A stretch of DNA of 51,349 nucleotides from the NCBI GenBank assembly GCA_003552365.1, contig PUKR01000099.1, positions 1 to 51,349 on the forward strand, read 5' to 3'. The notes beneath the pieces were generated by a model, which was not told the origin of the DNA, did no database searches, and saw nothing but the letters and a program-made list of their open reading frames with translations. Numbering within the stretch: position 1 is the first letter of the stretch; each line of letters starts with the position of its first letter. Origin of the DNA: Syntrophomonadaceae bacterium (GTDB taxonomy: Bacteria; Bacillota; Dethiobacteria; DTU022). A program made the position numbers and the translations under genes. Below are positions 1 through 51,349 of this stretch, piece after piece.

Positions 1-787
1 GTTTTTCGCTTAAGACCCTTTCAGTTACATCACGGGCTATTCCCTCTATGGCCAGTAACTTTCCGTCTTCATCGTAAACCGGCACGTTACGTTGCTCGAT
101 CCAGACTACCGAACCTTCTTTATGTAACCATCGCAGGACTATTGGTTCCGATCCTTTAATCTCGTTGTTTGAAATAGCTTCCAAAAGCTGATAATCATCG
201 GGATGCACTATTTCAAAAGCGAGGTTTGGATTCTTATAATGTTCTTCCGGGGTATAGCCGATCAATTCTTTTGAAGAAGGACTGACATATTCAAAACATC
301 TCTCCGGGTAAAAACGAACCCGGTAAACCAGGTCCTGGGCATTTTCAGCCAGGAGGCGAAAACGGGCTTCACTTTCCCTAAGAGCATCCTGGGCTCTCCT
401 TTTTTCCGCCCGCACCTCTGCATCGTGGAGGGCTCTCTCAACAACCGGGACTAGACGGTTAAGGTTGTCTTTCATCATATAATCATGAGCACCGGCTTTC
501 ATGGCGGCTACAGCTACCTCTTCTCCGATAACGCTGGAAACAATGATTAAAGGCACTTCTTTGCCACTGCTGTTAAGTACAGTGAGCGCTTCCGGGGCGC
601 TAAACCGGGGCAGGCCATGATCGGCAAGGACCAGGTCCCATTCTCTATCTTGAAGCGCTTCAGATAAAGCACCCGCTGTTTCAACCCGGATATATTCAAT
701 TTCATAACCGGCGCTTTCAAGCTTATGTACCAGTAATATAGTATCGTCTTCTGAGTCTTCCACAATAATCAAGCGCAGTGGCTTCAT
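1..787 (-). CDS. response regulator receiver + PAS sensor protein (3' end lies outside window)
   Basis: I translated the minus strand by hand from the ATG at 785-787 (GGAGG upstream). It reads MKPLRLIIVEDSEDDTILLVHKLESAGYEIEY...DLVLADHGLPRF...PLIIVSS, a CheY-like receiver. A helical linker and a PAS-like segment follow (LVYRVRFYPERCFEYVSPSSKELIGYTPEE...WLHKEGSVVWIEQRNVPVYDEDGKLLAIEGIARDVTERV). The frame stays open to position 1, so the gene is truncated and absent from the ORF track. Confidence 0.8.
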   Translation of the reverse strand, partial: MKPLRLIIVEDSEDDTILLVHKLESAGYEIEYIRVETAGALSEALQDREWDLVLADHGLPRFSAPEALTVLNSSGKEVPLIIVSSVIGEEVAVAAMKAGAHDYMMKDNLNRLVPVVERALHDAEVRAEKRRAQDALRESEARFRLLAENAQDLVYRVRFYPERCFEYVSPSSKELIGYTPEEHYKNPNLAFEIVHPDDYQLLEAISNNEIKGSEPIVLRWLHKEGSVVWIEQRNVPVYDEDGKLLAIEGIARDVTERVLSEK

Positions 788-1093
788 TTTAGAACCTCCG
801 TGCTGCTAGCAAATCCGGTTCAACTTCTGTTAGCTATCAAATAAATGGTGCCTGCTCAGCTATGTTAAATTATGGACCGGTGCCCGTCCATCGCAGGCAA
901 TTACGGAGACGTAGCTGCCGGCATTTGCTTTGGTTACAAATTGAGCATTTCCATCCATGGTCCAGGCCACGGCAGCCTGCCGTGTTCACTGGAAAACAGC
1001 CTGAGCAATCAATATCAACAGGGCAAAGCAGAACCTTCCAAAACCTTCCTACAATTTAATATCGTCATAATGAAAAAATAATAAAGTGAGTGC

Positions 1094-1735
1094 TCAAAGT
1101 TTTAAACAGATTAACCTGTTTTCAATTAACAAATCTTTGAAATTGAAATGGCGCTTGATTAATTCCAGGGTTTTCCGGTGATAAAAAAATACATGGGTGG
1201 GATCATTTTTATAGTACCAGCTATTAAAATCGATACTTTCATCATAAAGGACAGTCATGCAGTAAAGAGAACCGCCGGGTAACAAAAGAGAGCGAAGGAA
1301 GGAGAAATTTTTCGAAGGAGAGCGAAAGTGTTCAATTACTTCACAGCAAATAATAAAATTATATTTTTCTTGTAAAACTCCATGATCGGGCCAGTAAAAC
1401 GGATCATACTTTTTAATCTTCTTGTAACCGCTTTCTTCAAGAAGTACGGCAGCAACAGGCCCGGGGCCGGCACCATAATCCAGGCCTTTGTCATTTTGAT
1501 TGCATTCCGTTTTAACCTTTTCCACCAGGGGTTTGACAAATTTTTGGTAACCGGGATCGTTCACATCATTATTATGCTGATCGTAGCGTATTTTTTCAGC
1601 ATCACAGGTAAGGTGCCCGGCCGGGTCCATAAACACCGACTGACAATTATGGCAGTGATAATAAGTTTTACCGCGAAAAGCAGTTAAATACCCGGCTTCG
1701 GTTTCACACAAGTTACATTTTAATTTAAAAGACAA
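1094..1735 (-). CDS. class I SAM-dependent methyltransferase with N-terminal Cys4 zinc-ribbon
   Basis: 213-aa ORF. It has CNLC...CHNC at the N-terminus, the glycine-rich SAM motif LDYGAGPGP, and CCEVIEH (motif II/III-like). The start codon is TTG with a weak SD. Confidence 0.7.
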   Translation of the reverse strand: MSFKLKCNLCETEAGYLTAFRGKTYYHCHNCQSVFMDPAGHLTCDAEKIRYDQHNNDVNDPGYQKFVKPLVEKVKTECNQNDKGLDYGAGPGPVAAVLLEESGYKKIKKYDPFYWPDHGVLQEKYNFIICCEVIEHFRSPSKNFSFLRSLLLPGGSLYCMTVLYDESIDFNSWYYKNDPTHVFFYHRKTLELIKRHFNFKDLLIENRLICLKL

Positions 1736-1758
1736 TGAACCGGAACCAGCCTCTCATC

Positions 1759-3642
1759 TTAAGAAACATCCTGTTCAATAGATTTCAGTTTCCTGTACAG
1801 GGTAGCCCTGCTGATACCAAGAGCGGAAGCAGCTTTTTCCTTTCCCCAGGTTGAATTACCATATTTTTGGAGGGCAGCCTTAATCGCCTTTCTTTCCAGG
1901 GAAAACAAATCTTCTATGCCGCTAGTATCGCTGCTGCTGTAATACCTGCTGATCTTATCTGGCAAACTGTTTCTGCTTATTTTAAAACCTGATTCAATAT
2001 TCACAGCATACTCAATGGCGTTTTCCAACTCCCGAACGTTCCCCGGCCAGGGATAAGCTAACAAAGCTTCCCTGGCCTCCTCTTTATAGCCGTTTATTTT
2101 CTTGTTAAGCCTCTTCCCATAGTAATCCAGGAAATGGTGCATTAGAAGCAAAATATCGTCTTTTCGTTCTCGCAAAACAGGAAGGGTAAAGGGGATCACA
2201 TTAATCCGGTAATACAAGTCTTCCCTGAACTTCCCTTCCTTGATTAAATCTTCGAGATCGCGGTTGGTAGCAGCAATAATCCTAACATCTACATCGCGAA
2301 AAGAGACCCCGCCAATCCGGGCAATACTCTTATTCTCTATAACATGTAGCAACTTAACCTGAAAATCAAGGGGCATATCACCTATTTCATCAAGAAAAAT
2401 CGTCCCACCATGGGCAAGTTCAAATTTACCCGGCTTGCCGCCTTTTTTCGCCCCGGTAAAAGCTCCTTCCTCATAACCGAAAAGTTCTGACTCCAGCAGG
2501 GGAGCCGGTATGGCTGCACAACTAATCGATACAAACTGGTTTTTCCGGCGCGGACTTTCTTCATGAATGGCCCTGGCAAAAATACTTTTTCCGGTTCCGG
2601 TTTCTCCTCTGATTAATACTGTGGAGTCGGTCGGAGCAATTAATCTCATCTTTTCTTTTACTTCGTTGATTTCCTTGCTGGTACCTATGATCCCGGAAAA
2701 AGTACATTTCTTATTTTCCTGCATAATCCTGGTGGCCATTTCTTCTACTTCTTCTTTCAAGCGAAAAGATAAAACCGCGCCCGAAACCAGCTCTTCTTCA
2801 TGCATCAGGGTTACATTGTAAAACAGGTTCATCGTTTTATTATCAGGCCCGGTATAGCTCAGTTCATTAACATAATACAAATCATCGCTTTCATCAACTT
2901 CCCTGCTGAACACATCTTCCAAATTGAAGTCAGGAAATAGATCATTGATGTGAATGCCGGTCTTTATGTTGCGATCCAAATTCAACAGTTCTTCAGCCGC
3001 CCGGTTAATATTGGTAATATCGCCTTGCTCATTAATAGCTATAACTCCTTCATAAATGGAGTTGATTACATCTTTAAACTGGTTCATTAAACTGGTGACT
3101 TTTGACTCCATCCTTTTTTCATTCAAGGAAATCAAGATGATATCACACAGCTTATTAAGAAATTCCTGCATTTTCTCATAGTGGTTTAGAAGTTTGCGCC
3201 GATGCTGCTCGGTTAAGGCAAGCAGGGAGATAGTCCCCACCTTTTCCCCCTCATAAGCGATAGGACACATCAAGAAAGCCAGGACCTCGCAGTGCGAAGA
3301 ATACTCACATTCAGCACAACATACCGCATATGCGGTATTTTCTACCAAAATTGATTCGCTGCCGGATGAAGATAATATTTTATGGGTCATACAACCTTCG
3401 TCATAGATCGCCCCGACTTCTTTTTCAAAATATCCGCTGCCGGCAATCACCTCAAGGTTGCTGCTAATTATGCCAATTTCAATATCAACCACCCCGGCAA
3501 AAGCGGCGGTAACTTTTTGTAAAAACTCCTGGGTACTTTTTAATTCCTTTAAATCTTTCAAATTAATGCCCCCTTTTATTAAGGGTAAAGCTGTGATATA
3601 AGCGGCTAAAATTGTCTTGCCGGCCTGACTGGTAATAATCAA
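1759..3642 (-). CDS. sigma-54-dependent transcriptional activator (sensor + PAS + AAA+ + Fis-type HTH)
   Basis: 627-aa ORF. It has Walker A GETGTGKS, the sigma-54 contact motif ESELFGYEEGAFTGA, Walker B FLDEIG, WPGNVRELEN, and a C-terminal HTH (ALGISRATLYRKLK). The N-terminal sensor is Cys-rich (CCAECEYSSHCEVLAFLMCP) and is followed by a PAS-like segment. The TTG start is uncertain. Confidence 0.9.
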   Translation of the reverse strand: MIITSQAGKTILAAYITALPLIKGGINLKDLKELKSTQEFLQKVTAAFAGVVDIEIGIISSNLEVIAGSGYFEKEVGAIYDEGCMTHKILSSSGSESILVENTAYAVCCAECEYSSHCEVLAFLMCPIAYEGEKVGTISLLALTEQHRRKLLNHYEKMQEFLNKLCDIILISLNEKRMESKVTSLMNQFKDVINSIYEGVIAINEQGDITNINRAAEELLNLDRNIKTGIHINDLFPDFNLEDVFSREVDESDDLYYVNELSYTGPDNKTMNLFYNVTLMHEEELVSGAVLSFRLKEEVEEMATRIMQENKKCTFSGIIGTSKEINEVKEKMRLIAPTDSTVLIRGETGTGKSIFARAIHEESPRRKNQFVSISCAAIPAPLLESELFGYEEGAFTGAKKGGKPGKFELAHGGTIFLDEIGDMPLDFQVKLLHVIENKSIARIGGVSFRDVDVRIIAATNRDLEDLIKEGKFREDLYYRINVIPFTLPVLRERKDDILLLMHHFLDYYGKRLNKKINGYKEEAREALLAYPWPGNVRELENAIEYAVNIESGFKISRNSLPDKISRYYSSSDTSGIEDLFSLERKAIKAALQKYGNSTWGKEKAASALGISRATLYRKLKSIEQDVS

Positions 3643-3692
3643 TAACCATTATTAACCGGCTACGGATCCTCACCGGTTAAATCAAACACGTT

Positions 3693-4181
3693 CTAAATAT
3701 ATACCACTTCATTGCCACAGTGTTCCAGGAATTTCTCAAAGCCCCGGTAAGAAAGGTTAATTGTGGCCGTATTAACGTTGGGGTGGAAATTTACTTTTTC
3801 CTCTTTTTTCAATTCCTTGTCAAGAACAACCGTGACCGCTTTTTTTTGGTCATTAAGCAGCCCAAACGGAGATACGGCTCCGGTTTCAAGTCCCAAATGT
3901 TCTTTCAAACGCCTTTCAGAAGCAAAGCTAAGTTTTCCGGCAGCTAATTTTGCCGACAAATCTTTAAGGTCTGCTGATTTAGCCTGTTCAAGCACTACCA
4001 AAAAGTGCCGGTTGCCCTTGTTGTTTCTTAAAAATAAATTCTTAGAGTGGACTCCATCAATATCACTCCAGTATTTTTTGGCCTCATCCACTGTATAAAC
4101 CGGCGGATGTTCGTAACGGACATACTCAATCCCCAGCTGATCCAGGGTGTCATATACTTTTTGTTCTGTCTCAGAAACCAT
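3693..4181 (-). CDS. YbaK/ProX-type aminoacyl-tRNA deacylase (prolyl-tRNA synthetase-associated domain)
   Basis: 162-aa ORF with SD GGGAGG. YEHPPVYTVDEA...HSKNLFLRNNKG..FLVV... and GAVSPFGL are typical of the YbaK/EbsC/ProX editing-domain family. Confidence 0.75.
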   Translation of the reverse strand: MVSETEQKVYDTLDQLGIEYVRYEHPPVYTVDEAKKYWSDIDGVHSKNLFLRNNKGNRHFLVVLEQAKSADLKDLSAKLAAGKLSFASERRLKEHLGLETGAVSPFGLLNDQKKAVTVVLDKELKKEEKVNFHPNVNTATINLSYRGFEKFLEHCGNEVVYI

Positions 4182-4214
4182 TAGCTGTTCCTCCCATTAT
4201 TTTAATAAAATAAT

Positions 4215-5426
4215 CTACTTCCAAACCATATCAGCAAGCTCAAGCGATTCCAGGTAATAAGACATAACCTCAACTTCGTCAAGCCCATATTTATCAGAAG
4301 CAATAGCAAAAGCATTTTCCCAGTTTCCTTTTTCATAAAGTAAAACCATATCCAGGATATCTCTAAAGGCACCGGGTTCCCCGCTTAGAGCGTCTTTGAT
4401 TTCCTCTGCCAGGGGCAGCTCTGACAAAACGCTTTCCATCGGTTGATCCAAAAAAGTATCTAGCAGGGAAAACATCCCGGTTAAAAAAAGGTCGGCGCTG
4501 CGATCATGCAGATCGGTTGCCCTGGCCATTGATTCACAGAACTTAGCCCTGGCTACAGCAGTTACCATCAGTTCATCGGGTTTATCATAACCGACATTAC
4601 GCAGGGCAACCAAAGAAGCCCATTTAATCATTTCTTTTTGACCCAGCAGGGCCATGGCCTGGCGAATAGAACGAATCGGGAAGCGGAGCGGAAAAGCGAC
4701 AGAATTTATAAACCGCAATAATTTATAAGATAGGGACGGGTCTTGTTTAATTAAAGTTTCCACCTGGTCAAAATCCATATCCGGTTTATATATTTCCTGC
4801 AGCAAACGGAGGTTTTGTAATTTAGCCCCCGGGACTTCTTTACCGGTTATTACGGTGGGCTCGCAGAAAAAAAAGCCCTGAAAGAAATCATAACCATTTG
4901 CCATGGCATCCCCGTAATCTTTAACATTCTCCACTTTTTCAGCAATCAGCTTCACCTTGCTGTTTTTAAAGTAATTAACAATTTCTTCACGTTCCCGGGC
5001 CTCAGTTTCCTGGTAATCCACTTTAATAAAGTCGGCAATATCCACTAATTTTGTTGTTTCCGAACTGTGCACGTAGTCATCAAGGATAATCATGTACCCT
5101 TTTTTCTTAAGGGCCAAACAAGCTTGACAAGTTTCTTGTTCAAACCCATAATCCCGGGCTATTTCAATTGCGATCAAATCCCTGGGCAAAAGCAACGCTG
5201 TTTCATTCTTAATCAGCTGCTCGCTAAAGTTAATAAATGCCCTTTTTCGCCTGGTTAATTTATCCAGACCAAGATTTAAAAAACTATTAACAATGACCTC
5301 AGAAGTAGCCAGATCTCCGTCCGTGGTAGGATTGTAATTATGAGAGCCGGTTCGGTACAGTAATTCATAGGCATATACCTTTTGCCGTCGATCAAATATT
5401 GGTTGCCTGGCCACAAATACTTCCAA
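4215..5426 (-). CDS. EAL-domain + HDOD-domain protein (c-di-GMP-related signalling)
   Basis: 403-aa ORF, TTG start with SD GAGGAGG. The N-terminus VARQPIFDRRQKVYAYELLYR plus INFS, IKVD, AEKVE and FFQGFFF fit an EAL fold. The C-terminal half (SLSYKLLRFINS...LGQKEMIKWASLVAL) is HDOD-like. Confidence 0.8.
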   Translation of the reverse strand: MEVFVARQPIFDRRQKVYAYELLYRTGSHNYNPTTDGDLATSEVIVNSFLNLGLDKLTRRKRAFINFSEQLIKNETALLLPRDLIAIEIARDYGFEQETCQACLALKKKGYMIILDDYVHSSETTKLVDIADFIKVDYQETEAREREEIVNYFKNSKVKLIAEKVENVKDYGDAMANGYDFFQGFFFCEPTVITGKEVPGAKLQNLRLLQEIYKPDMDFDQVETLIKQDPSLSYKLLRFINSVAFPLRFPIRSIRQAMALLGQKEMIKWASLVALRNVGYDKPDELMVTAVARAKFCESMARATDLHDRSADLFLTGMFSLLDTFLDQPMESVLSELPLAEEIKDALSGEPGAFRDILDMVLLYEKGNWENAFAIASDKYGLDEVEVMSYYLESLELADMVWK

Positions 5427-5700
5427 ACCTAATCCTCCTCTACCATAAAACTTGCCTTATTTCGATTGGTCAATTTCACCTAATAGTTCGTCAGAAACCC
5501 GGAAATTCCTTTATAATAAGCTTAATTCAACATTTTCATAAACCGGTTAATTCTTTCCACCTAAACTTAGAGTCTCTGCTCAGCCAAGCTGCATTCTAGA
5601 CCGTTGCCGGTTCGTCGCCGGCAAAGGCGACAATAAAATCGAGCATTAAAAATCATTACAATATCAGCAGGTTATCAACCAATGGTTCGCTAAAAATAAT

Positions 5701-5991
5701 TTAAACACCACCGCGACGATCTGCTTCCATAATAAAAGCATAAATTGCCGCAACTGCTTCATAAAGTTCACGGGGCACTTCTTCACCGAGTTGAAGATTA
5801 CTCAGCACTTTAACCAGGGCAGTATCTTCGACTATGGGGATACTGTTTTCACTGGCCAGCTTGATAATATTGTCTGCAAGCCAGCCACGACCGCTGGCTG
5901 AAACACTGGGCGCTTCATTTTTTCCCGGGTCATATTTTAGGGCAACCGCCCGGCGTATTTCATTGATAGTTTTCTTGTGATTATCTTCCAA
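5701..5991 (-). CDS. FlhB C-terminal-domain-like protein (EscU/YscU/HrcU-family stand-alone domain, YlqH-like)
   Basis: AVALKYDPGKNEAPSVSASGRGWLADNIIKLASENSIPIVEDTALVKVLSNLQLGEEVPRELYEAVAAIYAFI matches the post-NPTH part of FlhB (compare the window's own FlhB: VVAKGVEVLAQKIREIAGENEVPVVENPPVARVLW...IPMELYQAVAEIMALVY). I set the start at TTG 5989-5991, 8 nt after SD AAAGGAG. The ORF track extends to 6075. Confidence 0.8.
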   Translation of the reverse strand: MEDNHKKTINEIRRAVALKYDPGKNEAPSVSASGRGWLADNIIKLASENSIPIVEDTALVKVLSNLQLGEEVPRELYEAVAAIYAFIMEADRRGGV

Positions 5992-6004
5992 GTAAGATGC
6001 TCCT

Positions 6005-6718
6005 TTAAGCCCTGGCATTAAGACCAAATCCACCCTGGTGGAGTATTTCCACCGCTTTTTTCCGCAAGTTGCCAACCGACCACTGCAGGGGGACAGCCGT
6101 ATTATTATCTTCTCCTCCGGCCTCTTTAACCAGGCGCCTTGCTTCTTTTTCTAACGCTTTCCCCGCCTTTTGCGATTCTACCACGAACCGGCATTCCAGC
6201 CTTTTACCTGCATAGCTATAAAAGTAAACCAGCACCAGCCCAAAATTTTCTGTGTCTAAAAACAGCTCCATCAGCGGGTCCGGCTGGGCATGTGACCTTT
6301 CACGTTTATTTCGGGGAGGAATAAACCGAACCAGGGCAGGCGACGACCGGTATCTATTTGCTGCTCCGGGGAAAAGGCCAAACAGCAGTGGTTCGCTGAA
6401 ATCGGCCCGGTTGATAAAAGCGTTACTTTCTGTTGTGGCAGACCCCGGCAAACGAGCCATGATCCGGTAATGAGGCCGTCCCTCTTTTGTCCCATTATAG
6501 TTTAAAAGCAGTGTTTCTCCGGGAACTACCCTGGCATTTAAATGAGCCGTAAAATTTCCTCCCTCCCAGCGCAGCACAGCGGCATCACCTTTGAGGGCAG
6601 TAACTTTGGCTACCAGCGATTCGGGCATTTTTGAACGGCCCTGTCCGGTAGATTTACCAGCAGTTAATTGTTTCAGCACCGGATCCTGAAATATTGCACT
6701 TAAAATTCTGCTATCCAA
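6005..6718 (-). CDS. hypothetical protein with weak FliK C-terminal (Flg_hook)-like segment
   Basis: 237-aa ORF, TTG start 6 nt after SD GAGGAGAG. The segment MELFLDTENFGLVLVYFYSYAGKRLECRFVVESQKAGKALEKEARRLVKEA aligns without gaps to the window's FliK segment MRMTLHPPELGELTIRVFSRQGQLSASILTESPMVREILEGSIAELRQRL. The pattern of L, G, S, G, ES, LE and L residues is shared. Confidence 0.45.
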   Translation of the reverse strand: MDSRILSAIFQDPVLKQLTAGKSTGQGRSKMPESLVAKVTALKGDAAVLRWEGGNFTAHLNARVVPGETLLLNYNGTKEGRPHYRIMARLPGSATTESNAFINRADFSEPLLFGLFPGAANRYRSSPALVRFIPPRNKRERSHAQPDPLMELFLDTENFGLVLVYFYSYAGKRLECRFVVESQKAGKALEKEARRLVKEAGGEDNNTAVPLQWSVGNLRKKAVEILHQGGFGLNARA

Positions 6719-6764
6719 ATTGTTCTCTCCTCAAGGCAACCCAACCCTTATAAGATATAAGGAT

Positions 6765-7589
6765 TTAGTATACTGTTATCTCCAGGAGATAAAGCAGGGA
6801 GCTTACCACCTGGTGGTGAAAATCGATCCTTTCCTCCATGGGCATTTTCGTTACTGTCTCCACAATCAATGCTTCATATCCGCTTGCGTTAACAGCATTA
6901 ATTAATGTTCCCGTGGTTCCGCCACGCAAGATAAGAAAATGATGCTCCTCGTTAATTATGGTCCTGTTAACCGCCGTTTTTAATTCCTGCACTATGTCCA
7001 GGGAATCCGCACCGCGGGGGTAAATGAAGGTTTGTCCCAGAGAACCGGGCACTTTCCTCTCAAAATTTGAGGCTTCGTGAAGGTCGATTACCCAGTCAGG
7101 TTCAAATTCTTGAATAACTGAAAAGATAACTGAAGCCATCACCTCAGTTCCTACCCCGTTGGCATTACCCGGAAAAGAACGGTTTAAATCAAGGCCATCC
7201 TGCGGGGCGCTCCTGGTTCTTTCAGCTATCGCAGGTTCATTAGCTCTTGGCAACAGCAGCAGAGTGCCCCGATCAATAGCCCAGCTGGTCATTTCACTCA
7301 CTGCTTTAAAGCCTGCCGGTTCATTGCCATGAATGCCGCCGATAACCATAACTGTAGGGCCTTCATTCGGGGAAGAAATCTTGTAAAGAAGCGTTTCCCA
7401 CTCTGTAGTTTCCCGCAACACCCTTTCATTCCGGACAGCTGTTATTTCAGTTGCGGTTCCAACATTATTCCCTTCATGACCTTGTCGAAAGCGCGGTGAC
7501 GTGTTTGATATCTCCCCGGTTATCGTCAACAGAAAGATTGCAAGGGCAAGTAAATATACAATTGCTGACAGCCTGTGTTTTCCGAACAT
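6765..7589 (-). CDS. secreted/membrane-anchored zinc peptidase of the M14-like succinylglutamate desuccinylase/aspartoacylase (AstE/AspA) family
   Basis: 274-aa ORF with SD GGAGGG. It has an N-terminal hydrophobic signal/anchor (LSAIVYLLALAIFLL), the HxxE zinc motif VIGGIHGNEPAG, and a later VIDLHEA. Confidence 0.7.
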   Translation of the reverse strand: MFGKHRLSAIVYLLALAIFLLTITGEISNTSPRFRQGHEGNNVGTATEITAVRNERVLRETTEWETLLYKISSPNEGPTVMVIGGIHGNEPAGFKAVSEMTSWAIDRGTLLLLPRANEPAIAERTRSAPQDGLDLNRSFPGNANGVGTEVMASVIFSVIQEFEPDWVIDLHEASNFERKVPGSLGQTFIYPRGADSLDIVQELKTAVNRTIINEEHHFLILRGGTTGTLINAVNASGYEALIVETVTKMPMEERIDFHHQVVSSLLYLLEITVY

Positions 7590-7638
7590 AATAACCCTCC
7601 ACTGTCATTATCGGCAGCTTTGAGAAGATTTACAGGCC

Positions 7639-8427
7639 TTATTTAAGTTTTTTGTAAATTGAAGGGATCACCCTTTCCAATTGATAGCGTTCAGGTTTAT
7701 TAATAAATTCGGCACATCCGATTATTAAATAACCACCCGGTGAAATCTTTTTTGAAACCTCTTCTACAATCCATTCCTGGACATCAATTTTAAAGTAGAT
7801 AAAAACATTGCGGCAAAGGATCATTTGCATCGAGGGCATATTATCATAAATCGGCGCCAAAAGGTTATGCTTTTTAAAAGTAACTGCCTTTTTATAAGCC
7901 GGAGCAAGGTAGTAAAATCCATTTTTTTGCTCGAACGCAGATTTCAAAAGCTCCGGGGGAACTTTTTCGAGTTGGTTTAGATTGTACCTGGCTTCACGGG
8001 CCATCTCCAGGGCTTTATCATCGATATCGCTGGCAGTGATTTCCGCACGGTGCAGTGAAGAAAGCTGATCAAGAATTAGAGCTATGGTATAAGGCTCTTC
8101 CCCGTGGGAACAACCCATACTCCATATTTTAAGGCGATTGAATTTATTTAACAGATCAACCATGGCGCTGTTTTGAAGGTAATCATAAATTTTTGTATCG
8201 CGGAAAAAAATAGAGGTGTTGATTGTTAAATAATTATAGAATTTATGCAGCAGCTCGTTACTTGATTTTAGTGCTTTAAAAAATGAATGAAGGCCGTCAT
8301 ATCCCTCACGGTTAACCAGCTGGCCGATCCTTCTTTCCATCTGCTTATCTTTATACCGGTCCAGGTCAAGCCCGGTAAACTCATAGAATTCTTTTTTGAA
8401 CTGGACAAAGTCCCAGTCTTTCTTCAC
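7639..8427 (-). CDS. cheR: chemotaxis protein methyltransferase CheR
   Basis: 262-aa ORF, GTG start after AAGGAGAGG. It has TSIFFRD, the SAM motif IWSMGCSHGEEPYTIA, and CRNVFIYF. Confidence 0.93.
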   Translation of the reverse strand: MKKDWDFVQFKKEFYEFTGLDLDRYKDKQMERRIGQLVNREGYDGLHSFFKALKSSNELLHKFYNYLTINTSIFFRDTKIYDYLQNSAMVDLLNKFNRLKIWSMGCSHGEEPYTIALILDQLSSLHRAEITASDIDDKALEMAREARYNLNQLEKVPPELLKSAFEQKNGFYYLAPAYKKAVTFKKHNLLAPIYDNMPSMQMILCRNVFIYFKIDVQEWIVEEVSKKISPGGYLIIGCAEFINKPERYQLERVIPSIYKKLK

Positions 8428-8463
8428 TCGGTTTCCTCTCCTTTCAAATCCTTTAACCAGTTT

Positions 8464-9528
8464 TTAGCTAAGAATTCGAGTATAACGTTCTATTTCAGCG
8501 GCCATTTTTTCCACGCTCATCCTGGCATCACACAAACCGGTTTTTATAACTGCCGCCGGCATACTGGGGATAAGAGCAGTATCTGGCTCCTGAACAATAA
8601 CGATTGTATCTTCTTTCTTTTTTTTCAAGGCTACAGTCCCGTCGGTACCATCCCTACCCATCCCGGTCATGATCACCGCCAATATTTTTTGTTCACACTT
8701 CAAAAGTGATTGATACATGACATCAATTGCCGGCCGGACAAAATTAACCCTTGGACCGGTATCCAGATGAGCCCTGCCGTTTTTGATCACCAGGTGATAA
8801 CCACCCGGAGCCACCAGGGCCCGCCCCTTCAACAAAGCATCCCCTTCTTCAGCTTCTTTAACCCTTAAGGGGGAGAGCATATCCAGTCTTTGGGCAAATG
8901 AAAACGTAAAGCCGGGTGGCATATGCTGCGAAAGCAAAACAGTTGCCGGCAGGTTAGCCGGGAATCTGCTAAACAAAGCTTCCAGTGCTTTTGGCCCCCC
9001 GGTTGAGGCTCCGATAGCAACAATAACACGAGCAGCTTCATCAACCTGTTTTGTAACCTGCGGAATATTTTTTGCTTTGCCCTCAGCAGGTTTCTCGGCA
9101 GATATTAACTTAACCTGGGCTATAGCAGCCGCTTTTATTTTCTGGGGCAAAACATTTTTAAGTTCTTCAATCGATTCACTGGCAGTGCCTGACGAACTTA
9201 AAGCAGGCTTCGAAATAATATCCACCGCACCCGCATCAAGTGATTTCAAAGTTACCTCACTGCCTATCTTTGTGTGGCTACTTAAAATGATAACCGGCAG
9301 TGGATTTTTTGCCATGATCTTTTGCAATGTTTCCATACCGTCCATCCTGGGCATTTCGAGATCCATAGTAACCACGTCGGGCTTGCTTTTTTTAATTTTT
9401 TCCAGCGCGTCAACCCCGTCCCTTGCTGTGGCAATCACCTCAATTTCAGGATGTTCCCGTATTATATCGCTTATAATGCGGCGCATGAATGCAGAATCTT
9501 CAACCACCAGGACCCGAATTACATTCAA
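8464..9528 (-). CDS. cheB: protein-glutamate methylesterase/glutaminase CheB
   Basis: 354-aa ORF. It has a receiver domain (VLVVEDS...VTMDLEMPRMDG) plus a methylesterase domain (IGASTGGP, HMPP.FT, GMG.DG). The TTG start overlaps the cheD stop (TTGA). Confidence 0.95.
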   Translation of the reverse strand: MNVIRVLVVEDSAFMRRIISDIIREHPEIEVIATARDGVDALEKIKKSKPDVVTMDLEMPRMDGMETLQKIMAKNPLPVIILSSHTKIGSEVTLKSLDAGAVDIISKPALSSSGTASESIEELKNVLPQKIKAAAIAQVKLISAEKPAEGKAKNIPQVTKQVDEAARVIVAIGASTGGPKALEALFSRFPANLPATVLLSQHMPPGFTFSFAQRLDMLSPLRVKEAEEGDALLKGRALVAPGGYHLVIKNGRAHLDTGPRVNFVRPAIDVMYQSLLKCEQKILAVIMTGMGRDGTDGTVALKKKKEDTIVIVQEPDTALIPSMPAAVIKTGLCDARMSVEKMAAEIERYTRILS

Positions 9529-10013
9529 CTTTTCACTGCTCCTTCACCGACAGTTGTTATCTTTACTTCCCCCGAATCAACAAAAAGACGCATGGTCCTG
9601 CCGCATTTGCCCCCCACGGCTTCGCTCGAGATTTTTATCCCCTGCTCTTTTAAGGCAGCACGCACCGCTTCAATATTTTTATAACCCACATTACCGGTTT
9701 CGTTTTGAAAATTAAACAAGCTGGCACCGCCGGCTATCCTGGCGACCAGATTATTTCTCCTGGCTCCTAAAGAAACCATTTGATCAACCAGGCAAGGAAT
9801 AGCCGTGTCGGCAAACTTTGCCGGGTTAACATCACCACTACTGGGCCGTTTAAACTTGCTGCTGTCATTAAGCAGGATATGCGCAAGCCCGCCTACTTTT
9901 GTATTATGATCATAAAGGGCAATACCGATACAAGAACCCAGGCCGAATGTTACCAGCACTCCACTTTCCTTTTTAACAGCCAGATCGGCTATTTTAACGT
10001 GAACTGTTTCCAT
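9525..10013 (-). CDS. cheD: chemoreceptor glutamine deamidase CheD
   Basis: 162-aa ORF. GLGSCIGIALYD...GGLAHILL and ARIAGGASLF are characteristic of CheD. Confidence 0.9.
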   Translation of the reverse strand: METVHVKIADLAVKKESGVLVTFGLGSCIGIALYDHNTKVGGLAHILLNDSSKFKRPSSGDVNPAKFADTAIPCLVDQMVSLGARRNNLVARIAGGASLFNFQNETGNVGYKNIEAVRAALKEQGIKISSEAVGGKCGRTMRLFVDSGEVKITTVGEGAVKS

Positions 10014-10062
10014 GCAAAACCTCCGCGCCTGTCAATGCCAATTTAATTTTATAAAACAGTTG

Positions 10063-10428
10063 TTAACCTTCCAGTTTAGCTAACGCTTCAGCAATCCGAT
10101 CCGGCTGAAAAGGCTTGACCACGAAATCCTTAGCCCCTGCATTCAAAGCTTCTATAACCAGGCTTTTTTGCCCCATAGCGCTAACAACAATAATCAGGGC
10201 ATCCGGGTCATGCTCCTTAATTTCTTTTATTGCCGTAATCCCGTCCTTGTTAGGCATAGTGATATCCATTGTCACTAAAGACGGTTTTAATTCTTTATAA
10301 AGCTCAACCCCCTTTACACCATCTTCACCTTCGGCTACAACCTCGTAACCGTTTTTTTCCAGCATATTTTTTAAAGTCATCCTCATAAATGCCGTGTCAT
10401 CAACCACTAAAACTGTTTTGCTCAACAT
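10063..10428 (-). CDS. cheY: chemotaxis response regulator CheY
   Basis: Single receiver domain (VLVVDDTAFMR...VTMDITMPNKDG...VVSAMG...KDFVVKPF). I set the start at ATG 10426-10428, 4 nt after SD GGGAGGG. It overlaps the cheA 3' end by 29 nt. Confidence 0.93.
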   Translation of the reverse strand: MLSKTVLVVDDTAFMRMTLKNMLEKNGYEVVAEGEDGVKGVELYKELKPSLVTMDITMPNKDGITAIKEIKEHDPDALIIVVSAMGQKSLVIEALNAGAKDFVVKPFQPDRIAEALAKLEG

Positions 10429-12568
10429 AATCCCTCCCTTCACTTAAAAGACCGGCCACATCTATAATTAAGGTTACACTACCGTCGCCTAAAACCGTAG
10501 CCCCGGCAATACCTTTCAATCCCTTCAAGAAACTGCCAAGTGATTTTATCATAATTTCCTGCTGCCCGACCAGTTCATCAACAATAAAACCGGCCTTGCG
10601 ATTAGTTGCTTCTACAATAACGACAGAGCACTCTTCATCATTTACCTGGGTATGTTCAAAACCAAGCAGACTACTTAAAGTATAAAGCGGTATAACCTCT
10701 CCCCTTAAATTAACTACAGGATTGCCCCGAATTGTTTTTATCTCCTTACTGTCAAGATAAACATTTTCATTAATCACCTCCACGGGAATAGCATAAAGCT
10801 GGCCATTGGATTTGACCAATAAAGTAGTGATTATTGCCAGGGTCAGGGGAAGGCGAATTTCAAAGCGAGTCATAACATTGATCTCACTGGAAACCTCAAC
10901 TGTGCCGTGTAAAGCTTCAATGCTGTTTCTGACCGCATCCATGCCTACTCCCCTGCCGGATACATCGGTTATTTCATCTGAAGTGCTGAAACCGCTGAAG
11001 AAAATTAAGCTAATCAGGTCATCTTTGCTCAACTGGTTCATTTCATCTTCAGTAATTACTCCCTTTTCAACTGCCATACTTCCGATCTTCTGGGGGTCGA
11101 TGCCCGATCCGTCATCTTCGACTGTAATAACTACCTGGTTTCCTTCATGGCGGGCATTTAAATAGATAGAACCTTCCGGATTTTTACCTTTATCTTTTCG
11201 CACCTCCGGCGATTCTACACCGTGGTCAAAAGCATTGCGCAGTAAGTGCACCAGTGGATCGGATAACCGGTTAATGATCGAACGATCCAGCTCGGTTTCT
11301 TCTCCACTGATATAAAGTTGAACTTTTTTCCCCTTTTCCCGGCATAAATCCCGCACCATCCGCGGGAAACGGCCAAAAACCTGGTCGATCGGAACCATAC
11401 GCAGCTCCATGGCAGTGTCTTGCAGGTTGGTAATAGAGCGTTTTAATTGATCAATTGTGCTGTCCAGGTCCTCATTAAAGCCATGGCCTATTTCTGTAAT
11501 CCTGGTCCGCGCTACAACCATCTCACCAACCAGGTTAACCAAATCATCGAGTTTTTGAGTTTCCACCCTGACCATCTTGTCTGCAGCCCTGGATCCCTGT
11601 CCCTGGTCTCCGGAAGGGGCTTTTTCGGACACCTCATTTTCTGGCGTGGTATTTTTAACCTCCTGATTTTCTTTTTCAGGCTGTTCTTTATAAACACCGG
11701 TTCCTTCTTCCGAAACCTTATCCTTACCTGTATCATCTTCTGCCTTTACTGCTTCCGATTCGGCTTCAGATAACGGTCCGGCAGAGGCTGCACCATCATT
11801 TTCTCCGGTACCCCACAGGTTTATTTCCACCCTCTCCACATCGGTTATATGCTCCAACGCTTCTTTAAGGCCTTCCGGGGTTCCGGCTTCCAAAACTAAA
11901 ACCACCCTGAAAGACCGTTCAAATCTTTCTTCCTCAAGCTCCTGGCGTGAGGGATCCGAGATAACTATTTCAGCAAATTCTTCCATCGCTTTAAAGATCA
12001 TATGCACCCGGACCGATTTCATTAAAGCATCTTCATTTAAACTTATATTGACAATATAGGGGGAATTACCCCCTTCTTCGGCCTGCCTCAGGATTTCTTT
12101 ATCCATGGCCCCGAGTAATAATTCATCTTCTCCAATTCCTGCATTGTCATGCTTACAGGGAGAACCTAAATCTTCATTGTCACACACCTTGTCACGCACT
12201 TTTTTCATTTTAATTAAAAGCTGTTCCCATTTTTGCCGGTCCCCTTCGGTAGATTTGTCAGGTTGCTCAAGGGCTTCCTGCAGTACATCAACCGCTTCAA
12301 AAATCAAGTCAATTACCTCAGGACCCGGCTCCCGCTCAAGGGTTTTAAAATCTTCCATAAAGTTTTCAAGGCCGTGGGCAATGTTACACACATGTTGATA
12401 GCCCATGGTTCCGGCCATGCCCTTTAAGCTATGGGCCACTCGAAAAGCTTCCTGCAGCTCTTCTGTGTCTTTTGGATTTTTTTCCAGGTTAAGCAGGCAC
12501 TGGTTCAAAACTTGCATATACTCCTCGGCTTCAGCCTGGAAAAGTTCTGCGTATTGCGAGACATCCAT
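10400..12568 (-). CDS. cheA: chemotaxis histidine kinase CheA
   Basis: 722-aa ORF. It has an HPt P1 domain with AHSLKG, an acidic linker, the kinase N/G boxes (HLLRNAFDHG, DDGSGI, GRGVGMD), and a C-terminal CheW-like P5 domain. Confidence 0.96.
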   Translation of the reverse strand: MDVSQYAELFQAEAEEYMQVLNQCLLNLEKNPKDTEELQEAFRVAHSLKGMAGTMGYQHVCNIAHGLENFMEDFKTLEREPGPEVIDLIFEAVDVLQEALEQPDKSTEGDRQKWEQLLIKMKKVRDKVCDNEDLGSPCKHDNAGIGEDELLLGAMDKEILRQAEEGGNSPYIVNISLNEDALMKSVRVHMIFKAMEEFAEIVISDPSRQELEEERFERSFRVVLVLEAGTPEGLKEALEHITDVERVEINLWGTGENDGAASAGPLSEAESEAVKAEDDTGKDKVSEEGTGVYKEQPEKENQEVKNTTPENEVSEKAPSGDQGQGSRAADKMVRVETQKLDDLVNLVGEMVVARTRITEIGHGFNEDLDSTIDQLKRSITNLQDTAMELRMVPIDQVFGRFPRMVRDLCREKGKKVQLYISGEETELDRSIINRLSDPLVHLLRNAFDHGVESPEVRKDKGKNPEGSIYLNARHEGNQVVITVEDDGSGIDPQKIGSMAVEKGVITEDEMNQLSKDDLISLIFFSGFSTSDEITDVSGRGVGMDAVRNSIEALHGTVEVSSEINVMTRFEIRLPLTLAIITTLLVKSNGQLYAIPVEVINENVYLDSKEIKTIRGNPVVNLRGEVIPLYTLSSLLGFEHTQVNDEECSVVIVEATNRKAGFIVDELVGQQEIMIKSLGSFLKGLKGIAGATVLGDGSVTLIIDVAGLLSEGRDYVEQNSFSG

Positions 12569-12601
12569 TTAAATTACCTCCCCGCATCTTGCCTGATTAA
12601 T

Positions 12602-14380
12602 TTATAAGCCGTAGCTCTCAATCACATCTTCATACTGGATTTCAGTAATTCTAACTCCAAGCTGATCATTAATCATCACTACCTCACCCCGGGCCAGCAG
12701 TTTATCGTTGGCTAAAATTTCTACCGGATCATTCACATTGCAATCAAGATCGACAATACCGCCTTTATCCATAGAAAACAACTTGCCGAGGGGGACTCTT
12801 GCCGAGCCAAGGACAACTACAATATCCATGGGGATATCTTTAACCAGGTTTAGCCTCTGCATATCTACGCCCAAATCTTCAGCTCCGGCACTACCCGGGG
12901 TGTAGTCTGTCGTTTGTTCTTCTTTATTGTTTTCCTGGCTAAAAGCTGTTTCAGGAAACCCGGAGTCTTCATCGATGAGCTGTTCAGAATCCTCTTCTTT
13001 CCTTAAAGGTTCTTCAACGGCAACTTCCGGTTCGCTTTCCCCATAAAGCAGGTAACCGGCCATTTTCTTTGCAAAACTAACCGGGATAACCTGGATCATG
13101 ATGCTGTCGATTATATCGGCCACTTTCATTTTAAATTCAACATGAACCACTTTTTCTTCACTATCAAAGTTGTATAGTTCTGGCACCTCGTTTGCCAGGT
13201 CGATCGATTCCAGGCTGGGAGTGGAAATTTCAATGGTCCGCTGAAAAAGTTCCGACATTGAAGTTGACATCGACCCCATCATCTGGTTCATCGCTTCCTG
13301 GACTGCACTGTGTTCTATTTCGCTTAACGGTCCCTCCTTGGTTCCCGGGTCCTCGCCCATCATTAAAGCAGCAATTATGATCGCATCGCTTTCCTTGATC
13401 ATTAAAACATTACTGCCTTCGAGTCCGGAAGTATACTCTACTTTTACCAGGAGACAGGGCAATGGATATTGCTCCTGGATTTCACTTACTTTGCGAACAT
13501 CCAGGTTGGGAGTTGTAATGTCAACAGGCTTTTCCAGGATTGTTGAGAGCGCGGTAGCAGAAGCACCAAGCGATATGTTGCCTACTTCCGCGATGGTGTC
13601 TTTTTCCAAATCACTTAACTCTTCGGGCTGCTTATCACCGGTATTGATCACCACTGTTTCAATTTCTGAATGATCATCCTCACCGGGATCCGGGTCTCCT
13701 GTTTCTTCTTCATCATCCTGGCCAGGCGAATCAACTACCGCCTCTGGTCCGGGAGCAGGTTGTTCGTCCGAACCAGAGGCTGTCTCTGCTCCGCCCGATA
13801 GCAGGTGGGCACACATCTCCCGGGCAAAATCAACCGGAATAACCTGGACCATAATACTGTCTATAAAATCGTCCACCTTCATTGAAAACTGAACATGAAC
13901 CAGCTTACCATCGGCTGATAATGTTTCCTGAGCAGGAATGTCATCTGCCAGGTTTATCCGCTCGACTTTTGGCGTAGAAATTTCAATAGTGCGCTGAAAC
14001 AACTCAGACATTGATGTAGCCATTGATCCCATCATCTGGTTCATTGCTTCCTGAACCGCGCTAAGCTCAATTTCGTTTAAAGGTCCTTCCTTATCAGCAG
14101 GATCGTCGCCCATCATCAGGGCTGCGATAACCACGGCATCCTCTTCTTTGATCAAAAGGATATTGCTGCCACGCAGACCGGATATATACTCGACCTCGAC
14201 CAAGAGACAGGGAAGTGGGTACTTTTGCCTGAGCTCACTGCCTTCAACTATTGACAACTGGGGCGTAGTAATATCAACAAACTTATCCAGTATAGTCGAA
14301 AGCGCGGTAGCAGAAGCGCCTAAAGATATATTTCCCACCTCAGCCAGGGTGTCTTTTTCAAGAGCACTTAATTCTTCCAC
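12602..14380 (-). CDS. fliY: flagellar motor switch phosphatase FliY with two tandem CheC-like domains + C-terminal FliN/SpoA domain
   Basis: 592-aa ORF, GTG start. aa 3-196 and aa 253-446 are two copies of a CheC-like module, each with two [D/S]xxxExxN-x22-P motifs. The C-terminus (IVVVLGSARVPLGKLFSMDKGGIVDLD...PVEILANDKLLARGEVVMINDQLGVRITEI) is a FliN/SpoA domain. Confidence 0.9.
   Translation of the reverse strand: MEELSALEKDTLAEVGNISLGASATALSTILDKFVDITTPQLSIVEGSELRQKYPLPCLLVEVEYISGLRGSNILLIKEEDAVVIAALMMGDDPADKEGPLNEIELSAVQEAMNQMMGSMATSMSELFQRTIEISTPKVERINLADDIPAQETLSADGKLVHVQFSMKVDDFIDSIMVQVIPVDFAREMCAHLLSGGAETASGSDEQPAPGPEAVVDSPGQDDEEETGDPDPGEDDHSEIETVVINTGDKQPEELSDLEKDTIAEVGNISLGASATALSTILEKPVDITTPNLDVRKVSEIQEQYPLPCLLVKVEYTSGLEGSNVLMIKESDAIIIAALMMGEDPGTKEGPLSEIEHSAVQEAMNQMMGSMSTSMSELFQRTIEISTPSLESIDLANEVPELYNFDSEEKVVHVEFKMKVADIIDSIMIQVIPVSFAKKMAGYLLYGESEPEVAVEEPLRKEEDSEQLIDEDSGFPETAFSQENNKEEQTTDYTPGSAGAEDLGVDMQRLNLVKDIPMDIVVVLGSARVPLGKLFSMDKGGIVDLDCNVNDPVEILANDKLLARGEVVMINDQLGVRITEIQYEDVIESYGL
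13043..13624 (-). repeat. intragenic tandem duplication in fliY, copy 2 (CheC-like module, aa 253-446)
   Basis: See copy 1. An acidic Pro/Asp/Glu-rich linker (aa about 197-252) separates the two copies. Confidence 0.85.
13793..14374 (-). repeat. intragenic tandem duplication in fliY, copy 1 (CheC-like module, aa 3-196)
   Basis: My manual alignment to copy 2 gives about 137/194 identical residues, with a period of 250 aa (750 nt). Confidence 0.85.
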
Positions 14381-14404
14381 CTAATCCTTCCTTTCCGGTC
14401 TTAT

Positions 14405-14749
14405 CTAGCGTAAATTTTCAATCCGTTCTTCGGGTTTGATAATGTTCTTCAGGCGAATTCCAAACGTTTCGTCAATAGTAATTACTTCTCCCTCGGCAAA
14501 TGGTTTGCCGTTTACCACGAGTTCAACCGGTTCGTCAATCATTTTATCCAGTTCGATCACTGTTCCCACGGTTAAATTTAACAATTGCCCGATGGTTCTT
14601 TCTGCATTCCCAAGGCGAACTGAAACTTCAAGCGGAAAGTCGAGCACCAGTTTAAGCTTCAAGTCCATTTTAAGCTCATCTTCCCGGTTCGAACCCTCAC
14701 TGAGCAGAGCATTCATTTCCTCTTCAGATAAAATATGTCGGTTATCCAT
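14405..14749 (-). CDS. short FliN/SpoA-domain switch protein with N-terminal LSxEEMNALL (CheY-P-binding-like) peptide
   Basis: The SpoA domain reads LEVSVRLGNAERTIGQLLNLTVGTVIELDKMIDEPVELVVNGKPFAEGEVITIDETFGIRLKNI. I set the start at ATG 14747-14749 (MDNRHILSEEEMNALLSE), which overlaps the fliM stop by 8 nt. The ORF track extends to 14806. Confidence 0.8.
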   Translation of the reverse strand: MDNRHILSEEEMNALLSEGSNREDELKMDLKLKLVLDFPLEVSVRLGNAERTIGQLLNLTVGTVIELDKMIDEPVELVVNGKPFAEGEVITIDETFGIRLKNIIKPEERIENLR

Positions 14750-15758
14750 AGTTTTCCCCCGTGCTATAGTTATCTTTATCTTTTTCCTCAGAAATTTTAT
14801 CCACAATTTTAACTCCCAGGCGTTTACCCCGGGTCCCCGGCTGGACCTTAAAAATAGGCCTGCCCTCTACTAAAAGATCCAAAGATTCACCACGTCGACG
14901 GCGCAGGGGCAGGACATCACCTTCCTGGAGCTGGAGAAAATCATCCAGGGTTATCCTTGATTTCCCCAGGACTACTTTAATTTCAGCTTCAGGACTTTGG
15001 AGGCATTTTTCAATATCGCCGGGCTTACTTTTAGATGCACTTTGTTGAAACTGGTTAAACCATTGCTGGGCGGTTAGGCTGGAAAGGATCCGCTCAAGCC
15101 CCATGAAAGGAAAGCAGAGGTTGACAAAACCCTGGACATTTTGCACGGTTGCAGAAAAGGTGACCAGGGCCACCGTTTCATTGGAAGCAATTACCTGGTT
15201 AAACTGGGGATTGGTATCCATACTTTCAATCTGCGGCTCCAACTGGGCGATACCTTTCCAGGCATACCCGAGGTTGTCTAAGAACTTTTCATTGATTTGC
15301 CTCATAACCGAAATTTCTATTTCCGTAAGCTCCCTAATCTTGGCCGGTTGCCTGCCCTCACCGCCAAAAAGGAGATCTATAATGGTAAAGACAAAAGTAG
15401 GATTGGTTTCCAGCATGGCAACGCCCATATCCCTGGACATATTGAATATCGTCATCAGGGTAGGCACAGGCAGTGAAAACACAAATTCTTCATATGATAC
15501 CTGAGCAACAGACACCACATTTAACTTGACCGGCACCCGCAAAAAAGATGTAAGGAAATTACCCATAATACGGGCATAATTTTCATGGATAATCTGCAGG
15601 GTCCGAAGCTGTTCCTTGGTAAACTTGGTCGGTTTTCTAAAATCGTAAGTCTGGTATTCAGTGGAAGTTTCCCGGGTTTCTTCCTCACCAAGGTCACCGC
15701 TGGATATTGCATTGATCAATGAATCAATTTCTGACTGGGTTAAAGCATCTTTGCCCAT
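14742..15758 (-). CDS. fliM: flagellar motor switch protein FliM
   Basis: 338-aa ORF with SD GGGAGGTG. It has the N-terminal CheY-P-binding motif LTQSEIDSLINAI, a YDFRKP motif, a CheC-like middle domain and a C-terminal SpoA-like region. Confidence 0.95.
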   Translation of the reverse strand: MGKDALTQSEIDSLINAISSGDLGEEETRETSTEYQTYDFRKPTKFTKEQLRTLQIIHENYARIMGNFLTSFLRVPVKLNVVSVAQVSYEEFVFSLPVPTLMTIFNMSRDMGVAMLETNPTFVFTIIDLLFGGEGRQPAKIRELTEIEISVMRQINEKFLDNLGYAWKGIAQLEPQIESMDTNPQFNQVIASNETVALVTFSATVQNVQGFVNLCFPFMGLERILSSLTAQQWFNQFQQSASKSKPGDIEKCLQSPEAEIKVVLGKSRITLDDFLQLQEGDVLPLRRRRGESLDLLVEGRPIFKVQPGTRGKRLGVKIVDKISEEKDKDNYSTGENYG

Positions 15759-15791
15759 ACACTCACCTCCCGCCTGCTCCTGTTGACAATT

Positions 15792-16577
15792 TTAACCCCT
15801 TACCAACAGGGTAAGCGCCTGTAACTCATCTGCAGTGATCATGCTCCTGGTGTTGCCTTCAAGAGCACGCTGGTTAGCAATTAATTCTACCATTTCCGCT
15901 GCCAGATCTACGTTTGAAGCTTCAAGGTGGAACTGTCGCAACGAAGCGGTTCCGTCAGCCCCCGGCAAAAATTCATCCGGTTCACCGGAAGAATCGGTAA
16001 CTTCAAAAAGACCGCCTTCTTCCTTAGATAGCCCTCCATTATTCACAAAAGAGTAAAGCATGATCTCGCCCAAATCCACTCTCTCGCCGGCTTCGTTCAC
16101 TCCGCTAACCCGGCCGTTAGGGCTGATAGCTACAGTATTTACATAGATCCCATCAAGGTCAAAATCAACATCAAGATAATCACCACGGTCGGTAACAATG
16201 CTGCCGTCACCATCAACAAAGAAACTGCCCCTGCGAGTATAGGCCTCACTGCCATCTTCCCTGGTAATTCTAAAAAAACCTTCCCCTTCTATAGCAAGAT
16301 CAAGGGGGCGCTCGGTTTCCTGTAATGCTCCCTGGTCAAAAATTTTAGTTACCGGGAACATATGGGTGCCCTTTCCATGCATCGGAGCAAGTTCTTCAGG
16401 CAGGGGGTCAACAGAGTAACCCTTTTCCTGCAGCTCAGTATATAACAGTTCCGTAAAAGATACTTCCGAACGCTTATAGGCATTAGTGTTTAAATTAGCC
16501 AGGTTATCTCCTACCTGCTGCAGGGAGCGCTGGTAAGCGGCAATCCCGCTGAAAGCATTATAAAACGATCGACTCAT
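15792..16577 (-). CDS. flgG: flagellar basal-body rod protein, FlgF/FlgG family
   Basis: 261-aa ORF. It has the N-terminal rod motif (VGDNLANLNTNAYKR), an FFVDGDG middle region and the C-terminal LEASNVDLAAEMVELIANQRA motif. Confidence 0.85.
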   Translation of the reverse strand: MSRSFYNAFSGIAAYQRSLQQVGDNLANLNTNAYKRSEVSFTELLYTELQEKGYSVDPLPEELAPMHGKGTHMFPVTKIFDQGALQETERPLDLAIEGEGFFRITREDGSEAYTRRGSFFVDGDGSIVTDRGDYLDVDFDLDGIYVNTVAISPNGRVSGVNEAGERVDLGEIMLYSFVNNGGLSKEEGGLFEVTDSSGEPDEFLPGADGTASLRQFHLEASNVDLAAEMVELIANQRALEGNTRSMITADELQALTLLVRG

Positions 16578-16612
16578 CAGATCTCACCTCTCTTATTATC
16601 GGCAGCAAGCCG

Positions 16613-17389
16613 TTAGACTGAAGCTCCAAGTTCATTTGCCGCCCGGTCCAAAATTTGGTCATAGGTAATCATAATCTTCTGAGCGGCCTCGTATGAACGC
16701 CGCACTTTCATCATGTCGGTCATTTCCCGGGCTAAATTTGCGTTGGAACCCTCTAAAAAACCCTGGACCACCTCAAATTCCTCTTCTCCGTCAGGAGCAT
16801 CATCCGTTATAAAGTAGTTTTCACCATGTTTTTCCAACCGGGTTTCCCCCAGGTCGAATACCGCAATATCCAGGGTATCGATTTCCACGGTTTCGCCGTC
16901 TTCACCGATTTCATACAAAGTCCCGTCGGAATGGGCATACACTTCCTCAGAGTTTAACTCAATCGGTCCTCCCTCGCCTAAAACCGGGTATCCTTCAACC
17001 GAAACCAGGGTACCGTCTTCATCAAGCTCAAAGCGGCCATTCCTGGTATAAAGAATTTCCTCTTCACCATCAACCTGGAAAAATCCATCGCCAACCAGGG
17101 CAAAATCAAGGTTTCGATCGGTGACATCAAGTGGCCCCTGGGCAAAAGAAGTTACTGTTTCCTGGGTGGCCACGTTATGGGCTTTCGATCCGATTGGCCG
17201 AAGCTGGCCGCCTCTGCCCTGTTCATTTTCAGGGTGCAATTCATGGACCATCCATTCAGCAAAACTTGTCTCCACATTTTGATCCCGCTTAAACCCGTTT
17301 GTCCGCAAATTGGCCAGGTTGTTGCTGATATTTTGCAGTTGAGCCTGCTGGACCAGCATCGCTCCTTCCGATAAGTAAAGTCCCCGCAT
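16613..17389 (-). CDS. flagellar basal-body rod protein, FlgF/FlgG family
   Basis: MRGLYLSEGAMLVQQAQLQNISNNLANLRTNGFKR... and C-terminal LEGSNANLAREMTDMMKVRRSYEAA. I set the start at ATG 17387-17389, 6 nt after GGAGGAGGTG. The ORF-track GTG at 17398 lies inside the SD. Confidence 0.85.
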   Translation of the reverse strand: MRGLYLSEGAMLVQQAQLQNISNNLANLRTNGFKRDQNVETSFAEWMVHELHPENEQGRGGQLRPIGSKAHNVATQETVTSFAQGPLDVTDRNLDFALVGDGFFQVDGEEEILYTRNGRFELDEDGTLVSVEGYPVLGEGGPIELNSEEVYAHSDGTLYEIGEDGETVEIDTLDIAVFDLGETRLEKHGENYFITDDAPDGEEEFEVVQGFLEGSNANLAREMTDMMKVRRSYEAAQKIMITYDQILDRAANELGASV

Positions 17390-17438
17390 CTTTTTCACCT
17401 CCTCCGCTATTAATTACTTAAATGCCTGTACTTAATTT

Positions 17439-17936
17439 CTACACTTCTTTTCGAAGCTGATTACCCTGCATGGAAATAATTAGCTCTATTTCGCCTTTCC
17501 CCAGCCTGGTTTGAGAAGCTATTTCCGTAATACTTTTCCCCTCGTTCCAGAGGACTAAAACTTGTTCCCGGTTTATTTTTACGGCCTGGGGCCGAAGTGG
17601 CCTGACTACGCCTTTCAGTGAATCAGCCGGGGACAACAACCGGGTGTTTTCCAACTGTATCTGATCTTCACTTTCAGTATTATCTTCCCCCACCACCATT
17701 GAATTACTTGCTTTCCGTGACAATGCCGGCTTGTTTTTTGCAGCTGTCTCTATTTCCGTAAGGCGGTTTTCCATGAATTCCATTCTTTTTTTAAGAACGT
17801 TAAGACTGCCCAGCTGCCCATTAACAGCAAGTTCTTTTTGCATCAACTGTTTAAAAGCAGGAACCCCGCTGAATTGTGTCTGCCAAAACCAGCTAACTGC
17901 CACCCCTAGAAAAAAACCGAGAATTAAATAGCCCAT
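17439..17936 (-). CDS. hypothetical membrane-anchored protein with C-terminal HTH-like segment (sits in the position B. subtilis swrB occupies after sigD)
   Basis: 165-aa ORF. It has one N-terminal TM helix (YLILGFFLGVAVSWFW), a coiled-coil-like middle and C-terminal VLVLWNEGKSITEIASQTRLGKGEIELII. I recognise no family with confidence. Confidence 0.5.
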   Translation of the reverse strand: MGYLILGFFLGVAVSWFWQTQFSGVPAFKQLMQKELAVNGQLGSLNVLKKRMEFMENRLTEIETAAKNKPALSRKASNSMVVGEDNTESEDQIQLENTRLLSPADSLKGVVRPLRPQAVKINREQVLVLWNEGKSITEIASQTRLGKGEIELIISMQGNQLRKEV

Positions 17937-18000
17937 GCCGCACCACCCAGGTAAGTTTTTGTTTCTGCTCAGCCATGCTTTGTTAATTAACCCTAAAAAA

Positions 18001-18762
18001 TTACTCCTGTTCGTTTAACATTACCCGTAATCTTTCAATTGCCCGGGCATGCAGTTGAGAAATACGTGCTGCCGATACCTTCATTAATTGCGCCACTTCT
18101 TTCTTGGTCAGCTCTTCATAGTAGAACAGGGAAAGCATCAATTTTTCCCGTTCGGGCAATTTATCGATAGCTTCCGCCAGTTGCCTGACCTGGTCTTTAT
18201 CAGTAAGGATTTCTTCCGGGGTTTGTTCCGGTGAAGCGATAACCCCTTCAAGGCGCAGGCTGTCTTCCCCATCAGGTGAATGAATCACTTTTTCCAAAGA
18301 AACCACCGACATCAGGTTATAGTTCGCCCAAACCTGATCTACGGTTGACGGACTCCAGCCTAAAGTAGATGCGATCTCTTCTCTTTCCGGCTCGCGGTTC
18401 AAGGATTGCCTCAATTTTTCTTCAGCTTCATGGAGTTTACGAAACTGGCTGAAGAAAGAACGTGGTGCCGGGCTGCTCTTACGAATTTCATCAATCATGG
18501 CTCCCTTAATCCGCCAGGTAGCATAAGTTGAAAACTGCACCCCGCGTGAACTTTCATAACGCTCCCAGGCTTCAATCAAGCCGATTATTCCGCTTCCGAC
18601 CAGGTCTTCCTCATCCAGGGAAGGGGGTAAAGCAATGCTGAGCTTTCCGGCCAGCTTCCTGATTAGCGGAAGGTAATTGGTTATAACCTCTTCACTGCTT
18701 CCTTCCAGTGGCTGCTCCTGTTGTTGTTCCTGGTAAACCTTTTTTACATTACGCTCAAGCAT
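18001..18762 (-). CDS. fliA: flagellar RNA polymerase sigma factor FliA/SigD (sigma-28)
   Basis: It has sigma-70 region 2 (LIRKLAGKL...EEDLVGSGIIGLIEAWERY..., FSTYATWRIKGAMID), region 3, and region 4 (LSLFYYEELTKKEVAQLMKVSAARISQLHARAI). The ATG at 18762 is my preferred start. The ORF-track TTG at 18807 lies inside the pilZ gene. Confidence 0.88.
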   Translation of the reverse strand: MLERNVKKVYQEQQQEQPLEGSSEEVITNYLPLIRKLAGKLSIALPPSLDEEDLVGSGIIGLIEAWERYESSRGVQFSTYATWRIKGAMIDEIRKSSPAPRSFFSQFRKLHEAEEKLRQSLNREPEREEIASTLGWSPSTVDQVWANYNLMSVVSLEKVIHSPDGEDSLRLEGVIASPEQTPEEILTDKDQVRQLAEAIDKLPEREKLMLSLFYYEELTKKEVAQLMKVSAARISQLHARAIERLRVMLNEQE

Positions 18763-18781
18763 AGTCCCCCTGGAACCTCCC

Positions 18782-19546
18782 TTACTCTTTATTGCGCATT
18801 GATTCAAACAGATAGTTTATAATGCGCTCCCGAACGTTTTCGTTTATATTGATAAAGCTAACCCCGGCCCGGTATCGTTTCCACCTTCCTATGCTAATGG
18901 TCACAACCCTGACAACCTTTCCTTCCAGGAGAAAAACATGGTTCTCTTCTCCATTAAGCTTGATCTTAATTAAAAGATGATCGTTTCTTTTTAACCGCTC
19001 GGAGACAACCATTCGCAACCCGCCCCCGGACAGGTCCAGGGTAAAAGCAGCTCTTCCCGGCATTATGCTTTCCAATTCCCTGGTGCGTTCCTCCATCCAG
19101 AGTGGGTCTTCCCAAAACCCGGGAGTGCGACACGAACTAAAATATTGAGTGCTGTTTTTTATAGCCGGGTCATCCAGGCACCAATAACGCAATTCGAAGT
19201 GACAGGGAACCCGGATATGACCCCGCCGCTGGTGCCGCTCTACCGTGTAAGGTTTTTTCACCAGGTAATGCTTTTCCACGCTGTTCCGGTTAACTCCGAT
19301 CACTAAAGAATTAAACAGATAAACAGCTTCATCTTTTACCAGGCAAAACTGCCAGCTGCTGTTATGAGGCATGGGTAGTTCTTTACCGCCGGAAACCGGT
19401 TCACATATGGTTATAATCTCCTTACCCGTTTCCCTGATATGGCAGGTATAATATTCTTGATCCCGCTCGTTCAAAACCTGGAGCCGATCACCAACTGTTA
19501 AACTTTTATTCATTTCAGCCGCTTTTCTTCTTCCGAACAGCTTCAT
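18782..19546 (-). CDS. PilZ-domain c-di-GMP-binding protein (YcgR-like flagellar brake candidate)
   Basis: 254-aa ORF. It has a YcgR-N-like N-terminal half and a PilZ signature, RRGHIR (RxxxR) plus DLSGGG (DxSxxG). The start ATG overlaps the flhG stop (ATGA). Confidence 0.82.
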   Translation of the reverse strand: MKLFGRRKAAEMNKSLTVGDRLQVLNERDQEYYTCHIRETGKEIITICEPVSGGKELPMPHNSSWQFCLVKDEAVYLFNSLVIGVNRNSVEKHYLVKKPYTVERHQRRGHIRVPCHFELRYWCLDDPAIKNSTQYFSSCRTPGFWEDPLWMEERTRELESIMPGRAAFTLDLSGGGLRMVVSERLKRNDHLLIKIKLNGEENHVFLLEGKVVRVVTISIGRWKRYRAGVSFININENVRERIINYLFESMRNKE

Positions 19547-20430
19547 CGCACACCCCTTAACCTGTTTATAAAGGCTGCTAAGCCGCGTTTAGGCCTCTCC
19601 TTGGCCTCCCCATTGGCAATACGCCAGGCAATCCTGTTCACCGCTGTCGAGGCCATGCTTTGCGGGCGGCTTACCACAAAGGGAGAAAAGTTGTGCACTG
19701 CCCTGCTCACCGCCGGATCATACCGGACTTCCCCCAGGTAAGTTAGTTCCATGGCAGGTAAATATTGCTGCGTAACCCGATTCAAGCCTTTGAATACTTT
19801 TTGACCATGTTCAAGGCTATGGGTCAGGTTAACAACAATCCGCCCTTCTTTTTTCTGACCTCTCTCCGCTACAATTTTGAGCAGGCTATATGCATCGGTC
19901 ATGGCCGTCGGTTCCGGTGTGGTGATCAGGATAAACTCATCCGCAGCCTCGACAAAGCTAATTACATTTCTGGTAATCCCCGCTGCGGTATCAATTAAAA
20001 TATAGTCGGCCTCATTTTCCAGCTCGACCACCTGTTCCAGTAAATTTTGCCTTTTAGCCTGATCAAGGTTGGCCAGTTCATATAACCCGGATCCCCCGGG
20101 AATAATTTTTAAATTAAGGGGGCCTTCCATGATAATTTCCGACAAGCTTTTAGCGCCGTCAATCACATCACCAATGTTGTAGCGGGGCAGGGAATTAAAC
20201 ATCACGTCGATGTTGGCCAGGCCTAGATCAGCGTCAAGAATGATCACCCGGTAGCCGATCCTGGATAGGGCAAGGCCTAAGTTAACAACCAGGCTGGTTT
20301 TACCCACCCCACCTTTTCCGCTGGTAATTGCATATACTTTCGCCTGGCCGGCAATCGAGCTCGCTCCGCCAGAATTTTGAAGGCTTTTATTTTGAACCGC
20401 CGTCCTTAATTGTTCAGCCTGGTCTTTCAT
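19543..20430 (-). CDS. flhG: MinD/ParA-type flagellar number regulator FlhG (YlxH)
   Basis: It has the deviant Walker A SGKGGVGKTS and ILDADLGLAN. I set the start at ATG 20428-20430, downstream of SD GGAGGG. The ORF-track TTG at 20448 lies inside the SD. Confidence 0.9.
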   Translation of the reverse strand: MKDQAEQLRTAVQNKSLQNSGGASSIAGQAKVYAITSGKGGVGKTSLVVNLGLALSRIGYRVIILDADLGLANIDVMFNSLPRYNIGDVIDGAKSLSEIIMEGPLNLKIIPGGSGLYELANLDQAKRQNLLEQVVELENEADYILIDTAAGITRNVISFVEAADEFILITTPEPTAMTDAYSLLKIVAERGQKKEGRIVVNLTHSLEHGQKVFKGLNRVTQQYLPAMELTYLGEVRYDPAVSRAVHNFSPFVVSRPQSMASTAVNRIAWRIANGEAKERPKRGLAAFINRLRGVR

Positions 20431-20432
20431 CG

Positions 20433-21548
20433 CTAACCCGCCCTCCAAAGCATACCAGCCACGTCAATTTCAGCTGCCTGCTTCAAATCTTCAGGGACTC
20501 TCTGCCCGTCAGTTAAATATGCCAGGGGCACCTTGGTGTAATAAGGACTGTTTAAAAGTGCCCCGTAAGAATTGGTTTCATCAAGCTTGGTGAGAACCAG
20601 GCGGTTATAATTAAGCCTGGCAAATTTTTCTGTAATATAACTGATATCCTGCCGCCGGGTTGTTGCACTGATTACCAGGTAAATATCGGCAGGTTTCAGC
20701 ATATCAATATAAGCAGCTAAATCCTCCAGCTGTTCATTATTACCCGTGGCACGCCCGGCAGTATCCACCAGGATCCTGTCACAGCCTTCCAGCCGCATCA
20801 TTACCTTAAACAGATCCTGTGGGTTCATTACCACTTCAAGCGGCAGGTCCATTATTTCCGAGTAAGCCCGCAGCTGGTCTACCGCACCGATGCGGTAATG
20901 GTCGATGGTAACCAGCCCCACTTTTTCTTGTTCGGATATAGAATAACGTGCCGCCACCTTGGCCAGGGTAGTGGTTTTACCCACTCCGGTAGGGCCGACA
21001 AATACCTGGGTCCGGTTGCTGGATCCATTAATACTACTTATTTTAGCGGAAGCTTTTTCCTTCAGGATCTCCGCCATTTGAGCATGGCTAATCCGGCCGG
21101 GCCTGGCTGCCTCTTCTTCTGCTTCGCTAAAAATTTCTTCCATCAAATTAGGATCAAGGTCATGGTGCTCGAGGTAATTTCTCCAGTAAGCGGAGCTCTT
21201 TTTCTTGGTTACCACCCCGGACCCCGCCTTTTCATCCTGCCCGGAACCTAATGCTACCGTTGATATTTCTGTTATTTTCTCCTTCAGTTCCTTAAGTTCC
21301 TCAGCCATGGAAGATATCTCCTGATCTTTTTCAGCGACCTTTTTAAGCATATTATCGTTTACAGGAGGTTGTTTCCTCGTCGGATCTACCGCTGCAATAA
21401 TTTCAACCTGCCTGGGGGTGAAAAAACCAAGCAGCCCCTTGCGCCGAACCGGACGGCTGTGAAGGATTACCGCTTCCATCCCTAAATCTTTTTTTACTCG
21501 CATCATCCCTTCCTTCATGTCCTCGGCCACATACTTTTTAATCTTCAT
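20433..21548 (-). CDS. flhF: flagellar biosynthesis SRP-type GTPase FlhF
   Basis: 371-aa ORF. It has the G1 motif GPTGVGKTTT, then DTAGR and TKLDE. Confidence 0.92.
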   Translation of the reverse strand: MKIKKYVAEDMKEGMMRVKKDLGMEAVILHSRPVRRKGLLGFFTPRQVEIIAAVDPTRKQPPVNDNMLKKVAEKDQEISSMAEELKELKEKITEISTVALGSGQDEKAGSGVVTKKKSSAYWRNYLEHHDLDPNLMEEIFSEAEEEAARPGRISHAQMAEILKEKASAKISSINGSSNRTQVFVGPTGVGKTTTLAKVAARYSISEQEKVGLVTIDHYRIGAVDQLRAYSEIMDLPLEVVMNPQDLFKVMMRLEGCDRILVDTAGRATGNNEQLEDLAAYIDMLKPADIYLVISATTRRQDISYITEKFARLNYNRLVLTKLDETNSYGALLNSPYYTKVPLAYLTDGQRVPEDLKQAAEIDVAGMLWRAG

Positions 21549-23637
21549 TTTCTTTAATCACCCCCACCGCTTCCACTTTAACTTCCGGCAGCACTTCATT
21601 GATCGAAAGCACCGGTAAATTCAGGTGAAACCTTTCCAGAAGACGCTTCAAAGGCAGCCTAACTGTTGGTGAAGTTAACAACACCGGCGAAATTCCTTTT
21701 TTGTATAAATTATCAGTTACCTTGCTAATCCCATCCACCAGGTTTTGGGTCACCTCGGGATCCATCACCGGAAAACTGCCCTGCTTGGTGTACTGAATGG
21801 ATTCAGAAATTTTCTTTTCCAGCTTCGGATCTATAGTTACAACCTGCATCCGGTTATCTTCGTTAACATGCTGCGCAGTTATGGTCCGCCGGAGGGCCTG
21901 CCTGACCGACTCCGTTAAAGAATCAATATCTTTGGTGGTCCGTCCCTGGTCGGCTAATTCTTCCAAAATGGTAACCATATCATGCAGGGGAACCCTTTCT
22001 TTAAGCAAGTTCTGTAAAACTTTCTGCACTTCGCCGAGGGACATGATCTCCGGGGTCAGTTCTTCTACCACGGCCTGGTTGGTTTCCTTTAAAGCCTGCA
22101 GCATTTCTTTAACTGCCTGGCGATCCAGGATCTCGTGGGCATTGGCTTTAATAACCTCGCTCAAATGTGTAATCAGCACGGTTGAAGCGTCGACAACAGT
22201 ACAACCCAGCGCTTCCGCACCGGCCCTCTTTTCTTCAGAAATCCATACCGCCGGCAAATTAAAAGTTGGTTCGGTAGTTTCAATACCCTCAACTCCCGCC
22301 GGCAACTCACCTTCCGGGTTTAAAGCAAGATAGAGACCGGGACGGATTTGACCACGGGCTATTTCATTACCCTTTAATTTGAAACGGTATTCAAACGATC
22401 CAAGCTGCAGGTTGTCGCGCATGCGGATCGGTTGAATAATGATTCCCAGTTCATTGACAGCCCTTTTACGGGCAGCTGTGATTCGATCCAGTAAATTACC
22501 ACCCCTGGATTCATCGGTTAACTCTACCAGGTTGTAACCAATTTCGATTTCCAGCAGCTCTACCCGGAGTAGAGAGCTGAAATCATCCTGTTCGGGAGCC
22601 TTATCGGCTGTTTCCTGCTCCGCAACCGCCTGGGCCTTTTCTTCAACCTGCTTCCTTTCCCTAAAGAGTATAAAAGACAGGGTTCCGCCTGCAGCAGCAA
22701 GCAGGAAAAAGGGTAAAGGCGGCATACCGGGAACAACCCCCAGGAAAAAGAGCAATACAGCTGCCAGGAAAATCACCTTTGGAAAGGCAACCAGTTGAGC
22801 GCTCATTTCTTCACCAAAGGAGGCTTCTGCAGTAGAGCGGGTCACCAGCATTCCTGCTGAAGTTGAAATCAATAAAGCTGGAATTTGGGCCACCAACCCG
22901 TCACCAACAGTAAGGATTGTAAAAACCGAAGCTGCTTCATCCAGCGACATGCCCAGTTGAAGCGCCCCAATGCCGAGGCCGCCCAGGATATTGATTAAAA
23001 CAATAACTATTCCGGCAATGGCATCGCCGCGGACAAACTTGCTGGCACCGTCCATCGAACCATAAAAATCTGCTTCTTTTTGCATTTCTTTGCGTTTGTT
23101 CCTTGCCGTTTCCTCATCAATCAAACCGGCATTGAAATCAGCATCAATACTCATTTGTTTACCGGGCAGGGCATCGAGAGTGAAACGAGCAGCCACTTCA
23201 GCCACTCTTCCCGCACCATTGGTAATAACCACAAACTGCACTACTGTGATAATGACGAAAACGACCATACCCACCACGTAATTCTCACTAACCACAAAAT
23301 CGCCGAAAGCCTGGATTACCGAGCCGGCATGGGCCTCGGAAAGGATCAGGCGGGTTGAAGAAATATTTAAAGCCAGGCGAAACAAAGTCGCTGTTAAAAG
23401 CACCGACGGAAAAATATTTAGCTCCCGGGTATCACTGGCAAATAAAGTTACCAGCAAGACCACCAGGGCAAAGGCTATATTCAAGGTCAAAAGAAGATCG
23501 AGCAGCCAGGGAGTCACCGGGATGATAATAATAATTACCATGCCGATAAAGGCTACCGCAGCCATAATATCGGTATTGCTTCGCAGCAGTTTACCTATAG
23601 AATCAAGATTAATTTTGTTCTGGTTCGTAATCGCCAT
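21538..23637 (-). CDS. flhA: flagellar export apparatus protein FlhA
   Basis: 699-aa ORF. It has the N-terminal TM region with the FHIPEP signature (RVAEVAARFTLDALPGKQMSIDAD) and a large cytoplasmic C-terminal domain. Confidence 0.97.
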   Translation of the reverse strand: MAITNQNKINLDSIGKLLRSNTDIMAAVAFIGMVIIIIIPVTPWLLDLLLTLNIAFALVVLLVTLFASDTRELNIFPSVLLTATLFRLALNISSTRLILSEAHAGSVIQAFGDFVVSENYVVGMVVFVIITVVQFVVITNGAGRVAEVAARFTLDALPGKQMSIDADFNAGLIDEETARNKRKEMQKEADFYGSMDGASKFVRGDAIAGIVIVLINILGGLGIGALQLGMSLDEAASVFTILTVGDGLVAQIPALLISTSAGMLVTRSTAEASFGEEMSAQLVAFPKVIFLAAVLLFFLGVVPGMPPLPFFLLAAAGGTLSFILFRERKQVEEKAQAVAEQETADKAPEQDDFSSLLRVELLEIEIGYNLVELTDESRGGNLLDRITAARKRAVNELGIIIQPIRMRDNLQLGSFEYRFKLKGNEIARGQIRPGLYLALNPEGELPAGVEGIETTEPTFNLPAVWISEEKRAGAEALGCTVVDASTVLITHLSEVIKANAHEILDRQAVKEMLQALKETNQAVVEELTPEIMSLGEVQKVLQNLLKERVPLHDMVTILEELADQGRTTKDIDSLTESVRQALRRTITAQHVNEDNRMQVVTIDPKLEKKISESIQYTKQGSFPVMDPEVTQNLVDGISKVTDNLYKKGISPVLLTSPTVRLPLKRLLERFHLNLPVLSINEVLPEVKVEAVGVIKENED

Positions 23638-23656
23638 CTGCTACCATGCCTTTCAA

Positions 23657-24736
23657 CTAGATGTGACTTCTTTTTTCTTGCATGCGGTACACCAGGGCCA
23701 TGATTTCGGCCACCGCCTGGTATAGCTCCATCGGTATCTCTTCGCCAATTTCAGTTTTTTGCCAGAGAACCCTGGCAACCGGAGGGTTTTCAACAACAGG
23801 CACCTCATTTTCTCCGGCAATTTCCCTGATTTTTTGGGCCAAAACTTCCACACCCTTGGCCACCACCCTTGGAGCCCGGTCCTCCCCTTCCCGGTAAACC
23901 AAAGCAACTGCTATTTCGGTAGGGTTGGTAATAACCACATCTGCGGAAGGAACATCCTGCATCATCCTCTCGCGGGCAACCTGCCTCTGCTTTTCTTTCA
24001 GTTTTGAGCGAACCAGGGGATCTCCTTCCAGTTGTTTATGTTCATCCTTTATTTCTTTTCGGCTCATTTTTAGACCGGTTTTGTGTTCATAACGCTGGTA
24101 AAGATAGTCCATAAAAGCAATGAATAGAAATACTATACCAACGATAATGCCGAGCATTATAATCGTATTCCAGAACACTTCCAGGCTAACGGCCGCTGTT
24201 TGATTTACCAGGCGCATCAGTTCGTCCAAACGGCTGCGCACAAACAGGTATGCAACCGAACTGATAATCAATATTTTCAAGATCGCCTTAACCATTTCAA
24301 ACAAGGCTTTTTTAGAGGCGATCTTTTTTAACCCCTCCAGCGGATTAAGCCTTTTCAGCTGGGGAGCCATCTGCTGGGTCGAGGTCAAAAACCCAACCTG
24401 CACCAGGTTTGAAGTAATCCCCAGGATAACCGCAACCGCAAACACAGGGGCCATTATGGTGAAATAACGGGTAATGGCATCCCAGAGCACCGTATGGGCA
24501 TTGCTCATCGTTAAAGGATAAGCCAGCATGTCGTGCGCAAACAGGTTAAAAGCTTCTTCAATCCCGCCAAGGGCAAGGGTGCCAAAAACTATAAACAAAA
24601 GCATTACCCCCAGAATGTTAATAGCAGAGTTTAATTCCATGCTTTTGAAAACCTGTCCCTTGCGCCGGGCTTCTCTTAATCGATGAGGCGTGGGCTCTTC
24701 TGTTTTATCCCCGGTGTCCTGGAAGAAAAAGAACAA
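23657..24736 (-). CDS. flhB: flagellar export apparatus switch protein FlhB
   Basis: 359-aa ORF with a TTG start. It has KTEEPTPHRLREARRKGQV, four TM segments and the autocleavage site NPTEIAVAL (NPTH-type). Confidence 0.95.
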   Translation of the reverse strand: MFFFFQDTGDKTEEPTPHRLREARRKGQVFKSMELNSAINILGVMLLFIVFGTLALGGIEEAFNLFAHDMLAYPLTMSNAHTVLWDAITRYFTIMAPVFAVAVILGITSNLVQVGFLTSTQQMAPQLKRLNPLEGLKKIASKKALFEMVKAILKILIISSVAYLFVRSRLDELMRLVNQTAAVSLEVFWNTIIMLGIIVGIVFLFIAFMDYLYQRYEHKTGLKMSRKEIKDEHKQLEGDPLVRSKLKEKQRQVARERMMQDVPSADVVITNPTEIAVALVYREGEDRAPRVVAKGVEVLAQKIREIAGENEVPVVENPPVARVLWQKTEIGEEIPMELYQAVAEIMALVYRMQEKRSHI

Positions 24737-24740
24737 GTCT

Positions 24741-25520
24741 TCACCACCCCTGCATAAACTGGTTTAAGTATAAAACAAAGCGGTCTGTCAAACCTTCCCA
24801 TACTACACCGAATACCGGCACCAGCATGGCAAAAAGCAGCATCGACAAGGCTATTTTCAATGGCAGCCCCAGGATAAAAACATGAACCTGGGGAACTGTT
24901 TTGGCAATCAAGCCCAGGGAGATATCCACCACCATCAAAATAATTATAATCGGTGCCACCAGCTGAAAAGACAAAGCAAACATATCGGCGAAAAGCCTGA
25001 TCAAACCGCCGGCCTGGGCCTGTCCCATCAGCGGTGCTTCAATAGGAATTAACACGTAACTTTCGGCCAGCGACCTTATAAAATAATGGTGTCCATTTAA
25101 AGTCAGGAAAAAAACCAGGGCTAACAGGTAATAAAATTGCCCCATAAAAGTTACCCTGCTGCCAAACTGCGGCTCAAAAACACCCGACAGCATAAGCCCA
25201 GATTTCAAGTCAACCATCTGGCCGGCATTCAAAAAAACCTGGAACATCATATTAACCAAGTAACCCAAAGCCAATCCAACAAGGACCTCCTTGCCGATTA
25301 ATAAAACCATCTCCAGGGGCCCCCGAAAATCAAGTTCCGGTTGGGCCTCCAGGGAAAGAAAGATAAGCAGGGCAACTACCAGCGAAAGCCAGAGGCGTAA
25401 GGTAAAAGGAATGCCCTGGTAACTAAAAAAAGGAAACAGGAATACAATTCCCATCATCCGGGCCCAGACAAAAAAGTAAACAACCCAATCCTGTAAATCA
25501 AGGGGAAATAGTGTTTCCAA
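24741..25520 (-). CDS. fliR: flagellar export apparatus protein FliR
   Basis: 259-aa polytopic membrane protein sitting between fliQ and flhB, with a FliR-like hydrophobic pattern. Confidence 0.9.
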   Translation of the reverse strand: METLFPLDLQDWVVYFFVWARMMGIVFLFPFFSYQGIPFTLRLWLSLVVALLIFLSLEAQPELDFRGPLEMVLLIGKEVLVGLALGYLVNMMFQVFLNAGQMVDLKSGLMLSGVFEPQFGSRVTFMGQFYYLLALVFFLTLNGHHYFIRSLAESYVLIPIEAPLMGQAQAGGLIRLFADMFALSFQLVAPIIIILMVVDISLGLIAKTVPQVHVFILGLPLKIALSMLLFAMLVPVFGVVWEGLTDRFVLYLNQFMQGW

Positions 25521-25547
25521 GTTCTCGCCCCCATCTAAGGCCCTCCA

Positions 25548-25814
25548 TCAAAGCATCGTCAACCCTTCACTCCAGAGCTGGATCGTAAACCGGACCACAT
25601 TACTGAACACCCATCCACCAAAAATCATTACTGCCAGCAGCACCGCAACTATCTTAGGCACAAAAGCCAGGGTTGGTTCCTGGATCTGGGTGGTAGCCTG
25701 GAGAATGCTGACTGTTAACCCCACAGCCAAACCTGATCCGATAATCGGAGCCACCATCAGTAAAATAACTATTACTCCTTGCTGTACTATATTAAGCAGG
25801 CCATCGGGCGTCAT
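25548..25814 (-). CDS. fliQ: flagellar export apparatus protein FliQ
   Basis: 88 aa with two TM segments. It has the typical FliQ core SILQATTQIQEPTLAFVPK. Confidence 0.92.
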   Translation of the reverse strand: MTPDGLLNIVQQGVIVILLMVAPIIGSGLAVGLTVSILQATTQIQEPTLAFVPKIVAVLLAVMIFGGWVFSNVVRFTIQLWSEGLTML

Positions 25815-25828
25815 CAGTTAAAACCCCT

Positions 25829-26626
25829 TTAATTAAAACTCTCCAATAGTGAACTAACCACCAGGTGCCACCCGTCAACCAGGATAAACAACAACAACTT
25901 AAACGGCATCGAAACGATCACCGGTGGGAGCATAAACATCCCCATTGACATTAGGGTGCTGGCCACAACCATATCAATGATCAAAAAAGGCACAAAAAGC
26001 ATAAAGCCCATCTGGAAAGCAGTTTTCAACTCGCTGATAATAAATGCAGGCACCAATACGTGCAAGGGCACGTCTTCTTCAGTCTCGGGATCTTCAATTT
26101 CCGCTATGTTGACAAAGAGCGCCAGGTCTCTTTCCCTGGTATGGTAATACATAAATTCTTTAAGCGGTTCCGCGCCAACTTCAAGGGCTGTTTCCTGATC
26201 AATATCACCGTCCAGGTAAGGTTCGACCGCTGTATCATTAACTTCAGCCAGGACCGGCTGCATTACAAAAAAGGTGAGAAACAGGGCCAATCCAATTAAA
26301 ACCTGGTTAGGTGGTATTTGCTGGGTGGCCATCGCATTCCTGGTAAAGGAAAGCACCACCACGATCCTGGTAAAAGAGGTCATCAGGATAACAAAAGCAG
26401 GAGCCAGGGTTAAAAGAGCCATGATCAACAACAGCTGTAAAAACCCGACCAGGCTTTCCGGGTCTTCTTCCCCTTCTCCACCGATCTGCAGGTCTATTTG
26501 CGGGACCTGAACCGGTTGAGCACAAACATCCACCGGCAAAAGAAAGATAATAATTAATGAAAGCAAAAAACTAAAGATTAGGCCCTTTTTTAAGTTAAAA
26601 ATCATTTTATTCTCCACTGTTTTCAT
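25829..26626 (-). CDS. fliP: flagellar export apparatus protein FliP
   Basis: 265-aa ORF. It has a signal-like N-terminus and the conserved segments LAPAFVILMTSFTRIVVVLSFTRNA and ELKTAFQMGF. Confidence 0.95.
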   Translation of the reverse strand: MKTVENKMIFNLKKGLIFSFLLSLIIIFLLPVDVCAQPVQVPQIDLQIGGEGEEDPESLVGFLQLLLIMALLTLAPAFVILMTSFTRIVVVLSFTRNAMATQQIPPNQVLIGLALFLTFFVMQPVLAEVNDTAVEPYLDGDIDQETALEVGAEPLKEFMYYHTRERDLALFVNIAEIEDPETEEDVPLHVLVPAFIISELKTAFQMGFMLFVPFLIIDMVVASTLMSMGMFMLPPVIVSMPFKLLLFILVDGWHLVVSSLLESFN

Positions 26627-26633
26627 TTGTCCC

Positions 26634-26996
26634 TTATTCCCGGCTATCGTCCTTTTTAAAATTTTGCAGGATCCTGGAAAAAGAACCCCTTATATTAACT
26701 GGCTGTACAGCCAGAGAATCTTCGGCATACTGCAATTCTTTCCAGTCAAACGTCTTGAGCAGGTTTACATTATTTTGGGCGGTCCCGACGAGATAAACCT
26801 CTTTACCTACTTGAATTAGTGTCAGGGAACTGCCGCTCTTATGATCTAAGGGAACCCGCTCTAAAACTTTCATGTATCCACCATTTACTCCACGGTAAAC
26901 CGAGCGCAGGCCATAGCGGATCGCCAGGTATGCCAGGATTACAATTAAAATCAGAAACCCCATCGACTGTAAAATCAGCCCGTAATTACCCATCAT
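26634..26996 (-). CDS. fliO: flagellar biosynthesis protein FliO/FliZ
   Basis: 120-aa ORF with a single N-terminal TM helix. KVLERVPLDHKSGSSLTLIQVGKEVYLVG is typical of FliO. The start overlaps the fliN stop (TAATG). Confidence 0.75.
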   Translation of the reverse strand: MMGNYGLILQSMGFLILIVILAYLAIRYGLRSVYRGVNGGYMKVLERVPLDHKSGSSLTLIQVGKEVYLVGTAQNNVNLLKTFDWKELQYAEDSLAVQPVNIRGSFSRILQNFKKDDSRE

Positions 26997-27418
26997 TAAG
27001 CCTCTCTTCCCGTTTCAGATCCATCATGATCCTCATCATCTTCAACCAGCGAGGTAATGCGTAATCCAAAACGGTCGTTAATTACAACAATTTCCCCGTG
27101 CGCAAAAGGAGTTTCATTAACTAAAATAAGCACTTTTTCATCGGCCACCCGGTTCAACTGGAGCACTGAGCCTTCTTCCAGGTTGATCAAATCTCGAACC
27201 TTCAGGGTTACTTTTCCCAGCTCGGCACTAACGTTTAAACCAACCCCGTGAAACTCCGGGGCAATGCCCCTCCTGGGCGAAACCGGAGCGCTATCGGGCA
27301 GGGGTTGAAATACCACCTTCTTGATATCAGGTTTCCCCTGATCTTCTTGATTATCCCCCCAGCTATCGTCTTCACCGGTGAAAGGTTTTTGTTCATCCCA
27401 AAAACTGCCAGACATCAT
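26996..27418 (-). CDS. fliN: flagellar motor switch protein FliN (SpoA domain)
   Basis: 140-aa ORF with SD AAGGAG. It has an acidic N-terminus followed by LNVSAELGKVTLKVRDLINLEEGSVLQLNRVADEKVLILVNETPFAHGEIVVINDRFGLRITSL. Confidence 0.85.
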   Translation of the reverse strand: MMSGSFWDEQKPFTGEDDSWGDNQEDQGKPDIKKVVFQPLPDSAPVSPRRGIAPEFHGVGLNVSAELGKVTLKVRDLINLEEGSVLQLNRVADEKVLILVNETPFAHGEIVVINDRFGLRITSLVEDDEDHDGSETGREA

Positions 27419-27432
27419 AAAACTCCTTTAGC

Positions 27433-27939
27433 TTATTGAAAAATAAATTCTTTATAGTAGACGGCCTTGACTTCTCCTGATTCAAGCTTTTCGTTTAATC
27501 GATCGATAATCTCACCTTCAAGGGTGTCCATCCCGCCGGGTTCTTCCAGGTCCTCGATATATTTACTGCGCAGGATTGAGATGATTTCCGATCGCAATTC
27601 CGGTTCACGGCTTTCAATTTCCCTGGAAAGGCCCCGATCATCATAAGCCAGATCAAACGTGGTTCTTAAAAAGCGCCGGGTCCCTGTATCGGCCAGGTTA
27701 ACCTGGAATTCCGCCATCGAATAGCTGTAGCGCGGAGGCCCTTCATCTTCAGCCCCAAGGGTTATTTCGTCACCGAAAAATGGAAGTTCGCCGCTGATAA
27801 AGTAAAATGCCGCCCCTCCGCCGATAATCATTGCCGGGATCAGGATCAGGATTATTTTTAGCAGCGGGCTCCTTTTTTTTGCTTTCTTCCCCTTTTTTTC
27901 AGGTTCGGATTTTTTTTCTTCTTCTAATTTTGCCACCAC
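27433..27939 (-). CDS. fliL: flagellar basal-body-associated protein FliL
   Basis: 168-aa ORF, GTG start 9 nt after GGGAGG. It has a Lys-rich N-terminus, one TM helix and FQVNLAD...RFLRTTFDL...EIISIL. Confidence 0.85.
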   Translation of the reverse strand: MVAKLEEEKKSEPEKKGKKAKKRSPLLKIILILIPAMIIGGGAAFYFISGELPFFGDEITLGAEDEGPPRYSYSMAEFQVNLADTGTRRFLRTTFDLAYDDRGLSREIESREPELRSEIISILRSKYIEDLEEPGGMDTLEGEIIDRLNEKLESGEVKAVYYKEFIFQ

Positions 27940-27958
27940 CTGAAATTACCTCCCGTTT

Positions 27959-28750
27959 CTAATAAGCTTCACGTCGCTCGCCCGGTTCAAGGACCGTCAA
28001 CACAATTGTTACCCGGCGGTTCCTGGCCCGTCCTTCCGCAGTTTCATTGGATTCAAGGGGCTGGTATTCACCGTAACCGGTTGCCGTTAAAAGCTCGGGA
28101 TTAACATCCTGCTCTTCGGCAAGGTACCTGGTTACCCGCACTGCCCTAATTACTGAGAGTTCCCAGTTCGTCGGAAATTCGGGTACATTCATGGGCAGGT
28201 TACAGGTATGACCTTCAATTATTACGCCCCGTTCCAGGCGGCGGAACAGTTCCGCAAATTTATCTAAAAATTCCCTTGCTTCGGGAATCAAATCCGCACG
28301 AGCCCTTTCAAAAAAGATATAGTCCGGCAATTCCATTACTACACCTCGTTCATCGAGCCCCAGTTCAACCTCTGCTTCAAGGCCCATCTCTTCCAGGAAA
28401 GCCCTTACTTCTTCTTTTACCTCTTCTGCTTCTTCCAGCTGTTCCCTTAAATCAGCTTCGGCGAAAACCCCGTCTTCATGAGTAAGGGCTTCTCCGGTAG
28501 GTTCAAAAGGATCTTCGGTTTGATCCATAATCCCGGTATCACCCAGGAAAGAAGTCTGGATAGAAATGATTACAGTTTGAAAACGTTCAATATCAATAAC
28601 CGACATTGAATAAAGCAGGATAAAAAAGGTTAGCAGGAGAGTGATCATGTCAGAATAAGTCTGCATCCAGGGAGCACTGCCCTGGTCATCCCTGTTTTTT
28701 TTCCTGCGCTGGCGCGGATTGTCAGGGCGTGCATTATTAGGACTAGACAT
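27959..28750 (-). CDS. motB: flagellar stator protein MotB (OmpA-like C-terminal domain)
   Basis: 263-aa ORF. The APWMQTYSDMITLLLTFFILL plug/TM region contains the conserved Asp. The C-terminal OmpA-like part reads IEGHTCN...NWELSVIRA..V.RYL...GYGEYQPL...NRRVTI. Confidence 0.9.
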   Translation of the reverse strand: MSSPNNARPDNPRQRRKKNRDDQGSAPWMQTYSDMITLLLTFFILLYSMSVIDIERFQTVIISIQTSFLGDTGIMDQTEDPFEPTGEALTHEDGVFAEADLREQLEEAEEVKEEVRAFLEEMGLEAEVELGLDERGVVMELPDYIFFERARADLIPEAREFLDKFAELFRRLERGVIIEGHTCNLPMNVPEFPTNWELSVIRAVRVTRYLAEEQDVNPELLTATGYGEYQPLESNETAEGRARNRRVTIVLTVLEPGERREAY

Positions 28751-29564
28751 CGATCAGCTCATCCTCCTCTTCCTCTGAACGCTTATTGGCTTCTTCAAGT
28801 AATTTCTTCTCCTGCGGGGAGAAGTACGATTTAATTTGTTCCTGCAGCAAACGCGGGTTTATTCCGCTCTGCAGGGCCAAAAGCGCCTCAAGGATGATTT
28901 CTTTCATGCGTACTTCTTCATCACTGTAGATGGCCAGCTTACCGGCAATGGGATTAAAAATCAGGTTGGCCAGCAAAACTCCGTAAAAAGTGGTCAGCAG
29001 GGCTACGGCCATACCCGGGCCGATAGCGCTGGGATCGTCCAGCTCGGCAAGCATCATCACCAGGCCAATCAGGGTTCCAATCATGCCAAAAGCAGGGGAT
29101 AACGAACCCCAGGTCCGAAACAGGTTCTGCCCCAGCTCATGGCGCGCTTCCAGGGAAGAAAGTTCGGCATTTAAGATGTTACGAATATTATCCGGTTCAA
29201 AACCATCAATTACCATCTGTAAACCGTTGCGGAAAAATGGATCCTTTATTTCATCAAGCTCATCTTCCAAAACGAGCAACCCTTCCCGACGTGCTTTCTG
29301 GGCCAGGGTAACAAAGCGGGCATGAAGGTCGAGCACCGATTCCTCTTCCCGGATAAAAACTTTCCGGGTTACCTGTAAAACTGTTTTCATTTCAGCCATG
29401 CGGAAATTGACCATTAAAGCGCCCAGGGAACCACCGACAGTAATCATCAACCCGGCCGGGTTCCAAAAAGCATTAAGGTCACCGCCCTGGATTATAATCC
29501 CGGCAACCACCAGGCTTCCGCCAAACAGGGCACCGCCAGCTGATAAAATGTCATAGCTTCTCAT
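28743..29564 (-). CDS. motA: flagellar stator protein MotA
   Basis: MotA/TolQ/ExbB-type protein with 4 TM segments (LSPAFGMIGTLIGLV...MAVALLTTFYGVLLANLIF). The second ATG at 29564 sits 6 nt after GGAGAG. The first ATG at 29570 abuts the SD. Confidence 0.9.
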   Translation of the reverse strand: MRSYDILSAGGALFGGSLVVAGIIIQGGDLNAFWNPAGLMITVGGSLGALMVNFRMAEMKTVLQVTRKVFIREEESVLDLHARFVTLAQKARREGLLVLEDELDEIKDPFFRNGLQMVIDGFEPDNIRNILNAELSSLEARHELGQNLFRTWGSLSPAFGMIGTLIGLVMMLAELDDPSAIGPGMAVALLTTFYGVLLANLIFNPIAGKLAIYSDEEVRMKEIILEALLALQSGINPRLLQEQIKSYFSPQEKKLLEEANKRSEEEEDELIDV

Positions 29565-29592
29565 AAGCATCTCTCCGCTATTTAAGCCGGTT

Positions 29593-29624
29593 AACCGGCC
29601 GGAAGGAAATCCTTCCGGCCGGTT
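29593..29624 (-). other. GC-rich perfect hairpin between flgE and motA (14-15 bp stem, no U-tract)
   Basis: AACCGGCCGGAAGGA-a-a-TCCTTCCGGCCGGTT, read directly from the sequence. It lies 12 nt after the flgE stop and overlaps the palindrome GCCGGTTAACCGGC at 29586-29599. Confidence 0.7.
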
Positions 29625-29635
29625 CCGGGCAAAAA

Positions 29636-31585
29636 TTACCGTTTCATATTAACCACTTCGGTAAGCACTTCATCCGAGGTGGTTACCACCCGGGTGTTGG
29701 CCTGGAAGGCCCGGCTGGTCGTGATCAGCTCAGTAAATTCGTACGAAAGGTCTGTGTTGGACAGCTCGAGCGCCGAGGACTGGACCAGCCCGCGGCCCCC
29801 TTCCCCGGGAGCGCCAATCTGCGGGTCACCGGAGTTATCCGTATCCAGGAAAAGGTTGCCCCCTTCCTTGCGCAGGCCTTCCGGGTTGGAGAATGTGGCC
29901 ATCCCAAGCTGGCCGAACTCCTGCCGCATTCCGTTGGTGTAGGTGCCGGCCACCACGCCGGCCCGGTCAATGTCAAATGCCGCCAGTTCGCCGGCTTCAT
30001 AACCGTCCTGGTCGCGGACCAGGAGGTTGTTGGACCCGGCCAGCTGGGTAACGGAACTAAAATCAGGTTCAACATCGACCACTGCAGCTTCTCCCGGCGG
30101 GTCAAAGACCAGGTTCGGCATATCGGAAGCGTCCTCGTTTAACCCCCCGTTTTCATCAAATACCAGGGTCCCTTCAGCGCCTTCGTCTACTTCAATAAGG
30201 TTACCTGCTTCATCGGTTACCTCCATCCGGTATTCCCACACGTTGTCGTCAACCGGCCTGAAGTTATAATCGATGTCGTAGCGCCGGCCGAGAGAGTCGT
30301 GCACATAGTAGGGGAAGGTGTGCTCATCGACTTCACCGGTGGTTTCGCTCCATTCTCCCTCTTCTCCGAAAAGGGCCTGGAAAGTTTCGTTTTCTTCAGC
30401 ATCTATTAATTCCACCGACGATTCCGGCCCCCGTGAATCGGAGTTGATCACCAGGTGATCGCCGTCGAATTCAGCGGTGGCGCCAACGTCTTCCAGTTGT
30501 TCATTTAGCGCATCCTGGAGCTCTTGGCGGGTAGTTATATCCTGCATATTGTCCACTGTAATTTCTACAGGATCGCCACCGTCGACAGTAACCTCGAATT
30601 CGAGATCTTCATCGAGCTCCACCAGGGTTTCCACATCATCTCCTGCACGAACAACATGATCATCTTCGGCGCCAAACAAAGCTTCGATATCATCATCGTC
30701 GCCATCAACTTCAACCACGGAACCTTCACCTTCAGATAAAGAAGTGATCACCAGGTGATTATCATCGTTGAAAGAGGCAACCGCCCCTAATTCCTCCAGG
30801 CCATCCCAGTCAGCAATATCTACAGTTTCACCTTCCTCATCGGTAAACTCACCATAATTAAGTGCGGCAAGAAGCTGTTCCTGTCTCTCGATAGCACCCA
30901 TATCTGCAGCGGTTATTACCATCTCCTGTTCTTCACCGTTAATTGTAAAAGTAACCACTAAATCATCTTCCAAGCCTTCAATGGCTTGATTGTCAAGTTC
31001 TTCAGCTCCCCGGAGAAAGCCATTCCCAACCTCGGCCAGCTCTGCCGCACCGATTGCCCGGCCCGGGGTGGCCTCAGTAAAGGCCCGGGCATCAAGGTTG
31101 CCGGCAAAGCGCTTGTTTTCCGTAGCCTGGGCGACCATGTCGTCGTCGACGGGGATGTTGATTTCATTGCCGTCGACATCGAGCAGCCTGAGGCCGTTAT
31201 CGTTGACAATATGGCCGTTCTGATCAACACCGAAGGATCCGTCCCGGGTAAAATACTCCATTTCCCCGTCGGTCACGACAAAATAGCCTTCGCCTTCAAT
31301 GGCCAGGTCGGTCTCACGGTCCGTATCGGTAATTGATCCCTGGGTGTGAATGTCGGTGATTGAGGAAACGGCCATCCCCAAACCTACCTGGGAGGGATTA
31401 ATGCCGCCCCGTTCTTCCATCGGGCCGGTTGCACCCTGGATGGTCTGGCTGATCAGGTCCTCAAAACGGGCCTGTGATTTTTTAAAACCGGTTGTATTGA
31501 CGTTGGCAATGTTGTTGCCAACCACATCAAGTTTTTGCTGGTGGCCTCTTAAGCCGGTAACAGCTGCACTCATTGAACGAATCAT
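29636..31585 (-). CDS. flgE: flagellar hook protein FlgE with large acidic insert containing two flagellin-IN-like repeats
   Basis: 649-aa ORF with SD AAAGGAGG. It has the N-terminal rod/hook motif (LDVVGNNIANVNTTGFKK), an FFVV...DGS.YFTRDGSF segment and C-terminal LELSNTDLSYEFTELITTSRAFQAN. The central part (aa about 165-415) is very rich in D and E. Confidence 0.95.
   Translation of the reverse strand: MIRSMSAAVTGLRGHQQKLDVVGNNIANVNTTGFKKSQARFEDLISQTIQGATGPMEERGGINPSQVGLGMAVSSITDIHTQGSITDTDRETDLAIEGEGYFVVTDGEMEYFTRDGSFGVDQNGHIVNDNGLRLLDVDGNEINIPVDDDMVAQATENKRFAGNLDARAFTEATPGRAIGAAELAEVGNGFLRGAEELDNQAIEGLEDDLVVTFTINGEEQEMVITAADMGAIERQEQLLAALNYGEFTDEEGETVDIADWDGLEELGAVASFNDDNHLVITSLSEGEGSVVEVDGDDDDIEALFGAEDDHVVRAGDDVETLVELDEDLEFEVTVDGGDPVEITVDNMQDITTRQELQDALNEQLEDVGATAEFDGDHLVINSDSRGPESSVELIDAEENETFQALFGEEGEWSETTGEVDEHTFPYYVHDSLGRRYDIDYNFRPVDDNVWEYRMEVTDEAGNLIEVDEGAEGTLVFDENGGLNEDASDMPNLVFDPPGEAAVVDVEPDFSSVTQLAGSNNLLVRDQDGYEAGELAAFDIDRAGVVAGTYTNGMRQEFGQLGMATFSNPEGLRKEGGNLFLDTDNSGDPQIGAPGEGGRGLVQSSALELSNTDLSYEFTELITTSRAFQANTRVVTTSDEVLTEVVNMKR
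30365..30604 (-). repeat. FlgE insert repeat b (aa about 328-407; LEFEVTVDGGDPVEITVDNMQDITTRQELQDALNEQLEDVGATAEFDGDHLVINSDSRGPESSVELIDAEENETFQALFG)
   Basis: See repeat a. The I.V......L..A.N......G..A.....LVI.S pattern resembles the flagellin hook IN motif. Confidence 0.55.
30671..30961 (-). repeat. FlgE insert repeat a (aa about 209-305; ...VVTFTINGEEQEMVITAADMG...ASFNDDNHLVITSLSEGEGSVVEVDGDDDDIEALFG)
   Basis: Matched to repeat b by eye. The shared nucleotide motif GATCACCAGGTGAT occurs at about 30445 and about 30745. Confidence 0.55.
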
Positions 31586-31692
31586 TAAAAATAACCTCCT
31601 TTTGGCCTTTTAAGCCTTATTTTAAGCGGCGCGGCGTCCTGCCTCGGTCGGTCAGCAGGACAAGGCTTCCTCTAATTCAGGAGGTCCGGCCT

Positions 31693-32091
31693 TCACTTTA
31701 AAATAACCGCGCTGTCAATTCCGGTAAACACTTGATCCTGATCTTCTTTCCCGTCCACGGCGGTGATGATGGTCCGGTTGGTAACACTGGCCAACAGGGC
31801 TACATCGCCGTACATGAGCAGGGAGGAACGTCCGCCTTTTTCCTGCACTTTATCCATGGCCTGTTCTATCCGCTGCATATCCTCTGCCCCAAGATCGATC
31901 TGGCGGCTTTCAATCCGCTCTTTGGCGTGGGCGGAAAAAACAACTTCCTGCTTTTCCTGGAGATGGTCCAGGATTTGATGGAAAGATAAGTTTTCACCGT
32001 CTTTCCTGGTTGCTTCCTTGCCCGCTTTCCCGGGTTGCGGTTTGGCAGCCGGGTCAGTGGGTTTGATATGCGGTCCGGTTTTATCAACCAT
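31693..32091 (-). CDS. small flagellar operon protein (TIGR02530-type, usually found between flgD and flgE in Firmicutes)
   Basis: FSAHAKERIESRQIDLGAEDMQRIEQAMDKVQEKGGRSSLLMYGDVALLASVTNRTIITAV, plus its position between flgD and flgE. I set the start at ATG 32089-32091, after GGGGGCGGAAG. The ORF-track TTG at 32112 is less likely. Confidence 0.7.
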   Translation of the reverse strand: MVDKTGPHIKPTDPAAKPQPGKAGKEATRKDGENLSFHQILDHLQEKQEVVFSAHAKERIESRQIDLGAEDMQRIEQAMDKVQEKGGRSSLLMYGDVALLASVTNRTIITAVDGKEDQDQVFTGIDSAVILK

Positions 32092-32572
32092 CTTCGCTTC
32101 CGCCCCCTTCAACTTTCACGATATCGCTGAGCGGGTACTGATGCTCGCCCACAGTAAGGTAGGGTCCGGAACTACGAAATTCAACTGCGCTAACTATCCC
32201 GTGGACATTCTCCCCTTCACCTTTGCCCGATATTTCTACCTGACGGTTCAACAAGTTAAGGGCCTGGTGGTTACCCTGGGATTCAGCCTGTTCTTCCACT
32301 ACTTCCTGCAAGTTGTTTACCTGTTCAACCAGGGTAAACATAGTCAGCTGGGTAATCATATCACCGGTGTCCTGCTGTTCAGACATGGGATCCTGGTAGC
32401 GCAGCTGGGTAACCAGGAGCTGCAGGAATAAATCGCTGTCAAACTCCTGCCCGGGCATCTGCCCCGCCGGAGATTCTTCCCTGGGAGCCGGTGCCGGACC
32501 CGTTTCCGGCGTCTGTTCGGCAGCCTGGTTTTGTGCCGGTACTGCCTGGTTGACACCTGTTATTTCATTCAT
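32084..32572 (-). CDS. flgD: flagellar hook assembly/capping protein FlgD
   Basis: 162-aa ORF with SD AAAGGAGG. It has the conserved LFLQLLVTQLRYQDPM motif. Confidence 0.9.
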   Translation of the reverse strand: MNEITGVNQAVPAQNQAAEQTPETGPAPAPREESPAGQMPGQEFDSDLFLQLLVTQLRYQDPMSEQQDTGDMITQLTMFTLVEQVNNLQEVVEEQAESQGNHQALNLLNRQVEISGKGEGENVHGIVSAVEFRSSGPYLTVGEHQYPLSDIVKVEGGGSEDG

Positions 32573-32587
32573 CTTGCCATGCCTCCT

Positions 32588-34168
32588 TTAGGCCCAGTAT
32601 TCAATTCCCCTGTGGTTTACAGCCTTTGCTGATAACCCGGGCTCACCCGGTTCATTTTCACCGGAAGGGGAATCTGAGTTTCCAGGCTGCCCTCCGGCTA
32701 AGTTTTCCCGGTTTGGATCCCCTGCCCCAGAACGACCCGATCCATTAAACTGCTGGCCCTGGGTTGAAACTTCCAATTGTTCAAGCTGGACGTTTACAAG
32801 ACTCAACCTCTGCCTCAGCTCCGCAATGCTGCCCTCCAGGATTTCCCTGACCATGGGCGACTCTGTTAAAATGGACGCTGAAAGCTGTCCTTGCCTGGAA
32901 AAAACCCGGATCGTCAATTCGCCCAGTTCCGGTGGGTGTAAAGTCATGCGCATTTCCGCCGGAGAAGACCCGGTTTCACGGAAATAGGTCAGCTTTCCTT
33001 CAAGCTGCTGCATGATATTTTCACGCAGCGCTTGTAATTGCGGAGGGAGTCCGCTGCCGGGTTGAAGACTTTCCTTGCCGAACACTGCTGCCTGCTGGAA
33101 TATCCCATCCTGGCCGGCAACAGGCGGAACAGCTTTATGGAATTTGCCCGCTTTGCCTTGCTGTTCGTCGGTTTTTACTACATTTTCTGCTTTTGCCTGC
33201 ATCCGAGCCGACTCCAGGGCTTTCTGGACTTCCGGGTCCACCTTGAAGCTTTCAGCAGTTTTTTTGATTGAAGCCGGTTTATCAGAGTTGCCCGATCTTA
33301 AACCTGCTTTTTCCAGGGCTTCTTCCATTGAGGAAGTTTTACCGGCTTTCTTTGGTGGATCTGTTCCCTCCAGGGCAGCCTTTGCCTTTTCCTTCAAGAA
33401 GCCTTCTTCATCCAGGAAACCCGCTTCTTTAAGGGCTTTTTTTAGTTCAGGAGTTATCTCTGCTTCTCCTTCCAGGTTCAGCCCGCCGGCAATTTTCAGA
33501 AGTACGGCTTCACCTCCTGCATTCCCGGTTAATGCCGACCAGTTAACCTTCTTAAACCCCTTAGAACCTGTTTCAACTTCACTACCATCGCTGTTACCTA
33601 ACAGCGCATACAGGATTTTTTCTGCCAGGCTCTGTAAATTAAACCCTGCTTCATTTTCTTCCGCACTCTCAACACCGTAACCTTGCTTTAAATAGTCCTG
33701 CTCTGTTTTTAAAAGTTCTTTAAGGGTTTCTTTTAGACTACCGGTCAACTGATTGTCAGCCTTATCCAGAATTTTGCCGCTCAGTTCAAACAACCCCATT
33801 TTACCTGCTTGATCACCGGTCAAAGCATTTAAAGGGATTCCACTTTTCTCATTTTCCTGCATTAATGCTTCAATTAAGTTTTCCGCTATTTTCTGCAGGA
33901 GCACTTCCGCTTTCATATCTTCAGCTTTTGCCAGCTCTTCTTCCAGAGCTTCGCTGCCGAAAAGACTGTCCTCATTACCACTTAATTCATTCAAGCGGGC
34001 AAATAAAGCGCTGCAGTCTATTTCTTCCTTTGTGACACCAGCATCCTTCACAGTAGCGGCATCCTTCAGGAAAACGGCAAATTCACCTTCGGTTGAGCCA
34101 TTTCCCAAAACAGCACTTTCCTTTAAACTAATATTGAGCTGTTCCAGGAAAGCTGCATCTACCTTCAA
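32588..34168 (-). CDS. fliK: flagellar hook-length control protein FliK
   Basis: It has a long low-complexity E/K/A-rich region and a C-terminal Flg_hook domain (MRMTLHPPELGELTIRVFSRQGQLSASILTESPMVREILEGSIAELRQRL). I set the start at TTG 34166-34168, 5 nt after AAGGAGGTGA. The ORF-track start at 34213 lies inside fliJ. Confidence 0.85.
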   Translation of the reverse strand: MKVDAAFLEQLNISLKESAVLGNGSTEGEFAVFLKDAATVKDAGVTKEEIDCSALFARLNELSGNEDSLFGSEALEEELAKAEDMKAEVLLQKIAENLIEALMQENEKSGIPLNALTGDQAGKMGLFELSGKILDKADNQLTGSLKETLKELLKTEQDYLKQGYGVESAEENEAGFNLQSLAEKILYALLGNSDGSEVETGSKGFKKVNWSALTGNAGGEAVLLKIAGGLNLEGEAEITPELKKALKEAGFLDEEGFLKEKAKAALEGTDPPKKAGKTSSMEEALEKAGLRSGNSDKPASIKKTAESFKVDPEVQKALESARMQAKAENVVKTDEQQGKAGKFHKAVPPVAGQDGIFQQAAVFGKESLQPGSGLPPQLQALRENIMQQLEGKLTYFRETGSSPAEMRMTLHPPELGELTIRVFSRQGQLSASILTESPMVREILEGSIAELRQRLSLVNVQLEQLEVSTQGQQFNGSGRSGAGDPNRENLAGGQPGNSDSPSGENEPGEPGLSAKAVNHRGIEYWA

Positions 34169-34169
34169 T

Positions 34170-34619
34170 TTAATCACCTCCTTTCCGGTTGTAAGTATTG
34201 AGCACCATTTCATCTATCAACTTTTGCTCGTTAATTTTTTCCTGGTAGCAATGTTCGTCTTTAGCTTTTTCTTTTAAGATCTCCAGCACTTTTTTCTTGC
34301 GCCAGCACTGCATGGCAATTTCTCTTTGCTCCTCAACCTGTGACTTCTTCTTGTTATATTGCTCTGCCTGGCGCATAAGCAGGTAATCTAAACGGCTGCT
34401 GTACTCCTGGGTTACCTGTAAATAGGGCAGCTCAATTTCTCTTTCTACCTGGTTCTGCCATTTTTCAAAGAGCGATTCTTCTTCCTTTTTCAGGCCGCTT
34501 AATTTGGCATTTTCCTCTTCCAGGGCTTTCCGGCGCAGGGTTAACTCTTTTTTAGCTTCCTCTTCCTGGATATTTCGAAATCCCAGGAGACGCTGCAACC
34601 TGAAATTAAATGACTTCAT
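34170..34619 (-). CDS. fliJ: flagellar export chaperone/stalk protein FliJ
   Basis: 149-aa, highly charged coiled-coil protein (FRLQRLLGFRNIQEEEAKKEL...) sitting between fliI and fliK. Confidence 0.8.
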   Translation of the reverse strand: MKSFNFRLQRLLGFRNIQEEEAKKELTLRRKALEEENAKLSGLKKEEESLFEKWQNQVEREIELPYLQVTQEYSSRLDYLLMRQAEQYNKKKSQVEEQREIAMQCWRKKKVLEILKEKAKDEHCYQEKINEQKLIDEMVLNTYNRKGGD

Positions 34620-34669
34620 TTCTGCCGCCCCTTTCAGCGATTAAACGGACTAAAAATACAGCTAACCCA

Positions 34670-35995
34670 CTACCTTACAATTTTTTCTATTTTTTTCAAG
34701 GTTTCCTTTAATTCAAAACGCTCGGAAGGTTCCTGGCGTAAAAAATTCATTAACTCCGGTCGTTTTTGTATTGCCCGGTCCACTTCCGGCTGTGAACCGG
34801 GAACATAAGCACCGATATTAATTAGATCTTCCATCGATTCATATTTTGAAAGTAATTTGCGTGATTCAGCCGCAACTTCCTTATGATTTTCCTCTACCAG
34901 GTTAAGCATGAGCCGGCTGTTGCTATTCAAAACATCGGCTGCAGGAAAATGGTTTTGAGAAGCCAGTTTGCGGCTTAAAACGATATGCCCGTCAAGAACG
35001 CTGCGAACCGCATCGGTAATCGGTTCGGTAAAGTCATCTCCATCTACCAGCACCGTGTAAAAACCGGTTATACTGCCCCTGCTTGAAGTCCCCGATCGTT
35101 CCAAAAAGCGGGGAATCAGGGCAAAAACCGAAGGGGTATACCCTTTTGTGGAAGGTGGTTCACCAACAGCCAGGCCAATTTCTCTCTGGGCCATACAAAA
35201 CCTGGTTACAGAATCCATCATGAAAATTACTTTCTTGCCCAGGTCCCGAAAATATTCAGCGATAGTAGCCGCAACCAGCCCGCCCATAACTCTTTCCAGG
35301 GCCGGGCGGTCAGAGGTAGATACCACAACCACTGATCTTTTAAGGCCCTCTTCCCCGAGATCCTGGCGAATAAAATCCCCCACTTCGCGTCCGCGCTCTC
35401 CAATCAGGGCGATTACATTGACATCAGACTCGCTGTGACGGGCAATCATCCCCAGTAAAGTGCTTTTACCAACCCCGCTTCCCGAAAAAATACCCACTCT
35501 CTGGCCCTCGCCGCAGGTCAGCATACCGTCGATAGCTTTAACCCCGGTAGGCAAAATAGAGTCGATGGGCCGTCTTTCCATCGGGTTCGGCGGACGGTTA
35601 TTCACCGGATATTCTTTCCCTTCATCATCTTTTAAGGGCGGCAAGCCGCTTTCTAAAAGATAACCCAGCCCGTCAAGCACCTTTCCTTTTAATTTTTCAT
35701 TTACTCTAACTGAAAAGCTTTTTCCGGTTGGCTCCACTACACAGCCGGGAGAGATTCCCTGCAGGTTGCCCAGTGGCATCAAAAGAGCGCATTTTTCCCG
35801 GAACCCGACTACTTCGGCGACAAATATTTCGCCGGTGGTTGATTTGATGTTGCATATTTCCCCAATAAAAGGGCGGATACCGCTTACTTCAATAACCAGG
35901 CCGATTACCTGGCGGACCTTACCTTTTACCCGCCCGCCGGGCATTGCCGTTAAAGATGAGAAATATTTGCCATTACTTGCTTCAGTGCTTGTCAT
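34670..35995 (-). CDS. fliI: flagellum-specific ATPase FliI
   Basis: It has Walker A GSGVGKST, Walker B VIFMMDSVTR and an F1/T3SS ATPase-like sequence throughout. I set the start at ATG 35993-35995, which overlaps the fliH stop by 14 nt. Confidence 0.95.
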   Translation of the reverse strand: MTSTEASNGKYFSSLTAMPGGRVKGKVRQVIGLVIEVSGIRPFIGEICNIKSTTGEIFVAEVVGFREKCALLMPLGNLQGISPGCVVEPTGKSFSVRVNEKLKGKVLDGLGYLLESGLPPLKDDEGKEYPVNNRPPNPMERRPIDSILPTGVKAIDGMLTCGEGQRVGIFSGSGVGKSTLLGMIARHSESDVNVIALIGERGREVGDFIRQDLGEEGLKRSVVVVSTSDRPALERVMGGLVAATIAEYFRDLGKKVIFMMDSVTRFCMAQREIGLAVGEPPSTKGYTPSVFALIPRFLERSGTSSRGSITGFYTVLVDGDDFTEPITDAVRSVLDGHIVLSRKLASQNHFPAADVLNSNSRLMLNLVEENHKEVAAESRKLLSKYESMEDLINIGAYVPGSQPEVDRAIQKRPELMNFLRQEPSERFELKETLKKIEKIVR

Positions 35996-36881
35996 ATAAA
36001 AGACCTTTCTCTTCTGCCTGCTCCGCTGCTTCTTCACGGGCAACATTCAAAAGCATTTGCTCCAGCTGTTTTTTTTCTTCCCCCAGCAAATATTCGGCAA
36101 CACCGCTCTCCGATTCAACCCGGCAGCTGCCGCTGGGAACTCTTTCATCCGCAACCAGGTCCAGCTTAATAATTTCTGTGAACTCTTCTTTTAAGTTCTC
36201 CCGTTGTTCAAGGCAGACATCATGATCATTTGGATTAACATAAATCTCTACCTGCTCGCCACCGTTTAAAATATTTAAGGTTTCCCGAACAATTCCGGTG
36301 ATTGCTTCCGGATCAATCTCCAGCTGTTTATGGACCAGCCTTTCTGCAACAGCTACAGATAGCTCAACAATTTTTTGCTCCGAAGCTGCCACAATTTCTT
36401 TTGACCTGCTGCGGGCTTCCATCAAACATTCTTCCGCTTCTTTTAGTTTTTTTTGCGCTTCTTCCCGCATTTTCCGGCATTCATCTTCTGCCTTTTTCCT
36501 GCCTTTTTCATAACCTTCTTCAACACACTGCTCCATTCTTTCTTCCAGAATAGCTTCAGCTATTTCTTCCGGGCTTTTCTTTTTTTCCTTTTTTTGCTGA
36601 CTCTCCCCGGCATCATCTAATGCCTCTTCCGCGTCGGAAGGATCCTGTCTTTGTTCATGGTCATCTGCTTCCGCTTCACTTTCCCCCACGTAATCACTAT
36701 CTCCGGGCTGTGGCCAGAGGGCAATGTTTTCTTCCTGCCTCGAATTTTCAGTTTGCATTCCCGAAATCGGAGTATCAAAACCTTGATCCTGGCACTCCTG
36801 CTCTATAGAAATCTCTATCTCGTACGAAGAAGCGCCTGCAACTTGCGGTTGTTTATAAATTTTTTTAGGCGATAATGGCAT
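35982..36881 (-). CDS. fliH: flagellar assembly protein FliH
   Basis: It has an acidic N-terminal region followed by a FliH/V-ATPase-E-like charged helix (EGYEKGRKKAEDECRKMREEAQKKLKEAEE...) and a C-terminal domain. I set the start at ATG 36879-36881, which overlaps the fliG stop by 17 nt. Confidence 0.85.
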   Translation of the reverse strand: MPLSPKKIYKQPQVAGASSYEIEISIEQECQDQGFDTPISGMQTENSRQEENIALWPQPGDSDYVGESEAEADDHEQRQDPSDAEEALDDAGESQQKKEKKKSPEEIAEAILEERMEQCVEEGYEKGRKKAEDECRKMREEAQKKLKEAEECLMEARSRSKEIVAASEQKIVELSVAVAERLVHKQLEIDPEAITGIVRETLNILNGGEQVEIYVNPNDHDVCLEQRENLKEEFTEIIKLDLVADERVPSGSCRVESESGVAEYLLGEEKKQLEQMLLNVAREEAAEQAEEKGLLYDKH

Positions 36882-37878
36882 CGTCGCCACCCCTAGATAT
36901 GATAATTTCGCCGCTCTCATCAAGACGCCTGATTACAGCAACCACTCGCTGCTGGGATTCTTCAACTTCACGCAGCCTGACCGGTCCCATATATTCCATA
37001 TTTTCTTCGAGCATTTCGCCTGCCCGTTTGGAAATATTCTTGAAAACCCGGTTTTTCACTTCTTCGCTTGCTCCCTTTAGGGCCATAGCAATATCATTGC
37101 TCTCAAGGTCCCTGATAATTCTCTGGATGGAAGCATCGTCAAGGTTGACAATATCTTCAAAAATGAACATCTGCTGCCTGATTTCTTCGGCCAGCTCGGC
37201 ATCTTCTTTTTCCAGCTCTTCCAGGATTAACTTTTCCGTGCCCCGGTCAACATTATTTAGTATTTCAACTACTGCCCCAATGCCACCGGCAGAGGTAAAA
37301 TCCTGCTGAAAGATGGTCGAGAGGCGCTCCTGCATAACACTCTCCACTCCCTTGATAATTTGGGGTGAAGTCCGTTCCATAACCGCAATTCTCCGGGCTA
37401 TATCACTTTGAATTTCCTGGGGCAGTTCGGATATTACCATTGCCGACTGATCGGCATCCAGGTAAGAAAGAATAAAGGCAATCGTTTGCGGATGTTCCTG
37501 GCTGATCATGTTAACCAGCTGTTTTGCATCGGCATCCCTGACAAAAGTAAACGGCTTTACCTTGCTTTGTTCTTTCAATTTTTTCATCAAATCGGAAGCT
37601 TTCTGCGGGCCAAGAGTTCTTTCCAAAACCTCCTTGGCATAATCATATCCGCCGTTTACCATGTACTGCTGGGCTTCATGGATAGCAGTAAATTCTTCCA
37701 ATATTTCATCCAGGCTGTCTCTTTCCACCCTGGTTGTATTGGCAATCTCCATGCTGATCTTTTCAATTTCAGCCTCGCTGAAATGCTTTAATATTCCGGC
37801 TGAAAGGTTCGGGCCAAGCGCTAACAAAAATATTGCCACTTTTTTAAGCCCGGACATTCTTCTGGTGGCAGTAGTCAT
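36865..37878 (-). CDS. fliG: flagellar motor switch protein FliG
   Basis: 337-aa ORF. It has GLKKVAIFLLALG, EHPQTIAFILSYL and the C-terminal torque-helix region (MFIFEDI...ALKGASEEVKNRVFKNISKRAGEML). Confidence 0.96.
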   Translation of the reverse strand: MTTATRRMSGLKKVAIFLLALGPNLSAGILKHFSEAEIEKISMEIANTTRVERDSLDEILEEFTAIHEAQQYMVNGGYDYAKEVLERTLGPQKASDLMKKLKEQSKVKPFTFVRDADAKQLVNMISQEHPQTIAFILSYLDADQSAMVISELPQEIQSDIARRIAVMERTSPQIIKGVESVMQERLSTIFQQDFTSAGGIGAVVEILNNVDRGTEKLILEELEKEDAELAEEIRQQMFIFEDIVNLDDASIQRIIRDLESNDIAMALKGASEEVKNRVFKNISKRAGEMLEENMEYMGPVRLREVEESQQRVVAVIRRLDESGEIIISRGGDDAIIA

Positions 37879-37883
37879 AAATA

Positions 37884-39497
37884 TTATTCCTCCGTCAACC
37901 AGGTTTTAAGCAGGTTGGCCACACTTTCCGGTTCTTCTTTGGCCATATCCCGAATCAATTTTGCCTTTTTCTCAGCTTCTCCCGTTTCCTCTTCTGTTTC
38001 TTCACGAACCCTGCCCTCCATTTGATCTTCCAGGGAAAGCGGGTCCATCTCATATTCTTCCTCTTCACGCCTTCGCCTTGCCCTGGCCCGCAAGAACAGA
38101 ATCAAAGCCAGGAGAGCCAGCAATGCCGCTGCCGCAATGGCTATCAGCCATGGCAGGGGCAGGGGTAGAGCAACCGGCGGCTCTGCTGGCACCGGCTCCG
38201 GAACATCCGGTGGGGCAAAAGGGATCATTTGAACGCTTAATGTATCCCCCCGGGCCTCATCCAGCCCGACAGCGGAATCAACCAGTTCGGCAATCTGTTC
38301 ATCCATAAAGGGGTCGCCGCCATCATTGTCGATAATAACTGCTGTCGACAGGTTAACAACCTGCCCCGGGGCAGTTTCGATATATTCCCTGGTTTCACCA
38401 ACCTCGTAGTTAACGATCTCTTCAATATGTTCATAGCTTGATTCACCTTCTCCGGCAAGGGCCGCAGCCTGACCTGGAATATTAGCTTCCCCAACTTCTT
38501 CTACCGGAGCCCCCATGCTTTCAGACTGTTCTTCAATCCGGTGGGTAGAACGAGGTACGGGATCATTCTCATAAGCGACCATGGTCTGTTCGCGGCTGTC
38601 AAAATCCATTTCTGCAGAAACCATGGCCACTGCCCTGCCCGGCCCATAAACCTGCTCAAGGATTGAGCGTAACCTGCTCTCCAGTTCAGTTTCGAACTGG
38701 CGCTTAAGTTGATGCTGCTCTTCTATAGTTGAAGTTACAACATCATTATCAATTGGCGCGAAAGCATCGTGTAAAACATTACCGCCCTCGTCCACGACAC
38801 TTACATTTTCCGGCTTGAGGCCTTCAACGCTGCCGGAAACCAGGCTGACAATGCCACGGACCTGGTCTTCACTTAAGGTTGTAAGCGGGCTGAGGCGTAA
38901 AAATACTGAAGCGGAGGGGTCTTCCCTGTCTCTTATAAAAACACCGTCATCGGTTATAACCAGGTGCACCCGGGCCTGATCGACAGCATCAAGACTGGCA
39001 ATGGTCCGGCGCAATTCTTCTTCAAGGGCTATCTGCCACTGGGCCTGCCGCTCAAAGTCACTGGCAACCATGGCTCCCTCTTCAAACAGTTCAAACCCGA
39101 TCCCCTGGGCATGCAGATCCGGTGAGAGGTTAATCCGCAGGCGGTCACGTTGATCCGGCGGGACTAAGATGGTAGTTCCGTCATCCTCAAGTTCATATGG
39201 AATATTATCTTCATCGAGAGCGGCAGCTATTTCCCTGGCATCAGATGGATCAAGGCGGTGGTACAAAACTTCTTTTTGCTCGGAGATAGAACTGGTCACC
39301 GACAAAATCAGGATAGCGACAAAAGCTAAACCGGCTACCGCAATTATTCCGATTCTGGCTGGAGGCCGGAGGTTATACCAAAACCGCTTTAAGAAACTAT
39401 TCTCTTCTTCCTGGTATTCAGGCTCTTTCTGATAATTGTTCCCAGGCTGGTAATTGTTTTCACTTTCAGGTGACTGCCTTTCGTTTTCCTCAGCCAT
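37884..39497 (-). CDS. fliF: flagellar MS-ring protein FliF
   Basis: 537-aa ORF. It has an N-terminal TM segment, periplasmic ring-building motifs (LSPDLHAQGIGFELF..., ARVHLV), a second TM segment (LPWLIAIAAAALLALLALILFL) and a charged C-terminus. Confidence 0.95.
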   Translation of the reverse strand: MAEENERQSPESENNYQPGNNYQKEPEYQEEENSFLKRFWYNLRPPARIGIIAVAGLAFVAILILSVTSSISEQKEVLYHRLDPSDAREIAAALDEDNIPYELEDDGTTILVPPDQRDRLRINLSPDLHAQGIGFELFEEGAMVASDFERQAQWQIALEEELRRTIASLDAVDQARVHLVITDDGVFIRDREDPSASVFLRLSPLTTLSEDQVRGIVSLVSGSVEGLKPENVSVVDEGGNVLHDAFAPIDNDVVTSTIEEQHQLKRQFETELESRLRSILEQVYGPGRAVAMVSAEMDFDSREQTMVAYENDPVPRSTHRIEEQSESMGAPVEEVGEANIPGQAAALAGEGESSYEHIEEIVNYEVGETREYIETAPGQVVNLSTAVIIDNDGGDPFMDEQIAELVDSAVGLDEARGDTLSVQMIPFAPPDVPEPVPAEPPVALPLPLPWLIAIAAAALLALLALILFLRARARRRREEEEYEMDPLSLEDQMEGRVREETEEETGEAEKKAKLIRDMAKEEPESVANLLKTWLTEE

Positions 39498-39523
39498 TAA
39501 AGCACCTCATCCAATCCTAAGAT

Positions 39524-39829
39524 TTAGATCTGCATCCTGGAGATCTCCTGGTAAGCATCCAAAACTTTGTTTACTACCTGGCCGGTTAGCTGAAGGCTCA
39601 ATCGGGCCTCCTCTGTTTTAATCATGACCTGGTGAATATTTTCTATATCGCCGGCAAGCATATCATCGGCAGCCTGCTCGGCATCAATTTGTGTTTGATT
39701 AACCCCGTCCAGTGCTTCGTAAAGGCTATCGGCAAAGCTGCGGTCATTTTCTTTACCTTCTTCAGCCTGCCTGACAAAATTCCGATCTATAAAATTATTC
39801 CTGTTTACTCCTCCAACATTTTCTACCAT
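39524..39829 (-). CDS. fliE: flagellar hook-basal body complex protein FliE
   Basis: 101-aa ORF with SD AGGAGG. It has FADSLYEALDGVNQTQIDAEQA and C-terminal VVNKVLDAYQEISRMQI. Confidence 0.9.
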   Translation of the reverse strand: MVENVGGVNRNNFIDRNFVRQAEEGKENDRSFADSLYEALDGVNQTQIDAEQAADDMLAGDIENIHQVMIKTEEARLSLQLTGQVVNKVLDAYQEISRMQI

Positions 39830-39841
39830 TTAAGGTTCCTC

Positions 39842-40309
39842 CTAGCGGCCTATTTCTAGAGCTTTGGCATAAATGCTTTTAGCAGTATTCACAGCGGTTG
39901 AATTTGCTTCGTAAGAGCGCTGGGCCGTGATCATATCGGTCATTTCTTTGGCCAGCTCAATGTTGGGATATTCAACATAGCCGTCTTCCCCGGCATCGGG
40001 ATGTTCAGGGTCATAAACCGCCATCGGTTCCTCGTCATCAGCGATAATTCGGTCAACCCTGACTCCGTGTCCTTCTACTTTTCCAGGGATCCTTTCACTG
40101 GGAACAAAAGGCTGTACGATTCGCCTTCTCCCCTGTTCTTCAGCCCTGGCCAGATCCTCGGCAAAAGAAATGGTGCGCCGTCGGTAGGGACCGCCTTCTT
40201 CGGTGCGGGTAGTATTCATATTGGCAATATTGCCGGCGATGGTGTCCAACCGGGTTTTTTCTGCAGTCAGGGCTGAACCGGAAATACGAAAATCAGGAAA
40301 CATGGTCAC
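39842..40309 (-). CDS. flgC: flagellar basal-body rod protein FlgC
   Basis: 155-aa ORF. It has ISGSALTAEKTRLDTIAGNIANMNTTR and C-terminal YPNIELAKEMTDMITAQRSYEAN. The GTG start sits 8 nt after GGGAGG. Confidence 0.95.
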   Translation of the reverse strand: MTMFPDFRISGSALTAEKTRLDTIAGNIANMNTTRTEEGGPYRRRTISFAEDLARAEEQGRRRIVQPFVPSERIPGKVEGHGVRVDRIIADDEEPMAVYDPEHPDAGEDGYVEYPNIELAKEMTDMITAQRSYEANSTAVNTAKSIYAKALEIGR

Positions 40310-40311
40310 GC

Positions 40312-40716
40312 TTAACGCCTCCCTTCATTGATTACAAAACGCCAGTTATCAAAGCGAGTATTTAACTTTTGTGTATATGAATTGTAGCGAAGCTGGTTGC
40401 TGACCATATTGAGCATTTCCCGCTCCAGATCAACGTTGTTGCCGTCAATCCGGCGGATAGTAGAGGTGTCTTTTTTGATTTCAGGTTCGATGTCCCGATC
40501 GGGCATTTGGGGGAAATGCCTCTCATCGGTCCGGGCAAGCGGGGAATCAATTCTTTCCCGGGCTTCCTGCAGCTGTTTTTCAAAGGAAACATCGCTGCGC
40601 TGAAAACCCGGCGTGTTTAAGTTGGCAAGGTTATTGGCTGTCACCTGCTGGCGCAGGGTCGATGCATCCATCCCCTTAATTATGCCGGATGTGACTTTAT
40701 CCCGGAAAATTGTCAT
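40312..40716 (-). CDS. flgB: flagellar basal-body rod protein FlgB
   Basis: MTIFRDKV...QQVTANNLANLNTPGFQRSDVSF...DGNNVDLEREMLNMVSNQLRYN. I set the start at ATG 40714-40716, after GGGGGTG. The ORF track extends to 40761, through the leader terminator. Confidence 0.95.
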   Translation of the reverse strand: MTIFRDKVTSGIIKGMDASTLRQQVTANNLANLNTPGFQRSDVSFEKQLQEARERIDSPLARTDERHFPQMPDRDIEPEIKKDTSTIRRIDGNNVDLEREMLNMVSNQLRYNSYTQKLNTRFDNWRFVINEGRR

Positions 40717-40730
40717 CTTAACACCCCCGT

Positions 40731-40775
40731 TAACAAGTAAAAGAGAGGCTGCCAGTTGCAAAGCTGCCTCTCTTT
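40731..40775 (-). terminator. intrinsic terminator in the flgB leader (riboswitch expression platform)
   Basis: The minus strand reads AAAGAGAGGC-a-GC / loop UUUGCAACUG / GC-a-GCCUCUCUUU, followed by U ACUUGUU. That is a 10+2 bp stem ending in a U-run, 15 nt upstream of the flgB SD. Confidence 0.7.
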
Positions 40776-40831
40776 AGAAAACGGGGTTATCCCTTTTGAA
40801 GTTGGGCTATTCCCTTTTACTTCCTATAAGA

Positions 40832-40913
40832 GACTGGCAGCCTGGCAATCCGGCTTAACTGCGGATCCACGGCTTTGCGCCCCCATATCACTATGGGTTA
40901 GCCTTTATCAGTC
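40832..40913 (-). promoter_or_regulatory. c-di-GMP-I (GEMM-I-like) riboswitch aptamer in the flgB operon leader
   Basis: The 82-nt minus-strand sequence is GACUGAUAAAGGCUAACCCAUAGUGAUAUGGGGGCGCAAAGCCGUGGAUCCGCAGUUAAGCCGGAUUGCCAGGCUGCCAGUC. It has a closing helix GACU/AGUC + GGC/GCC, a GNRA-capped hairpin CCCAUA-GUGA-UAUGGG, the GCGCAAAGCC core and a second hairpin GGAUCCG/CGGAUU. The layout matches the V. cholerae Vc2 aptamer as I recall it (..GGGCAAACC-hairpin(GAAA)-GGGACGCAAAGCC..). Confidence 0.75.
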
Positions 40914-40941
40914 TTTTAGTCTTTCTCAATATTGGATTTAC

Positions 40942-40971
40942 ATTATAGCAAAATGATAACCACCAGGTCAA
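40942..40971 (-). promoter_or_regulatory. sigma-A-type promoter of the flgB operon
   Basis: On the minus strand, TTGACC (40966-40971), an 18-nt spacer, then TGcTATAAT (-10 at 40942-40947, extended TG). About 50 nt of almost pure A/T lies upstream (40972-41030), which looks like an UP element. Confidence 0.7.
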
Positions 40972-41237
40972 GGAAAATATAAAATAAAATTTAAATTGAT
41001 AATAATAATTTAAAAATTGACCTTTGTTTTTTACATTCGCTGCCTGTTTTGTAATTCCTTCTTAGATCAAAATATTTATTTAATACTTTTAAGTGTTAGC
41101 AATTTATATTAGTTGAGCAGAGGATTTGAAGATATTTTGCCGGGTAGCAAAGCAGCGGTGAAATAGAAAGTTTAGAGGTTATCTGTCAGAGTATCCAGGG
41201 TAATAAGCAAGCGTCAATCGGTACAGGATTTTTTAAA

Positions 41238-41654
41238 TTAGCATCTTTTTTTGAGAAACAGCTCCTGGTGTCCTTGCTTTATACCTTTATAAGCTTTCAA
41301 GGTTTGCCGGCCCCTTGCCAGCCTGTTTATAGTATTTCCGGATGTTTTTAAAGCTTCCTCCAGGCGGCGCCTGTTTTTTTCGCGGAAACCCTTAATTCCT
41401 TTTAATAAATGGGACAGTTTTTTAGATTGCTCAGCCGGTAATTCTTTTTTATCGGGAAGGTGAGTTTCCAGGTCGTTCAGTAATTTTTCTATCCTATCTC
41501 CATAATCTTGTAATTTTTGATCGTCAAGCTCCTCTATAGCCAAGCTTTCATTTTTTAAAGCATCATTCAGTTGATGAATAAGCTTTAATGTGTGGTTAAA
41601 ATTTTCCTGGGCTGGTTTTTTAGAGTTTTTCAAAAGACCACCGTTTCTCATCAT
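41238..41654 (-). CDS. hypothetical helical/charged protein downstream of fliW (possible flagellar chaperone or regulator)
   Basis: 138-aa ORF, predicted all-helical and Lys/Glu/Leu-rich (LIHQLNDALKNESLAIEELDDQKLQDYGDRIEKLLNDLE...). It is not CsrA-like. The SD is weak, so the start is uncertain. Confidence 0.5.
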   Translation of the reverse strand: MMRNGGLLKNSKKPAQENFNHTLKLIHQLNDALKNESLAIEELDDQKLQDYGDRIEKLLNDLETHLPDKKELPAEQSKKLSHLLKGIKGFREKNRRRLEEALKTSGNTINRLARGRQTLKAYKGIKQGHQELFLKKRC

Positions 41655-41688
41655 TTTTAATAATCAACTCTATCCTGAAAAATAACCA

Positions 41689-42120
41689 TTAGTTTTCCGG
41701 CCCTGCTACAGTGTCTAACGGCACTCTCATGTCCTCACAGCGGTGAGGCACTATCAACTGTTTGCCTCTTTTTTGGACCACATTGATCAGGATCGGTGCG
41801 GCAAGGTTGGTGTAAAGCCTGGCATCATCTACAGTAACGGTCGTAAAAATTATGAGATCCCGCTCTTTTTTGAGCATAAGATCACGCCGATCATCTCGCT
41901 GCAAATCTACACTGTAGCGAGGGAAAAATGGCAACGGATCAACCAGGATCATCCCGATCGAGGGATCATCAGCTGCTATCAGCATGGCAAAAAGCCTGTT
42001 TCCGGGAATTGGTTCAATTAAAAAGCGGCGGTACAATTCCAGGCCCGGGATACCACGGGGGAATATAAATTCTACAAGCTTCCTTTGACTGGTATCTACG
42101 GCTGATTGTTCAATTGTCAT
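41689..42120 (-). CDS. fliW: flagellar assembly factor FliW
   Basis: 143-aa ORF with SD AGGAGG. IEFIFPRGIPGLE...FLIEPIPGNRLFAMLIAADDP...LVDPLPFFPRYSVD...LIIFTTVTV is typical of FliW. Confidence 0.9.
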   Translation of the reverse strand: MTIEQSAVDTSQRKLVEFIFPRGIPGLELYRRFLIEPIPGNRLFAMLIAADDPSIGMILVDPLPFFPRYSVDLQRDDRRDLMLKKERDLIIFTTVTVDDARLYTNLAAPILINVVQKRGKQLIVPHRCEDMRVPLDTVAGPEN

Positions 42121-42148
42121 ATTTTATGACCTCCTGTTCTAAACACTC

Positions 42149-44101
42149 TTATCGCATGTAATCCACCAGGGTTGGCTGCAGCATTTTCTGGGCTGTAGAG
42201 AGAGCAGCGTGATAGGCATTCTCCTGCATTGTAAATTCTGTGATTACATAAGCCAGGTCGATATCTTCGATTTCCGAGCGAATTTCACGCAGTGATATGT
42301 TTTCGCTAAAGAGAGTGTCATACATTGCTTCCACCCGGTTCGATCGCGCTCCAACCTGGGCTAATTGTTCCAGGAAATGATCCACCGATTTGTCCATTTT
42401 ATCCAGGGCTTCGCCACCAAGCGCTTCACGATCATCGTTCATCAAGGCATTATATACTTCAAAAACTGCTTCAAAAACTTCTTCATTTTCGCCAAATACT
42501 TTTTTCCCGCTTAAATTCATAATCACCTGCTGGTGGGGGCTGATATCCTGGCTCCGCTCCTTGTCATCACCGTAATATACCGGAAATCCTTCACTATCGT
42601 AGGAAAAGGTTAGGGCTGCCTCTTCACCGGTATCTGCAAACTGATTATAAGATAGTGAAATGCTGCCATCATGAACTTCACCCTTGTTCGGAGAACGATC
42701 AAAAGTATCCAGGCTTTGATAATGCAGTTCGATATCCGAATCATTCAGGGCCTCTTCGGCAAAAACGTAGGTGATGCCAGATCCCCCTCCCCGGTGTTCA
42801 CCGCTGAGGTGTGCCTGATCGTAAGTAACTCCTTCTTCCCCGGAAGGTTTGAAATTCAATATTGCTTTGTCGCCCATCTTTAGATCGCCGGCATCAAGCG
42901 CATCTAATTGATCCAGGCCTTCAATGTTGAATTCGATATCTCCCAGGTTAACAGTTTGGCTTTCCTCACCCTCTTCACCATAGGTAAGGGTAAAACTGCC
43001 CTCGTGGTTTTCATAGGTTCCATCCAGGGCATACTGATGAGAGTTATAATGGTAGGTAACTTCACCGGTACTTTCATCAACACCGGTTACCTCCAGCTGT
43101 ACGGAAGCGCTGAAACCGGAAGCGACAGTTACGGAGTCACCATCTTCGGCGCCAGCGAGCTGATCCATATCGATCCTAAAATCATCTCCTAAAACTGATT
43201 CATTTCCGCCCTCAGGCTCAAGGACGCCATTTTCATCAACCGTTCCTTCTTCACCGCTTACACTTTCAACATAGTTCCATTGTTCCGTTTCCCCATCATA
43301 ATTAAGCTTTAAGGCAAAGCCTTGATCGGGCTCATTTTCTATAAAATTATTGTTATCGTAATCGATAGTCAGATCGGAACCTTCCTGCGGCTCTGCTTTA
43401 ACCATAACTCCACTGTTGATTTCTCCCGCCGTCTCCTCAAAATTATCATTGCCGATTATGTTCATAGCGCTGCCCTGTAAATACTGCCCGCTAAAGCTGA
43501 CAGCAGCTTCTTGATCAGCCTCCAATTCTTCCCTTACTTGATCGAGCCGGTAATCACCATTTTGCATGCCCTCTGCAATTAAATCATAAATTTCCGCTTC
43601 ATTTTCTTCCCCGTAACGGATCCCGCTATCCTCATTAACTTCAACATGATACATATTTTCGCGAACATAAGGAGAATTAAAAGTTTGATGTCCGCCAAAT
43701 ATATAAAGCCCGTTTGATTCTGTATTGGCAACTCCGATCATATGTTCAGTAAATTCAAGCACCTCGGGAGCTATTGCCCGACGATCTTCTGCAGTAAGGC
43801 TGTCATTAGCTCCGTAAATACATAACTCACGGATTCTTTGTAAAACATCAAGCCCGTTTTGCAATCCCCCTTCAGTGTTATCAAGCCAGCTTTTAGACTG
43901 ATTCATGTTCAACCGGAACTGCTCATTACGGTCTATCGAAGCACTATAACTCATAACCCGGCCCACACCTACCGGTTCCTGGGACGGGCGGGTAAACTTT
44001 TTCCCTGTTGACAATTGATCTCCATAGCGTTCAAGCCGTTGAAGATTGTTTTGAAGATTATGGTTTATGTTATGGGATACCATCTTATGGGTAATACGCA
44101 T
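42149..44101 (-). CDS. flgL: flagellar hook-associated protein 3 FlgL (flagellin-fold termini, about 400-aa acidic insert)
   Basis: 650-aa ORF with SD AGGAGG. It has an N-terminal flagellin-like helix (MRITHKMVSHNINHNLQNNLQRLERYGDQLSTGKKFTRPSQEP) and a C-terminal one (GARSNRVEAMYDTLFSENISLREIRSEIEDIDLAYVITEFTMQENAYHAALS). It sits directly after flgK. Confidence 0.88.
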   Translation of the reverse strand: MRITHKMVSHNINHNLQNNLQRLERYGDQLSTGKKFTRPSQEPVGVGRVMSYSASIDRNEQFRLNMNQSKSWLDNTEGGLQNGLDVLQRIRELCIYGANDSLTAEDRRAIAPEVLEFTEHMIGVANTESNGLYIFGGHQTFNSPYVRENMYHVEVNEDSGIRYGEENEAEIYDLIAEGMQNGDYRLDQVREELEADQEAAVSFSGQYLQGSAMNIIGNDNFEETAGEINSGVMVKAEPQEGSDLTIDYDNNNFIENEPDQGFALKLNYDGETEQWNYVESVSGEEGTVDENGVLEPEGGNESVLGDDFRIDMDQLAGAEDGDSVTVASGFSASVQLEVTGVDESTGEVTYHYNSHQYALDGTYENHEGSFTLTYGEEGEESQTVNLGDIEFNIEGLDQLDALDAGDLKMGDKAILNFKPSGEEGVTYDQAHLSGEHRGGGSGITYVFAEEALNDSDIELHYQSLDTFDRSPNKGEVHDGSISLSYNQFADTGEEAALTFSYDSEGFPVYYGDDKERSQDISPHQQVIMNLSGKKVFGENEEVFEAVFEVYNALMNDDREALGGEALDKMDKSVDHFLEQLAQVGARSNRVEAMYDTLFSENISLREIRSEIEDIDLAYVITEFTMQENAYHAALSTAQKMLQPTLVDYMR

Positions 44102-44112
44102 GCGCTAACCTC

Positions 44113-45510
44113 CTAACGCCCCAGTTCGGTAAAGAGAACCGTGAGCATTTCATCTACATGGTTCAAATACCGGGCTGCAGCCTGCCAGGCGTGCTGATAC
44201 TGGGTCATATTCAACACTTCTTCATCCATGTTAACCCCGGCTACCGAGTTGTGCATTTCCTCAAATTCCTTTTTTGTGCGGCTAAATGCTTCGACCATTC
44301 GCTCACTTTCCTGGGCTTCCACGCCCATCGAGGTAACCACACCCCGGTAATATTCGACCAGGGAAACTCCGTCAAGGCGTCCTTCTTCCCTTTGGTCTCT
44401 CAGCCTTGCTATTTCCAGGGCATTCTCGCCGTTGCCGGGTTCACCCGGCTCGGTTGAAGCTGCTATATTGGAAGAATCTTCAATAACTTGTTCAGAAACC
44501 CGGAAATTCATGGCCGCAGAAGATCCTTCCTCGACAGGCTCAAAAAAATTGATCCCGCTTTCCTCATGATCCAAACCGTATCCGTCACTGTGCAGTTCAT
44601 TTACTTCCTCCACAAGGGTTCCCACAACTGTGTCCAATTCATCCTGGATATGGGGAATATCTTTATTTACAGCATCAGACAATGCGATAATCCGGCCCGA
44701 GGTTAAGTTTAACGGACGCCCGCGTTGGCTTACTACTTGCAAGCCTTCACCGGAATCATCAGTCTTCACGTTCATATGTAAAGCCTGATCTTCCTGGACC
44801 AGAAGCTGGCCCCCGGCAAAAATATCAACTGCTCCGCTTCCCTTACGGTGCACCTGGATATCAACCAACTCGGATAACTCTTTTATGGCCAGGTCTAGTT
44901 TGTCCAATAATTCGTTTGAGTCTTGCTGCAAGGCATCGACAAAGCGCAGTTTATCATTTAATTCACTTATTTCATCAGCTATCCGGTTTGCCTCATTAAC
45001 CCGCATCTCCAGTTCTTCCTGTTTATCCAACCTCATATCTTCCAGGCGCATATAAACATCTTCCACCGAATGAGTTAAGCTGACCGCTTTTTCCCGCAAC
45101 CCGGAACGCACCGCAGCTTCTTCCGGGGAAGAACTCAATTCCTGCCAGGCATCGAAAAAATCATTAAGGTATTTATTAATGCCATACTGATCCGGTTCCA
45201 TCATTATCGATTCGGCAGTCATATAGGTTTCCCGGCGCATTTCCCAGTAAGCTTCGTGAGAACCGGTATTTATTTTCTGGGAAAAATAAAATTCACTGTG
45301 CATTCTTTCAACTTTTGATACCCTGACCCCATTACCGGGAGCCATGTCGGTATCGGCTACTATCGGGGAAGCCACGGATTCAAGGTTGGCTCTTTGCCGG
45401 CTGTAACCCGGGGTGTTGGCATTGGCCACATTCTGGCCGCTGACTTCCATTCCTTTATGTTGAGCTCTCAATGCTTTGCGACCGATTTCAAATGAACCAA
45501 ATATGGTCAT
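44113..45510 (-). CDS. flgK: flagellar hook-associated protein 1 FlgK
   Basis: 465-aa ORF. It has the N-terminus FEIGRKALRAQHKGMEVSGQNVANANTPGYSRQR and the C-terminus GVNMDEEVLNMTQYQHAWQAAARYL. Confidence 0.94.
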   Translation of the reverse strand: MTIFGSFEIGRKALRAQHKGMEVSGQNVANANTPGYSRQRANLESVASPIVADTDMAPGNGVRVSKVERMHSEFYFSQKINTGSHEAYWEMRRETYMTAESIMMEPDQYGINKYLNDFFDAWQELSSSPEEAAVRSGLREKAVSLTHSVEDVYMRLEDMRLDKQEELEMRVNEANRIADEISELNDKLRFVDALQQDSNELLDKLDLAIKELSELVDIQVHRKGSGAVDIFAGGQLLVQEDQALHMNVKTDDSGEGLQVVSQRGRPLNLTSGRIIALSDAVNKDIPHIQDELDTVVGTLVEEVNELHSDGYGLDHEESGINFFEPVEEGSSAAMNFRVSEQVIEDSSNIAASTEPGEPGNGENALEIARLRDQREEGRLDGVSLVEYYRGVVTSMGVEAQESERMVEAFSRTKKEFEEMHNSVAGVNMDEEVLNMTQYQHAWQAAARYLNHVDEMLTVLFTELGR

Positions 45511-45536
45511 TTTTTAACTCCCCTTTATCAACCCGA

Positions 45537-46022
45537 TTAACAGCTTTGGTCAAGAGTTTTTGGCGACCCCGGTTCTGTTCTCTGCAGCCGACCGTTTTGA
45601 TCGTAATAAGCTAGCCTGCTGGAAAGGACAAGTTCCTGCAGCTCTTTTGAAAATCTGAGACGTTCTTCCAAAAGCGCACGATTTACTTCATGGATAGCCC
45701 GAATTTCTTGAAGGGTCCTCCTGATTTCAGCCAGTTTTTCCAGTAGATCAGGCTGACTGCTTTTTTCAACATTGGCTTTAATATATTCCTCAATCCCGGT
45801 ATTGGCATAAACAAGGTTTTTACGCCTGTCTTCCAGGTCCGCAGTTTTTTGCTTTAAATCTGAGCGGGTATTTTCATCAGAGAGCAGTGCTTTATAATCA
45901 CCGCTCATCAGCTGTTTGCGCATTCTTTCTTCCATATATAGTATATTTTTGAATAATTTGGTTCCTTCACTTAAAACAATATCCAGTTCAATTACTTTTT
46001 CCCGGTAAGCGGGCACTGCCAT
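45537..46022 (-). CDS. flgN: flagellar export chaperone FlgN-like protein
   Basis: Helical protein of about 161 aa between flgM and flgK, with a FlgN-like pattern (LLEERLRFSKELQELV...YYDQNG). I prefer the ATG at 46022, after AAGGGAAG. The ORF-track ATG at 46040 has no SD. Confidence 0.7.
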   Translation of the reverse strand: MAVPAYREKVIELDIVLSEGTKLFKNILYMEERMRKQLMSGDYKALLSDENTRSDLKQKTADLEDRRKNLVYANTGIEEYIKANVEKSSQPDLLEKLAEIRRTLQEIRAIHEVNRALLEERLRFSKELQELVLSSRLAYYDQNGRLQRTEPGSPKTLDQSC

Positions 46023-46056
46023 AATTAATCTTCCCTTCATGGTTGGGTAATGTAAG

Positions 46057-46344
46057 TTAAATCTTGCCCATAAACTTTAGCATGGCCTCCGCCAACTTTT
46101 CACTGTCAACGTGGTACTCACCATTCTCAATTTTTTCAGCGAGGCTTTTCAACTGGGCCGCTTTTTCGGGGCGGGATTCTTCTTCCAGCCGATCCATCTC
46201 CTGCTGTAAACCGGTGAGCAGCTGCGAAAGTTCTTTGCGGTCTTCACCTTTAGACTTGGCCTTTTGTGAACCGCCTGAAGCTTTTCCCGGTTCCTCGGTC
46301 AGAATTCGGTTGATCAGGTGCAGGTAATTTGAACTTATTCTCAT
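46057..46344 (-). CDS. flgM: anti-sigma-28 factor FlgM
   Basis: 95-aa ORF. It has the C-terminal FlgM signature LKSLAEKIENGEYHVDSEKLAEAMLKF and sits directly upstream of flgN-flgK-flgL. Confidence 0.85.
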   Translation of the reverse strand: MRISSNYLHLINRILTEEPGKASGGSQKAKSKGEDRKELSQLLTGLQQEMDRLEEESRPEKAAQLKSLAEKIENGEYHVDSEKLAEAMLKFMGKI

Positions 46345-46426
46345 TTCCGATCCCTTCTTTCCATGAAAACTTGGATCCAGACATAGTTCTTTTAATAATT
46401 ATTAGATATTAAGTCTTTCATATACA

Positions 46427-46453
46427 ATAATCGTCAGCTGGCAAATATATTTA
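46427..46453 (-). promoter_or_regulatory. candidate sigma-28 (FliA/SigD)-type promoter upstream of flgM
   Basis: On the minus strand, TAAA (46450-46453), 15 nt, then ACGATTA. The SigD consensus as I recall it is TAAA-N16-CCGATAT. The core CGAT is kept but the match is imperfect. Confidence 0.3.
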
Positions 46454-46478
46454 AGAGGTAAATGGTGAAAGAAAGAAT

Positions 46479-48290
46479 TTATTTTTCCCAGGGGAGGATT
46501 TTAACTTCAAAATCTTCCTGGTCGAGGACAAGGCGAACACTGTTCAGCGTCCGGTCAGAGCGGTACTCTGTATTGCCAAACTTTATCCGTACATTTTCAT
46601 AGATGCTGCCCAAATGTACCTTCGACTTATATGGAACGTAAATGCGCCCCTGTTCAGAACTGACACGAGGCGATCCGGCTTCACCGATATATACATCACC
46701 GCCGGCTTCAATAGTTCCGCCACGGAACAACCGGGAAATCCTTACTTCGCCATTGCTTTTTAACTGGGAATTATAAACTCCGGGCCCGTTTATTATAATG
46801 TTCCCGGTACAGGTAAGGGCACTGTTCTGAACATAAGGCACTGTGATATCAGCTTGCCCGGTTTTTACAGCATTACTTTCATCTTTCAACTGCAGCAGCT
46901 TATCATAGACCTCCTGCAAAACAGGCCTGCCTAAGGCCTGGCTGTACTGGTAATCAGTAAAATGGGGGGCTATTTCACTGATTAAACGGGTTAAGTTTTG
47001 TGGAAGAGACCGTCCGGCAGCCTTCACAGACTTTATCAAGCTATTGGCATAGTCGGGCAGATCGGCAAATTTGCTCTGCAATAGGGAACGGACAACCGCT
47101 GCTTCCATTTTCTCCGTGTGTTTACCTTTTTGTTCCAGGGCTTTGGCAATTTCCTCTGAAGCTGCGAGAGCATTACCTACGCTCTCAGTCATATTTTCCA
47201 AAACATCATAAATTTCACCGACAACAAGATCAACCCAGCCGGCCTGGACCCTGCACTTAATGCAATTGCCTTTAAACAAAACACTTCCTCCGGCCAATAC
47301 TTCCGCGCCGGATGCATTGCCTCCCACCTCGACATCACCATCAGCGGAAACTTTCATCCCTTCAGAAATACCGCCCTGTACTTTTAAGTGACCACGAAAA
47401 TCTATATTTCCGCTTTTTATGTTCACATCGCCTTTATGGGTATAAACATCGTCAACCCTAAAGACATGGGTCCGCCCTTTTTTATAAGTAGGTGCCCCGG
47501 TACAGTTAGCAAGGACTTTAGTCTGATCTGGATTGAGAGTGGTTCCACTTTCACATTTTATCTCGGCCGGAAAAACCGGATCTGGTTGTATCTCTTCCCC
47601 GGTAACTCTCTTGCCTGATTCTCCCGGCACTGGCGGATGAATTACGGCTACGGGGTCACCTTTTTTAACTTCTTCTATCTCGAAACGCTTCCTGAGATCA
47701 ACCCGGCCCTCTTTTTCATCGTATGCAACAGCTTTCATTGCCCCCTCAAAAAGCGGCTCCACCCATCCGTTGCTCCCCTGTTTAACCGGTTTCCCCATAG
47801 CAACCTGGTGCCAGGCATTCTCTTCTTCAATTATTTTCGGCAAAACAGCCTGATTCAGTCCATAAACAACTCCCTGCGCTTTAATTTCTTCCTGGAGTTG
47901 CTCGAGGCTTAAATTTTTTATGGTTTCTTCCCTGAGCTTACCTTCTACCGTTAGTTCATCAGTATAGGGATGATCATCTATTATATAATACTTTCGCACG
48001 CCCGGCTTGTAGCGAGCTTCCGCCCTCATGCCGTCTGCACTGATCTTGACTTCAACCTGGTCAGGTTCAGTTTCTTCCCTGGAAGCAACCTCCACCTTAT
48101 CTCCGGGACATACTTCCGTTTTACCGGATATTACCCGTCCATTTACCTTTACTTCAACACCTTCGCCCGGATTAATAAATGCTCCAGTTCCTCCCTCGTT
48201 AGGAACATCGGTTACTTTAACCTGTCCGTTTTCCAGGGCAAGGAGGATATTTTTTGAAGTGTTTTTGTTGTTGCCGTCCTGCTGTCTCAT
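46479..48290 (-). CDS. FapA-family (DUF342) flagellar assembly-associated protein
   Basis: It has an N-terminal beta-rich region (VKVTDVPNEGGTGAFINPGEGVEVKVNGRVISGKTEVCPGDKVEV). It also has a beta-helix-like repeat region (GDVNIKSGNIDFRGHLKVQGGISEGMKVSADGDVEVGGNASGAEVLAGGSVLFKGNCIKCRVQAG) and a second such block near the C-terminus, as in DUF342/FapA proteins. I prefer the ATG at 48290, downstream of AAGGAG. Confidence 0.78.
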   Translation of the reverse strand: MRQQDGNNKNTSKNILLALENGQVKVTDVPNEGGTGAFINPGEGVEVKVNGRVISGKTEVCPGDKVEVASREETEPDQVEVKISADGMRAEARYKPGVRKYYIIDDHPYTDELTVEGKLREETIKNLSLEQLQEEIKAQGVVYGLNQAVLPKIIEEENAWHQVAMGKPVKQGSNGWVEPLFEGAMKAVAYDEKEGRVDLRKRFEIEEVKKGDPVAVIHPPVPGESGKRVTGEEIQPDPVFPAEIKCESGTTLNPDQTKVLANCTGAPTYKKGRTHVFRVDDVYTHKGDVNIKSGNIDFRGHLKVQGGISEGMKVSADGDVEVGGNASGAEVLAGGSVLFKGNCIKCRVQAGWVDLVVGEIYDVLENMTESVGNALAASEEIAKALEQKGKHTEKMEAAVVRSLLQSKFADLPDYANSLIKSVKAAGRSLPQNLTRLISEIAPHFTDYQYSQALGRPVLQEVYDKLLQLKDESNAVKTGQADITVPYVQNSALTCTGNIIINGPGVYNSQLKSNGEVRISRLFRGGTIEAGGDVYIGEAGSPRVSSEQGRIYVPYKSKVHLGSIYENVRIKFGNTEYRSDRTLNSVRLVLDQEDFEVKILPWEK

Positions 48291-48382
48291 CCAACAAACA
48301 ACTCCTTCTAACATTTATTCAATTCCAGTTAACTTAGAAGCTGAATTTAAAAATTCAGTTACAGCAAGTTAAAGGCTGTAGT

Positions 48383-48643
48383 TCAATGGCGCGGGTTTTT
48401 CTGCACCATTTTAACAGCGTCAAGCACTATACCTAAAATATCCAGGTCCTGCTGCATTGCTAAAAGTTCGGCCCGGCCATAAGTTTCTCCTTTGCTTGAA
48501 ACTACATAGCGCGGTGGAATTTTATTCAGCGCTATAGCGCTGATATCAAACCGGCACTGCTGGCAGGTGCAGAATTCATGGTATTTCCTTACGTCATCAA
48601 TGGTATTGGAAACGACCTGTTCCATGAGGTTTTTAAGTTCCAT
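48383..48643 (-). CDS. ComFB-family (late competence development protein ComFB-like) small Cys-containing protein
   Basis: MELKNLMEQVVSNTIDDV...FCTCQQCRFDISAIALNKIPPRYVV...LDAVKMV is the typical ComFB layout. I set the start at ATG 48641-48643, 8 nt after GAGGAGAG. Confidence 0.78.
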   Translation of the reverse strand: MELKNLMEQVVSNTIDDVRKYHEFCTCQQCRFDISAIALNKIPPRYVVSSKGETYGRAELLAMQQDLDILGIVLDAVKMVQKNPRH

Positions 48644-48677
48644 AACGATATCTCTCCTCAATTGATGAGATCATACA

Positions 48678-49799
48678 CTAAGATAAGTCTCTGTTTATAA
48701 CGTGCTCCGGTAATTCATGGTCATGGTACACCCGGTCGACAGCTACCTGTAAATCCTCCAAAAGATCTATTTCGTAGCTTTCAAGGGGGGCAAAATCCTC
48801 CCTGGCACAAATAATTCTAACCCTGGGCCGGTAGGGATAGCCATGAGTGTTATGAGTAACTACCCCAATTAGTTCGTTGGTTAGCCCGATTATAGTGCCT
48901 ACCGGGTAAGCGGATATGTGATGATAAAAAGTTTGCATCACATTTAAGTCATATCCTGTAGATTCTTCTTCCATAATTTCCAGGGCCTTGTGAGGCATAA
49001 ACCCGGGACGGTATGGGCGATCTGAAACCAGCGCATCATATACATCCGCTACCGCGCATACCCTTGGGTAAAGTTCAATATCATCCCCATTTAACCCCTG
49101 CGGGTAACCAGCACCATTCATCCTTTCATGGTGCTTGTAAATGATTGAAAGGGTGGGTCCGTTAAACAGCTGCCGCCCTTTAATCAGGTTCAAACCATAA
49201 GCAGGGTGCTTTTCTATTTCCAACCTTTCATCCTCAAACAAACGGTCCGGTTTGTTGAGTATATTTAGAGGAACCACAACCTTGCCCAAATCGTGCAGGA
49301 ATGCACCAAGCCCAATATCTTTAAGGGCTGAACGGGACATTCCCAGGGAGATCCCGGTCATGATGGATAAAACAGCAACATTAACAGAATGCCCAAAAGT
49401 ATAGTCGTCAGTATACCTGATATCGGATAAATTAACGGTGAGATTCTTATTGCTTAATAACTGGCCGACAATATCATCAAGGAGGTTAGAAAGTTCTTTT
49501 TTCACAGAAATAAAATGGGTATATTTCTTGTTCTCTTGATTTTTAATACCGGTGAGAGTATCTTTAACCAGGCTGACAGCTTTTTCCCTGGTTTCATCAA
49601 GGATAACATCTTCTACGTAAATATCCGGGATCAGGTTATCGTGAACGTAAACCCCGCGGATATTTAATTTCTTAAGCCGCTGAATGTATTCCATTTCCAG
49701 CTTAACCCCGGCATTAAGCAGGACCGCACCCCCGCTGCCGGTTATTTTTTTGGCTACTCTCATGCCCGGGCGCAAAGCCCAAACCGGGACTAATCTCAT
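48678..49799 (-). CDS. HD-GYP domain c-di-GMP phosphodiesterase
   Basis: It has HSVNV...GAFLHDLGK (HD) and HHERMNGAGYPQGL (GYP), plus an N-terminal non-enzymatic domain. I set the start at ATG 49797-49799, 6 nt after AGGTG. Confidence 0.88.
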   Translation of the reverse strand: MRLVPVWALRPGMRVAKKITGSGGAVLLNAGVKLEMEYIQRLKKLNIRGVYVHDNLIPDIYVEDVILDETREKAVSLVKDTLTGIKNQENKKYTHFISVKKELSNLLDDIVGQLLSNKNLTVNLSDIRYTDDYTFGHSVNVAVLSIMTGISLGMSRSALKDIGLGAFLHDLGKVVVPLNILNKPDRLFEDERLEIEKHPAYGLNLIKGRQLFNGPTLSIIYKHHERMNGAGYPQGLNGDDIELYPRVCAVADVYDALVSDRPYRPGFMPHKALEIMEEESTGYDLNVMQTFYHHISAYPVGTIIGLTNELIGVVTHNTHGYPYRPRVRIICAREDFAPLESYEIDLLEDLQVAVDRVYHDHELPEHVINRDLS

Positions 49800-50009
49800 T
49801 GCTCGCACCTTTTTTTAAAGATTTAGCTGTTATTTTTATCGGCACAACAACAAACCGTTTAAGTGAAGTAACTTTTAAAATATTTTCACACACATTAAGT
49901 TTATAACATATTTTACTAACCGGCAAATATATCGAATAGACCTTTTCCAAACAAAATATTTATAGTAAAATCGCGATATTTATCGATAATGGCAGCTTAA
50001 GCTAATGCC

Positions 50010-50044
50010 AAAAAAATCCCTTTACCCTTAACGGGAAAAGAGAT
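50010..50044 (-). terminator. intrinsic terminator following the second c-di-GMP aptamer
   Basis: The minus strand reads AUCUCUUUUCCC-GUUAA-GGGUAAAGGGAU followed by U7, with 10 of 12 stem positions paired. Confidence 0.65.
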
Positions 50045-50157
50045 CGACAAAGATAAGTTACTAACCATGAGCCGGCAGCCAGGCTATCATAGTCTGTCTT
50101 AACCTTAGACCCTTAGCTTTGCGCCCCTGCCTTTCGACAGGTTTGCCCTTGTCGATC
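50042..50157 (-). promoter_or_regulatory. c-di-GMP-I (GEMM-I-like) riboswitch aptamer upstream of the HD-GYP/ComFB/FapA genes
   Basis: The minus strand reads GAUCGACAAGGGCAAACCUGUCGAAAGGCAGGGGCGCAAAGCUAAGGGUCUAAGGUUAAGACAGACUAUGAUAGCCUGGCUGCC...UUGUCGAUC. It has GGGCAAACC, a GAAA-capped hairpin CCUGUC/GGCAGG and GGCGCAAAGC, close to Vc2 as I recall it. A 9-bp outer helix pairs 50149-50157 with 50042-50050. Confidence 0.78.
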
Positions 50158-50182
50158 AGGTTATTAGGATATATTCAGCTTG

Positions 50183-50211
50183 AGTATAATCAAGTATACT
50201 TGTGATGTCAA
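50183..50211 (-). promoter_or_regulatory. sigma-A-type promoter driving the second riboswitch
   Basis: On the minus strand, TTGACA (50206-50211), 17 nt, then TATACT (50183-50188). It starts 18 nt after the MORN gene stop. Confidence 0.7.
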
Positions 50212-50228
50212 TTGTTAACGGTATACCA

Positions 50229-51349
50229 TCAGCCAGGGCCTTGCCGGGTGATATTTCGTTCCATTTGTTCCCCGGTAGAACTATTATTATCTTCAATAAC
50301 CCTATAAGGTCCAAATCCAAACAGCCAAATACCCTTTTTAAACGAATGTTCTCCATGGATCAGCCGGCCGACCCCGTGGCGACGATCAAAAAACCAGCCT
50401 CCATTATATTTATCTCCGACTGCGGGCAGACAGGTTCCATAACCATGCCGCCATCCGTTCCACCAGCGCCCCCTGTAAATACTTCCACCGGGCCATTCAA
50501 GAATTCCCCAGCCATGATACCTGCCGCCGGCAAATTCACCTTCGTATTTACCGCCTTTGGCAAAACAGCAACTTCCACGGTTGTGCATTTTACCTCTTCG
50601 CCAATTACCCTTATATTCTGATCCATCAGCCTGCTTTAAAAATCCTTTACCATGGTAATCATTGTTGAAGAAATGACCCTCATAATAATCTCCACCTGCG
50701 GAACGATAAATCCCCCAGCCGTTTAACTTATCGGCATACCATTCTCCTTCATACTCAGAACCGTCCGGCCATACTTGCCTTCCCTGTCCCTGCCTGCGGC
50801 TGCTTTCAAATTCCCCCTTGTAAACAACACCGTTCCGGAAATTAACTTCACCATAACCATTCGGTCGCCCATCTTTTATTGCACCGTTATAACGAGAACC
50901 GTCCGCAAAGAAGTAGACCCCGGAATCATCGGAAGAACCTTTAACAAATATTCCTACATAGCGGGAACGATCGGGAAAAACCAGCTCACCCTCCCCGTGG
51001 GGCATGTTGTTCTTAGTTTCACCAATATATTTTGTGCCCCCGGAGTAATAAACCTTACCCCAACCGCTGTCACTACCGTGTTCGAACTTACCGGCAAAAT
51101 AGCTGCCGTCAGAAAAATAAACAAACCCCTTACCGTAAGGCAGGCCATTAAACAGTTTTCCCCGGTATTCTGATTGATCGGGAAAGAAAAATCTCCCTTT
51201 ATCAACAAAATTTCCATTTTTAAAAAAGCCTTTATATTGAGAGCCGTCTGTGAAAGTATAGACTCCCTTGCCGTGCATCCGGTTTTTTTTCCATTCACCT
51301 TCATAAGAACGTCCATCAGGCCAGGTTTGCTTTCCATAACCATGTCTTA
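50229..51349 (-). CDS. MORN-repeat protein (5' end outside window)
   Basis: More than 14 tandem YxGxWxxGxxxGxG-type MORN repeats (YKGEFESSRRQGQG, YEGEWYADKLNGWG, YKGNWRRGKMHNRG...). The frame stays open upstream of the ORF-track Met to position 51349 (..HGYGKQTWPDGRSYEGEWKKNRMHGKG..). Confidence 0.85.
   Translation of the reverse strand, partial: RHGYGKQTWPDGRSYEGEWKKNRMHGKGVYTFTDGSQYKGFFKNGNFVDKGRFFFPDQSEYRGKLFNGLPYGKGFVYFSDGSYFAGKFEHGSDSGWGKVYYSGGTKYIGETKNNMPHGEGELVFPDRSRYVGIFVKGSSDDSGVYFFADGSRYNGAIKDGRPNGYGEVNFRNGVVYKGEFESSRRQGQGRQVWPDGSEYEGEWYADKLNGWGIYRSAGGDYYEGHFFNNDYHGKGFLKQADGSEYKGNWRRGKMHNRGSCCFAKGGKYEGEFAGGRYHGWGILEWPGGSIYRGRWWNGWRHGYGTCLPAVGDKYNGGWFFDRRHGVGRLIHGEHSFKKGIWLFGFGPYRVIEDNNSSTGEQMERNITRQGPG

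Follow-up and report, generated by a model that had tools for sequence, protein, structure and literature searches.

In Bacillus-type chemotaxis CheY-P is dephosphorylated mainly by FliY, and the speed at which the signal is switched off is set by how many copies of FliY the motor has. In FliY of T. maritima and B. subtilis, a CheC-like domain bearing two [D/S]xxxExxN-x22-P sites precedes a FliN/SpoA domain; the gene lies beside fliM, and the protein carries an N-terminal LSQ(D/E)EIDALL peptide. Stand-alone class I CheC proteins, the partners of CheD (1XKR, 2F9Z), share this fold and two-site motif, and FliM has the CheC fold but has lost catalysis. B. cereus fliY adjoins cheA and cheY, and the exact function of its product 'remains unknown' according to a 2026 paper (PMC12848376). 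The fliY gene described here, found in the 51,349-nt stretch of DNA that was analysed as a whole (the window), shares the domain types and nearby fliM of the T. maritima and B. subtilis systems, as well as the cheA and cheY neighbours of the B. cereus gene, but its product has two catalytic modules where T. maritima and B. subtilis FliY have one. We think it probable that this product is a motor-anchored CheY-P phosphatase of the FliY type whose CheC-like module underwent tandem duplication in an ancestor of a Dethiobacteria-related clade, doubling the phosphatase dosage.

The fliY open reading frame is a real gene: it starts with a GTG codon preceded 7–8 nt upstream by a Shine-Dalgarno sequence (GGAAGGA), giving a protein that begins MEELSALEKDT (coordinates of all features are collected in Table 1). 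The product passes the NCBIfam FliY equivalog model NF005995 with 565 bits (cutoff 218), its best stretch (aa 239–581) covering module 2 and the FliN domain. Pfam recognised four CheC stretches (PF04509, E 2.5e-48) and a single FliMN_C domain (PF01052, aa 512–581, E 8.7e-20), and a module HMM covered both aa 1–196 and aa 252–447, so that two CheC-type modules and one FliN domain can be counted and both copies score as CheC-like, in agreement with a sequence-only reading of this DNA. Module 2 (aa 256–450) matches 4HYN, the T. maritima FliY middle domain, with an E-value of 1.5e-33; this best sequence match is also the top Foldseek match of the whole FliY model (TM-score 0.89, normalised to the target; rmsd 2.3 Å over ∼200 columns). 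Structures matched by the FliN domain include T. maritima FliN (1O6A/1YAB), Salmonella FliN (8UMD) and H. pylori FliY/FliN (5XRW). The AlphaFold model contains two confident CheC folds, with pLDDT values in module 1 mostly of 82–95 (∼72 in the loop at aa 141–160), and values fall below 50 at aa 198–252 and aa 451–510, in linkers 1 and 2. Both linkers are 32% Asp+Glu and linker 1 is also 12% Pro, as expected from the acidic, Pro-rich linker that the same reading had placed between the copies. Local self-alignment pairs aa 2–225 with aa 253–464 at 144/212 identical positions (68%, protein and DNA alike), and in the ungapped register i to i+251 the modules agree at 138/195 positions (∼70%), practically the 137/194 that had been counted by eye. 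The longest run of identical DNA between the copies is 17 nt.

Table 1. Coordinates of fliY, the parts of its product and the neighbouring flagellar and chemotaxis genes in the window
Feature	Position	Strand	Basis
fliY, 592-aa flagellar switch phosphatase (predicted)	12602..14380	(-)	ORF list, Pfam, NCBIfam
CheC-type module 1, aa 1-196	13793..14380	(-)	module HMM aa 1-196, AlphaFold
Linker 1, aa 197-252, acidic, Pro/Gly-rich	13625..13792	(-)	composition and pLDDT; predicted disordered
CheC-type module 2, aa 253-447	13040..13624	(-)	module HMM aa 252-447, 4HYN match
Linker 2, aa 448-510, acidic	12851..13039	(-)	composition and pLDDT; predicted disordered
FliN/SpoA C-ring anchoring domain (predicted), aa 511-592	12605..12850	(-)	PF01052, structure matches
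Active-site motif 1, D10-x3-E14-x2-N17-x22-P40	14261..14353	(-)	regular expression
Active-site motif 2, S107-x3-E111-x2-N114-x22-P137	13970..14062	(-)	regular expression
Active-site motif 3, D261-x3-E265-x2-N268-x22-P291	13508..13600	(-)	regular expression
Active-site motif 4, S358-x3-E362-x2-N365-x22-P388	13217..13309	(-)	regular expression
fliM, N-terminal LTQSEIDSLI docking peptide	14742..15758	(-)	PF02154 + PF01052, peptide search
fliN, 114 aa from ATG, N-terminal LSEEEMNALL	14405..14749	(-)	PF01052, N-terminal comparison
cheA, directly downstream of fliY	10400..12568	(-)	NCBIfam CheA models
cheY	10063..10443	(-)	NCBIfam CheY models
cheD, 49-nt gap after cheY	9525..10013	(-)	NCBIfam and Pfam CheD, alignment
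cheB	8464..9528	(-)	model searches
cheR	7639..8427	(-)	model searches

The strict active-site motif, written as the regular expression [DS]xxxExxN-x22-P, matches at aa 10, 107, 261 and 358, confirming that all four sites are intact. Their residues are conserved throughout the clade: the first motif is DENP in 39/42 proteins, the other three having EENP, the third reads DENP in 42/42, and the second and fourth each read SENP in 40/42. At each of the four sites the catalytic Glu is kept in 42/42 proteins and the Asn in 40–42/42, a sign that all four have been held under selection in the clade. The module copies are under equal constraint and have the same evolutionary rate, with mean pairwise identities of 0.66 (module 1 copies) and 0.67 (module 2 copies), column entropies of 0.88 and 0.84, and 93 columns conserved identically in both. 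Columns that are conserved yet differ between module 1 and module 2 number 0/196 across 40 clade proteins, so this search gave no signal of subfunctionalisation and there is no sign of a division of labour between the modules.

The sequence-only reading had presented this layout as a novelty relative to the canonical one-domain FliY, a view that has to be given up. The 120 best homologue clusters include 78 with two modules and 11 with three. The B. cereus group, which has its own NCBIfam model, NF005275, belongs to those with two, and the layout of the query itself recurs in ∼40 independent protein clusters from NCBI, JGI, ENA and Logan assemblies. The genomes closest to the query are soda-lake MAGs labelled 'Syntrophomonadaceae bacterium' at NCBI. 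The modules are sisters within the same protein in P0048, P0055, P0062, P0068, P0070, P0087 and the B. cereus group, among others, and elsewhere (P0071, P0072, P0076, P0080, P0105 and the three-module proteins) the first module is degenerate, with 22–29% identity to its partner module and its motifs lost. Evidently, FliY has gained a second or third copy of its CheC module on several occasions in Bacillota.

In the flagellar operon, fliY lies one gene away from fliM, in an order (fliM-fliN-fliY) that is kept in related loci, and the longer order fliM-fliN-fliY-cheA-cheY-cheD-cheB-cheR is conserved in nine clade loci. L001, L085 and L087 each have a 114-aa gene where fliN stands here, and the N-terminal peptide of this FliN resembles the EIDAL motif for CheY-P/FlhG docking found at the N-terminus of canonical FliY. 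A peptide search for the LSQxEIDALL type of CheY-P docking peptide found the motif on FliN and FliM only and not on the query FliY, which begins directly with its first CheC module. Module amplification does not generally go together with the absence of an EIDAL peptide, since the multi-module proteins P0067 and P0087 keep an MSQEDID peptide, nor with the presence of a separate FliN, which single-module sister lineages have too.

We propose that FliY is probably anchored in the C-ring, a location to which its C-terminal FliN/SpoA domain points, most likely through pairing with the FliN encoded just upstream. The two modules, folding independently on long acidic disordered linkers, would then present four active sites, whose conserved catalytic Glu/Asn pairs suggest phosphatase activity. 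Since the docking peptide lies on FliM and the adjacent FliN and none is present on FliY, CheY-P would be captured at the switch by the FliM and small FliN peptides and dephosphorylated by the tethered FliY modules close by. Both modules seem to be maintained for one and the same function, and the rationale that we infer for doubling them is a higher local phosphatase dosage or reach; sharper signal termination, as put forward from the sequence, is plausible.

The modules could have arisen by internal duplication or by fusion of cheC to fliY. Each is 21% identical to stand-alone CheC proteins and ∼54% identical to single-module FliY, and they are 63–70% identical to one another; both are thus equally far from CheC, closer to single-module FliY and cluster with FliY modules, which excludes the fusion and upholds the duplication of a FliY module proposed earlier. 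Assembly expansion, an artefact against which the sequence-only reading had cautioned, has next to no probability as the source of the second module, given that the copies differ in about a third of their DNA positions, share only short identical runs and recur in the same layout in dozens of independent assemblies, so that it is already refuted. The same reading had dated the duplication as fairly recent, which the data contradict. At four-fold degenerate sites, 26/61 bases agree between the modules, against 26% expected from composition. In neighbour-joining (not maximum-likelihood) trees of ∼196 columns, module 1 and module 2 each cluster with their own counterparts in proteins 63–76% identical (bootstrap 83 and 63, rising to 97–98 for the nearest pair), the query's two modules are sisters in 0/100 replicates, and the clade modules together are monophyletic with respect to single-module FliY (bootstrap 74). 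Since synonymous sites are largely randomised and the copies form separate orthologue groups, the duplication is not recent but, as these comparisons indicate, old and common to a clade of uncultured soda-lake Bacillota. It could be argued that a recent duplication or ongoing concerted evolution has kept the copies ∼70% alike through repeated homogenisation or re-duplication: within-protein module identity is fairly uniform across the clade (57–72%), module 1 of distant members is about equally similar to the query's module 2 and module 1, conserved copy-specific residues are absent, and the deep split between modules 1 and 2 over the whole clade has bootstrap values of just 11% and 1%. We nevertheless regard this as very unlikely, with the query subclade grouping by copy, the query modules never emerging as sisters and the shared DNA tracts being so short. 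As the deep split has such low bootstrap values, some gene conversion may have taken place now and then, or the clade may have seen more than a single duplication.

Two further alternatives concern what the second module does. One module might be a catalytically irrelevant spacer or pseudo-enzyme that extends the reach of the other or adds bulk to the C-ring; the degenerate first modules of other lineages and the presence of the non-catalytic FliM among the fold matches would suit such a role, which is distinctly unlikely here, where all four Glu/Asn pairs are conserved in 40–42/42 clade proteins and the two modules evolve at the same rate. The other alternative starts from the earlier observation that no stand-alone cheC lies beside cheD, which holds in the window, where cheY and cheD are direct neighbours. 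A cheC gene is missing between the two in 9/9 clade loci that reach this junction (the window, L001, L002, L005, L006, L008, L085, L087 and L090, the last a clade locus from a metagenome scan, among the matches listed), and in the nearest single-module lineages (L003/L004, L088 and L094) a ∼200-aa CheC is encoded exactly there. One FliY module might have functionally replaced CheC in partnering and regulating CheD in dependence on CheY-P, permitting the loss of cheC; CheD regulation, and with it the CheC/CheD/CheY-P branch of adaptation, would then have moved to the motor or been dispensed with. Such a replacement would explain why cheC was lost from a conserved slot only in this lineage, a consistent loss that a pure dosage model leaves unaccounted for. 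The CheD of the window and clade keeps GGASLF, which corresponds to the M101/F102 region of B. subtilis CheD and includes the Phe equivalent to F102; conservation of M101 and F102 is reported to be restricted to species possessing CheC (PMC3513319). Retention of the Phe is ambiguous evidence, as F102 has a part in receptor binding too (PMC3513319), and GGASLF does not discriminate in any case, being kept with or without an adjacent cheC. Against a takeover, the modules lack the CheD-interface motif of CheC. D149 of CheC (B. subtilis numbering) is important at the CheD interface (PMC3513319), and the motif of the interface helix that includes it, xDMAGAI, is present in 13/13 CheCs examined from related loci, its Asp falling at position 149 exactly in two Bacillaceae CheCs. 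This motif is absent from single-module FliY and from both query modules, which read RINLADDI and SIDLANEV at that position, with a 3-residue deletion. Nor does any column separate module 1 from module 2, and both are equally distant from CheC. In addition, five other multi-module loci (L009, L010, L011, L012 and L091) retain cheC-cheD, so duplication does not entail cheC loss, and cheC could lie elsewhere in the genome, as other chemotaxis genes must, given that the window holds neither cheW nor MCP genes. Of the proposed takeover, the loss of cheC from its syntenic slot in this clade stands, and the replacement itself is unlikely.

Two equivalent modules kept for dosage thus remain our preferred reading, and the finding is real but modest: it is clade-wide, and the B. 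cereus group has the same layout. Such proteins should be annotated as FliY with an extra module and not as a new system. That all four sites have remained under selection in this clade points to an evolutionary means of adjusting the phosphatase dosage at the C-ring. A full-text literature search returned no description of it or of a duplicated CheC domain in FliY, although a prior description is possible. If true, the repeated rise of FliY proteins with two or three CheC modules and up to six active sites, each time independently, would represent a way of tuning signal termination at the motor that is undescribed in Bacillota, and the clade-specific loss of cheC raises a concrete question about rewiring of the CheC/CheD adaptation branch.

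Compared with T. maritima and B. subtilis FliY, the query lacks the N-terminal docking peptide, which is carried by a separate FliN, and it coexists with two FliN-type proteins in the window (14405-14749 and 26996-27418). FliY of the B. cereus group (544–550 aa; NF005275 = PRK06782; Bc1629 'CheC/FliN') has the same CheC-CheC-FliN layout with four intact motifs and, like the query, no EIDAL peptide. The NF005275 model aligns across the whole query (aa 3–581), yet its 446 bits fall below the equivalog cutoff of 681, the best local alignments reach 31–36% identity, and the B. cereus linkers are short where those of the query are long. In the tree the two B. cereus modules pair with one another, apart from the query clade, so the duplication there was independent. 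Stand-alone CheC is a protein of ∼200 aa encoded beside cheD and, with its Asp149 helix, is a distant relative of the query modules, which are fused to FliN and have cheA and cheY between their gene and cheD. The C-rings of Helicobacter, Campylobacter and Leptospira resemble that expected for the query in having both FliY and FliN (PMC6946799), and the query FliN domain matches both chains of the H. pylori FliY-FliN heterodimer 5XRW; FliY of these three genera is without phosphatase active sites (PMC6946799), whereas the query keeps four.

Self-alignment of FliY from the window paired aa 2–225 with aa 253–464 (144/212 residues identical; 68% identity for both protein and DNA), and in the ungapped register i to i+251, 138/195 residues are identical. 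Pfam searches matched CheC (PF04509; E 2.5e-48) in four stretches and gave a single FliMN_C domain (aa 512–581), while a motif search located the strict active-site pattern [DS]xxxExxN-x22-P at aa 10, 107, 261 and 358. What had been read from the sequence alone, namely two CheC-type modules (module 1, aa 1–196; module 2, aa 253–447), four motifs, an acidic linker and one FliN domain, was thus confirmed throughout. An AlphaFold2 model built with 51 homologues as input showed two confident CheC folds (pLDDT mostly >90), disordered segments at aa 198–252 and aa 451–510 and a beta-rich FliN domain at the C-terminus. The closest fold to the whole model is T. maritima FliY (4HYN; TM-score 0.89, rmsd 2.3 A), which is also the top PDB sequence match (E 1.5e-33). 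NCBI's own equivalog model assigns the protein to FliY with 565 bits (cutoff 218). Its GTG start codon is preceded at 7–8 nt by a ribosome-binding site (GGAAGGA).

The window holds one minus-strand cluster of flagellar and chemotaxis genes, 48 kb long, in which the gene order at fliY (fliM, fliN, fliY, cheA, cheY, cheD, cheB, cheR) recurs in related loci, again with a two-module fliY. Canonical FliY begins with LSQ(D/E)EIDALL, as checked in Bacillaceae, Clostridium, Pectinatus and Syntrophomonas. A peptide search showed that in the window FliY lacks this docking peptide and enters the CheC module from its very N-terminus; the small FliN carries a peptide resembling the EIDAL CheY-P/FlhG docking motif, whose canonical site is FliY. 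FliN likewise bears the peptide, and FliY lacks one, in the related loci L001, L003, L005, L006 and L008–L012. A second FliN-type protein has acidic N- and C-terminal tails and no docking peptide; together with the small FliN, FliM and FliY, it brings the SpoA-domain proteins of the cluster to four. The YcgR-like PilZ and EAL-HDOD proteins suggest a c-di-GMP input to the motor. A conserved trio lies 3' of cheR (5701–7589, minus strand) and also follows cheR in L001, L002, L085 and L087. The cheY ORF (GTG at 10443) overlaps the cheA 3' end by 44 nt (10400–10443), and by 26 nt in L001, so the two genes may be translationally coupled, or the start assigned to cheY may lie too early.

Features of the fliY region and of the FliY protein (nucleotide positions in the window unless marked aa)
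Feature	Position	Strand	Remarks
fliY	12602..14380	(-)	ORF listing; GTG start; 592 aa
FliY linker 1	aa 197-252		32% Asp+Glu, 12% Pro
FliY linker 2	aa 448-510		32% Asp+Glu
fliM	14742-15758	(-)	N-terminal peptide LTQSEIDSLI
small fliN	14405-14749	(-)	114 aa from ATG; N-terminal peptide LSEEEMNALL
second stand-alone FliN-type protein	26996-27418	(-)	140 aa; between fliL and fliO; PF01052 E 7.6e-22
YcgR-like PilZ protein	18782-19546	(-)	PilZNR + PilZ; between flhG and flagellar sigma factor
AstE/AspA-type deacylase (trio)	6765-7589	(-)	Peptidase_M99-like match
237-aa protein (trio)	6005-6718	(-)	no Pfam match
stand-alone FlhB C-terminal-domain protein (trio)	5701-6075	(-)	TIGR00789, FlhB-like
EAL-HDOD protein	4215-5426		

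We considered whether the second module might derive from fusion of a cheC gene to fliY. Modules 1 and 2 share a mean identity of 0.63, and either module is closer to the single-module FliY of sister lineages (0.54) than to six stand-alone CheC proteins from related loci (0.21, the same value as for single-module FliY against CheC). These identities rule out a cheC-fliY fusion and bear out the proposed internal duplication. An assembly artefact was likewise ruled out: the longest identical stretch between the two copies is 17 nt, with 68% of bases shared, and two-module homologues occur in many assemblies. A protein search recovered ∼40 clusters with full-length coverage (52–76% identity; NCBI, JGI, ENA and Logan assemblies), all of which have two modules.

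The duplication had also been proposed to be fairly recent, and here the data point the other way. At four-fold degenerate sites in identical amino acids, the third base agrees between modules at 26/61 positions where composition expects 26%, and synonymous sites are therefore largely randomised. In a neighbour-joining module tree (100 bootstrap replicates), the modules of the clade (uncultured Dethiobacteria-related Bacillota with two-module FliY) are all united to the exclusion of single-module FliY (bootstrap 74). Among the six lineages nearest the window (proteins 63–76% identical), module 1 copies cluster together (83), as do module 2 copies (63); each module of our FliY pairs with its counterpart in the nearest relative (98 for module 1, 97 for module 2), and the two are sisters in 0/100 replicates. 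The deepest module 1/module 2 split across the clade has bootstraps of only 11 and 1. The simplest reading of these sequences is that duplication shortly preceded the clade's radiation, and some gene conversion between modules may have occurred within it.

Constraint is equal on both copies. All 42 clade proteins have the catalytic Glu at each of the four sites, and the catalytic Asn is present in 42, 40, 42 and 42 of them at sites 1–4. Mean pairwise identity among clade copies is 0.66 for module 1 versus 0.67 for module 2, and mean column entropy is 0.88 versus 0.84. Across the clade, 93/196 alignment columns are conserved with the same residue in both copies and 0/196 are conserved but different between them; at this level, no trace of divergent jobs for the two copies was seen.

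The layout is not rare. Among the 120 best homologue clusters, 31 have one module per protein, 78 have two and 11 have three; four strict motifs are present in 59 of the 78 two-module proteins. Thirteen of the two-module clusters are from the Bacillus cereus group (544–550 aa), and in each of them the four motifs are intact. Among species-representative genomes, the closest are four MAGs from soda-lake sediment labeled 'Syntrophomonadaceae bacterium' (58–65% identity), and one partial homologue carries the label Dethiobacteria. In several lineages a module is closest to its own partner within the protein (homologue clusters P0048, 75%; P0055, 72%; P0059/P0062, 83–84%; P0068, 72%; P0070, 81%; P0087, 61%; B. 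cereus, ∼52%), a pattern that indicates repeated independent duplication or homogenisation of the CheC module. Some other lineages have a decayed first module (22–29% identity to its partner, motifs lost). Three-module proteins of 760–863 aa occur in other Bacillota MAGs (L009 9992–12583, L091 1744–4158, P0042–P0053 and P0067), usually with a diverged module 1 whose second site is lost; P0067 has six strict motifs. An N-terminal MSQEDID peptide is also retained in P0067. FliY in the window is real and tidy, not the rare recent innovation first proposed; the mildly interesting pattern is recurrent amplification together with clade-specific cheC loss.

As the sequence-only reading had noted, no stand-alone cheC adjoins cheD in the window (cheY–cheD gap, 49 nt), and the same holds for all nine clade loci, encoding eight distinct proteins (the window, L001, L002, L005, L006, L008, L085, L087 and L090), where cheD directly follows cheY. 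Since the nearest single-module lineages (L003/L004, L088 and L094) have a cheC of ∼200 aa between cheY and cheD, the clade has undergone both module duplication and loss of cheC from that position. In one of these sister genomes (L003, GCA_900198705.1), cheB (14520–15176) encodes 218 aa with a methylesterase domain and no receiver domain; clade CheB is full-length (351–355 aa).

Only this combination speaks for the proposal that a FliY module took over the role of CheC as partner of CheD. However, cheC is retained next to cheD in other multi-module loci (L009 and L091 with three modules; L010, L011 and L012 with two), so amplification is not generally coupled to cheC loss. Moreover, the motif xDMAGAI, which follows the second active site in 13/13 CheC proteins of related loci, is absent from both FliY modules; these have RINLADDI and SIDLANEV instead and, like single-module FliY, lack three residues at this point. 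The Asp of xDMAGAI is residue 149 in two Bacillaceae CheCs, and B. subtilis CheC D149K weakens CheD binding (PMC3513319). Clade CheD retains the GGASLF motif with its counterpart of Phe F102, a residue reported to be conserved only in CheC-possessing species (PMC3513319). Because F102 also affects receptor binding (PMC3513319), and because GGASLF is found both with and without an adjacent cheC, its retention does not distinguish between the two cases. No cheW or MCP genes were found in the window's 51 kb. Relatives have MCP and/or cheW between the FlhB-like and EAL-HDOD genes (L001 18821–21380, L085 18761–19261), where just 274 nt separate the two genes in the window (5427–5700), so some chemotaxis genes lie elsewhere in the genome, and cheC might too. 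CheA in relatives has its own CheW-like domain.

We propose that the FliN/SpoA domain (aa 511–592) probably anchors FliY at the C-ring base, most likely paired with the adjacent FliN. A parallel exists in the H. pylori FliY–FliN heterodimer (5XRW), where the domain matches each of the two chains. The two phosphatase modules would hang from it on acidic linkers of roughly 55–60 residues, such that CheY-P docked on FliM or FliN peptides would have four predicted active sites close by, any of which could hydrolyse it. Doubling the module may thereby raise local phosphatase concentration or reach.

Public databases already contain the CheC-CheC-FliN layout in proteins of the B. cereus group, whose FliY has a dedicated NCBIfam model (NF005275/PRK06782); this aligns to aa 3–581 of our protein with 446 bits, short of the model's cutoff (681). 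What B. cereus FliY does exactly 'remains unknown' according to a 2026 paper (PMC12848376), and among the papers open to full-text search none was found that describes the layout. FliY and FliN occur together in Helicobacter, Campylobacter and Leptospira, as in this cluster; FliY of these genera lacks active sites (PMC6946799). Next to its textbook counterparts in B. subtilis and T. maritima, the FliY studied here has a second catalytic module, lacks the docking peptide and coexists with separate FliN proteins.

Follow-up and report, generated by a model that had tools for sequence, protein, structure and literature searches.

The flgB leader in the window, by which we mean the whole 51,349-nt stretch of Syntrophomonadaceae DNA analysed here, very probably carries a class-I c-di-GMP riboswitch that works as a transcriptional OFF switch, and the flagellar and chemotaxis genes behind it would most likely be shut off when c-di-GMP is high. 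The whole leader is about 220 nt long, and in at least nine genomes its promoter, aptamer, antiterminator and terminator have been kept together as one conserved unit. We regard it as a predicted, so far computational, case of a mechanism that has been proven to operate in Clostridioides difficile. It would extend the Cd1 paradigm, the riboswitch attenuation of early flagellar genes, to an uncultured Syntrophomonadaceae/Dethiobacter-like lineage of Bacillota. It opens no new question; its value lies in a clean comparative data set for the evolution of expression platforms and in an entry point to a possible feedback loop of riboswitch, FliA and phosphodiesterase. Both competing folds are energetically feasible, and we infer the identity of the ligand, the direction of regulation, the start site and the extent of read-through.

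The leader was compared with those of orthologs found by a FlgB scan of GTDB species genomes, which gave eight close relatives with 66-83% FlgB identity, all of them Syntrophomonadaceae or Bacillota MAGs. The nearest named relatives are Syntrophomonadaceae MAGs and a MAG of a Dethiobacter sp., and the same genes are present in the SRR490150 and SRR490134 assemblies. On the minus strand of the window, a sigma-A-type promoter occupies 40942..40971, with a -35 element TTGACC (40971-40966), an 18-nt spacer and a -10 element TGcTATAAT (40950-40942), exactly as the original prediction had read it. It agrees with the consensus at 11 of 12 positions and carries the extended -10 TG in addition, and a promoter scan shows that it is the sole 11/12 match with an extended -10 within 40000-42500. 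The leader alignment shows that CTTGACC and TGyTATAAT are kept in every orthologous leader that covers the promoter. An A/T-rich, UP-element-like tract (40972..41020, minus strand) adjoins the -35 element upstream; by direct reading, the A/T run proposed earlier at about 50 nt covers about 46 nt 5' of the -35 element, 44 of the 46 being A or T. The ortholog leaders are likewise A/T-rich upstream of the promoter, and the tract may serve as an UP element. Transcription is predicted to start at about 40935. At the other end of the leader, the flgB ribosome-binding site GGGGGUG (40728-40722) and the ATG (40716-40714) were read directly on the minus strand (40714..40728 together). The position of the start codon aligns with the orthologs, and the product matches Flg_bb_rod in Pfam. 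Overall, the sequence features named in the original prediction were found where it had placed them or within 1-2 nt.

Between promoter and flgB lies an 84-nt c-di-GMP-I (GEMM-I) aptamer (40831..40914, minus strand), delimited by cmscan, covariation and comparison with the consensus. Scanning the whole window with cmscan at gathering thresholds returned two matches in total, both on the minus strand and both in clan CL00126, at 40832-40912 and 50070-50156. The first is full length and scores 60.6 bits (E 6.5e-12), and both this match and P1 agree with the aptamer segment of 40832-40913 proposed earlier. P1 is contiguous and is formed by AGACUG (40914-40909) and CAGUCU (40836-40831); P2 spans 40902-40877 and is capped by a GUGA tetraloop, and P3 spans 40874-40839. 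The GGC/GCC pairs that the original prediction had added to the closing helix fall outside the consensus structure, in which G40902-C40901 pair with G40878-C40877, and G40903 and C40837 are predicted ligand contacts. A CL00126 aptamer is also found 100-190 nt upstream of flgB in all eight relatives, and in the leader alignment the aptamer is highly conserved and the expression platform diverges. The aptamer-terminator spacer (40776..40830, minus strand) folds into two small hairpins, GAAGU..ACUUC around GGG/CCC, and GGGAUAACCC. The GGG-loop-CCC spacer hairpin is seen again in most orthologs, and the first spacer hairpin is an insertion common to the window and L001 only.

The intrinsic terminator hairpin (40740..40775, minus strand) consists of the 5' arm AAAGAGAGGCAGC (40775-40763), a loop (40762-40754) and the 3' arm GGCAGCCUCUCUUU (40753-40740), with a 1x1 A.A mismatch between the arms and a U-rich tail that runs to about 40731. 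Its fold has a free energy of about -19 to -20 kcal/mol and a z-score of -3.45, with 0 of 200 shuffles as good, which confirms the hairpin and U-run of the original prediction; an inverted-repeat search also recovered it, as repeat I1. It ends 23 nt before the flgB ATG (40716), and the distance from the end of the stem to the Shine-Dalgarno sequence measures about 11 nt, not the 15 nt given earlier. The tail, UACUUGUUAA after three U's of the stem, is modest, and the U-tract of the window (UUUUACUUGUU) is the weakest among the nine orthologous leaders. A simple terminator scan made no call at the hairpin 40775-40740, because of the A.A mismatch, the 8-nt loop and the modest tail. A separate intrinsic terminator is present between the aptamer and the flgB start codon in all nine leaders, where the equivalent hairpin folds at -11 to -21 kcal/mol, lies 23-42 nt before the start codon and has 5-8 U among the 10 nt that follow it. 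The stems vary in sequence, with GAGAGACCGUC in L002 and L004, GAGGCAGCC in L005-L007 and GGGCAGCC in L008.

The strand that would switch between the two folds, AGGCUGCCAGUCUCUU (40828..40843, minus strand), comprises the P3 3' strand, the ligand-pairing C, the P1 3' strand and three further nucleotides. Its pairing partners lie either in the aptamer itself or in the terminator 5' arm, AAAGAGAGGCAGCU; RNAduplex assigns the duplex with the arm -19.9 kcal/mol, whereas shuffles average -9.0, and 0 of 500 shuffles are as good. In the truncated transcript of the window, this strand is the minimum-energy partner of 13 of the 13 nucleotides of the terminator 5' arm. The 6+6 bp antiterminator claimed earlier is real, and the fold of the window enlarges it to 8+6+6 bp, interrupted by small bulges and with C40837 among the paired bases; the ends of the spacer (40826-40821 with 40781-40776) lengthen the helix in the folds. 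For transcripts truncated just past the terminator 5' arm, folding without ligand yields the antiterminator as the minimum-energy structure in 9 of 9 leaders. In these cut transcripts P1 has 0 of 5 pairs intact in every leader, and the antiterminator is ahead of the best P1-containing fold by 3.4-17 kcal/mol. Enforcing P1 in the fold, as a mimic of bound ligand, leads to formation of the terminator. The duplex is matched in at most 12 of 500 shuffles for six of the nine leaders, and in L002, L004 and L005 it is not clearly above the shuffles (41-135 of 500). The downstream part of the pairing is UCUCUU/AAGAGA in the window and UCUAUAAUAA/UUGUUAUAGA in L003; it is GGU/ACC in L005-L006, where the bulge is shifted to the opposite strand, and GUCU/AAGA in L007, which retains the bulge on the aptamer side. 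As judged from the aligned leaders, the two strands of the antiterminator change co-ordinately between genomes.

In its strand logic the antiterminator matches what has been described for Cd1 of C. difficile, and therefore the OFF switch of the original prediction is the best reading by computation, with Rfam, conservation and covariation in eight leaders, and folding energetics behind it. In the proposed mechanism, RNA polymerase would start at the strong sigma-A-type promoter, and the aptamer (40914-40831) would fold before the rest of the leader. Binding of c-di-GMP through G40903, A40876 and C40837 would let P1 and P3 retain the 3' strand, AGGCUGCCAGUCUCUU, and with this strand held, the hairpin 40775-40740 and its U-tail would form and terminate transcription; the product, about 200 nt long, would stop 10-20 nt short of the flgB ribosome-binding site. 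When the ligand is absent, the nascent terminator 5' arm, AAAGAGAGGCAGCU, would invade the aptamer and pair with its 3' strand, including the ligand-pairing C, and the resulting antiterminator of about 20 bp would allow RNA polymerase to read into flgB and the genes behind it. Full-length thermodynamic folds place the two states within about 4 kcal/mol of each other, and the direction of switching would thus depend on co-transcriptional kinetics.

The opposite direction, in which the ligand favours read-through, or a mainly translational switch, in which it exposes the ribosome-binding site, appears very unlikely to us. One of the 12 class-I switches of C. difficile does behave as an ON switch (PMC3649979), but in the ON geometry, as in pilM, the aptamer 3' strand forms part of the terminator (PMC9262584), whereas here aptamer and terminator are separate structures that can both be folded at once, which is the OFF geometry. 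Moreover, nothing but the aptamer 3' strand competes strongly for the terminator 5' arm. For translational control, the minimum-energy fold of the window offers a pairing of CCCCGUU (40785-40779) with AACGGGG (40731-40725), which overlaps the Shine-Dalgarno sequence, but this pairing is absent as a conserved element from the ortholog leaders, and we rejected it as a conserved feature.

The ligand of the OFF switch is predicted to be c-di-GMP from the nucleotides at the binding site. The predicted contact triad is G40903, A40876 and C40837, equivalent to G20, A47 and C92 of Vc2, a mapping that rests on the Rfam structure line and a reconstructed Vc2 numbering. We take 40876 to be A47, with the P2 of Vc2 reconstructed as G21-C46, 26 nt and equal in length to that of the window. 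In Vc2, G20, A47 and C92 are the residues that contact c-di-GMP (PMC4744006). The A and C contact nucleotides are invariant across the orthologs, and the G is present in nine of the 10 sequences (C in L008). In addition, candidates for the inter-helix Watson-Crick pair equivalent to C44-G83 of Vc2, C40879 and G40846, are invariant in the 10 aligned aptamers.

The membership in the GEMM-I class claimed earlier stands at the level of the clan, CL00126, with 60.6 bits and an E value of 6.5e-12, whereas the RF01051 model named with it is not the top model. The best-scoring model is RF03167 (c-di-GMP-I-GGC), with 60.6 bits vs a gathering score of 59, and it is also the top Rfam model for the second aptamer of the window (72.7 bits). 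cmscan was run with clan competition, by which the best member of a clan alone is reported, so the RF01051 score of the window is masked. Clan competition also hid two more CL00126 matches that exceed their own gathering scores, presumably RF01051 at both window aptamers. The consensus of RF03167, ...GGGACGCGAAgCc... (ACGCGAAgC), and that of RF01051, ...gGACGCAAAgCc... (ACGCAAAgC), differ at the first nucleotide past the P2 closing pairs. The window reads GCGCAAAGCC, and cmscan scores A40876 as a mismatch to the GGC model. At the A47-equivalent position, the G characteristic of the variant is replaced by A in both window aptamers and in eight of eight orthologs.

These results bear on the possibility that the aptamer is a c-di-GMP-I-GGC or another specificity variant, for example a cGAMP-type GEMM-I aptamer, with a ligand other than c-di-GMP and the same terminator logic. 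We consider this highly unlikely. RF03167 is the best model for the window and likewise for three ortholog leaders, but the window score is just 1.6 bits above the RF03167 threshold, the distinguishing position is A40876, as in RF01051, and the other five of the eight orthologs of the same leader match RF01051 best, with 55-63 bits vs a gathering score of 35. Aptamers of the cGAMP type (GEMM-Ib) reportedly have A at the G20-equivalent position, but here that position is G40903. The G20-equivalent position steers ligand selectivity (PMC9262584). The literature searched yielded no ligand for the c-di-GMP-I-GGC variant (RF03167). The canonical A40876, and thus the triad G40903/A40876/C40837, leads to c-di-GMP as the predicted ligand. 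Given the contact nucleotides, the inter-helix pair and the RF01051 scores of the orthologs, we file the aptamer as a canonical c-di-GMP-I aptamer whose GGC label comes from clan competition; on the evidence of these nucleotides, the RF03167 match reflects overall sequence similarity, not a variant binding site. For annotation, caution is warranted, as Rfam clan competition labels the RNA c-di-GMP-I-GGC despite its canonical binding-site nucleotide.

The conservation of the leader was assessed on an alignment of 10 aptamers, in which P1, P2 and P3 comprise 26 pairs. In this alignment 97.3% of the cells are paired and nine pairs are changed on both sides, while 0 of 500 shuffles reach the aptamer value and slid registers are 29-42% paired. 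That the aptamer is an inactive relic, with the hairpin as a partial attenuator or stabilising structure and flgB controlled at the promoter only, is extremely unlikely, for although key residues can be conserved and binding still not be tight, as in Vc1 of Vibrio cholerae (PMC4744006), the three modules are conserved across nine genomes with FlgB only 66-83% identical, the aptamer helices carry compensatory changes, and the antiterminator strands vary in step with each other from leader to leader.

The likeness to Cd1 drawn in the original prediction is apt. Cd1, in the flgB 5' UTR of C. difficile, is an experimentally proven class-I OFF switch (PMC6366702; PMC3649979). Its arrangement is of the P-A-T-H kind, in which an A-T antiterminator is the alternative to a fold with both aptamer and terminator formed, and in this antiterminator the ligand-pairing C is tied up (PMC9262584). 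As in Cd1 (Cdi-1-3), a class-I aptamer behind a sigma-A-type promoter leads an early flagellar flgB operon that includes the gene for the flagellar sigma factor, a separate intrinsic terminator lies downstream of the aptamer, and the aptamer 3' strand and the terminator 5' arm form, here in silico, an antiterminator that covers the ligand-pairing C. The OFF logic is also shared, proven by experiment for Cd1 and computed here. Unlike the 496-nt UTR of C. difficile, with termination at about 160 nt (PMC3649979), the leader here is about 220 nt and its terminator lies 23 nt before the start codon. In addition, the cluster here is 33 kb and includes the che genes, in contrast to the 23 kb of the C. 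difficile flgB operon (PMC6366702). A phase-variable switch in the flgB leader was also considered and rejected, as an inverted-repeat search found no flanking inverted repeats in the leader besides the terminator. The flgB UTR of C. difficile also carries an invertible flagellar switch. With Vc2 of Vibrio cholerae, the structural reference of RF01051, the aptamer shares the three-helix architecture, a GNRA tetraloop on P2, the G20/A47/C92 equivalents and the conserved inter-helix C-G pair, whereas its sequence, host lineage and expression platform are different. The tetraloop here is GUGA, so the type of its receptor probably differs from that of Vc2.

Behind the switch lies a co-directional flagellar and chemotaxis cluster of 33 kb (7639..40716, minus strand), which Pfam hits trace from flgB to cheR and which contains the basal body, export apparatus, motAB, fliA and che genes that had been claimed. 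It begins with flgB, flgC, fliE, fliF and fliG (rod and basal body), followed by fliH, fliI, fliJ, fliK and flgD, a small flagellar ORF and flgE; fliH to flgD together with flgE account for the export ATPase complex and the hook. Next come motA and motB (stators), fliL, a fliN-like gene, the export gate genes fliO, fliP, fliQ, fliR, flhB and flhA, and the genes for placement and regulation, flhF, flhG, a PilZ (YcgR-like) gene at 18782-19546 and fliA. DUF6115, two flgG-like genes, fliM, fliN and fliY precede cheA, cheY, cheD, cheB and cheR (chemotaxis) at the end. The intergenic gaps are at most 107 nt, and in the 33-kb cluster, internal terminators and sigma-70 promoters give matches at shuffle level, none of them convincing in an intergenic gap; a sigma-28-type motif (7609-7632) follows directly after cheR. 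Judging by this layout, a single transcript of 33 kb is plausible. The description of the unit as unusually long did not hold up, as 33 kb is not exceptional compared with 23 kb in C. difficile and about 27 kb for the fla/che operon of B. subtilis. The latter is a long sigma-A-driven operon that likewise has basal body, export, switch, che and flagellar sigma factor genes on one strand, and the action of c-di-GMP in B. subtilis is post-translational, by way of a PilZ protein. We know of no riboswitch at the B. subtilis fla/che operon; unlike there, a leader riboswitch and an in-operon PilZ gene are both present here.

The second c-di-GMP-I clan aptamer of the window (50070-50156, minus strand; 72.7 bits, best model RF03167) has its own promoter, TTGACA...TTATACT, and a hairpin with a run of seven U's behind it. 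Roughly 150 nt farther downstream, directly before an HD-GYP gene, is a sigma-28-type match, TAAA-N15-GCCGATA (49837-49861); the window holds four sigma-28-type matches vs 0.67 expected. The HD-GYP phosphodiesterase gene lies 9 kb upstream of the flgB switch and heads a late-flagellar cluster, and its protein has both the HD motif (FLHDLGK) and the GYP motif (GAGYP). Constrained folds and comparison with L029 show that the conserved strand UCUUUGUCGRUC of the second leader forms pairs with the 5' strand of its aptamer and shares 1-4 nt with the base of the terminator, and this modelling weakly suggests that the second riboswitch is also an OFF switch. An EAL-HDOD gene is found at 4215-5426. 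With its riboswitches and its PilZ, HD-GYP and EAL-HDOD genes, the locus resembles a dense node of c-di-GMP control.

It is conceivable, though we would tend to doubt it, that the flgB switch belongs, as one arm, to a c-di-GMP circuit of several tiers that is confined to the locus. The first tier would be OFF control of the 33-kb unit, which carries fliA and a PilZ/YcgR-like brake, and the second would consist of a class-I riboswitch and a FliA-type promoter, both ahead of the HD-GYP phosphodiesterase gene. If the second switch is OFF, low c-di-GMP would lead to FliA and read-through, hence to more phosphodiesterase and to a still lower level of c-di-GMP, and such double positive feedback, if true, would make the decision between motile and sessile states bistable. 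Among the relatives, the second riboswitch is found only in the closest one, L029. The order HD-GYP, ComFB, FapA is kept in relatives, and the motif CTTAA-N15/16-GCCGATA is common to the window, L029 and L031.

A second aptamer of the c-di-GMP-I clan was found on the minus strand at 50070-50156 (72.7 bits; flanks 49990-50225), and it too carries the canonical A at the A47-equivalent variant position, where the GGC variant family RF03167 has G. Its promoter reads TTGACA/TTATACT, its leader contains a hairpin followed by seven U's (~50010-50047, minus strand), and an HD-GYP phosphodiesterase gene lies downstream. Among the relatives compared at the HD-GYP locus (L029-L033), only the closest one, L029, keeps the aptamer (880-968). 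The gene order of these relatives is HD-GYP, ComFB and fapA, with ComFB always in between; its counterpart in the window is a small ComFB-domain gene at 48383-48661 on the minus strand. This HD-GYP/ComFB/FapA triad is conserved and stands at the head of the late flagellar genes flgM, flgN, flgK, flgL, and fliW.

The window contains four sigma-28/FliA-type promoter matches (TAAA-N15-GCCGATA), compared with 0.67 expected. One of the matches (49837-49861, minus strand) is located 3' of the riboswitch terminator and immediately 5' of the HD-GYP ORF, and it is also kept in L029 and L031. Another match (7609-7632, minus strand) is located shortly past cheR and 5' of a peptidase-like ORF (6765-7589). 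Because fliA sits within the proposed riboswitch-gated flgB unit, these matches suggest a feedback link.

A gene for a PilZ and PilZNR (YcgR-like) protein lies between flhG and fliA within the flagellar cluster (18782-19546, minus strand), and its product is likely a post-translational c-di-GMP input to the motor, besides the leader riboswitch. One more c-di-GMP-related gene of the same neighbourhood, encoding an EAL and HDOD domain protein (4215-5426, minus strand), follows a 274-nt gap at the cluster's distal end.

In the flgB leader, 12 bp can form on the minus strand between AAGUAAAAGGGA (40811-40822), just 3' of the aptamer, and UCUCUUUUACUU (40735-40746), which comprises the terminator 3' arm and U-tract. 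The fold of the orthologous leader L001 shows an analogous A-rich/U-tract pairing. In sequence so rich in A and U the pairing may be fortuitous; alternatively, it may influence what becomes of the RNA once terminated or read through. In the orthologous leader L008, a C replaces the G at the G20-equivalent ligand-contact position of the flgB aptamer (AAACGC; ~2010, column 14 of the aptamer alignment A2), while the remainder of the aptamer is intact. Judging from this substitution, the affinity or specificity of the flgB aptamer may be altered in that genome.

The cluster also includes extra partial paralogues, namely an ORF of 124 aa whose sole match is to the C-terminal portion of FlhB (5701-6075, minus strand) and two additional FliN-domain ORFs (26996-27418, minus strand, and 14405-14806), the latter two present besides a FliY-like CheC-FliN fusion (12602-14380).

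Follow-up and report, generated by a model that had tools for sequence, protein, structure and literature searches.

An HD-GYP-ComFB-FapA gene trio upstream of flgM as a candidate lineage-specific c-di-GMP signalling addition to a late flagellar gene unit

A locus of an uncultured soda-lake Syntrophomonadaceae-like bacterium raises the question of whether genes for an HD-GYP phosphodiesterase, a ComFB protein and a FapA/DUF342 protein, lying between a c-di-GMP riboswitch and flgM, form a second-messenger module for the flagellum. We analysed the whole stretch of 51,349 nucleotides that contains it (GCA_003552365.1, PUKR01000099.1:1-51349), hereafter called the window. The results showed that the minus-strand order is c-di-GMP-I riboswitch, HD-GYP, ComFB, FapA/DUF342, flgM, flgN, flgK, flgL and fliW (Table 1), with gaps of 34 nt between HD-GYP and ComFB, 92 nt between ComFB and FapA, and 134 nt between FapA and flgM, and no minus-strand terminator was predicted in any of these three gaps. 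Every feature that the first-pass annotation had reported for the trio upstream of flgM was thus found, at its coordinates and on the minus strand. The window also encodes a YcgR-like PilZ protein beside fliA, and an EAL-HDOD protein. The parts themselves are known; the novelty lies in their gene context, an arrangement that we did not find described in the literature.

Table 1. Coordinates of the features discussed, in window numbering
Feature	Position	Strand	Evidence or remark
MORN-repeat protein gene, upstream neighbour	50229..51278	-	Pfam MORN 7.2e-33
sigma-70-type promoter-like site, TTGACA-17-TATACT	50183..50211	-	11/12 consensus matches, best of scanned region
c-di-GMP-I (GEMM-I) riboswitch aptamer	50070..50156	-	RF03167 72.7 bits vs gathering score 59, E = 2.2e-15
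Expression platform	50010..50052	-	Terminator hairpin and aptamer complement
sigma-28/SigD-type promoter-like site, TTAA-N15-GCCGATAA	49836..49862	-	37 nt upstream of HD-GYP start codon
HD-GYP phosphodiesterase (predicted), 373 aa	48678..49799	-	Pfam HD_5 1.3e-27, 97 bits
ComFB-family protein, 86 aa, predicted zinc-containing c-di-GMP receptor	48383..48643	-	PF10719 4e-23
DUF342/FapA-family protein, 603 aa	46479..48290	-	FapA_N 6.5e-34, FapA 3.9e-27
sigma-28/SigD-type promoter-like site, TTAA-N15-GACGATTA	46428..46454	-	Upstream of flgM
flgM, anti-sigma-28 factor	46057..46344	-	Pfam FlgM 37.5 bits vs cut-off 25
flgN-flgK-flgL-fliW block	41689..46040	-	
flgN	45537-46040	-	Pfam FlgN
flgK	44113-45510	-	Pfam FlgK
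flgL	42149-44101	-	Pfam FlgL
fliW-like gene	41689-42120	-	Via orthologs with PF02623 in the same position
Second c-di-GMP-I riboswitch, before flgB	40832-40912		Terminator layout with evident antiterminator
fliA	18001-18807		Same window

The HD-GYP gene starts with an ATG behind the ribosome-binding site AAAGGTG, and the N-terminus of its product, MRLVPVWALRPGM, is common to the orthologs. In the protein, an N-terminal Bd1817-like region and a C-terminal beta-rich domain flank the catalytic HD-GYP domain. Comparison of 34 orthologs revealed invariant residues at H137, H169-D170, K173, H198, H223-H224-E225, G231-Y232-P233, D252 and D255, which include the seven His/Asp metal ligands (H137, H169-D170, H198, H223-H224 and D252) and the GYP motif; as had been proposed, the protein is a predicted enzyme of the c-di-GMP-degrading family. 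Its AF2 model (pLDDT 86) had Bd1817, PmGH, c-di-GMP-bound DvhD and PA4781 as top Foldseek matches (E 1e-8 to 1e-11). The Glu that serves the third metal in PmGH was not found in HD-GYP, where the invariant Tyr133 aligns at this position; a binuclear subtype is therefore expected, and the substitution leaves substrate and product uncertain. Sequence matches in the PDB were 5z7c (5.6e-29), 4mcw (3.7e-25), 4r8z, 9rbz and 3tm8, the best being the 3'3'-cGAMP-specific V-cGAP3 (5z7c). The local context points to c-di-GMP as the substrate.

The ComFB protein matched PF10719 over profile positions 1-83 of 83 (81.7 bits vs cut-off 25), and its ATG start is supported because most homologs are also 86 aa long. 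Sequence matches in the PDB were 4wai (7e-11) and 8hja (1.7e-6), and chains of these two structures were the sole Foldseek matches of the AF2 model (pLDDT 78.6) with a probability of at least 0.99, at a moderate TM of 0.5-0.6; the next matches reached at most 0.15. ComFB proteins have been described as c-di-GMP/c-di-AMP receptors (PMC12448109, PMC12265714), and several bind c-di-AMP too (PMC12448109). In B. subtilis numbering, the c-di-GMP-contact residues are D33, N40, R/K41, hydrophobic residues at 36/37/47 and Y55, and the dimer residues are N4, E7, D33, N40 and Y46 (PMC12448109, PMC12265714). The window protein carries all contact residues (D33, N40, K41, A36, I37, V47 and Y55) and all dimer residues (N5, E8, D33, N40 and Y46), most of them invariant across 21 close homologs, as well as the invariant zinc cysteines C25, C27 and C30. 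The window protein lacks the fourth zinc cysteine (C88 in B. subtilis), as other Bacillota proteins have been reported to do; its C-terminal residue, His86, did not vary among 43 diverse homologs and may replace this cysteine as the fourth zinc ligand. The earlier suggestion that ComFB binds cyclic dinucleotides thus agrees with family-level publications and with the retention of every named residue, and a receptor function is predicted for the window protein; this central guess was already in print, and only the gene context is new. Assignment as a Bacillus-type late competence ComFB was rejected: the score against the NCBIfam equivalog NF052654 was 53.3 bits, below the cut-off of 120, and no comFA or comFC lies beside ComFB in the window or the related loci.

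The third protein of the trio matched both Pfam domains of the FapA family (FapA_N, 117.3 bits vs cut-off 27; FapA, a beta-solenoid, 96 bits vs 31), and its start codon was confirmed by ortholog consensus. In all orthologs, including those with as little as 39% identity, the FapA gene directly precedes flgM. At least 10 genomes, each a representative at species level, share the order HD-GYP-ComFB-FapA-flgM and have differing upstream flanks, indicating that it is not a chance juxtaposition. Sorted by content, both accessory genes are present in 10 species-level loci, ComFB only in 3, HD-GYP only in 1 and neither in 1. The pairing of HD-GYP with ComFB is conserved, and in one contig with FapA-flgM context the two are fused in frame (P0094; 56% and 55% identical to the window HD-GYP and ComFB, respectively). 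This single contig measures 4.9 kb and retains ComFB's own ribosome-binding site and ATG, and the fusion could be a sequencing error. Because each gene also occurs without the other beside FapA-flgM, HD-GYP and ComFB are not obligate partners; the proposal that the phosphodiesterase shapes the ligand pool of ComFB stays plausible, but not as an obligate coupling.

These comparisons define a conserved core, FapA-flgM together with the sigma-28-type promoter that precedes flgM, and show HD-GYP and ComFB to be optional upstream additions. The MORN gene lies outside the core: its upstream position is conserved only in the closest clade (L001, L011, L013-15, L017-21 and L023), and it is missing from L022, L091 and L092. 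A scan anchored on ComFB and covering 80 metagenome loci found the module in the 7 closest relatives only (6 with FapA, and 1 on a contig that stops just past ComFB); other ComFB genes belonged to che or fli operons or had housekeeping neighbours. The ComFB-flgM neighbourhood, which looked conserved to the first-pass annotation, is thus no general rule; the annotation's statement on B. subtilis, where comFB is upstream of flgM, is correct (PMC12265714).

Promoter-like sites of the sigma-28 type (pattern type TAAA-N15-GCCGATAA) precede both flgM and HD-GYP. The pre-flgM motif aligned in 17/17 intergenic regions, including those of relatives with FapA only 39-48% identical, and a pattern search over 16 loci matched it in 14. 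The pre-HD-GYP motif was recognisable in about 5/11 orthologous loci, namely the window and four relatives (L001, L011, L013 and L018). The orthologous positions of these candidate promoters, together with fliA in the window, mark the genes as a putative late flagellar sigma-28 (FliA/SigD) unit. Since a conserved sigma-28-type promoter of its own precedes flgM, a single HD-GYP-ComFB-FapA-flgM operon is not established.

The riboswitch matched RF03167 (clan CL00126) at full length. In the covariance-model alignment the aptamer reads GGGC and CGCAAAGC at the key sites, which we take to be G20 and A47; in cGAMP-sensing riboswitch variants the G20-equivalent is an A. The leader would start at the sigma-70-type site, which falls after the MORN stop codon (50229) and ahead of the aptamer (50156). 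Within the expression platform, CTTTGTCGATC (50052-50042) is an 11-nt complement of the aptamer 5' strand GATCGACAAGGG (50157-50146) and overlaps the base of a terminator hairpin (50045-50017; -15.0 kcal/mol) followed by T7 (50016-50010). L011, the closest relative, has the same layout, and the hairpin core was modelled as forming both with and without the long-range helix. Between riboswitch and HD-GYP lie 262 nt, holding the intrinsic-terminator-like hairpin and, downstream of it, the sigma-28-type promoter, so that much expression may bypass the riboswitch. An Rfam scan of related loci detected the riboswitch in 1/10 (L011) and not upstream of HD-GYP in L001, L013, L014, L015, L018, L019, L021, L022 or L023; it thus accompanies the trio nowhere but in the window and this closest relative, and does not belong to the conserved unit.

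We favour, at a probability of roughly 60%, the reading that the trio is a lineage-specific c-di-GMP signalling add-on before the late flagellar unit FapA-flgM-flgN-flgK-flgL-fliW, following PdeH/YcgR-like logic. HD-GYP would be an active binuclear-type phosphodiesterase, and a sigma-28 (FliA)-type promoter would drive at least part of the expression of HD-GYP, ComFB and FapA, such that c-di-GMP would be lowered when the flagellar programme enters its late stage. ComFB would act as a zinc-containing dimeric c-di-GMP receptor whose bound form inhibits motility, by analogy with B. subtilis ComFB, and the phosphodiesterase would keep both ComFB and the YcgR-like PilZ protein unliganded in motile cells. 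The scheme would amount to the FliA-controlled PdeH(YhjH)/YcgR logic of E. coli rebuilt from HD-GYP and ComFB; the phosphodiesterases yhjH and bifA are FliA-dependent, and YcgR is also FliA-controlled (PMC5300878). Only in the window organism and the relative closest to it, the extra sigma-70-type promoter with the riboswitch and terminator may add c-di-GMP-dependent read-through into the unit.

It is possible, though unlikely, that ComFB instead acts directly on FapA or on the FlgM/sigma-28 checkpoint, the specific proposal of the first-pass annotation; its c-di-GMP-bound form would then control flagellar assembly, flagellar placement or the expression of late genes, and not motor rotation. 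The link to FapA is one that adjacency alone suggests: in a FapA-anchored survey every ComFB of this clade lay directly upstream of FapA, even where HD-GYP is lost, with gaps down to 5 nt, and the ComFB-anchored scan agreed wherever the contig runs beyond ComFB. The invariance of the FapA-flgM core, the association of DUF342 genes with sigma-28 sub-modules of flagellar superoperons (PMC11607428), the need for FapA in Vibrio polar flagellum formation cited in PMC6877527, and the fact that PMC12265714 names no motility target for ComFB are all consistent with such a role. However, FapA-flgM also occurs without ComFB, the spacer between ComFB and FapA varies and is not conserved, most ComFB homologs lie away from DUF342 and flgM, and the c-di-GMP-dependent inhibition by B. 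subtilis ComFB (PMC12448109, PMC12265714) affects flagellar function, not flagellar production (PMC12265714).

A physical HD-GYP/ComFB complex, in which ComFB would be a c-di-GMP-sensing regulatory subunit of the phosphodiesterase (substrate-dependent feedback or trigger enzyme) and the flagellar site would reflect co-regulation only, appears distinctly unlikely. The two genes stay adjacent, separated by about 24-36 nt or with their ORFs overlapping, and the P0094 fusion would fit a complex; yet that fusion was seen once, on a short contig with the ComFB start signals intact, either gene is found without the other beside FapA-flgM, and HD-GYP orthologs at most 51% identical stand alone in unrelated contexts with no ComFB. 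We also consider it improbable that the adjacency is historical, a housekeeping phosphodiesterase and ComFB having been inserted before the flagellar operon in one lineage with no shared function. The narrow spread (one soda-lake Syntrophomonadaceae-like clade and a few Bacillota MAGs), the ready loss of both accessory genes and the miscellaneous neighbours of other ComFB homologs would agree with this, but the order holds down to 48% FapA identity despite entirely different upstream flanks, ComFB turns up independently in che and fli operons, HD-GYP is also found immediately ahead of DUF342 genes in another context that is not flagellar, and control of motility by ComFB has been shown experimentally elsewhere. 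Signalling through 3'3'-cGAMP or c-di-AMP is very improbable: HD-GYP has the YTxGHS motif in common with V-cGAP3, and some ComFB proteins accept c-di-AMP, but both window riboswitches score as c-di-GMP-I and keep the presumed G20-equivalent G, YcgR-like PilZ and EAL-HDOD proteins are encoded at the same locus, c-di-GMP enzymes are closest to HD-GYP in structure comparison, and we know of no HD-GYP enzyme that hydrolyses c-di-AMP.

The favoured reading, a c-di-GMP signalling add-on, can be set against known systems. In the Clostridioides difficile Cd1 riboswitch, a GEMM-I aptamer and a terminator lie in the leader of a flagellar operon, before flgB, and the second riboswitch of the window has this layout; the riboswitch upstream of the trio, in contrast, precedes a phosphodiesterase/receptor unit, is followed by further promoters and has a terminator core that forms in both modelled states. 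Vibrio vulnificus FapA shares the FapA_N and FapA beta-solenoid domains and a link to flagellar genes (PMC11607428; Park et al. 2016, 2019, as cited in PMC6877527), but the window FapA is only ~30% identical to gammaproteobacterial DUF342 proteins over roughly 200 residues, the Vibrio partners HubP/EIIAGlc and the polar flagellation are not known to hold for the window organism, and the window gene adjoins flgM, not fliA. Cyanobacterial CdgR/ComFB (Synechocystis Slr1970, 8HJA) is homologous in its c-di-GMP-binding domain and has the contact residues in common, whereas it carries an extra N-terminal helical subdomain, is encoded beside hfq, and governs cell size, type IV pili and competence, not flagella (PMC12448109).

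B. subtilis ComFB (4WAI) belongs to the same Pfam family and fold, with the zinc Cys triad and the dimer and contact residues conserved; its gene (in comFA-comFB-comFC) also lies upstream of flgM, and its product is a c-di-GMP receptor that inhibits flagellar motility (PMC12448109, PMC12265714). It differs from the window protein in its competence gene neighbours and equivalog class and in having Cys88 where the latter has His86, and its locus is without the HD-GYP and DUF342 partner genes. In E. coli and Salmonella, PdeH(YhjH) and YcgR likewise combine a phosphodiesterase and a c-di-GMP-dependent motility inhibitor with the late genes under sigma-28-type promoters, the enzyme keeping the inhibitor unliganded in motile cells (PMC5300878). 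The window uses HD-GYP, not EAL, with ComFB instead of or besides PilZ, and its genes are contiguous with DUF342-flgM, where they would serve an equivalent, inferred mechanism.

The window, a complete contig of 51,349 bp, is a flagellar-chemotaxis superoperon that includes the HD-GYP, ComFB (86 aa) and DUF342/FapA genes. The first-pass annotation had placed them between a c-di-GMP riboswitch and flgM, and the reanalysis confirmed this arrangement, with gaps of 34 nt and 92 nt between the genes and with start codons that agree with the N-termini and lengths of orthologs. At least five c-di-GMP-related elements were found in the locus. The MORN-repeat ORF upstream (50229-51349 region) encodes 349 aa and lies close to the contig end; homologues on related contigs are ORFs or called genes of ~510-530 aa (527 aa in locus L094), and an incomplete gene model at this edge, or a difference in sequence, may be the cause. 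The relatives compared were metagenome-assembled genomes (MAGs) labelled "uncultured Syntrophomonadaceae bacterium" or "Bacillota bacterium". A ComFB identical to that of the window was found on contig SL_5KL_010_SEDDRAFT_10000033, whose SL and SED prefixes we took, from the contig names alone, to mean soda-lake sediment.

Features of the flagellar locus and of other c-di-GMP-related genes in the window
Feature	Position	Strand	Remark
MORN-repeat gene	50229-51278	minus	
Sigma-70-like promoter	50211-50183	minus	own promoter of riboswitch
c-di-GMP-I aptamer	50070-50156	minus	
Terminator-like hairpin with T7	50045-50010	minus	
Sigma-28-type motif, TTAA-N15-GCCGATAA	49862-49836		37 nt ahead of HD-GYP
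HD-GYP	48678-49799	minus	
ComFB	48383-48643	minus	
AT-rich perfect hairpin, CTGAATTT-TT-AAATTCAG	48341-48358	minus	ComFB-FapA spacer
DUF342/FapA	46479-48290	minus	
Sigma-28-type motif, TTAA-N15-GACGATTA	46454-46428	minus	before flgM
flgM, flgN, flgK, flgL, fliW-like gene	downstream of FapA	minus	stretch described, 41.2-51.3 kb
Sigma-70-like promoter	40971-40942	minus	promoter of second riboswitch
Second c-di-GMP-I riboswitch	40832-40912	minus	flgB leader
Terminator hairpin	~40775-40737		flgB leader
YcgR-like PilZ protein (PilZNR + PilZ)	18782-19546	minus	immediately upstream of fliA, ORFs overlap
fliA	18001-18807	minus	
EAL-HDOD protein	4215-5426	minus	

We examined gene order around FapA orthologs (39-73% identity) in 15 loci, using one genome per species and annotating with the window proteins. 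The complete order HD-GYP-ComFB-FapA-FlgM-FlgN-FlgK-FlgL was present in 10 loci (L011-13, L016-20, L022, L023), and three more (L014, L015, L021) carried ComFB-FapA-FlgM without HD-GYP. The most divergent ortholog (L025, 39% identity) had FapA-FlgM alone, and L024 ends at a contig end. A protein-anchored look-up added L092, with HD-GYP-FapA-FlgM and no ComFB. This distribution, in which both genes, either or neither occur, indicates that FapA-flgM is the constant core and that HD-GYP and ComFB are separable upstream accessories. The upstream flanks varied by clade (MORN and TatC genes in one, aromatic amino-acid genes in L022), which argues that the block is conserved in its own right. On a 4.9-kb Logan contig (SRR27457922), a single 480-aa ORF (L091, 604-2046) joins HD-GYP and ComFB (56% and 55% identity to the window proteins) ahead of FapA-FlgM-FlgN, and it retains the RBS-like AGGAG and ATG of ComFB internally. 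This one occurrence is suggestive only: the two genes may truly be fused, or sequencing error may have removed a stop codon. Remoter homologs of the window HD-GYP stood alone in unrelated contexts.

A second scan was anchored on ComFB in metagenome contigs, with 80 loci annotated; the query was a 12-sequence alignment, a diverse 43-sequence alignment being too degenerate. The seven closest loci (≥64% identity) repeated the module, two of them without HD-GYP and one on a contig that stops just past ComFB. At 31-40% identity, ComFB lay beside chemotaxis genes in eight loci, most of them full che operons (CheA-ComFB-CheR-CheY-CheD-CheB; L145, L148, L149, L153, L155, L158), with L124 and L168 being short contigs that show a single che neighbour. 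In two further loci (L163, L164) ComFB preceded fliE-fliF-fliG. The che and fli placements are independent links of ComFB to motility. Most of the remaining loci among the 80 lacked the listed motility genes near ComFB; the few inspected had housekeeping neighbours, one with a prepilin peptidase. The linkage of ComFB to motility recurs, but the ComFB-flgM neighbourhood, proposed earlier as conserved, is limited to certain clades.

Putative sigma-28-type promoters precede both flgM and HD-GYP. The motif before flgM aligned in all 17 intergenic regions compared, including those of the distant L022, L024 and L025, and the motif ahead of HD-GYP recurred in L001, L011, L013 and L018; several relatives have a sigma-70-like TTGAC box farther upstream. 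By alignment the conserved form is TTAA-N15-16-GNCGATWA. A strict sigma-28 pattern (TAAA-N13-16-CCGATA) was also tried and was not conserved in relatives.

The riboswitch ahead of the HD-GYP gene and its own sigma-70-like promoter lie upstream of these sigma-28-type signals. Among 10 related loci scanned with Rfam, a riboswitch between MORN and HD-GYP was found in L011 only, and the gap in other relatives measured only 115-140 nt, so this riboswitch is a recent, lineage-specific layer. The upstream riboswitch described in the first pass is present in the window but is not a conserved part of the arrangement. Its expression platform consists of a hairpin (-15 kcal/mol) followed by T7; an 11-nt stretch complementary to the aptamer 5' strand overlaps the base of this hairpin, and L011 shares the layout. 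In unconstrained and constrained folding, the terminator core persisted with or without pairing between the 5' strand and its downstream complement. The second riboswitch, in the flgB leader, recurs in L011, L013, L015 and L021 and is followed by a textbook terminator hairpin; the 5' arm of this hairpin is almost fully complementary to the aptamer 3' strand and can pair with it, a classic OFF design. By analogy, an OFF switch is weakly favoured for the first riboswitch, with the complete terminator forming only while the aptamer retains its 5' strand. Because the TTG listed as the flgB start (40761) lies within the flgB-leader hairpin, translation probably begins at the ATG at 40715, which has GGGGGTG ahead of it.

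Both aptamers scored best with RF03167 ("c-di-GMP-I-GGC"). An altered ligand, which the "GGC" label might suggest, was rejected: both read CGCAAAGC against the model consensus CGCGAAGC, with A in place of G. We take this A to be the canonical riboswitch position A47, and since both aptamers carry it, the label should not be taken to imply a variant with an altered ligand.

In the HD-GYP protein the seven His/Asp metal ligands are present together with the conserved Lys and the GYP motif, and none of these positions varies among 34 orthologs, consistent with an active phosphodiesterase. Its model (pLDDT 86) was closest to the structures of Bd1817, PmGH, c-di-GMP-bound DvhD and PA4781. The third-metal Glu of PmGH is replaced by an invariant Tyr, and a binuclear subtype is therefore expected. 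The top PDB match by sequence was the cGAMP-specific V-cGAP3, so the sequence does not reveal specificity; the c-di-GMP riboswitches and the PilZ protein of the locus point to c-di-GMP. As messenger of the module, cGAMP or c-di-AMP was judged unlikely. A C-terminal all-beta domain (residues ~300-358, window 48720-48900) was confidently modelled and had no Pfam match; whole-protein Foldseek matches were other HD-GYP proteins.

The ComFB protein matched PF10719 (4e-23), B. subtilis ComFB (4WAI, 7e-11) and c-di-GMP-bound cyanobacterial CdgR (8HJA, 1.7e-6), and chains of these two structures were the only high-probability Foldseek matches of its AF2 model (pLDDT 78.6). A 2025 PNAS study named residues for c-di-GMP contact (D33, N40, R/K41; hydrophobic 36, 37, 47; Y55), dimerisation (N4, E7, D33, N40, Y46) and zinc binding (C25, C27, C30). 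All were found in the window ComFB, most of them invariant among close homologs. The proposal that ComFB is a cyclic-dinucleotide receptor has meanwhile been published for the family: binding of c-di-GMP is reported for ComFB proteins of Bacillus, Thermoanaerobacter, Vibrio, Treponema and cyanobacteria, with c-di-AMP as a further ligand of some; c-di-GMP-bound B. subtilis ComFB inhibits flagellar function, and in that species the flgM locus follows closely downstream of comF (PMC12448109, PMC12265714). The window protein scores under the NCBIfam cut-off for the Bacillus ComFB equivalog and has no comFA or comFC beside it; it is a predicted ComFB-family receptor, not a "late competence protein". 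Its C-terminal PRH motif (Pro84-Arg85-His86, window 48383-48391) was invariant, His86 especially, in 43 diverse homologs down to 36% identity, and His86 may be a fourth zinc ligand in place of B. subtilis Cys88. The spacer between ComFB and FapA contains an AT-rich perfect hairpin that relatives do not share; their spacers range from ~5 nt to well over 100 nt, and comparison revealed no conserved element in this spacer.

FapA contains two DUF342 domains, each well over Pfam thresholds. DUF342/FapA proteins are common in flagellar loci, and we know of no mechanism for them outside Vibrio. Their genes are known to accompany the sigma-28 sub-module in flagellar superoperons (PMC11607428). Elsewhere among Bacillota MAGs, DUF342 genes are immediately preceded by an HD-GYP gene (L027, L028, L029, L031, L032; also L009, L034, L037, L039), with HD-GYP proteins of 225-270 aa (567 aa in L027) and DUF342 proteins 30-35% identical to the window FapA; the DUF342 N-terminus in L028 and L032 appeared Jag_N-like by eye. 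No flagellar genes were detected near these pairs. In Desulfoscipio and Desulfallas, HD-GYP lies 2.6 kb upstream of DUF342, with genes between them that look STAS-like and PP2C-like by eye. These cases suggest a wider association of HD-GYP with DUF342.

The best-supported reading, by analogy with the FliA-controlled PdeH(YhjH)/YcgR system of E. coli (PMC5300878), is that HD-GYP and ComFB serve the late flagellar unit as a c-di-GMP add-on. Once sigma-28 turned active, the phosphodiesterase would be made and c-di-GMP held low. The co-expressed ComFB and the PilZ brake beside fliA would then stay unliganded, allowing new flagella to rotate. If c-di-GMP rose, ComFB would take up the ligand and motility would be inhibited, as happens in B. 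subtilis. The gene identities, conserved residues, gene order and motifs behind this reading are shown by the analysis; enzyme activity, ligand binding, use of the promoters and the direction of the effect are inferred.

The first-pass annotation was partly supported overall, and its narrower proposal, an action of ComFB on FapA or FlgM, is improbable. The strict adjacency of ComFB and FapA is the one observation that fits it; against it, some loci have FapA-flgM but no ComFB, and in B. subtilis ComFB acts on flagellar function, not synthesis. That ComFB, and independently HD-GYP, repeatedly lies immediately ahead of DUF342/FapA-flgM would also fit a direct pathway in which c-di-GMP-bound ComFB binds the DUF342 protein or gates the FlgM/sigma-28 checkpoint, with HD-GYP as a physically associated local sink, a role hinted at by the one fused protein. 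We consider this improbable; if true, it would reveal what ComFB receptors act on in motility, and DUF342 proteins would gain a first biochemical role, that of a c-di-GMP output.

ComFB has been known as a widespread c-di-GMP/c-di-AMP receptor only since 2023-2025, and no motility target has been reported for it (PMC12265714). For B. subtilis and T. denticola, the PNAS text places comFB close to flagellar genes; it does not mention FapA, DUF342 or flgM, and HD-GYP appears there only as general background. We found no description of this specific arrangement in the literature, in line with the earlier remark that it had not been studied as a unit. The parts are known, and the main inference, that ComFB is a receptor, was already published in 2025; what is new is the conserved, modular insertion of HD-GYP/ComFB before DUF342-flgM, a useful lead to the ComFB target and to DUF342 function. 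Conservation of the ComFB receptor before flgM, together with a phosphodiesterase to match it and a DUF342 gene, offers a concrete, testable candidate pathway, and relatives provide natural variants around the fixed FapA-flgM core, with HD-GYP and ComFB present together, singly, fused or not at all. If the add-on reflects co-regulation only, it would be nothing fundamentally new and a clear Gram-positive counterpart of the FliA-PdeH-YcgR system, sharing its logic but built from other protein families.

What the first reader, a model, noticed from the sequence alone, without database searches (positions are those of the whole stretch)
50010..50211. Second, diverged c-di-GMP-I aptamer controlling an HD-GYP phosphodiesterase operon (possible feedback loop)
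On the minus strand a strong promoter (TTGACA, 17 nt, TATACT) starts 18 nt after the MORN gene stop. It is followed by GAUCGACAAGGGCAAACCUGUCGAAAGGCAGGGGCGCAAAGCUAAGGGUCU...AGCCUGGCUGCC. The blocks shared with the flgB-leader copy (AAGGC[A/U]AACC, GGCGCAAAGC, [C/U][A/U]GGCUGCC) are the ones I recall as conserved in GEMM-I. The first hairpin co-varies between the two copies (CCCAUA/UAUGGG with a GUGA loop against CCUGUC/GGCAGG with a GAAA loop), which argues for a conserved RNA fold rather than chance similarity. A 9-bp outer helix (50149-50157 with 50042-50050) closes the element. A terminator (50010-50044, U7) follows and shares only 3 nt with that helix, so I cannot tell ON from OFF by eye. 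The next gene (49799) encodes a c-di-GMP-degrading HD-GYP enzyme. An ON switch would give homeostatic negative feedback. An OFF switch would give positive feedback and, together with the flgB-leader switch, a bistable motile/sessile decision. The 210-nt A/T-rich spacer between terminator and start codon is unexplained and might hold a second promoter.
Basis: partly seen in the sequence, partly recalled or inferred. Interest (0 to 1): 0.75.

Follow-up and report, generated by a model that had tools for sequence, protein, structure and literature searches.

The report
c-di-GMP riboswitch before a phosphodiesterase operon
This is a genuine but ordinary class-I cyclic-di-GMP riboswitch with its own promoter and terminator, placed in front of a flagellar-locus operon for a c-di-GMP-degrading enzyme; folding suggests it switches transcription off at high c-di-GMP, and the gene also has a second, flagellar-type promoter that bypasses it.

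Summary
Rfam places a complete c-di-GMP-I-clan aptamer at 50156-50070 (-), 72.7 bits against a gathering score of 59, with a second copy in the flgB leader. The TTGACA-17-TATACT promoter, the hairpin with its U7 run and the 9-bp long-range complement are all present.

Three points need correcting.

1. The best model is the "GGC" variant (RF03167), but both copies carry A, not G, at the variant-defining position. Their ligand contacts are the canonical G20/A47/C92.
2. The "outer helix" does not close the aptamer. It extends to 12 bp, buries J1/2 and G20, excludes P1, and takes the bottom base pairs of the terminator.
3. The "unexplained spacer" holds a sigma-28-type promoter (TAAA-N14-GCCGATAA, 49861-49836). 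About half of the orthologous loci have a similar motif at that position.

Constrained folding points to a weakly coupled OFF switch. The terminator base is 7-28% paired in the free ensemble and 85-99% paired with the aptamer enforced. The one independent relative shows the same direction.

The operon is HD-GYP-ComFB-FapA. Only 2 of 12 orthologous lineages carry the riboswitch.

It is a new member of a known kind. ON versus OFF remains an inference.

The parts
50183..50211 (-). Sigma-70-type promoter: TTGACA (50211-50206), 17-nt spacer, TATACT (50188-50183).
   Evidence: One search gives 11 of 12 matches. Both hexamers are conserved in L001 (alignment A1).
50066..50161 (-). c-di-GMP-I-clan aptamer. 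The Rfam span is 50156-50070, and P1 can extend to 50161/50066. P2 has a GAAA loop and P3 has a CUAAG...UAUG receptor-like motif. Ligand-contact equivalents are G20 = 50147, A47 = 50120 and C92 = 50075.
   Evidence: 72.7 bits, gathering score 59. (all 21 model pairs are standard pairs, and the key residues are G, C, A, G, C). (two compensatory P3 pairs against L001).
50146..50157 (-). 5' switching strand GAUCGACAAGGG. It comprises the P1 5' strand, J1/2 and the G20 equivalent.
   Evidence: It pairs either in the aptamer or with the distal strand (minimum-free-energy fold).
50042..50053 (-). Distal anti-aptamer strand UCUUUGUCGAUC. Its last 3 nt (AUC) are also the base of the terminator's 5' arm.
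   Evidence: duplex -16 kcal/mol. It is conserved as UCUUUGUCGGUC in L001 inside an otherwise variable linker. The shuffle test gives P about 0.001.
50010..50045 (-). Intrinsic terminator. The stem is (G)AUCUCUUU-U-CCC / GGG-U-AAAGGGAU(U), the loop is GUUAA, and the U7 run is at 50016-50010.
   Evidence: -16.2 kcal/mol in the 48-nt context, z = -4.25. (-13.8 kcal/mol full, -7.4 without AUC). (pair probabilities).
49836..49862 (-). Candidate sigma-28 (FliA/SigD)-type promoter: TTAAA, N14, GCCGATAA. It lies downstream of the riboswitch terminator and about 37 nt upstream of the ATG.
   Evidence: 3 matches in the window against 0.12 expected. A similar motif sits at the same position in L001, L010, L012, L007, L015 and L020. 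The format matches experimentally mapped E. coli FliA promoters (PMC4183435).
48678..49799 (-). HD-GYP-domain protein (373 aa from ATG 49799). Ribosome-binding site AAAGGTG at about 49814-49808.
   Evidence: HD_5, 1.3e-27. (aligns to HD-GYP phosphodiesterases 5Z7C and 4MCW; the motif reads HHERMNGAGYP).
48383..48661 (-). ComFB-family protein, a family of c-di-NMP receptors. It starts 16 nt after HD-GYP.
   Evidence: PF10719, 4e-23. PMC12448109.
46479..48314 (-). FapA-family flagellar assembly protein, the third gene of the conserved HD-GYP-ComFB-FapA(-FlgM) block.
   Evidence: Synteny.
40832..40912 (-). The first copy: a c-di-GMP-I-clan aptamer in the flgB leader with a classical OFF platform. 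It is used here for comparison.
   Evidence: 60.6 bits. (terminator pairing 0.01 in the free ensemble against about 1.0 with the aptamer enforced).

Best explanation
The element is a transcriptional c-di-GMP class-I riboswitch with canonical G20/A47/C92 contacts. A strong sigma-70-type promoter drives it. It most likely acts as an OFF switch on read-through into the HD-GYP-ComFB-FapA operon.

Proposed mechanism (inferred):
- The aptamer folds first during transcription.
- Without ligand, the distal strand UCUUUGUCGAUC (50053-42) pairs with the exposed J1/2 and displaces P1. This forms a 12-bp helix that also takes the bottom base pairs of the terminator stem, so more polymerases read through.
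- With c-di-GMP bound, J1/2 and P1 are locked and the distal strand stays free. The complete 12-bp terminator forms next to the U7 run and transcription stops at about 50010.

A sigma-28-type promoter at 49861-49836 lies downstream of the terminator. It gives the operon a second input that is independent of the riboswitch and tied to the flagellar regulon.

The sigma-28 gene lies downstream of flgB on the same strand, and the flgB leader carries a clean OFF c-di-GMP riboswitch. High c-di-GMP would therefore shut both routes to the phosphodiesterase.

Shown: the aptamer, promoter, terminator, alternative helix, second-promoter motif and gene content. Inferred: ligand binding, the OFF direction, use of either promoter, and enzyme activity.
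For: Aptamer:
- Rfam hit well above the gathering score, with the full model matched.
- All 21 model pairs are standard pairs. The G20, C44, A47, G83 and C92 equivalents are conserved in the window copy, L001 and the flgB copy.
- Two compensatory P3 pairs against L001 and five against the flgB copy.
- The tetraloop and receptor change together. The window has GAAA with a CUAAG...UAUG motif; L001 has GAGA with a plain helix (read).

Switch logic:
- The minimum-free-energy fold of the leader is the long-range helix.
- That helix is non-random. It is conserved in L001 with changes that keep pairing (U-A to U-G, G-U to A-U), while the flanking linker diverges.
- With the aptamer enforced, the five bottom terminator pairs rise from 0.07-0.28 to 0.85-0.999 in the window. 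The bottom C-G pair rises from 0.41 to 0.98 in L001.
- The hairpin weakens from -13.8 to -7.4 kcal/mol in the window, and from -4.7 to -1.4 in L001, when the shared nucleotides are lost.
- Nothing competes with the terminator in the aptamer-enforced ensemble, so an ON logic finds no antiterminator.
- The aptamer state is 10.7-11.5 kcal/mol less stable than the free ensemble. This implies kinetic control, as is known for this class (PMC9262584).
- Class-I c-di-GMP riboswitches in C. difficile down-regulate their genes (PMC9286219).

Second promoter.

Context: the flgB copy is OFF. A FliA-like sigma factor and a PilZ/YcgR-like gene lie in the same cluster.
Against: - The overlap between the alternative helix and the terminator is only 3 nt in the window and 1 nt in L001. 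The two configurations are nearly isoenergetic, so the predicted dynamic range is small, roughly 3-8-fold and 2.4-fold in occupancy of the terminator base.
- In the apo state a shortened hairpin still precedes a U-run and might terminate anyway.
- Only two independent sequences of this leader could be retrieved, so neither the platform nor the direction has covariation support.
- Nearest-neighbour folding ignores tertiary structure, ligand energy and transcription kinetics.
- A local alternative hairpin between the 5' strand and the P2 5' arm (-10.7 kcal/mol) is not accounted for.
- There is no transcript data, so use of either promoter is unproven.
Confidence: 0.55

Rival explanations
1. ON switch giving homeostatic negative feedback. 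Bound c-di-GMP would promote read-through, so that high c-di-GMP induces its own phosphodiesterase from the sigma-70 promoter when the sigma-28 route is shut.
For: The circuit logic is attractive. The flgB riboswitch is OFF and the sigma-28 gene lies in that operon, so an ON input would offer an escape from a locked high-c-di-GMP state. ON-type class-I examples exist, for example Vc1 (PMC4744006).
Against: With the aptamer enforced, the terminator is fully formed (P = 0.85-0.999) in both sequences, and no alternative partner for either terminator arm appears. The terminator does not overlap the P1 3' strand or P3, unlike ON designs such as pilM (PMC9262584). The apo state is the one that erodes the terminator.
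Confidence: 0.15
2. Largely uncoupled unit. The sigma-70 promoter, aptamer and terminator would make a short (about 165 nt), mostly terminated RNA, acting as an attenuator, a c-di-GMP-binding RNA or a trans-acting riboswitch RNA. HD-GYP mRNA would start essentially at the sigma-28 promoter.
For: The terminator is strong and weakly coupled to the alternative helix. There are 210 nt between the terminator and the ATG. A sigma-28-type promoter lies just upstream of the gene and recurs in orthologues that lack any riboswitch. Ten other lineages regulate the gene without the riboswitch.
Against: The distal strand is conserved between the window and L001 while its surroundings diverge. This argues for a functional expression platform rather than a bare terminator. 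The unit is in sense orientation directly ahead of the operon, and no terminator-like site other than the riboswitch terminator was found ahead of the gene.
Confidence: 0.2
3. Variant aptamer with a different ligand: the 'GGC' variant of unknown or altered specificity, or 3'3'-cGAMP.
For: The best Rfam model is RF03167, c-di-GMP-I-GGC. The best solved-structure match of the enzyme is a cGAMP-specific HD-GYP, 5Z7C.
Against: The variant-defining position (model position 37, Vc2 A47) is A, not G, in the window copy, L001 and the flgB copy. The G20 equivalent is G, not the A typical of cGAMP-sensing relatives, and the C92 equivalent is C (contact positions from PMC4744006 and PMC11218506). The higher RF03167 score probably reflects overall relatedness; this is an inference.
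Confidence: 0.05

Closest known systems
Cd1, the c-di-GMP-I riboswitch in the Clostridioides difficile flgB leader (transcriptional OFF switch)
   Same: Both have the same aptamer class, a Firmicute host, flagellar-locus context and an intrinsic-terminator platform. Ligand binding favours the terminator, which is the direction inferred here.
   Different: In Cd1, as in this window's own flgB copy, the antiterminator uses the aptamer's 3' strand and the terminator's 5' arm, and the two folds are fully exclusive (PMC9262584). Here the alternative pairing uses the aptamer's 5' strand plus J1/2 with a strand just upstream of the terminator. Only 1-3 nt are shared with the terminator.
Vc2 / Rfam RF01051 canonical c-di-GMP-I (GEMM-I) aptamer
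   Same: It shares the P1-P2-P3 architecture, a GNRA tetraloop on P2, the G20/A47/C92 contacts and the C44-G83 inter-helix pair equivalents.
   Different: The sequence is closer to the RF03167 seed. Position 33 is G rather than A, and P1 is extended by 5 bp.
Rfam RF03167, the c-di-GMP-I-GGC variant
   Same: It is the highest-scoring model (72.7 bits).
   Different: The G that the model consensus carries at position 37 (Vc2 A47) is A here. By the binding-site criterion this is not a GGC variant.
E. coli FliA-dependent pdeH (yhjH) / ycgR module
   Same: A c-di-GMP phosphodiesterase is expressed from a sigma-28 promoter as part of the flagellar regulon, alongside a PilZ/YcgR-type brake (PMC4183435; window PilZ gene).
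   Different: The enzyme here is HD-GYP rather than EAL. It is co-operonic with ComFB and FapA. In this lineage it has an extra upstream riboswitch-gated promoter.
Bc1 of Bacillus thuringiensis (a c-di-GMP-I riboswitch with a long expression platform)
   Same: Both have a long distance (over 200 nt) between aptamer and start codon, a terminator-based platform and additional regulatory input within the leader (PMC11218506).
   Different: Bc1 has two terminators and a Zur site. Here there is one terminator and a candidate sigma-28 promoter.

Membership tests
c-di-GMP-I (GEMM-I) riboswitch aptamer, clan CL00126 | Covariance-model match above the curated gathering score over the full model. | tested here: met
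   RF03167 gives 72.7 bits against 59, model positions 1-80 of 80. Another clan member also passes its own threshold at the same site, but the tool does not show its identity or score.
c-di-GMP-I (GEMM-I) riboswitch aptamer, clan CL00126 | The P1, P2 and P3 helices can form and are supported by compensatory change. | tested here: met
   All 21 model pairs are standard pairs. Two pairs change on both sides against L001 and five against the flgB copy. The sample is only three sequences.
c-di-GMP-I (GEMM-I) riboswitch aptamer, clan CL00126 | Ligand-contact nucleotides G20, A47 and C92, and the C44-G83 inter-helix pair (Vc2 numbering). | tested here: met
   G 50147, A 50120, C 50075, plus C at model position 34 and G at model position 66. 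Positions are as defined in PMC4744006 and PMC11218506.
c-di-GMP-I (GEMM-I) riboswitch aptamer, clan CL00126 | GNRA tetraloop on P2, with a receptor in P3 when the loop is GAAA. | tested here: met
   The window has a GAAA loop and a CUAAG...UAUG motif in P3. L001 has GAGA and a plain helix. Docking itself is inferred.
c-di-GMP-I (GEMM-I) riboswitch aptamer, clan CL00126 | Binds c-di-GMP. | not testable with these tools
   This needs in-line probing, ITC or equilibrium dialysis.
c-di-GMP-I-GGC variant (RF03167) | G in place of A at the position equivalent to Vc2 A47 (model position 37). The meaning of the name is recalled from memory, but the consensus G is visible in the model line. | tested here: not met
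   The model consensus reads CGCGAAG, whereas the window copy, L001 and the flgB copy all read CGCAAAG/A.
Transcriptional riboswitch with an intrinsic terminator platform | A terminator hairpin plus U-run downstream, and a pairing that excludes either the aptamer or the terminator. | tested here: inconclusive
   The terminator is present. The alternative helix excludes the aptamer completely but overlaps the terminator by only 3 nt in the window and 1 nt in L001.
HD-GYP c-di-GMP phosphodiesterase | An HD_5/HD domain with the H...HD...H...HHE...D metal ligands and the GYP motif. | tested here: met
   PF13487, 1.3e-27. It aligns to 5Z7C and 4MCW with all motif residues present; HHERMNGAGYP has N where the usual motif has D. 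Activity and substrate were not tested.
Sigma-28 (FliA/SigD) promoter | TAAA, about N15, GCCGATAA, upstream of a flagellar-regulon gene. | tested here: met
   The window has TAAA-N14-GCCGATAA (equivalently TTAA-N15) at 49861-49836. There are 3 matches against 0.12 expected. Six orthologous loci have a similar motif at the same position. The format matches mapped E. coli FliA sites. Use by a sigma-28 holoenzyme was not tested.

The most novel reading that the evidence does not exclude
The leader may represent an unusual expression-platform design. A downstream strand would invade the ligand-binding junction (J1/2 plus P1 5' strand) by a toehold and touch the terminator only at its last 1-3 base pairs. 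It is stacked in series with a sigma-28 promoter. c-di-GMP, acting through two riboswitches, and the flagellar sigma factor would then form a double positive-feedback loop, a bistable motile/sessile switch. That loop would control a phosphodiesterase, a ComFB c-di-GMP receptor and FapA. The module was acquired recently, in only one sub-lineage of soda-lake Syntrophomonadaceae.
Probability: 0.25. Interest if true: 0.5.

Novelty: new member of a known kind. Interest (0 to 1): 0.33.

Why it matters
If the OFF reading is right, this uncultured Syntrophomonadaceae bacterium wires c-di-GMP to repress its own phosphodiesterase by two routes. One route is direct, through this riboswitch. The other is indirect, through the flgB riboswitch, sigma-28 and the sigma-28 promoter. 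Together they form a compact circuit that could lock cells into motile or sessile states.

The operon also joins a phosphodiesterase to a ComFB-family protein. That family was only recently shown to bind c-di-GMP and inhibit motility. This adds genomic-context support for that role.

There is a practical point for annotation. The best-scoring Rfam model (the GGC variant) would mislabel an aptamer whose binding site is canonical.

None of this changes what is known about riboswitch classes.

Tried and rejected
- More independent copies of this leader. One genome scan, one metagenome scan and ten contig look-ups gave only the window's own contig and one relative. L001 = L006 = L023-L028 are identical over the 440 nt upstream of the gene. 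R-scape-style covariation on the platform was therefore impossible.
- Riboswitches upstream of the other orthologues. None was found at gathering score. An E-value scan of the one long leader (L004) gave only noise, and its fold has z = +0.45.
- A sigma-70 promoter in the spacer. There are no minus-strand hits between 50010 and 49800.
- An antiterminator for an ON logic. No partner for either terminator arm was found by eye or in the aptamer-enforced ensembles.
- The primary descriptions of the GGC variant and of GEMM gene associations (Weinberg 2017, Sudarsan 2008). These are not held in the library. The meaning of 'GGC' therefore rests on the model consensus and on my recollection.
- The RF01051 score. 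It cannot be displayed because the tool keeps only the best clan member.
- My first L001 constraint had a one-base error in P2. It was redone, with the same conclusion and ddG 10.7 instead of 13.9 kcal/mol.

Full report
**What is there**

On the minus strand, 17 nt after the stop codon of a MORN-repeat gene (stop ends at 50229), lies a near-consensus sigma-70-type promoter. It reads TTGACA (50211-50206), 17 nt, TATACT (50188-50183), 11 of 12 matches.

About 20 nt downstream of the likely start site, Rfam finds a complete aptamer of the c-di-GMP-I clan at 50156-50070. The score is 72.7 bits against a gathering score of 59, E = 2e-15, model positions 1-80 of 80. A second copy sits at 40912-40832 in the flgB leader, at 60.6 bits.

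A hairpin at 50045-50016 followed by U7 (50016-50010) folds at -16.2 kcal/mol in its 48-nt context, z = -4.25. The hairpin alone is -13.8 kcal/mol. The simple terminator scan misses it because of one U-U mismatch in the stem.

The next gene starts at ATG 49799, behind AAAGGTG. It is an HD-GYP-type protein (HD_5, 1.3e-27) that aligns to the solved HD-GYP phosphodiesterases 5Z7C and 4MCW. All metal-ligand motifs are present, and the signature reads HHERMNGAGYP.

It is followed at 16 nt by a ComFB-family gene and at a further 68 nt by FapA. FlgM, FlgN, FlgK, a flagellin-like FlgL and FliW come next, then the flgB riboswitch and the large flagellar operon. That operon includes FlhF, FlhG, a PilZ/YcgR-like protein and a FliA-like sigma factor.

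**Which aptamer**

The best Rfam model is RF03167, the 'GGC' variant, not RF01051. The model consensus carries G at position 37 (CGCGAAG). The window copy, the flgB copy and the relative L001 all carry A there (CGCAAAG/A).

Model positions 10, 34, 37, 66 and 75 are G, C, A, G and C in all three. They correspond to Vc2 G20, C44, A47, G83 and C92, which are the ligand contacts and the inter-helix pair (PMC4744006; PMC11218506).

By the binding-site criterion the RNA is a canonical c-di-GMP binder. It is not a GGC variant, and it is not a cGAMP-type aptamer, which would have A at position 20. That 'GGC' names positions 20/47/92 is my recollection, because the primary paper was not available. The higher score for RF03167 is probably overall relatedness; that is an inference.

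Structural support:
- All 21 model pairs are standard pairs.
- Two P3 pairs change on both sides between the window and L001 (G-C to A-U, U-A to C-G).
- Five pairs change on both sides between the two window copies.
- The window has a GAAA loop on P2 and a CUAAG...UAUG receptor-like motif in P3. L001 has GAGA and a plain helix at that place. Such linked change is expected of a docking tetraloop.

**The 'outer helix' is the switch**

GAUCGACAA (50157-49) pairs with UUGUCGAUC (50050-42), and the helix extends to 12 bp (50157-46 with 50053-42). It forms the core of the minimum-free-energy fold of the leader. It uses the P1 5' strand, J1/2 and the G20 equivalent, so it cannot coexist with the ligand-binding fold.

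It is unlikely to be chance. A perfect run of 9 or more occurs in 0.14% of shuffles. In L001 the strand is kept as UCUUUGUCGGUC inside a linker that has otherwise diverged, and the changes retain pairing.

Its last three nucleotides (AUC) are also the base of the terminator's 5' arm.

Constrained folding gives the following.

| Measure | Window | L001 |
|---|---|---|
| Terminator base pairing, free ensemble | 0.07-0.28 (five bottom pairs) | 0.41 (bottom C-G) |
| Terminator base pairing, aptamer enforced | 0.85-0.999 | 0.98 |
| Hairpin energy, full (kcal/mol) | -13.8 | -4.7 |
| Hairpin energy without the shared nucleotides (kcal/mol) | -7.4 | -1.4 |
| Nucleotides shared with the alternative helix | 3 | 1 |
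| Aptamer state versus free ensemble (kcal/mol) | 11.5 less stable | 10.7 less stable |

In the aptamer-enforced ensembles nothing competes with the terminator. The direction implied is OFF: ligand gives a complete terminator and a stop at about 50010.

The aptamer state is 10.7-11.5 kcal/mol less stable than the free ensemble. The decision would therefore have to be kinetic, as documented for this class (PMC9262584).

The coupling is weak compared with the flgB copy in the same window. There the aptamer's 3' strand pairs with the terminator's 5' arm, and terminator pairing goes from 0.01 to about 1.0. With only two independent sequences I cannot support the platform by covariation. I put OFF at roughly 0.55, ON at 0.15 and a mostly uncoupled terminated RNA at 0.2.

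**The spacer**

Between the terminator and the start codon, at 49861-49836, lies TAAA-N14-GCCGATAA, equivalently TTAA-N15-GCCGATAA. The pattern has 3 matches in the window against 0.12 expected. It matches the format of experimentally mapped E. coli FliA promoters such as flgMN, ycgR and tar (PMC4183435).

A similar motif sits at the same distance from the ATG in L001, L010, L012, L007, L015 (ACGATAT) and L020 (CCCGATAG). Other orthologues have sigma-70-like elements instead. No sigma-70-like site was found on the minus strand in the spacer.

The operon therefore very probably has a flagellar-regulon promoter that bypasses the riboswitch. This recalls FliA-dependent pdeH (yhjH) and ycgR in E. 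coli.

**Distribution**

The window matches the metagenome contig SL_5KL_010_SEDDRAFT_10000033 at 100% over the HD-GYP protein. The closest genomes are uncultured Syntrophomonadaceae MAGs.

The block TatC, MORN-like gene, HD-GYP, ComFB, FapA, FlgM is conserved in at least 12 lineages with 61-83% protein identity. Only the window and L001 (83%) have the 430-nt intergenic region with the riboswitch. Most of the others have 115-165 nt, one has 360 nt, and none has an Rfam hit.

The unit of promoter, aptamer and terminator thus looks like a recent addition upstream of an older promoter.

**Circuit reading (inference)**

If the switch is OFF, high c-di-GMP stops sigma-70-driven transcripts here. 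Through the flgB riboswitch it would also lower the sigma factor encoded in that operon, and so lower sigma-28-driven transcription of the phosphodiesterase. This is positive feedback. It fits the co-regulated genes being motility genes, and it fits class-I riboswitches in C. difficile being repressive (PMC9286219).

ComFB proteins bind c-di-GMP and inhibit motility in B. subtilis (PMC12448109, PMC12265714). The operon therefore couples a degrading enzyme with a receptor.

**Verdict**

This is a correct and careful observation of an ordinary kind of element: a new member of the c-di-GMP-I riboswitch class in a familiar genomic context. The somewhat unusual features are the expression platform and the serial second promoter. 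The ON/OFF question can be tested directly with the experiments listed. The evidence here leans towards OFF.

Noticed in passing
window 49836-49862 (-); L001 3947-3970; L010, L012, L007, L015 and L020 upstream of the HD-GYP ATG: A sigma-28-type promoter motif (TTAAA-N14-GCCGATAA) lies inside the 'unexplained spacer'. A similar motif sits at the same position in about half of the orthologous loci, including ones without a riboswitch.
   Followed up: yes
window 48383-48661 (-): The gene after HD-GYP encodes a ComFB-family protein. This family was recently shown to be c-di-GMP/c-di-AMP receptors that inhibit motility. One database homologue (P0038, 480 aa, 56% identity) carries HD_5, HD and ComFB domains in one protein. 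It may be a fusion or a gene-call artefact.
   Followed up: partly
window 50134-50157 (-); the same place in L001: A local alternative hairpin forms between the 5' switching strand (UCGACAAGG) and the 5' arm of P2 (CCUGUCGA). It is -10.7 kcal/mol, against -12 to -13 for P2. The P2 arm and the distal strand share UGUCGA around a palindromic GUCGAC core. The hairpin is absent from the flgB copy, and its role is unknown.
   Followed up: partly
window 40733-40935 (-): The flgB-leader riboswitch has a textbook OFF platform. Aptamer 3' strand GCUGCC-AG-UCUCUU pairs with terminator 5' arm AAGAGAGGCAGC. Terminator pairing is 0.01 in the free ensemble and about 1.0 with the aptamer enforced, and ddG is 4.7 kcal/mol.
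   Followed up: yes
window 46426-46452 (-) and 7609-7632 (-): There are further sigma-28-like motifs. TTAA-N15-GACGATTA lies in the 134-nt gap before flgM. TAAA-N13-GCCGATAA lies before an AstE/AspA-like (Peptidase_M99-like) ORF at 7589-6765.
   Followed up: no
window 18782-19546 (-), 18001-18807 (-), 4215-5426 (-): A PilZ/YcgR-like gene lies directly upstream of the FliA-like sigma factor gene. An EAL-HDOD protein lies further down the cluster. These are additional c-di-GMP components in the same flagellar locus.
   Followed up: no
window 48678-49799 (-), residues about 222-233: The HD-GYP signature reads HHERMNGAGYP, with N where the usual motif HHExxDGxGYP has D. The best solved-structure match is the cGAMP-specific V-cGAP3 (5Z7C). 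Substrate and activity are therefore open.
   Followed up: partly
L004 3643-4000 (= L009): One orthologue has a 360-nt leader with a GCCGATTT motif 197 nt from the ATG and a GC-rich stretch. It has no Rfam match, and its fold is no more stable than shuffled sequence (z = +0.45).
   Followed up: yes
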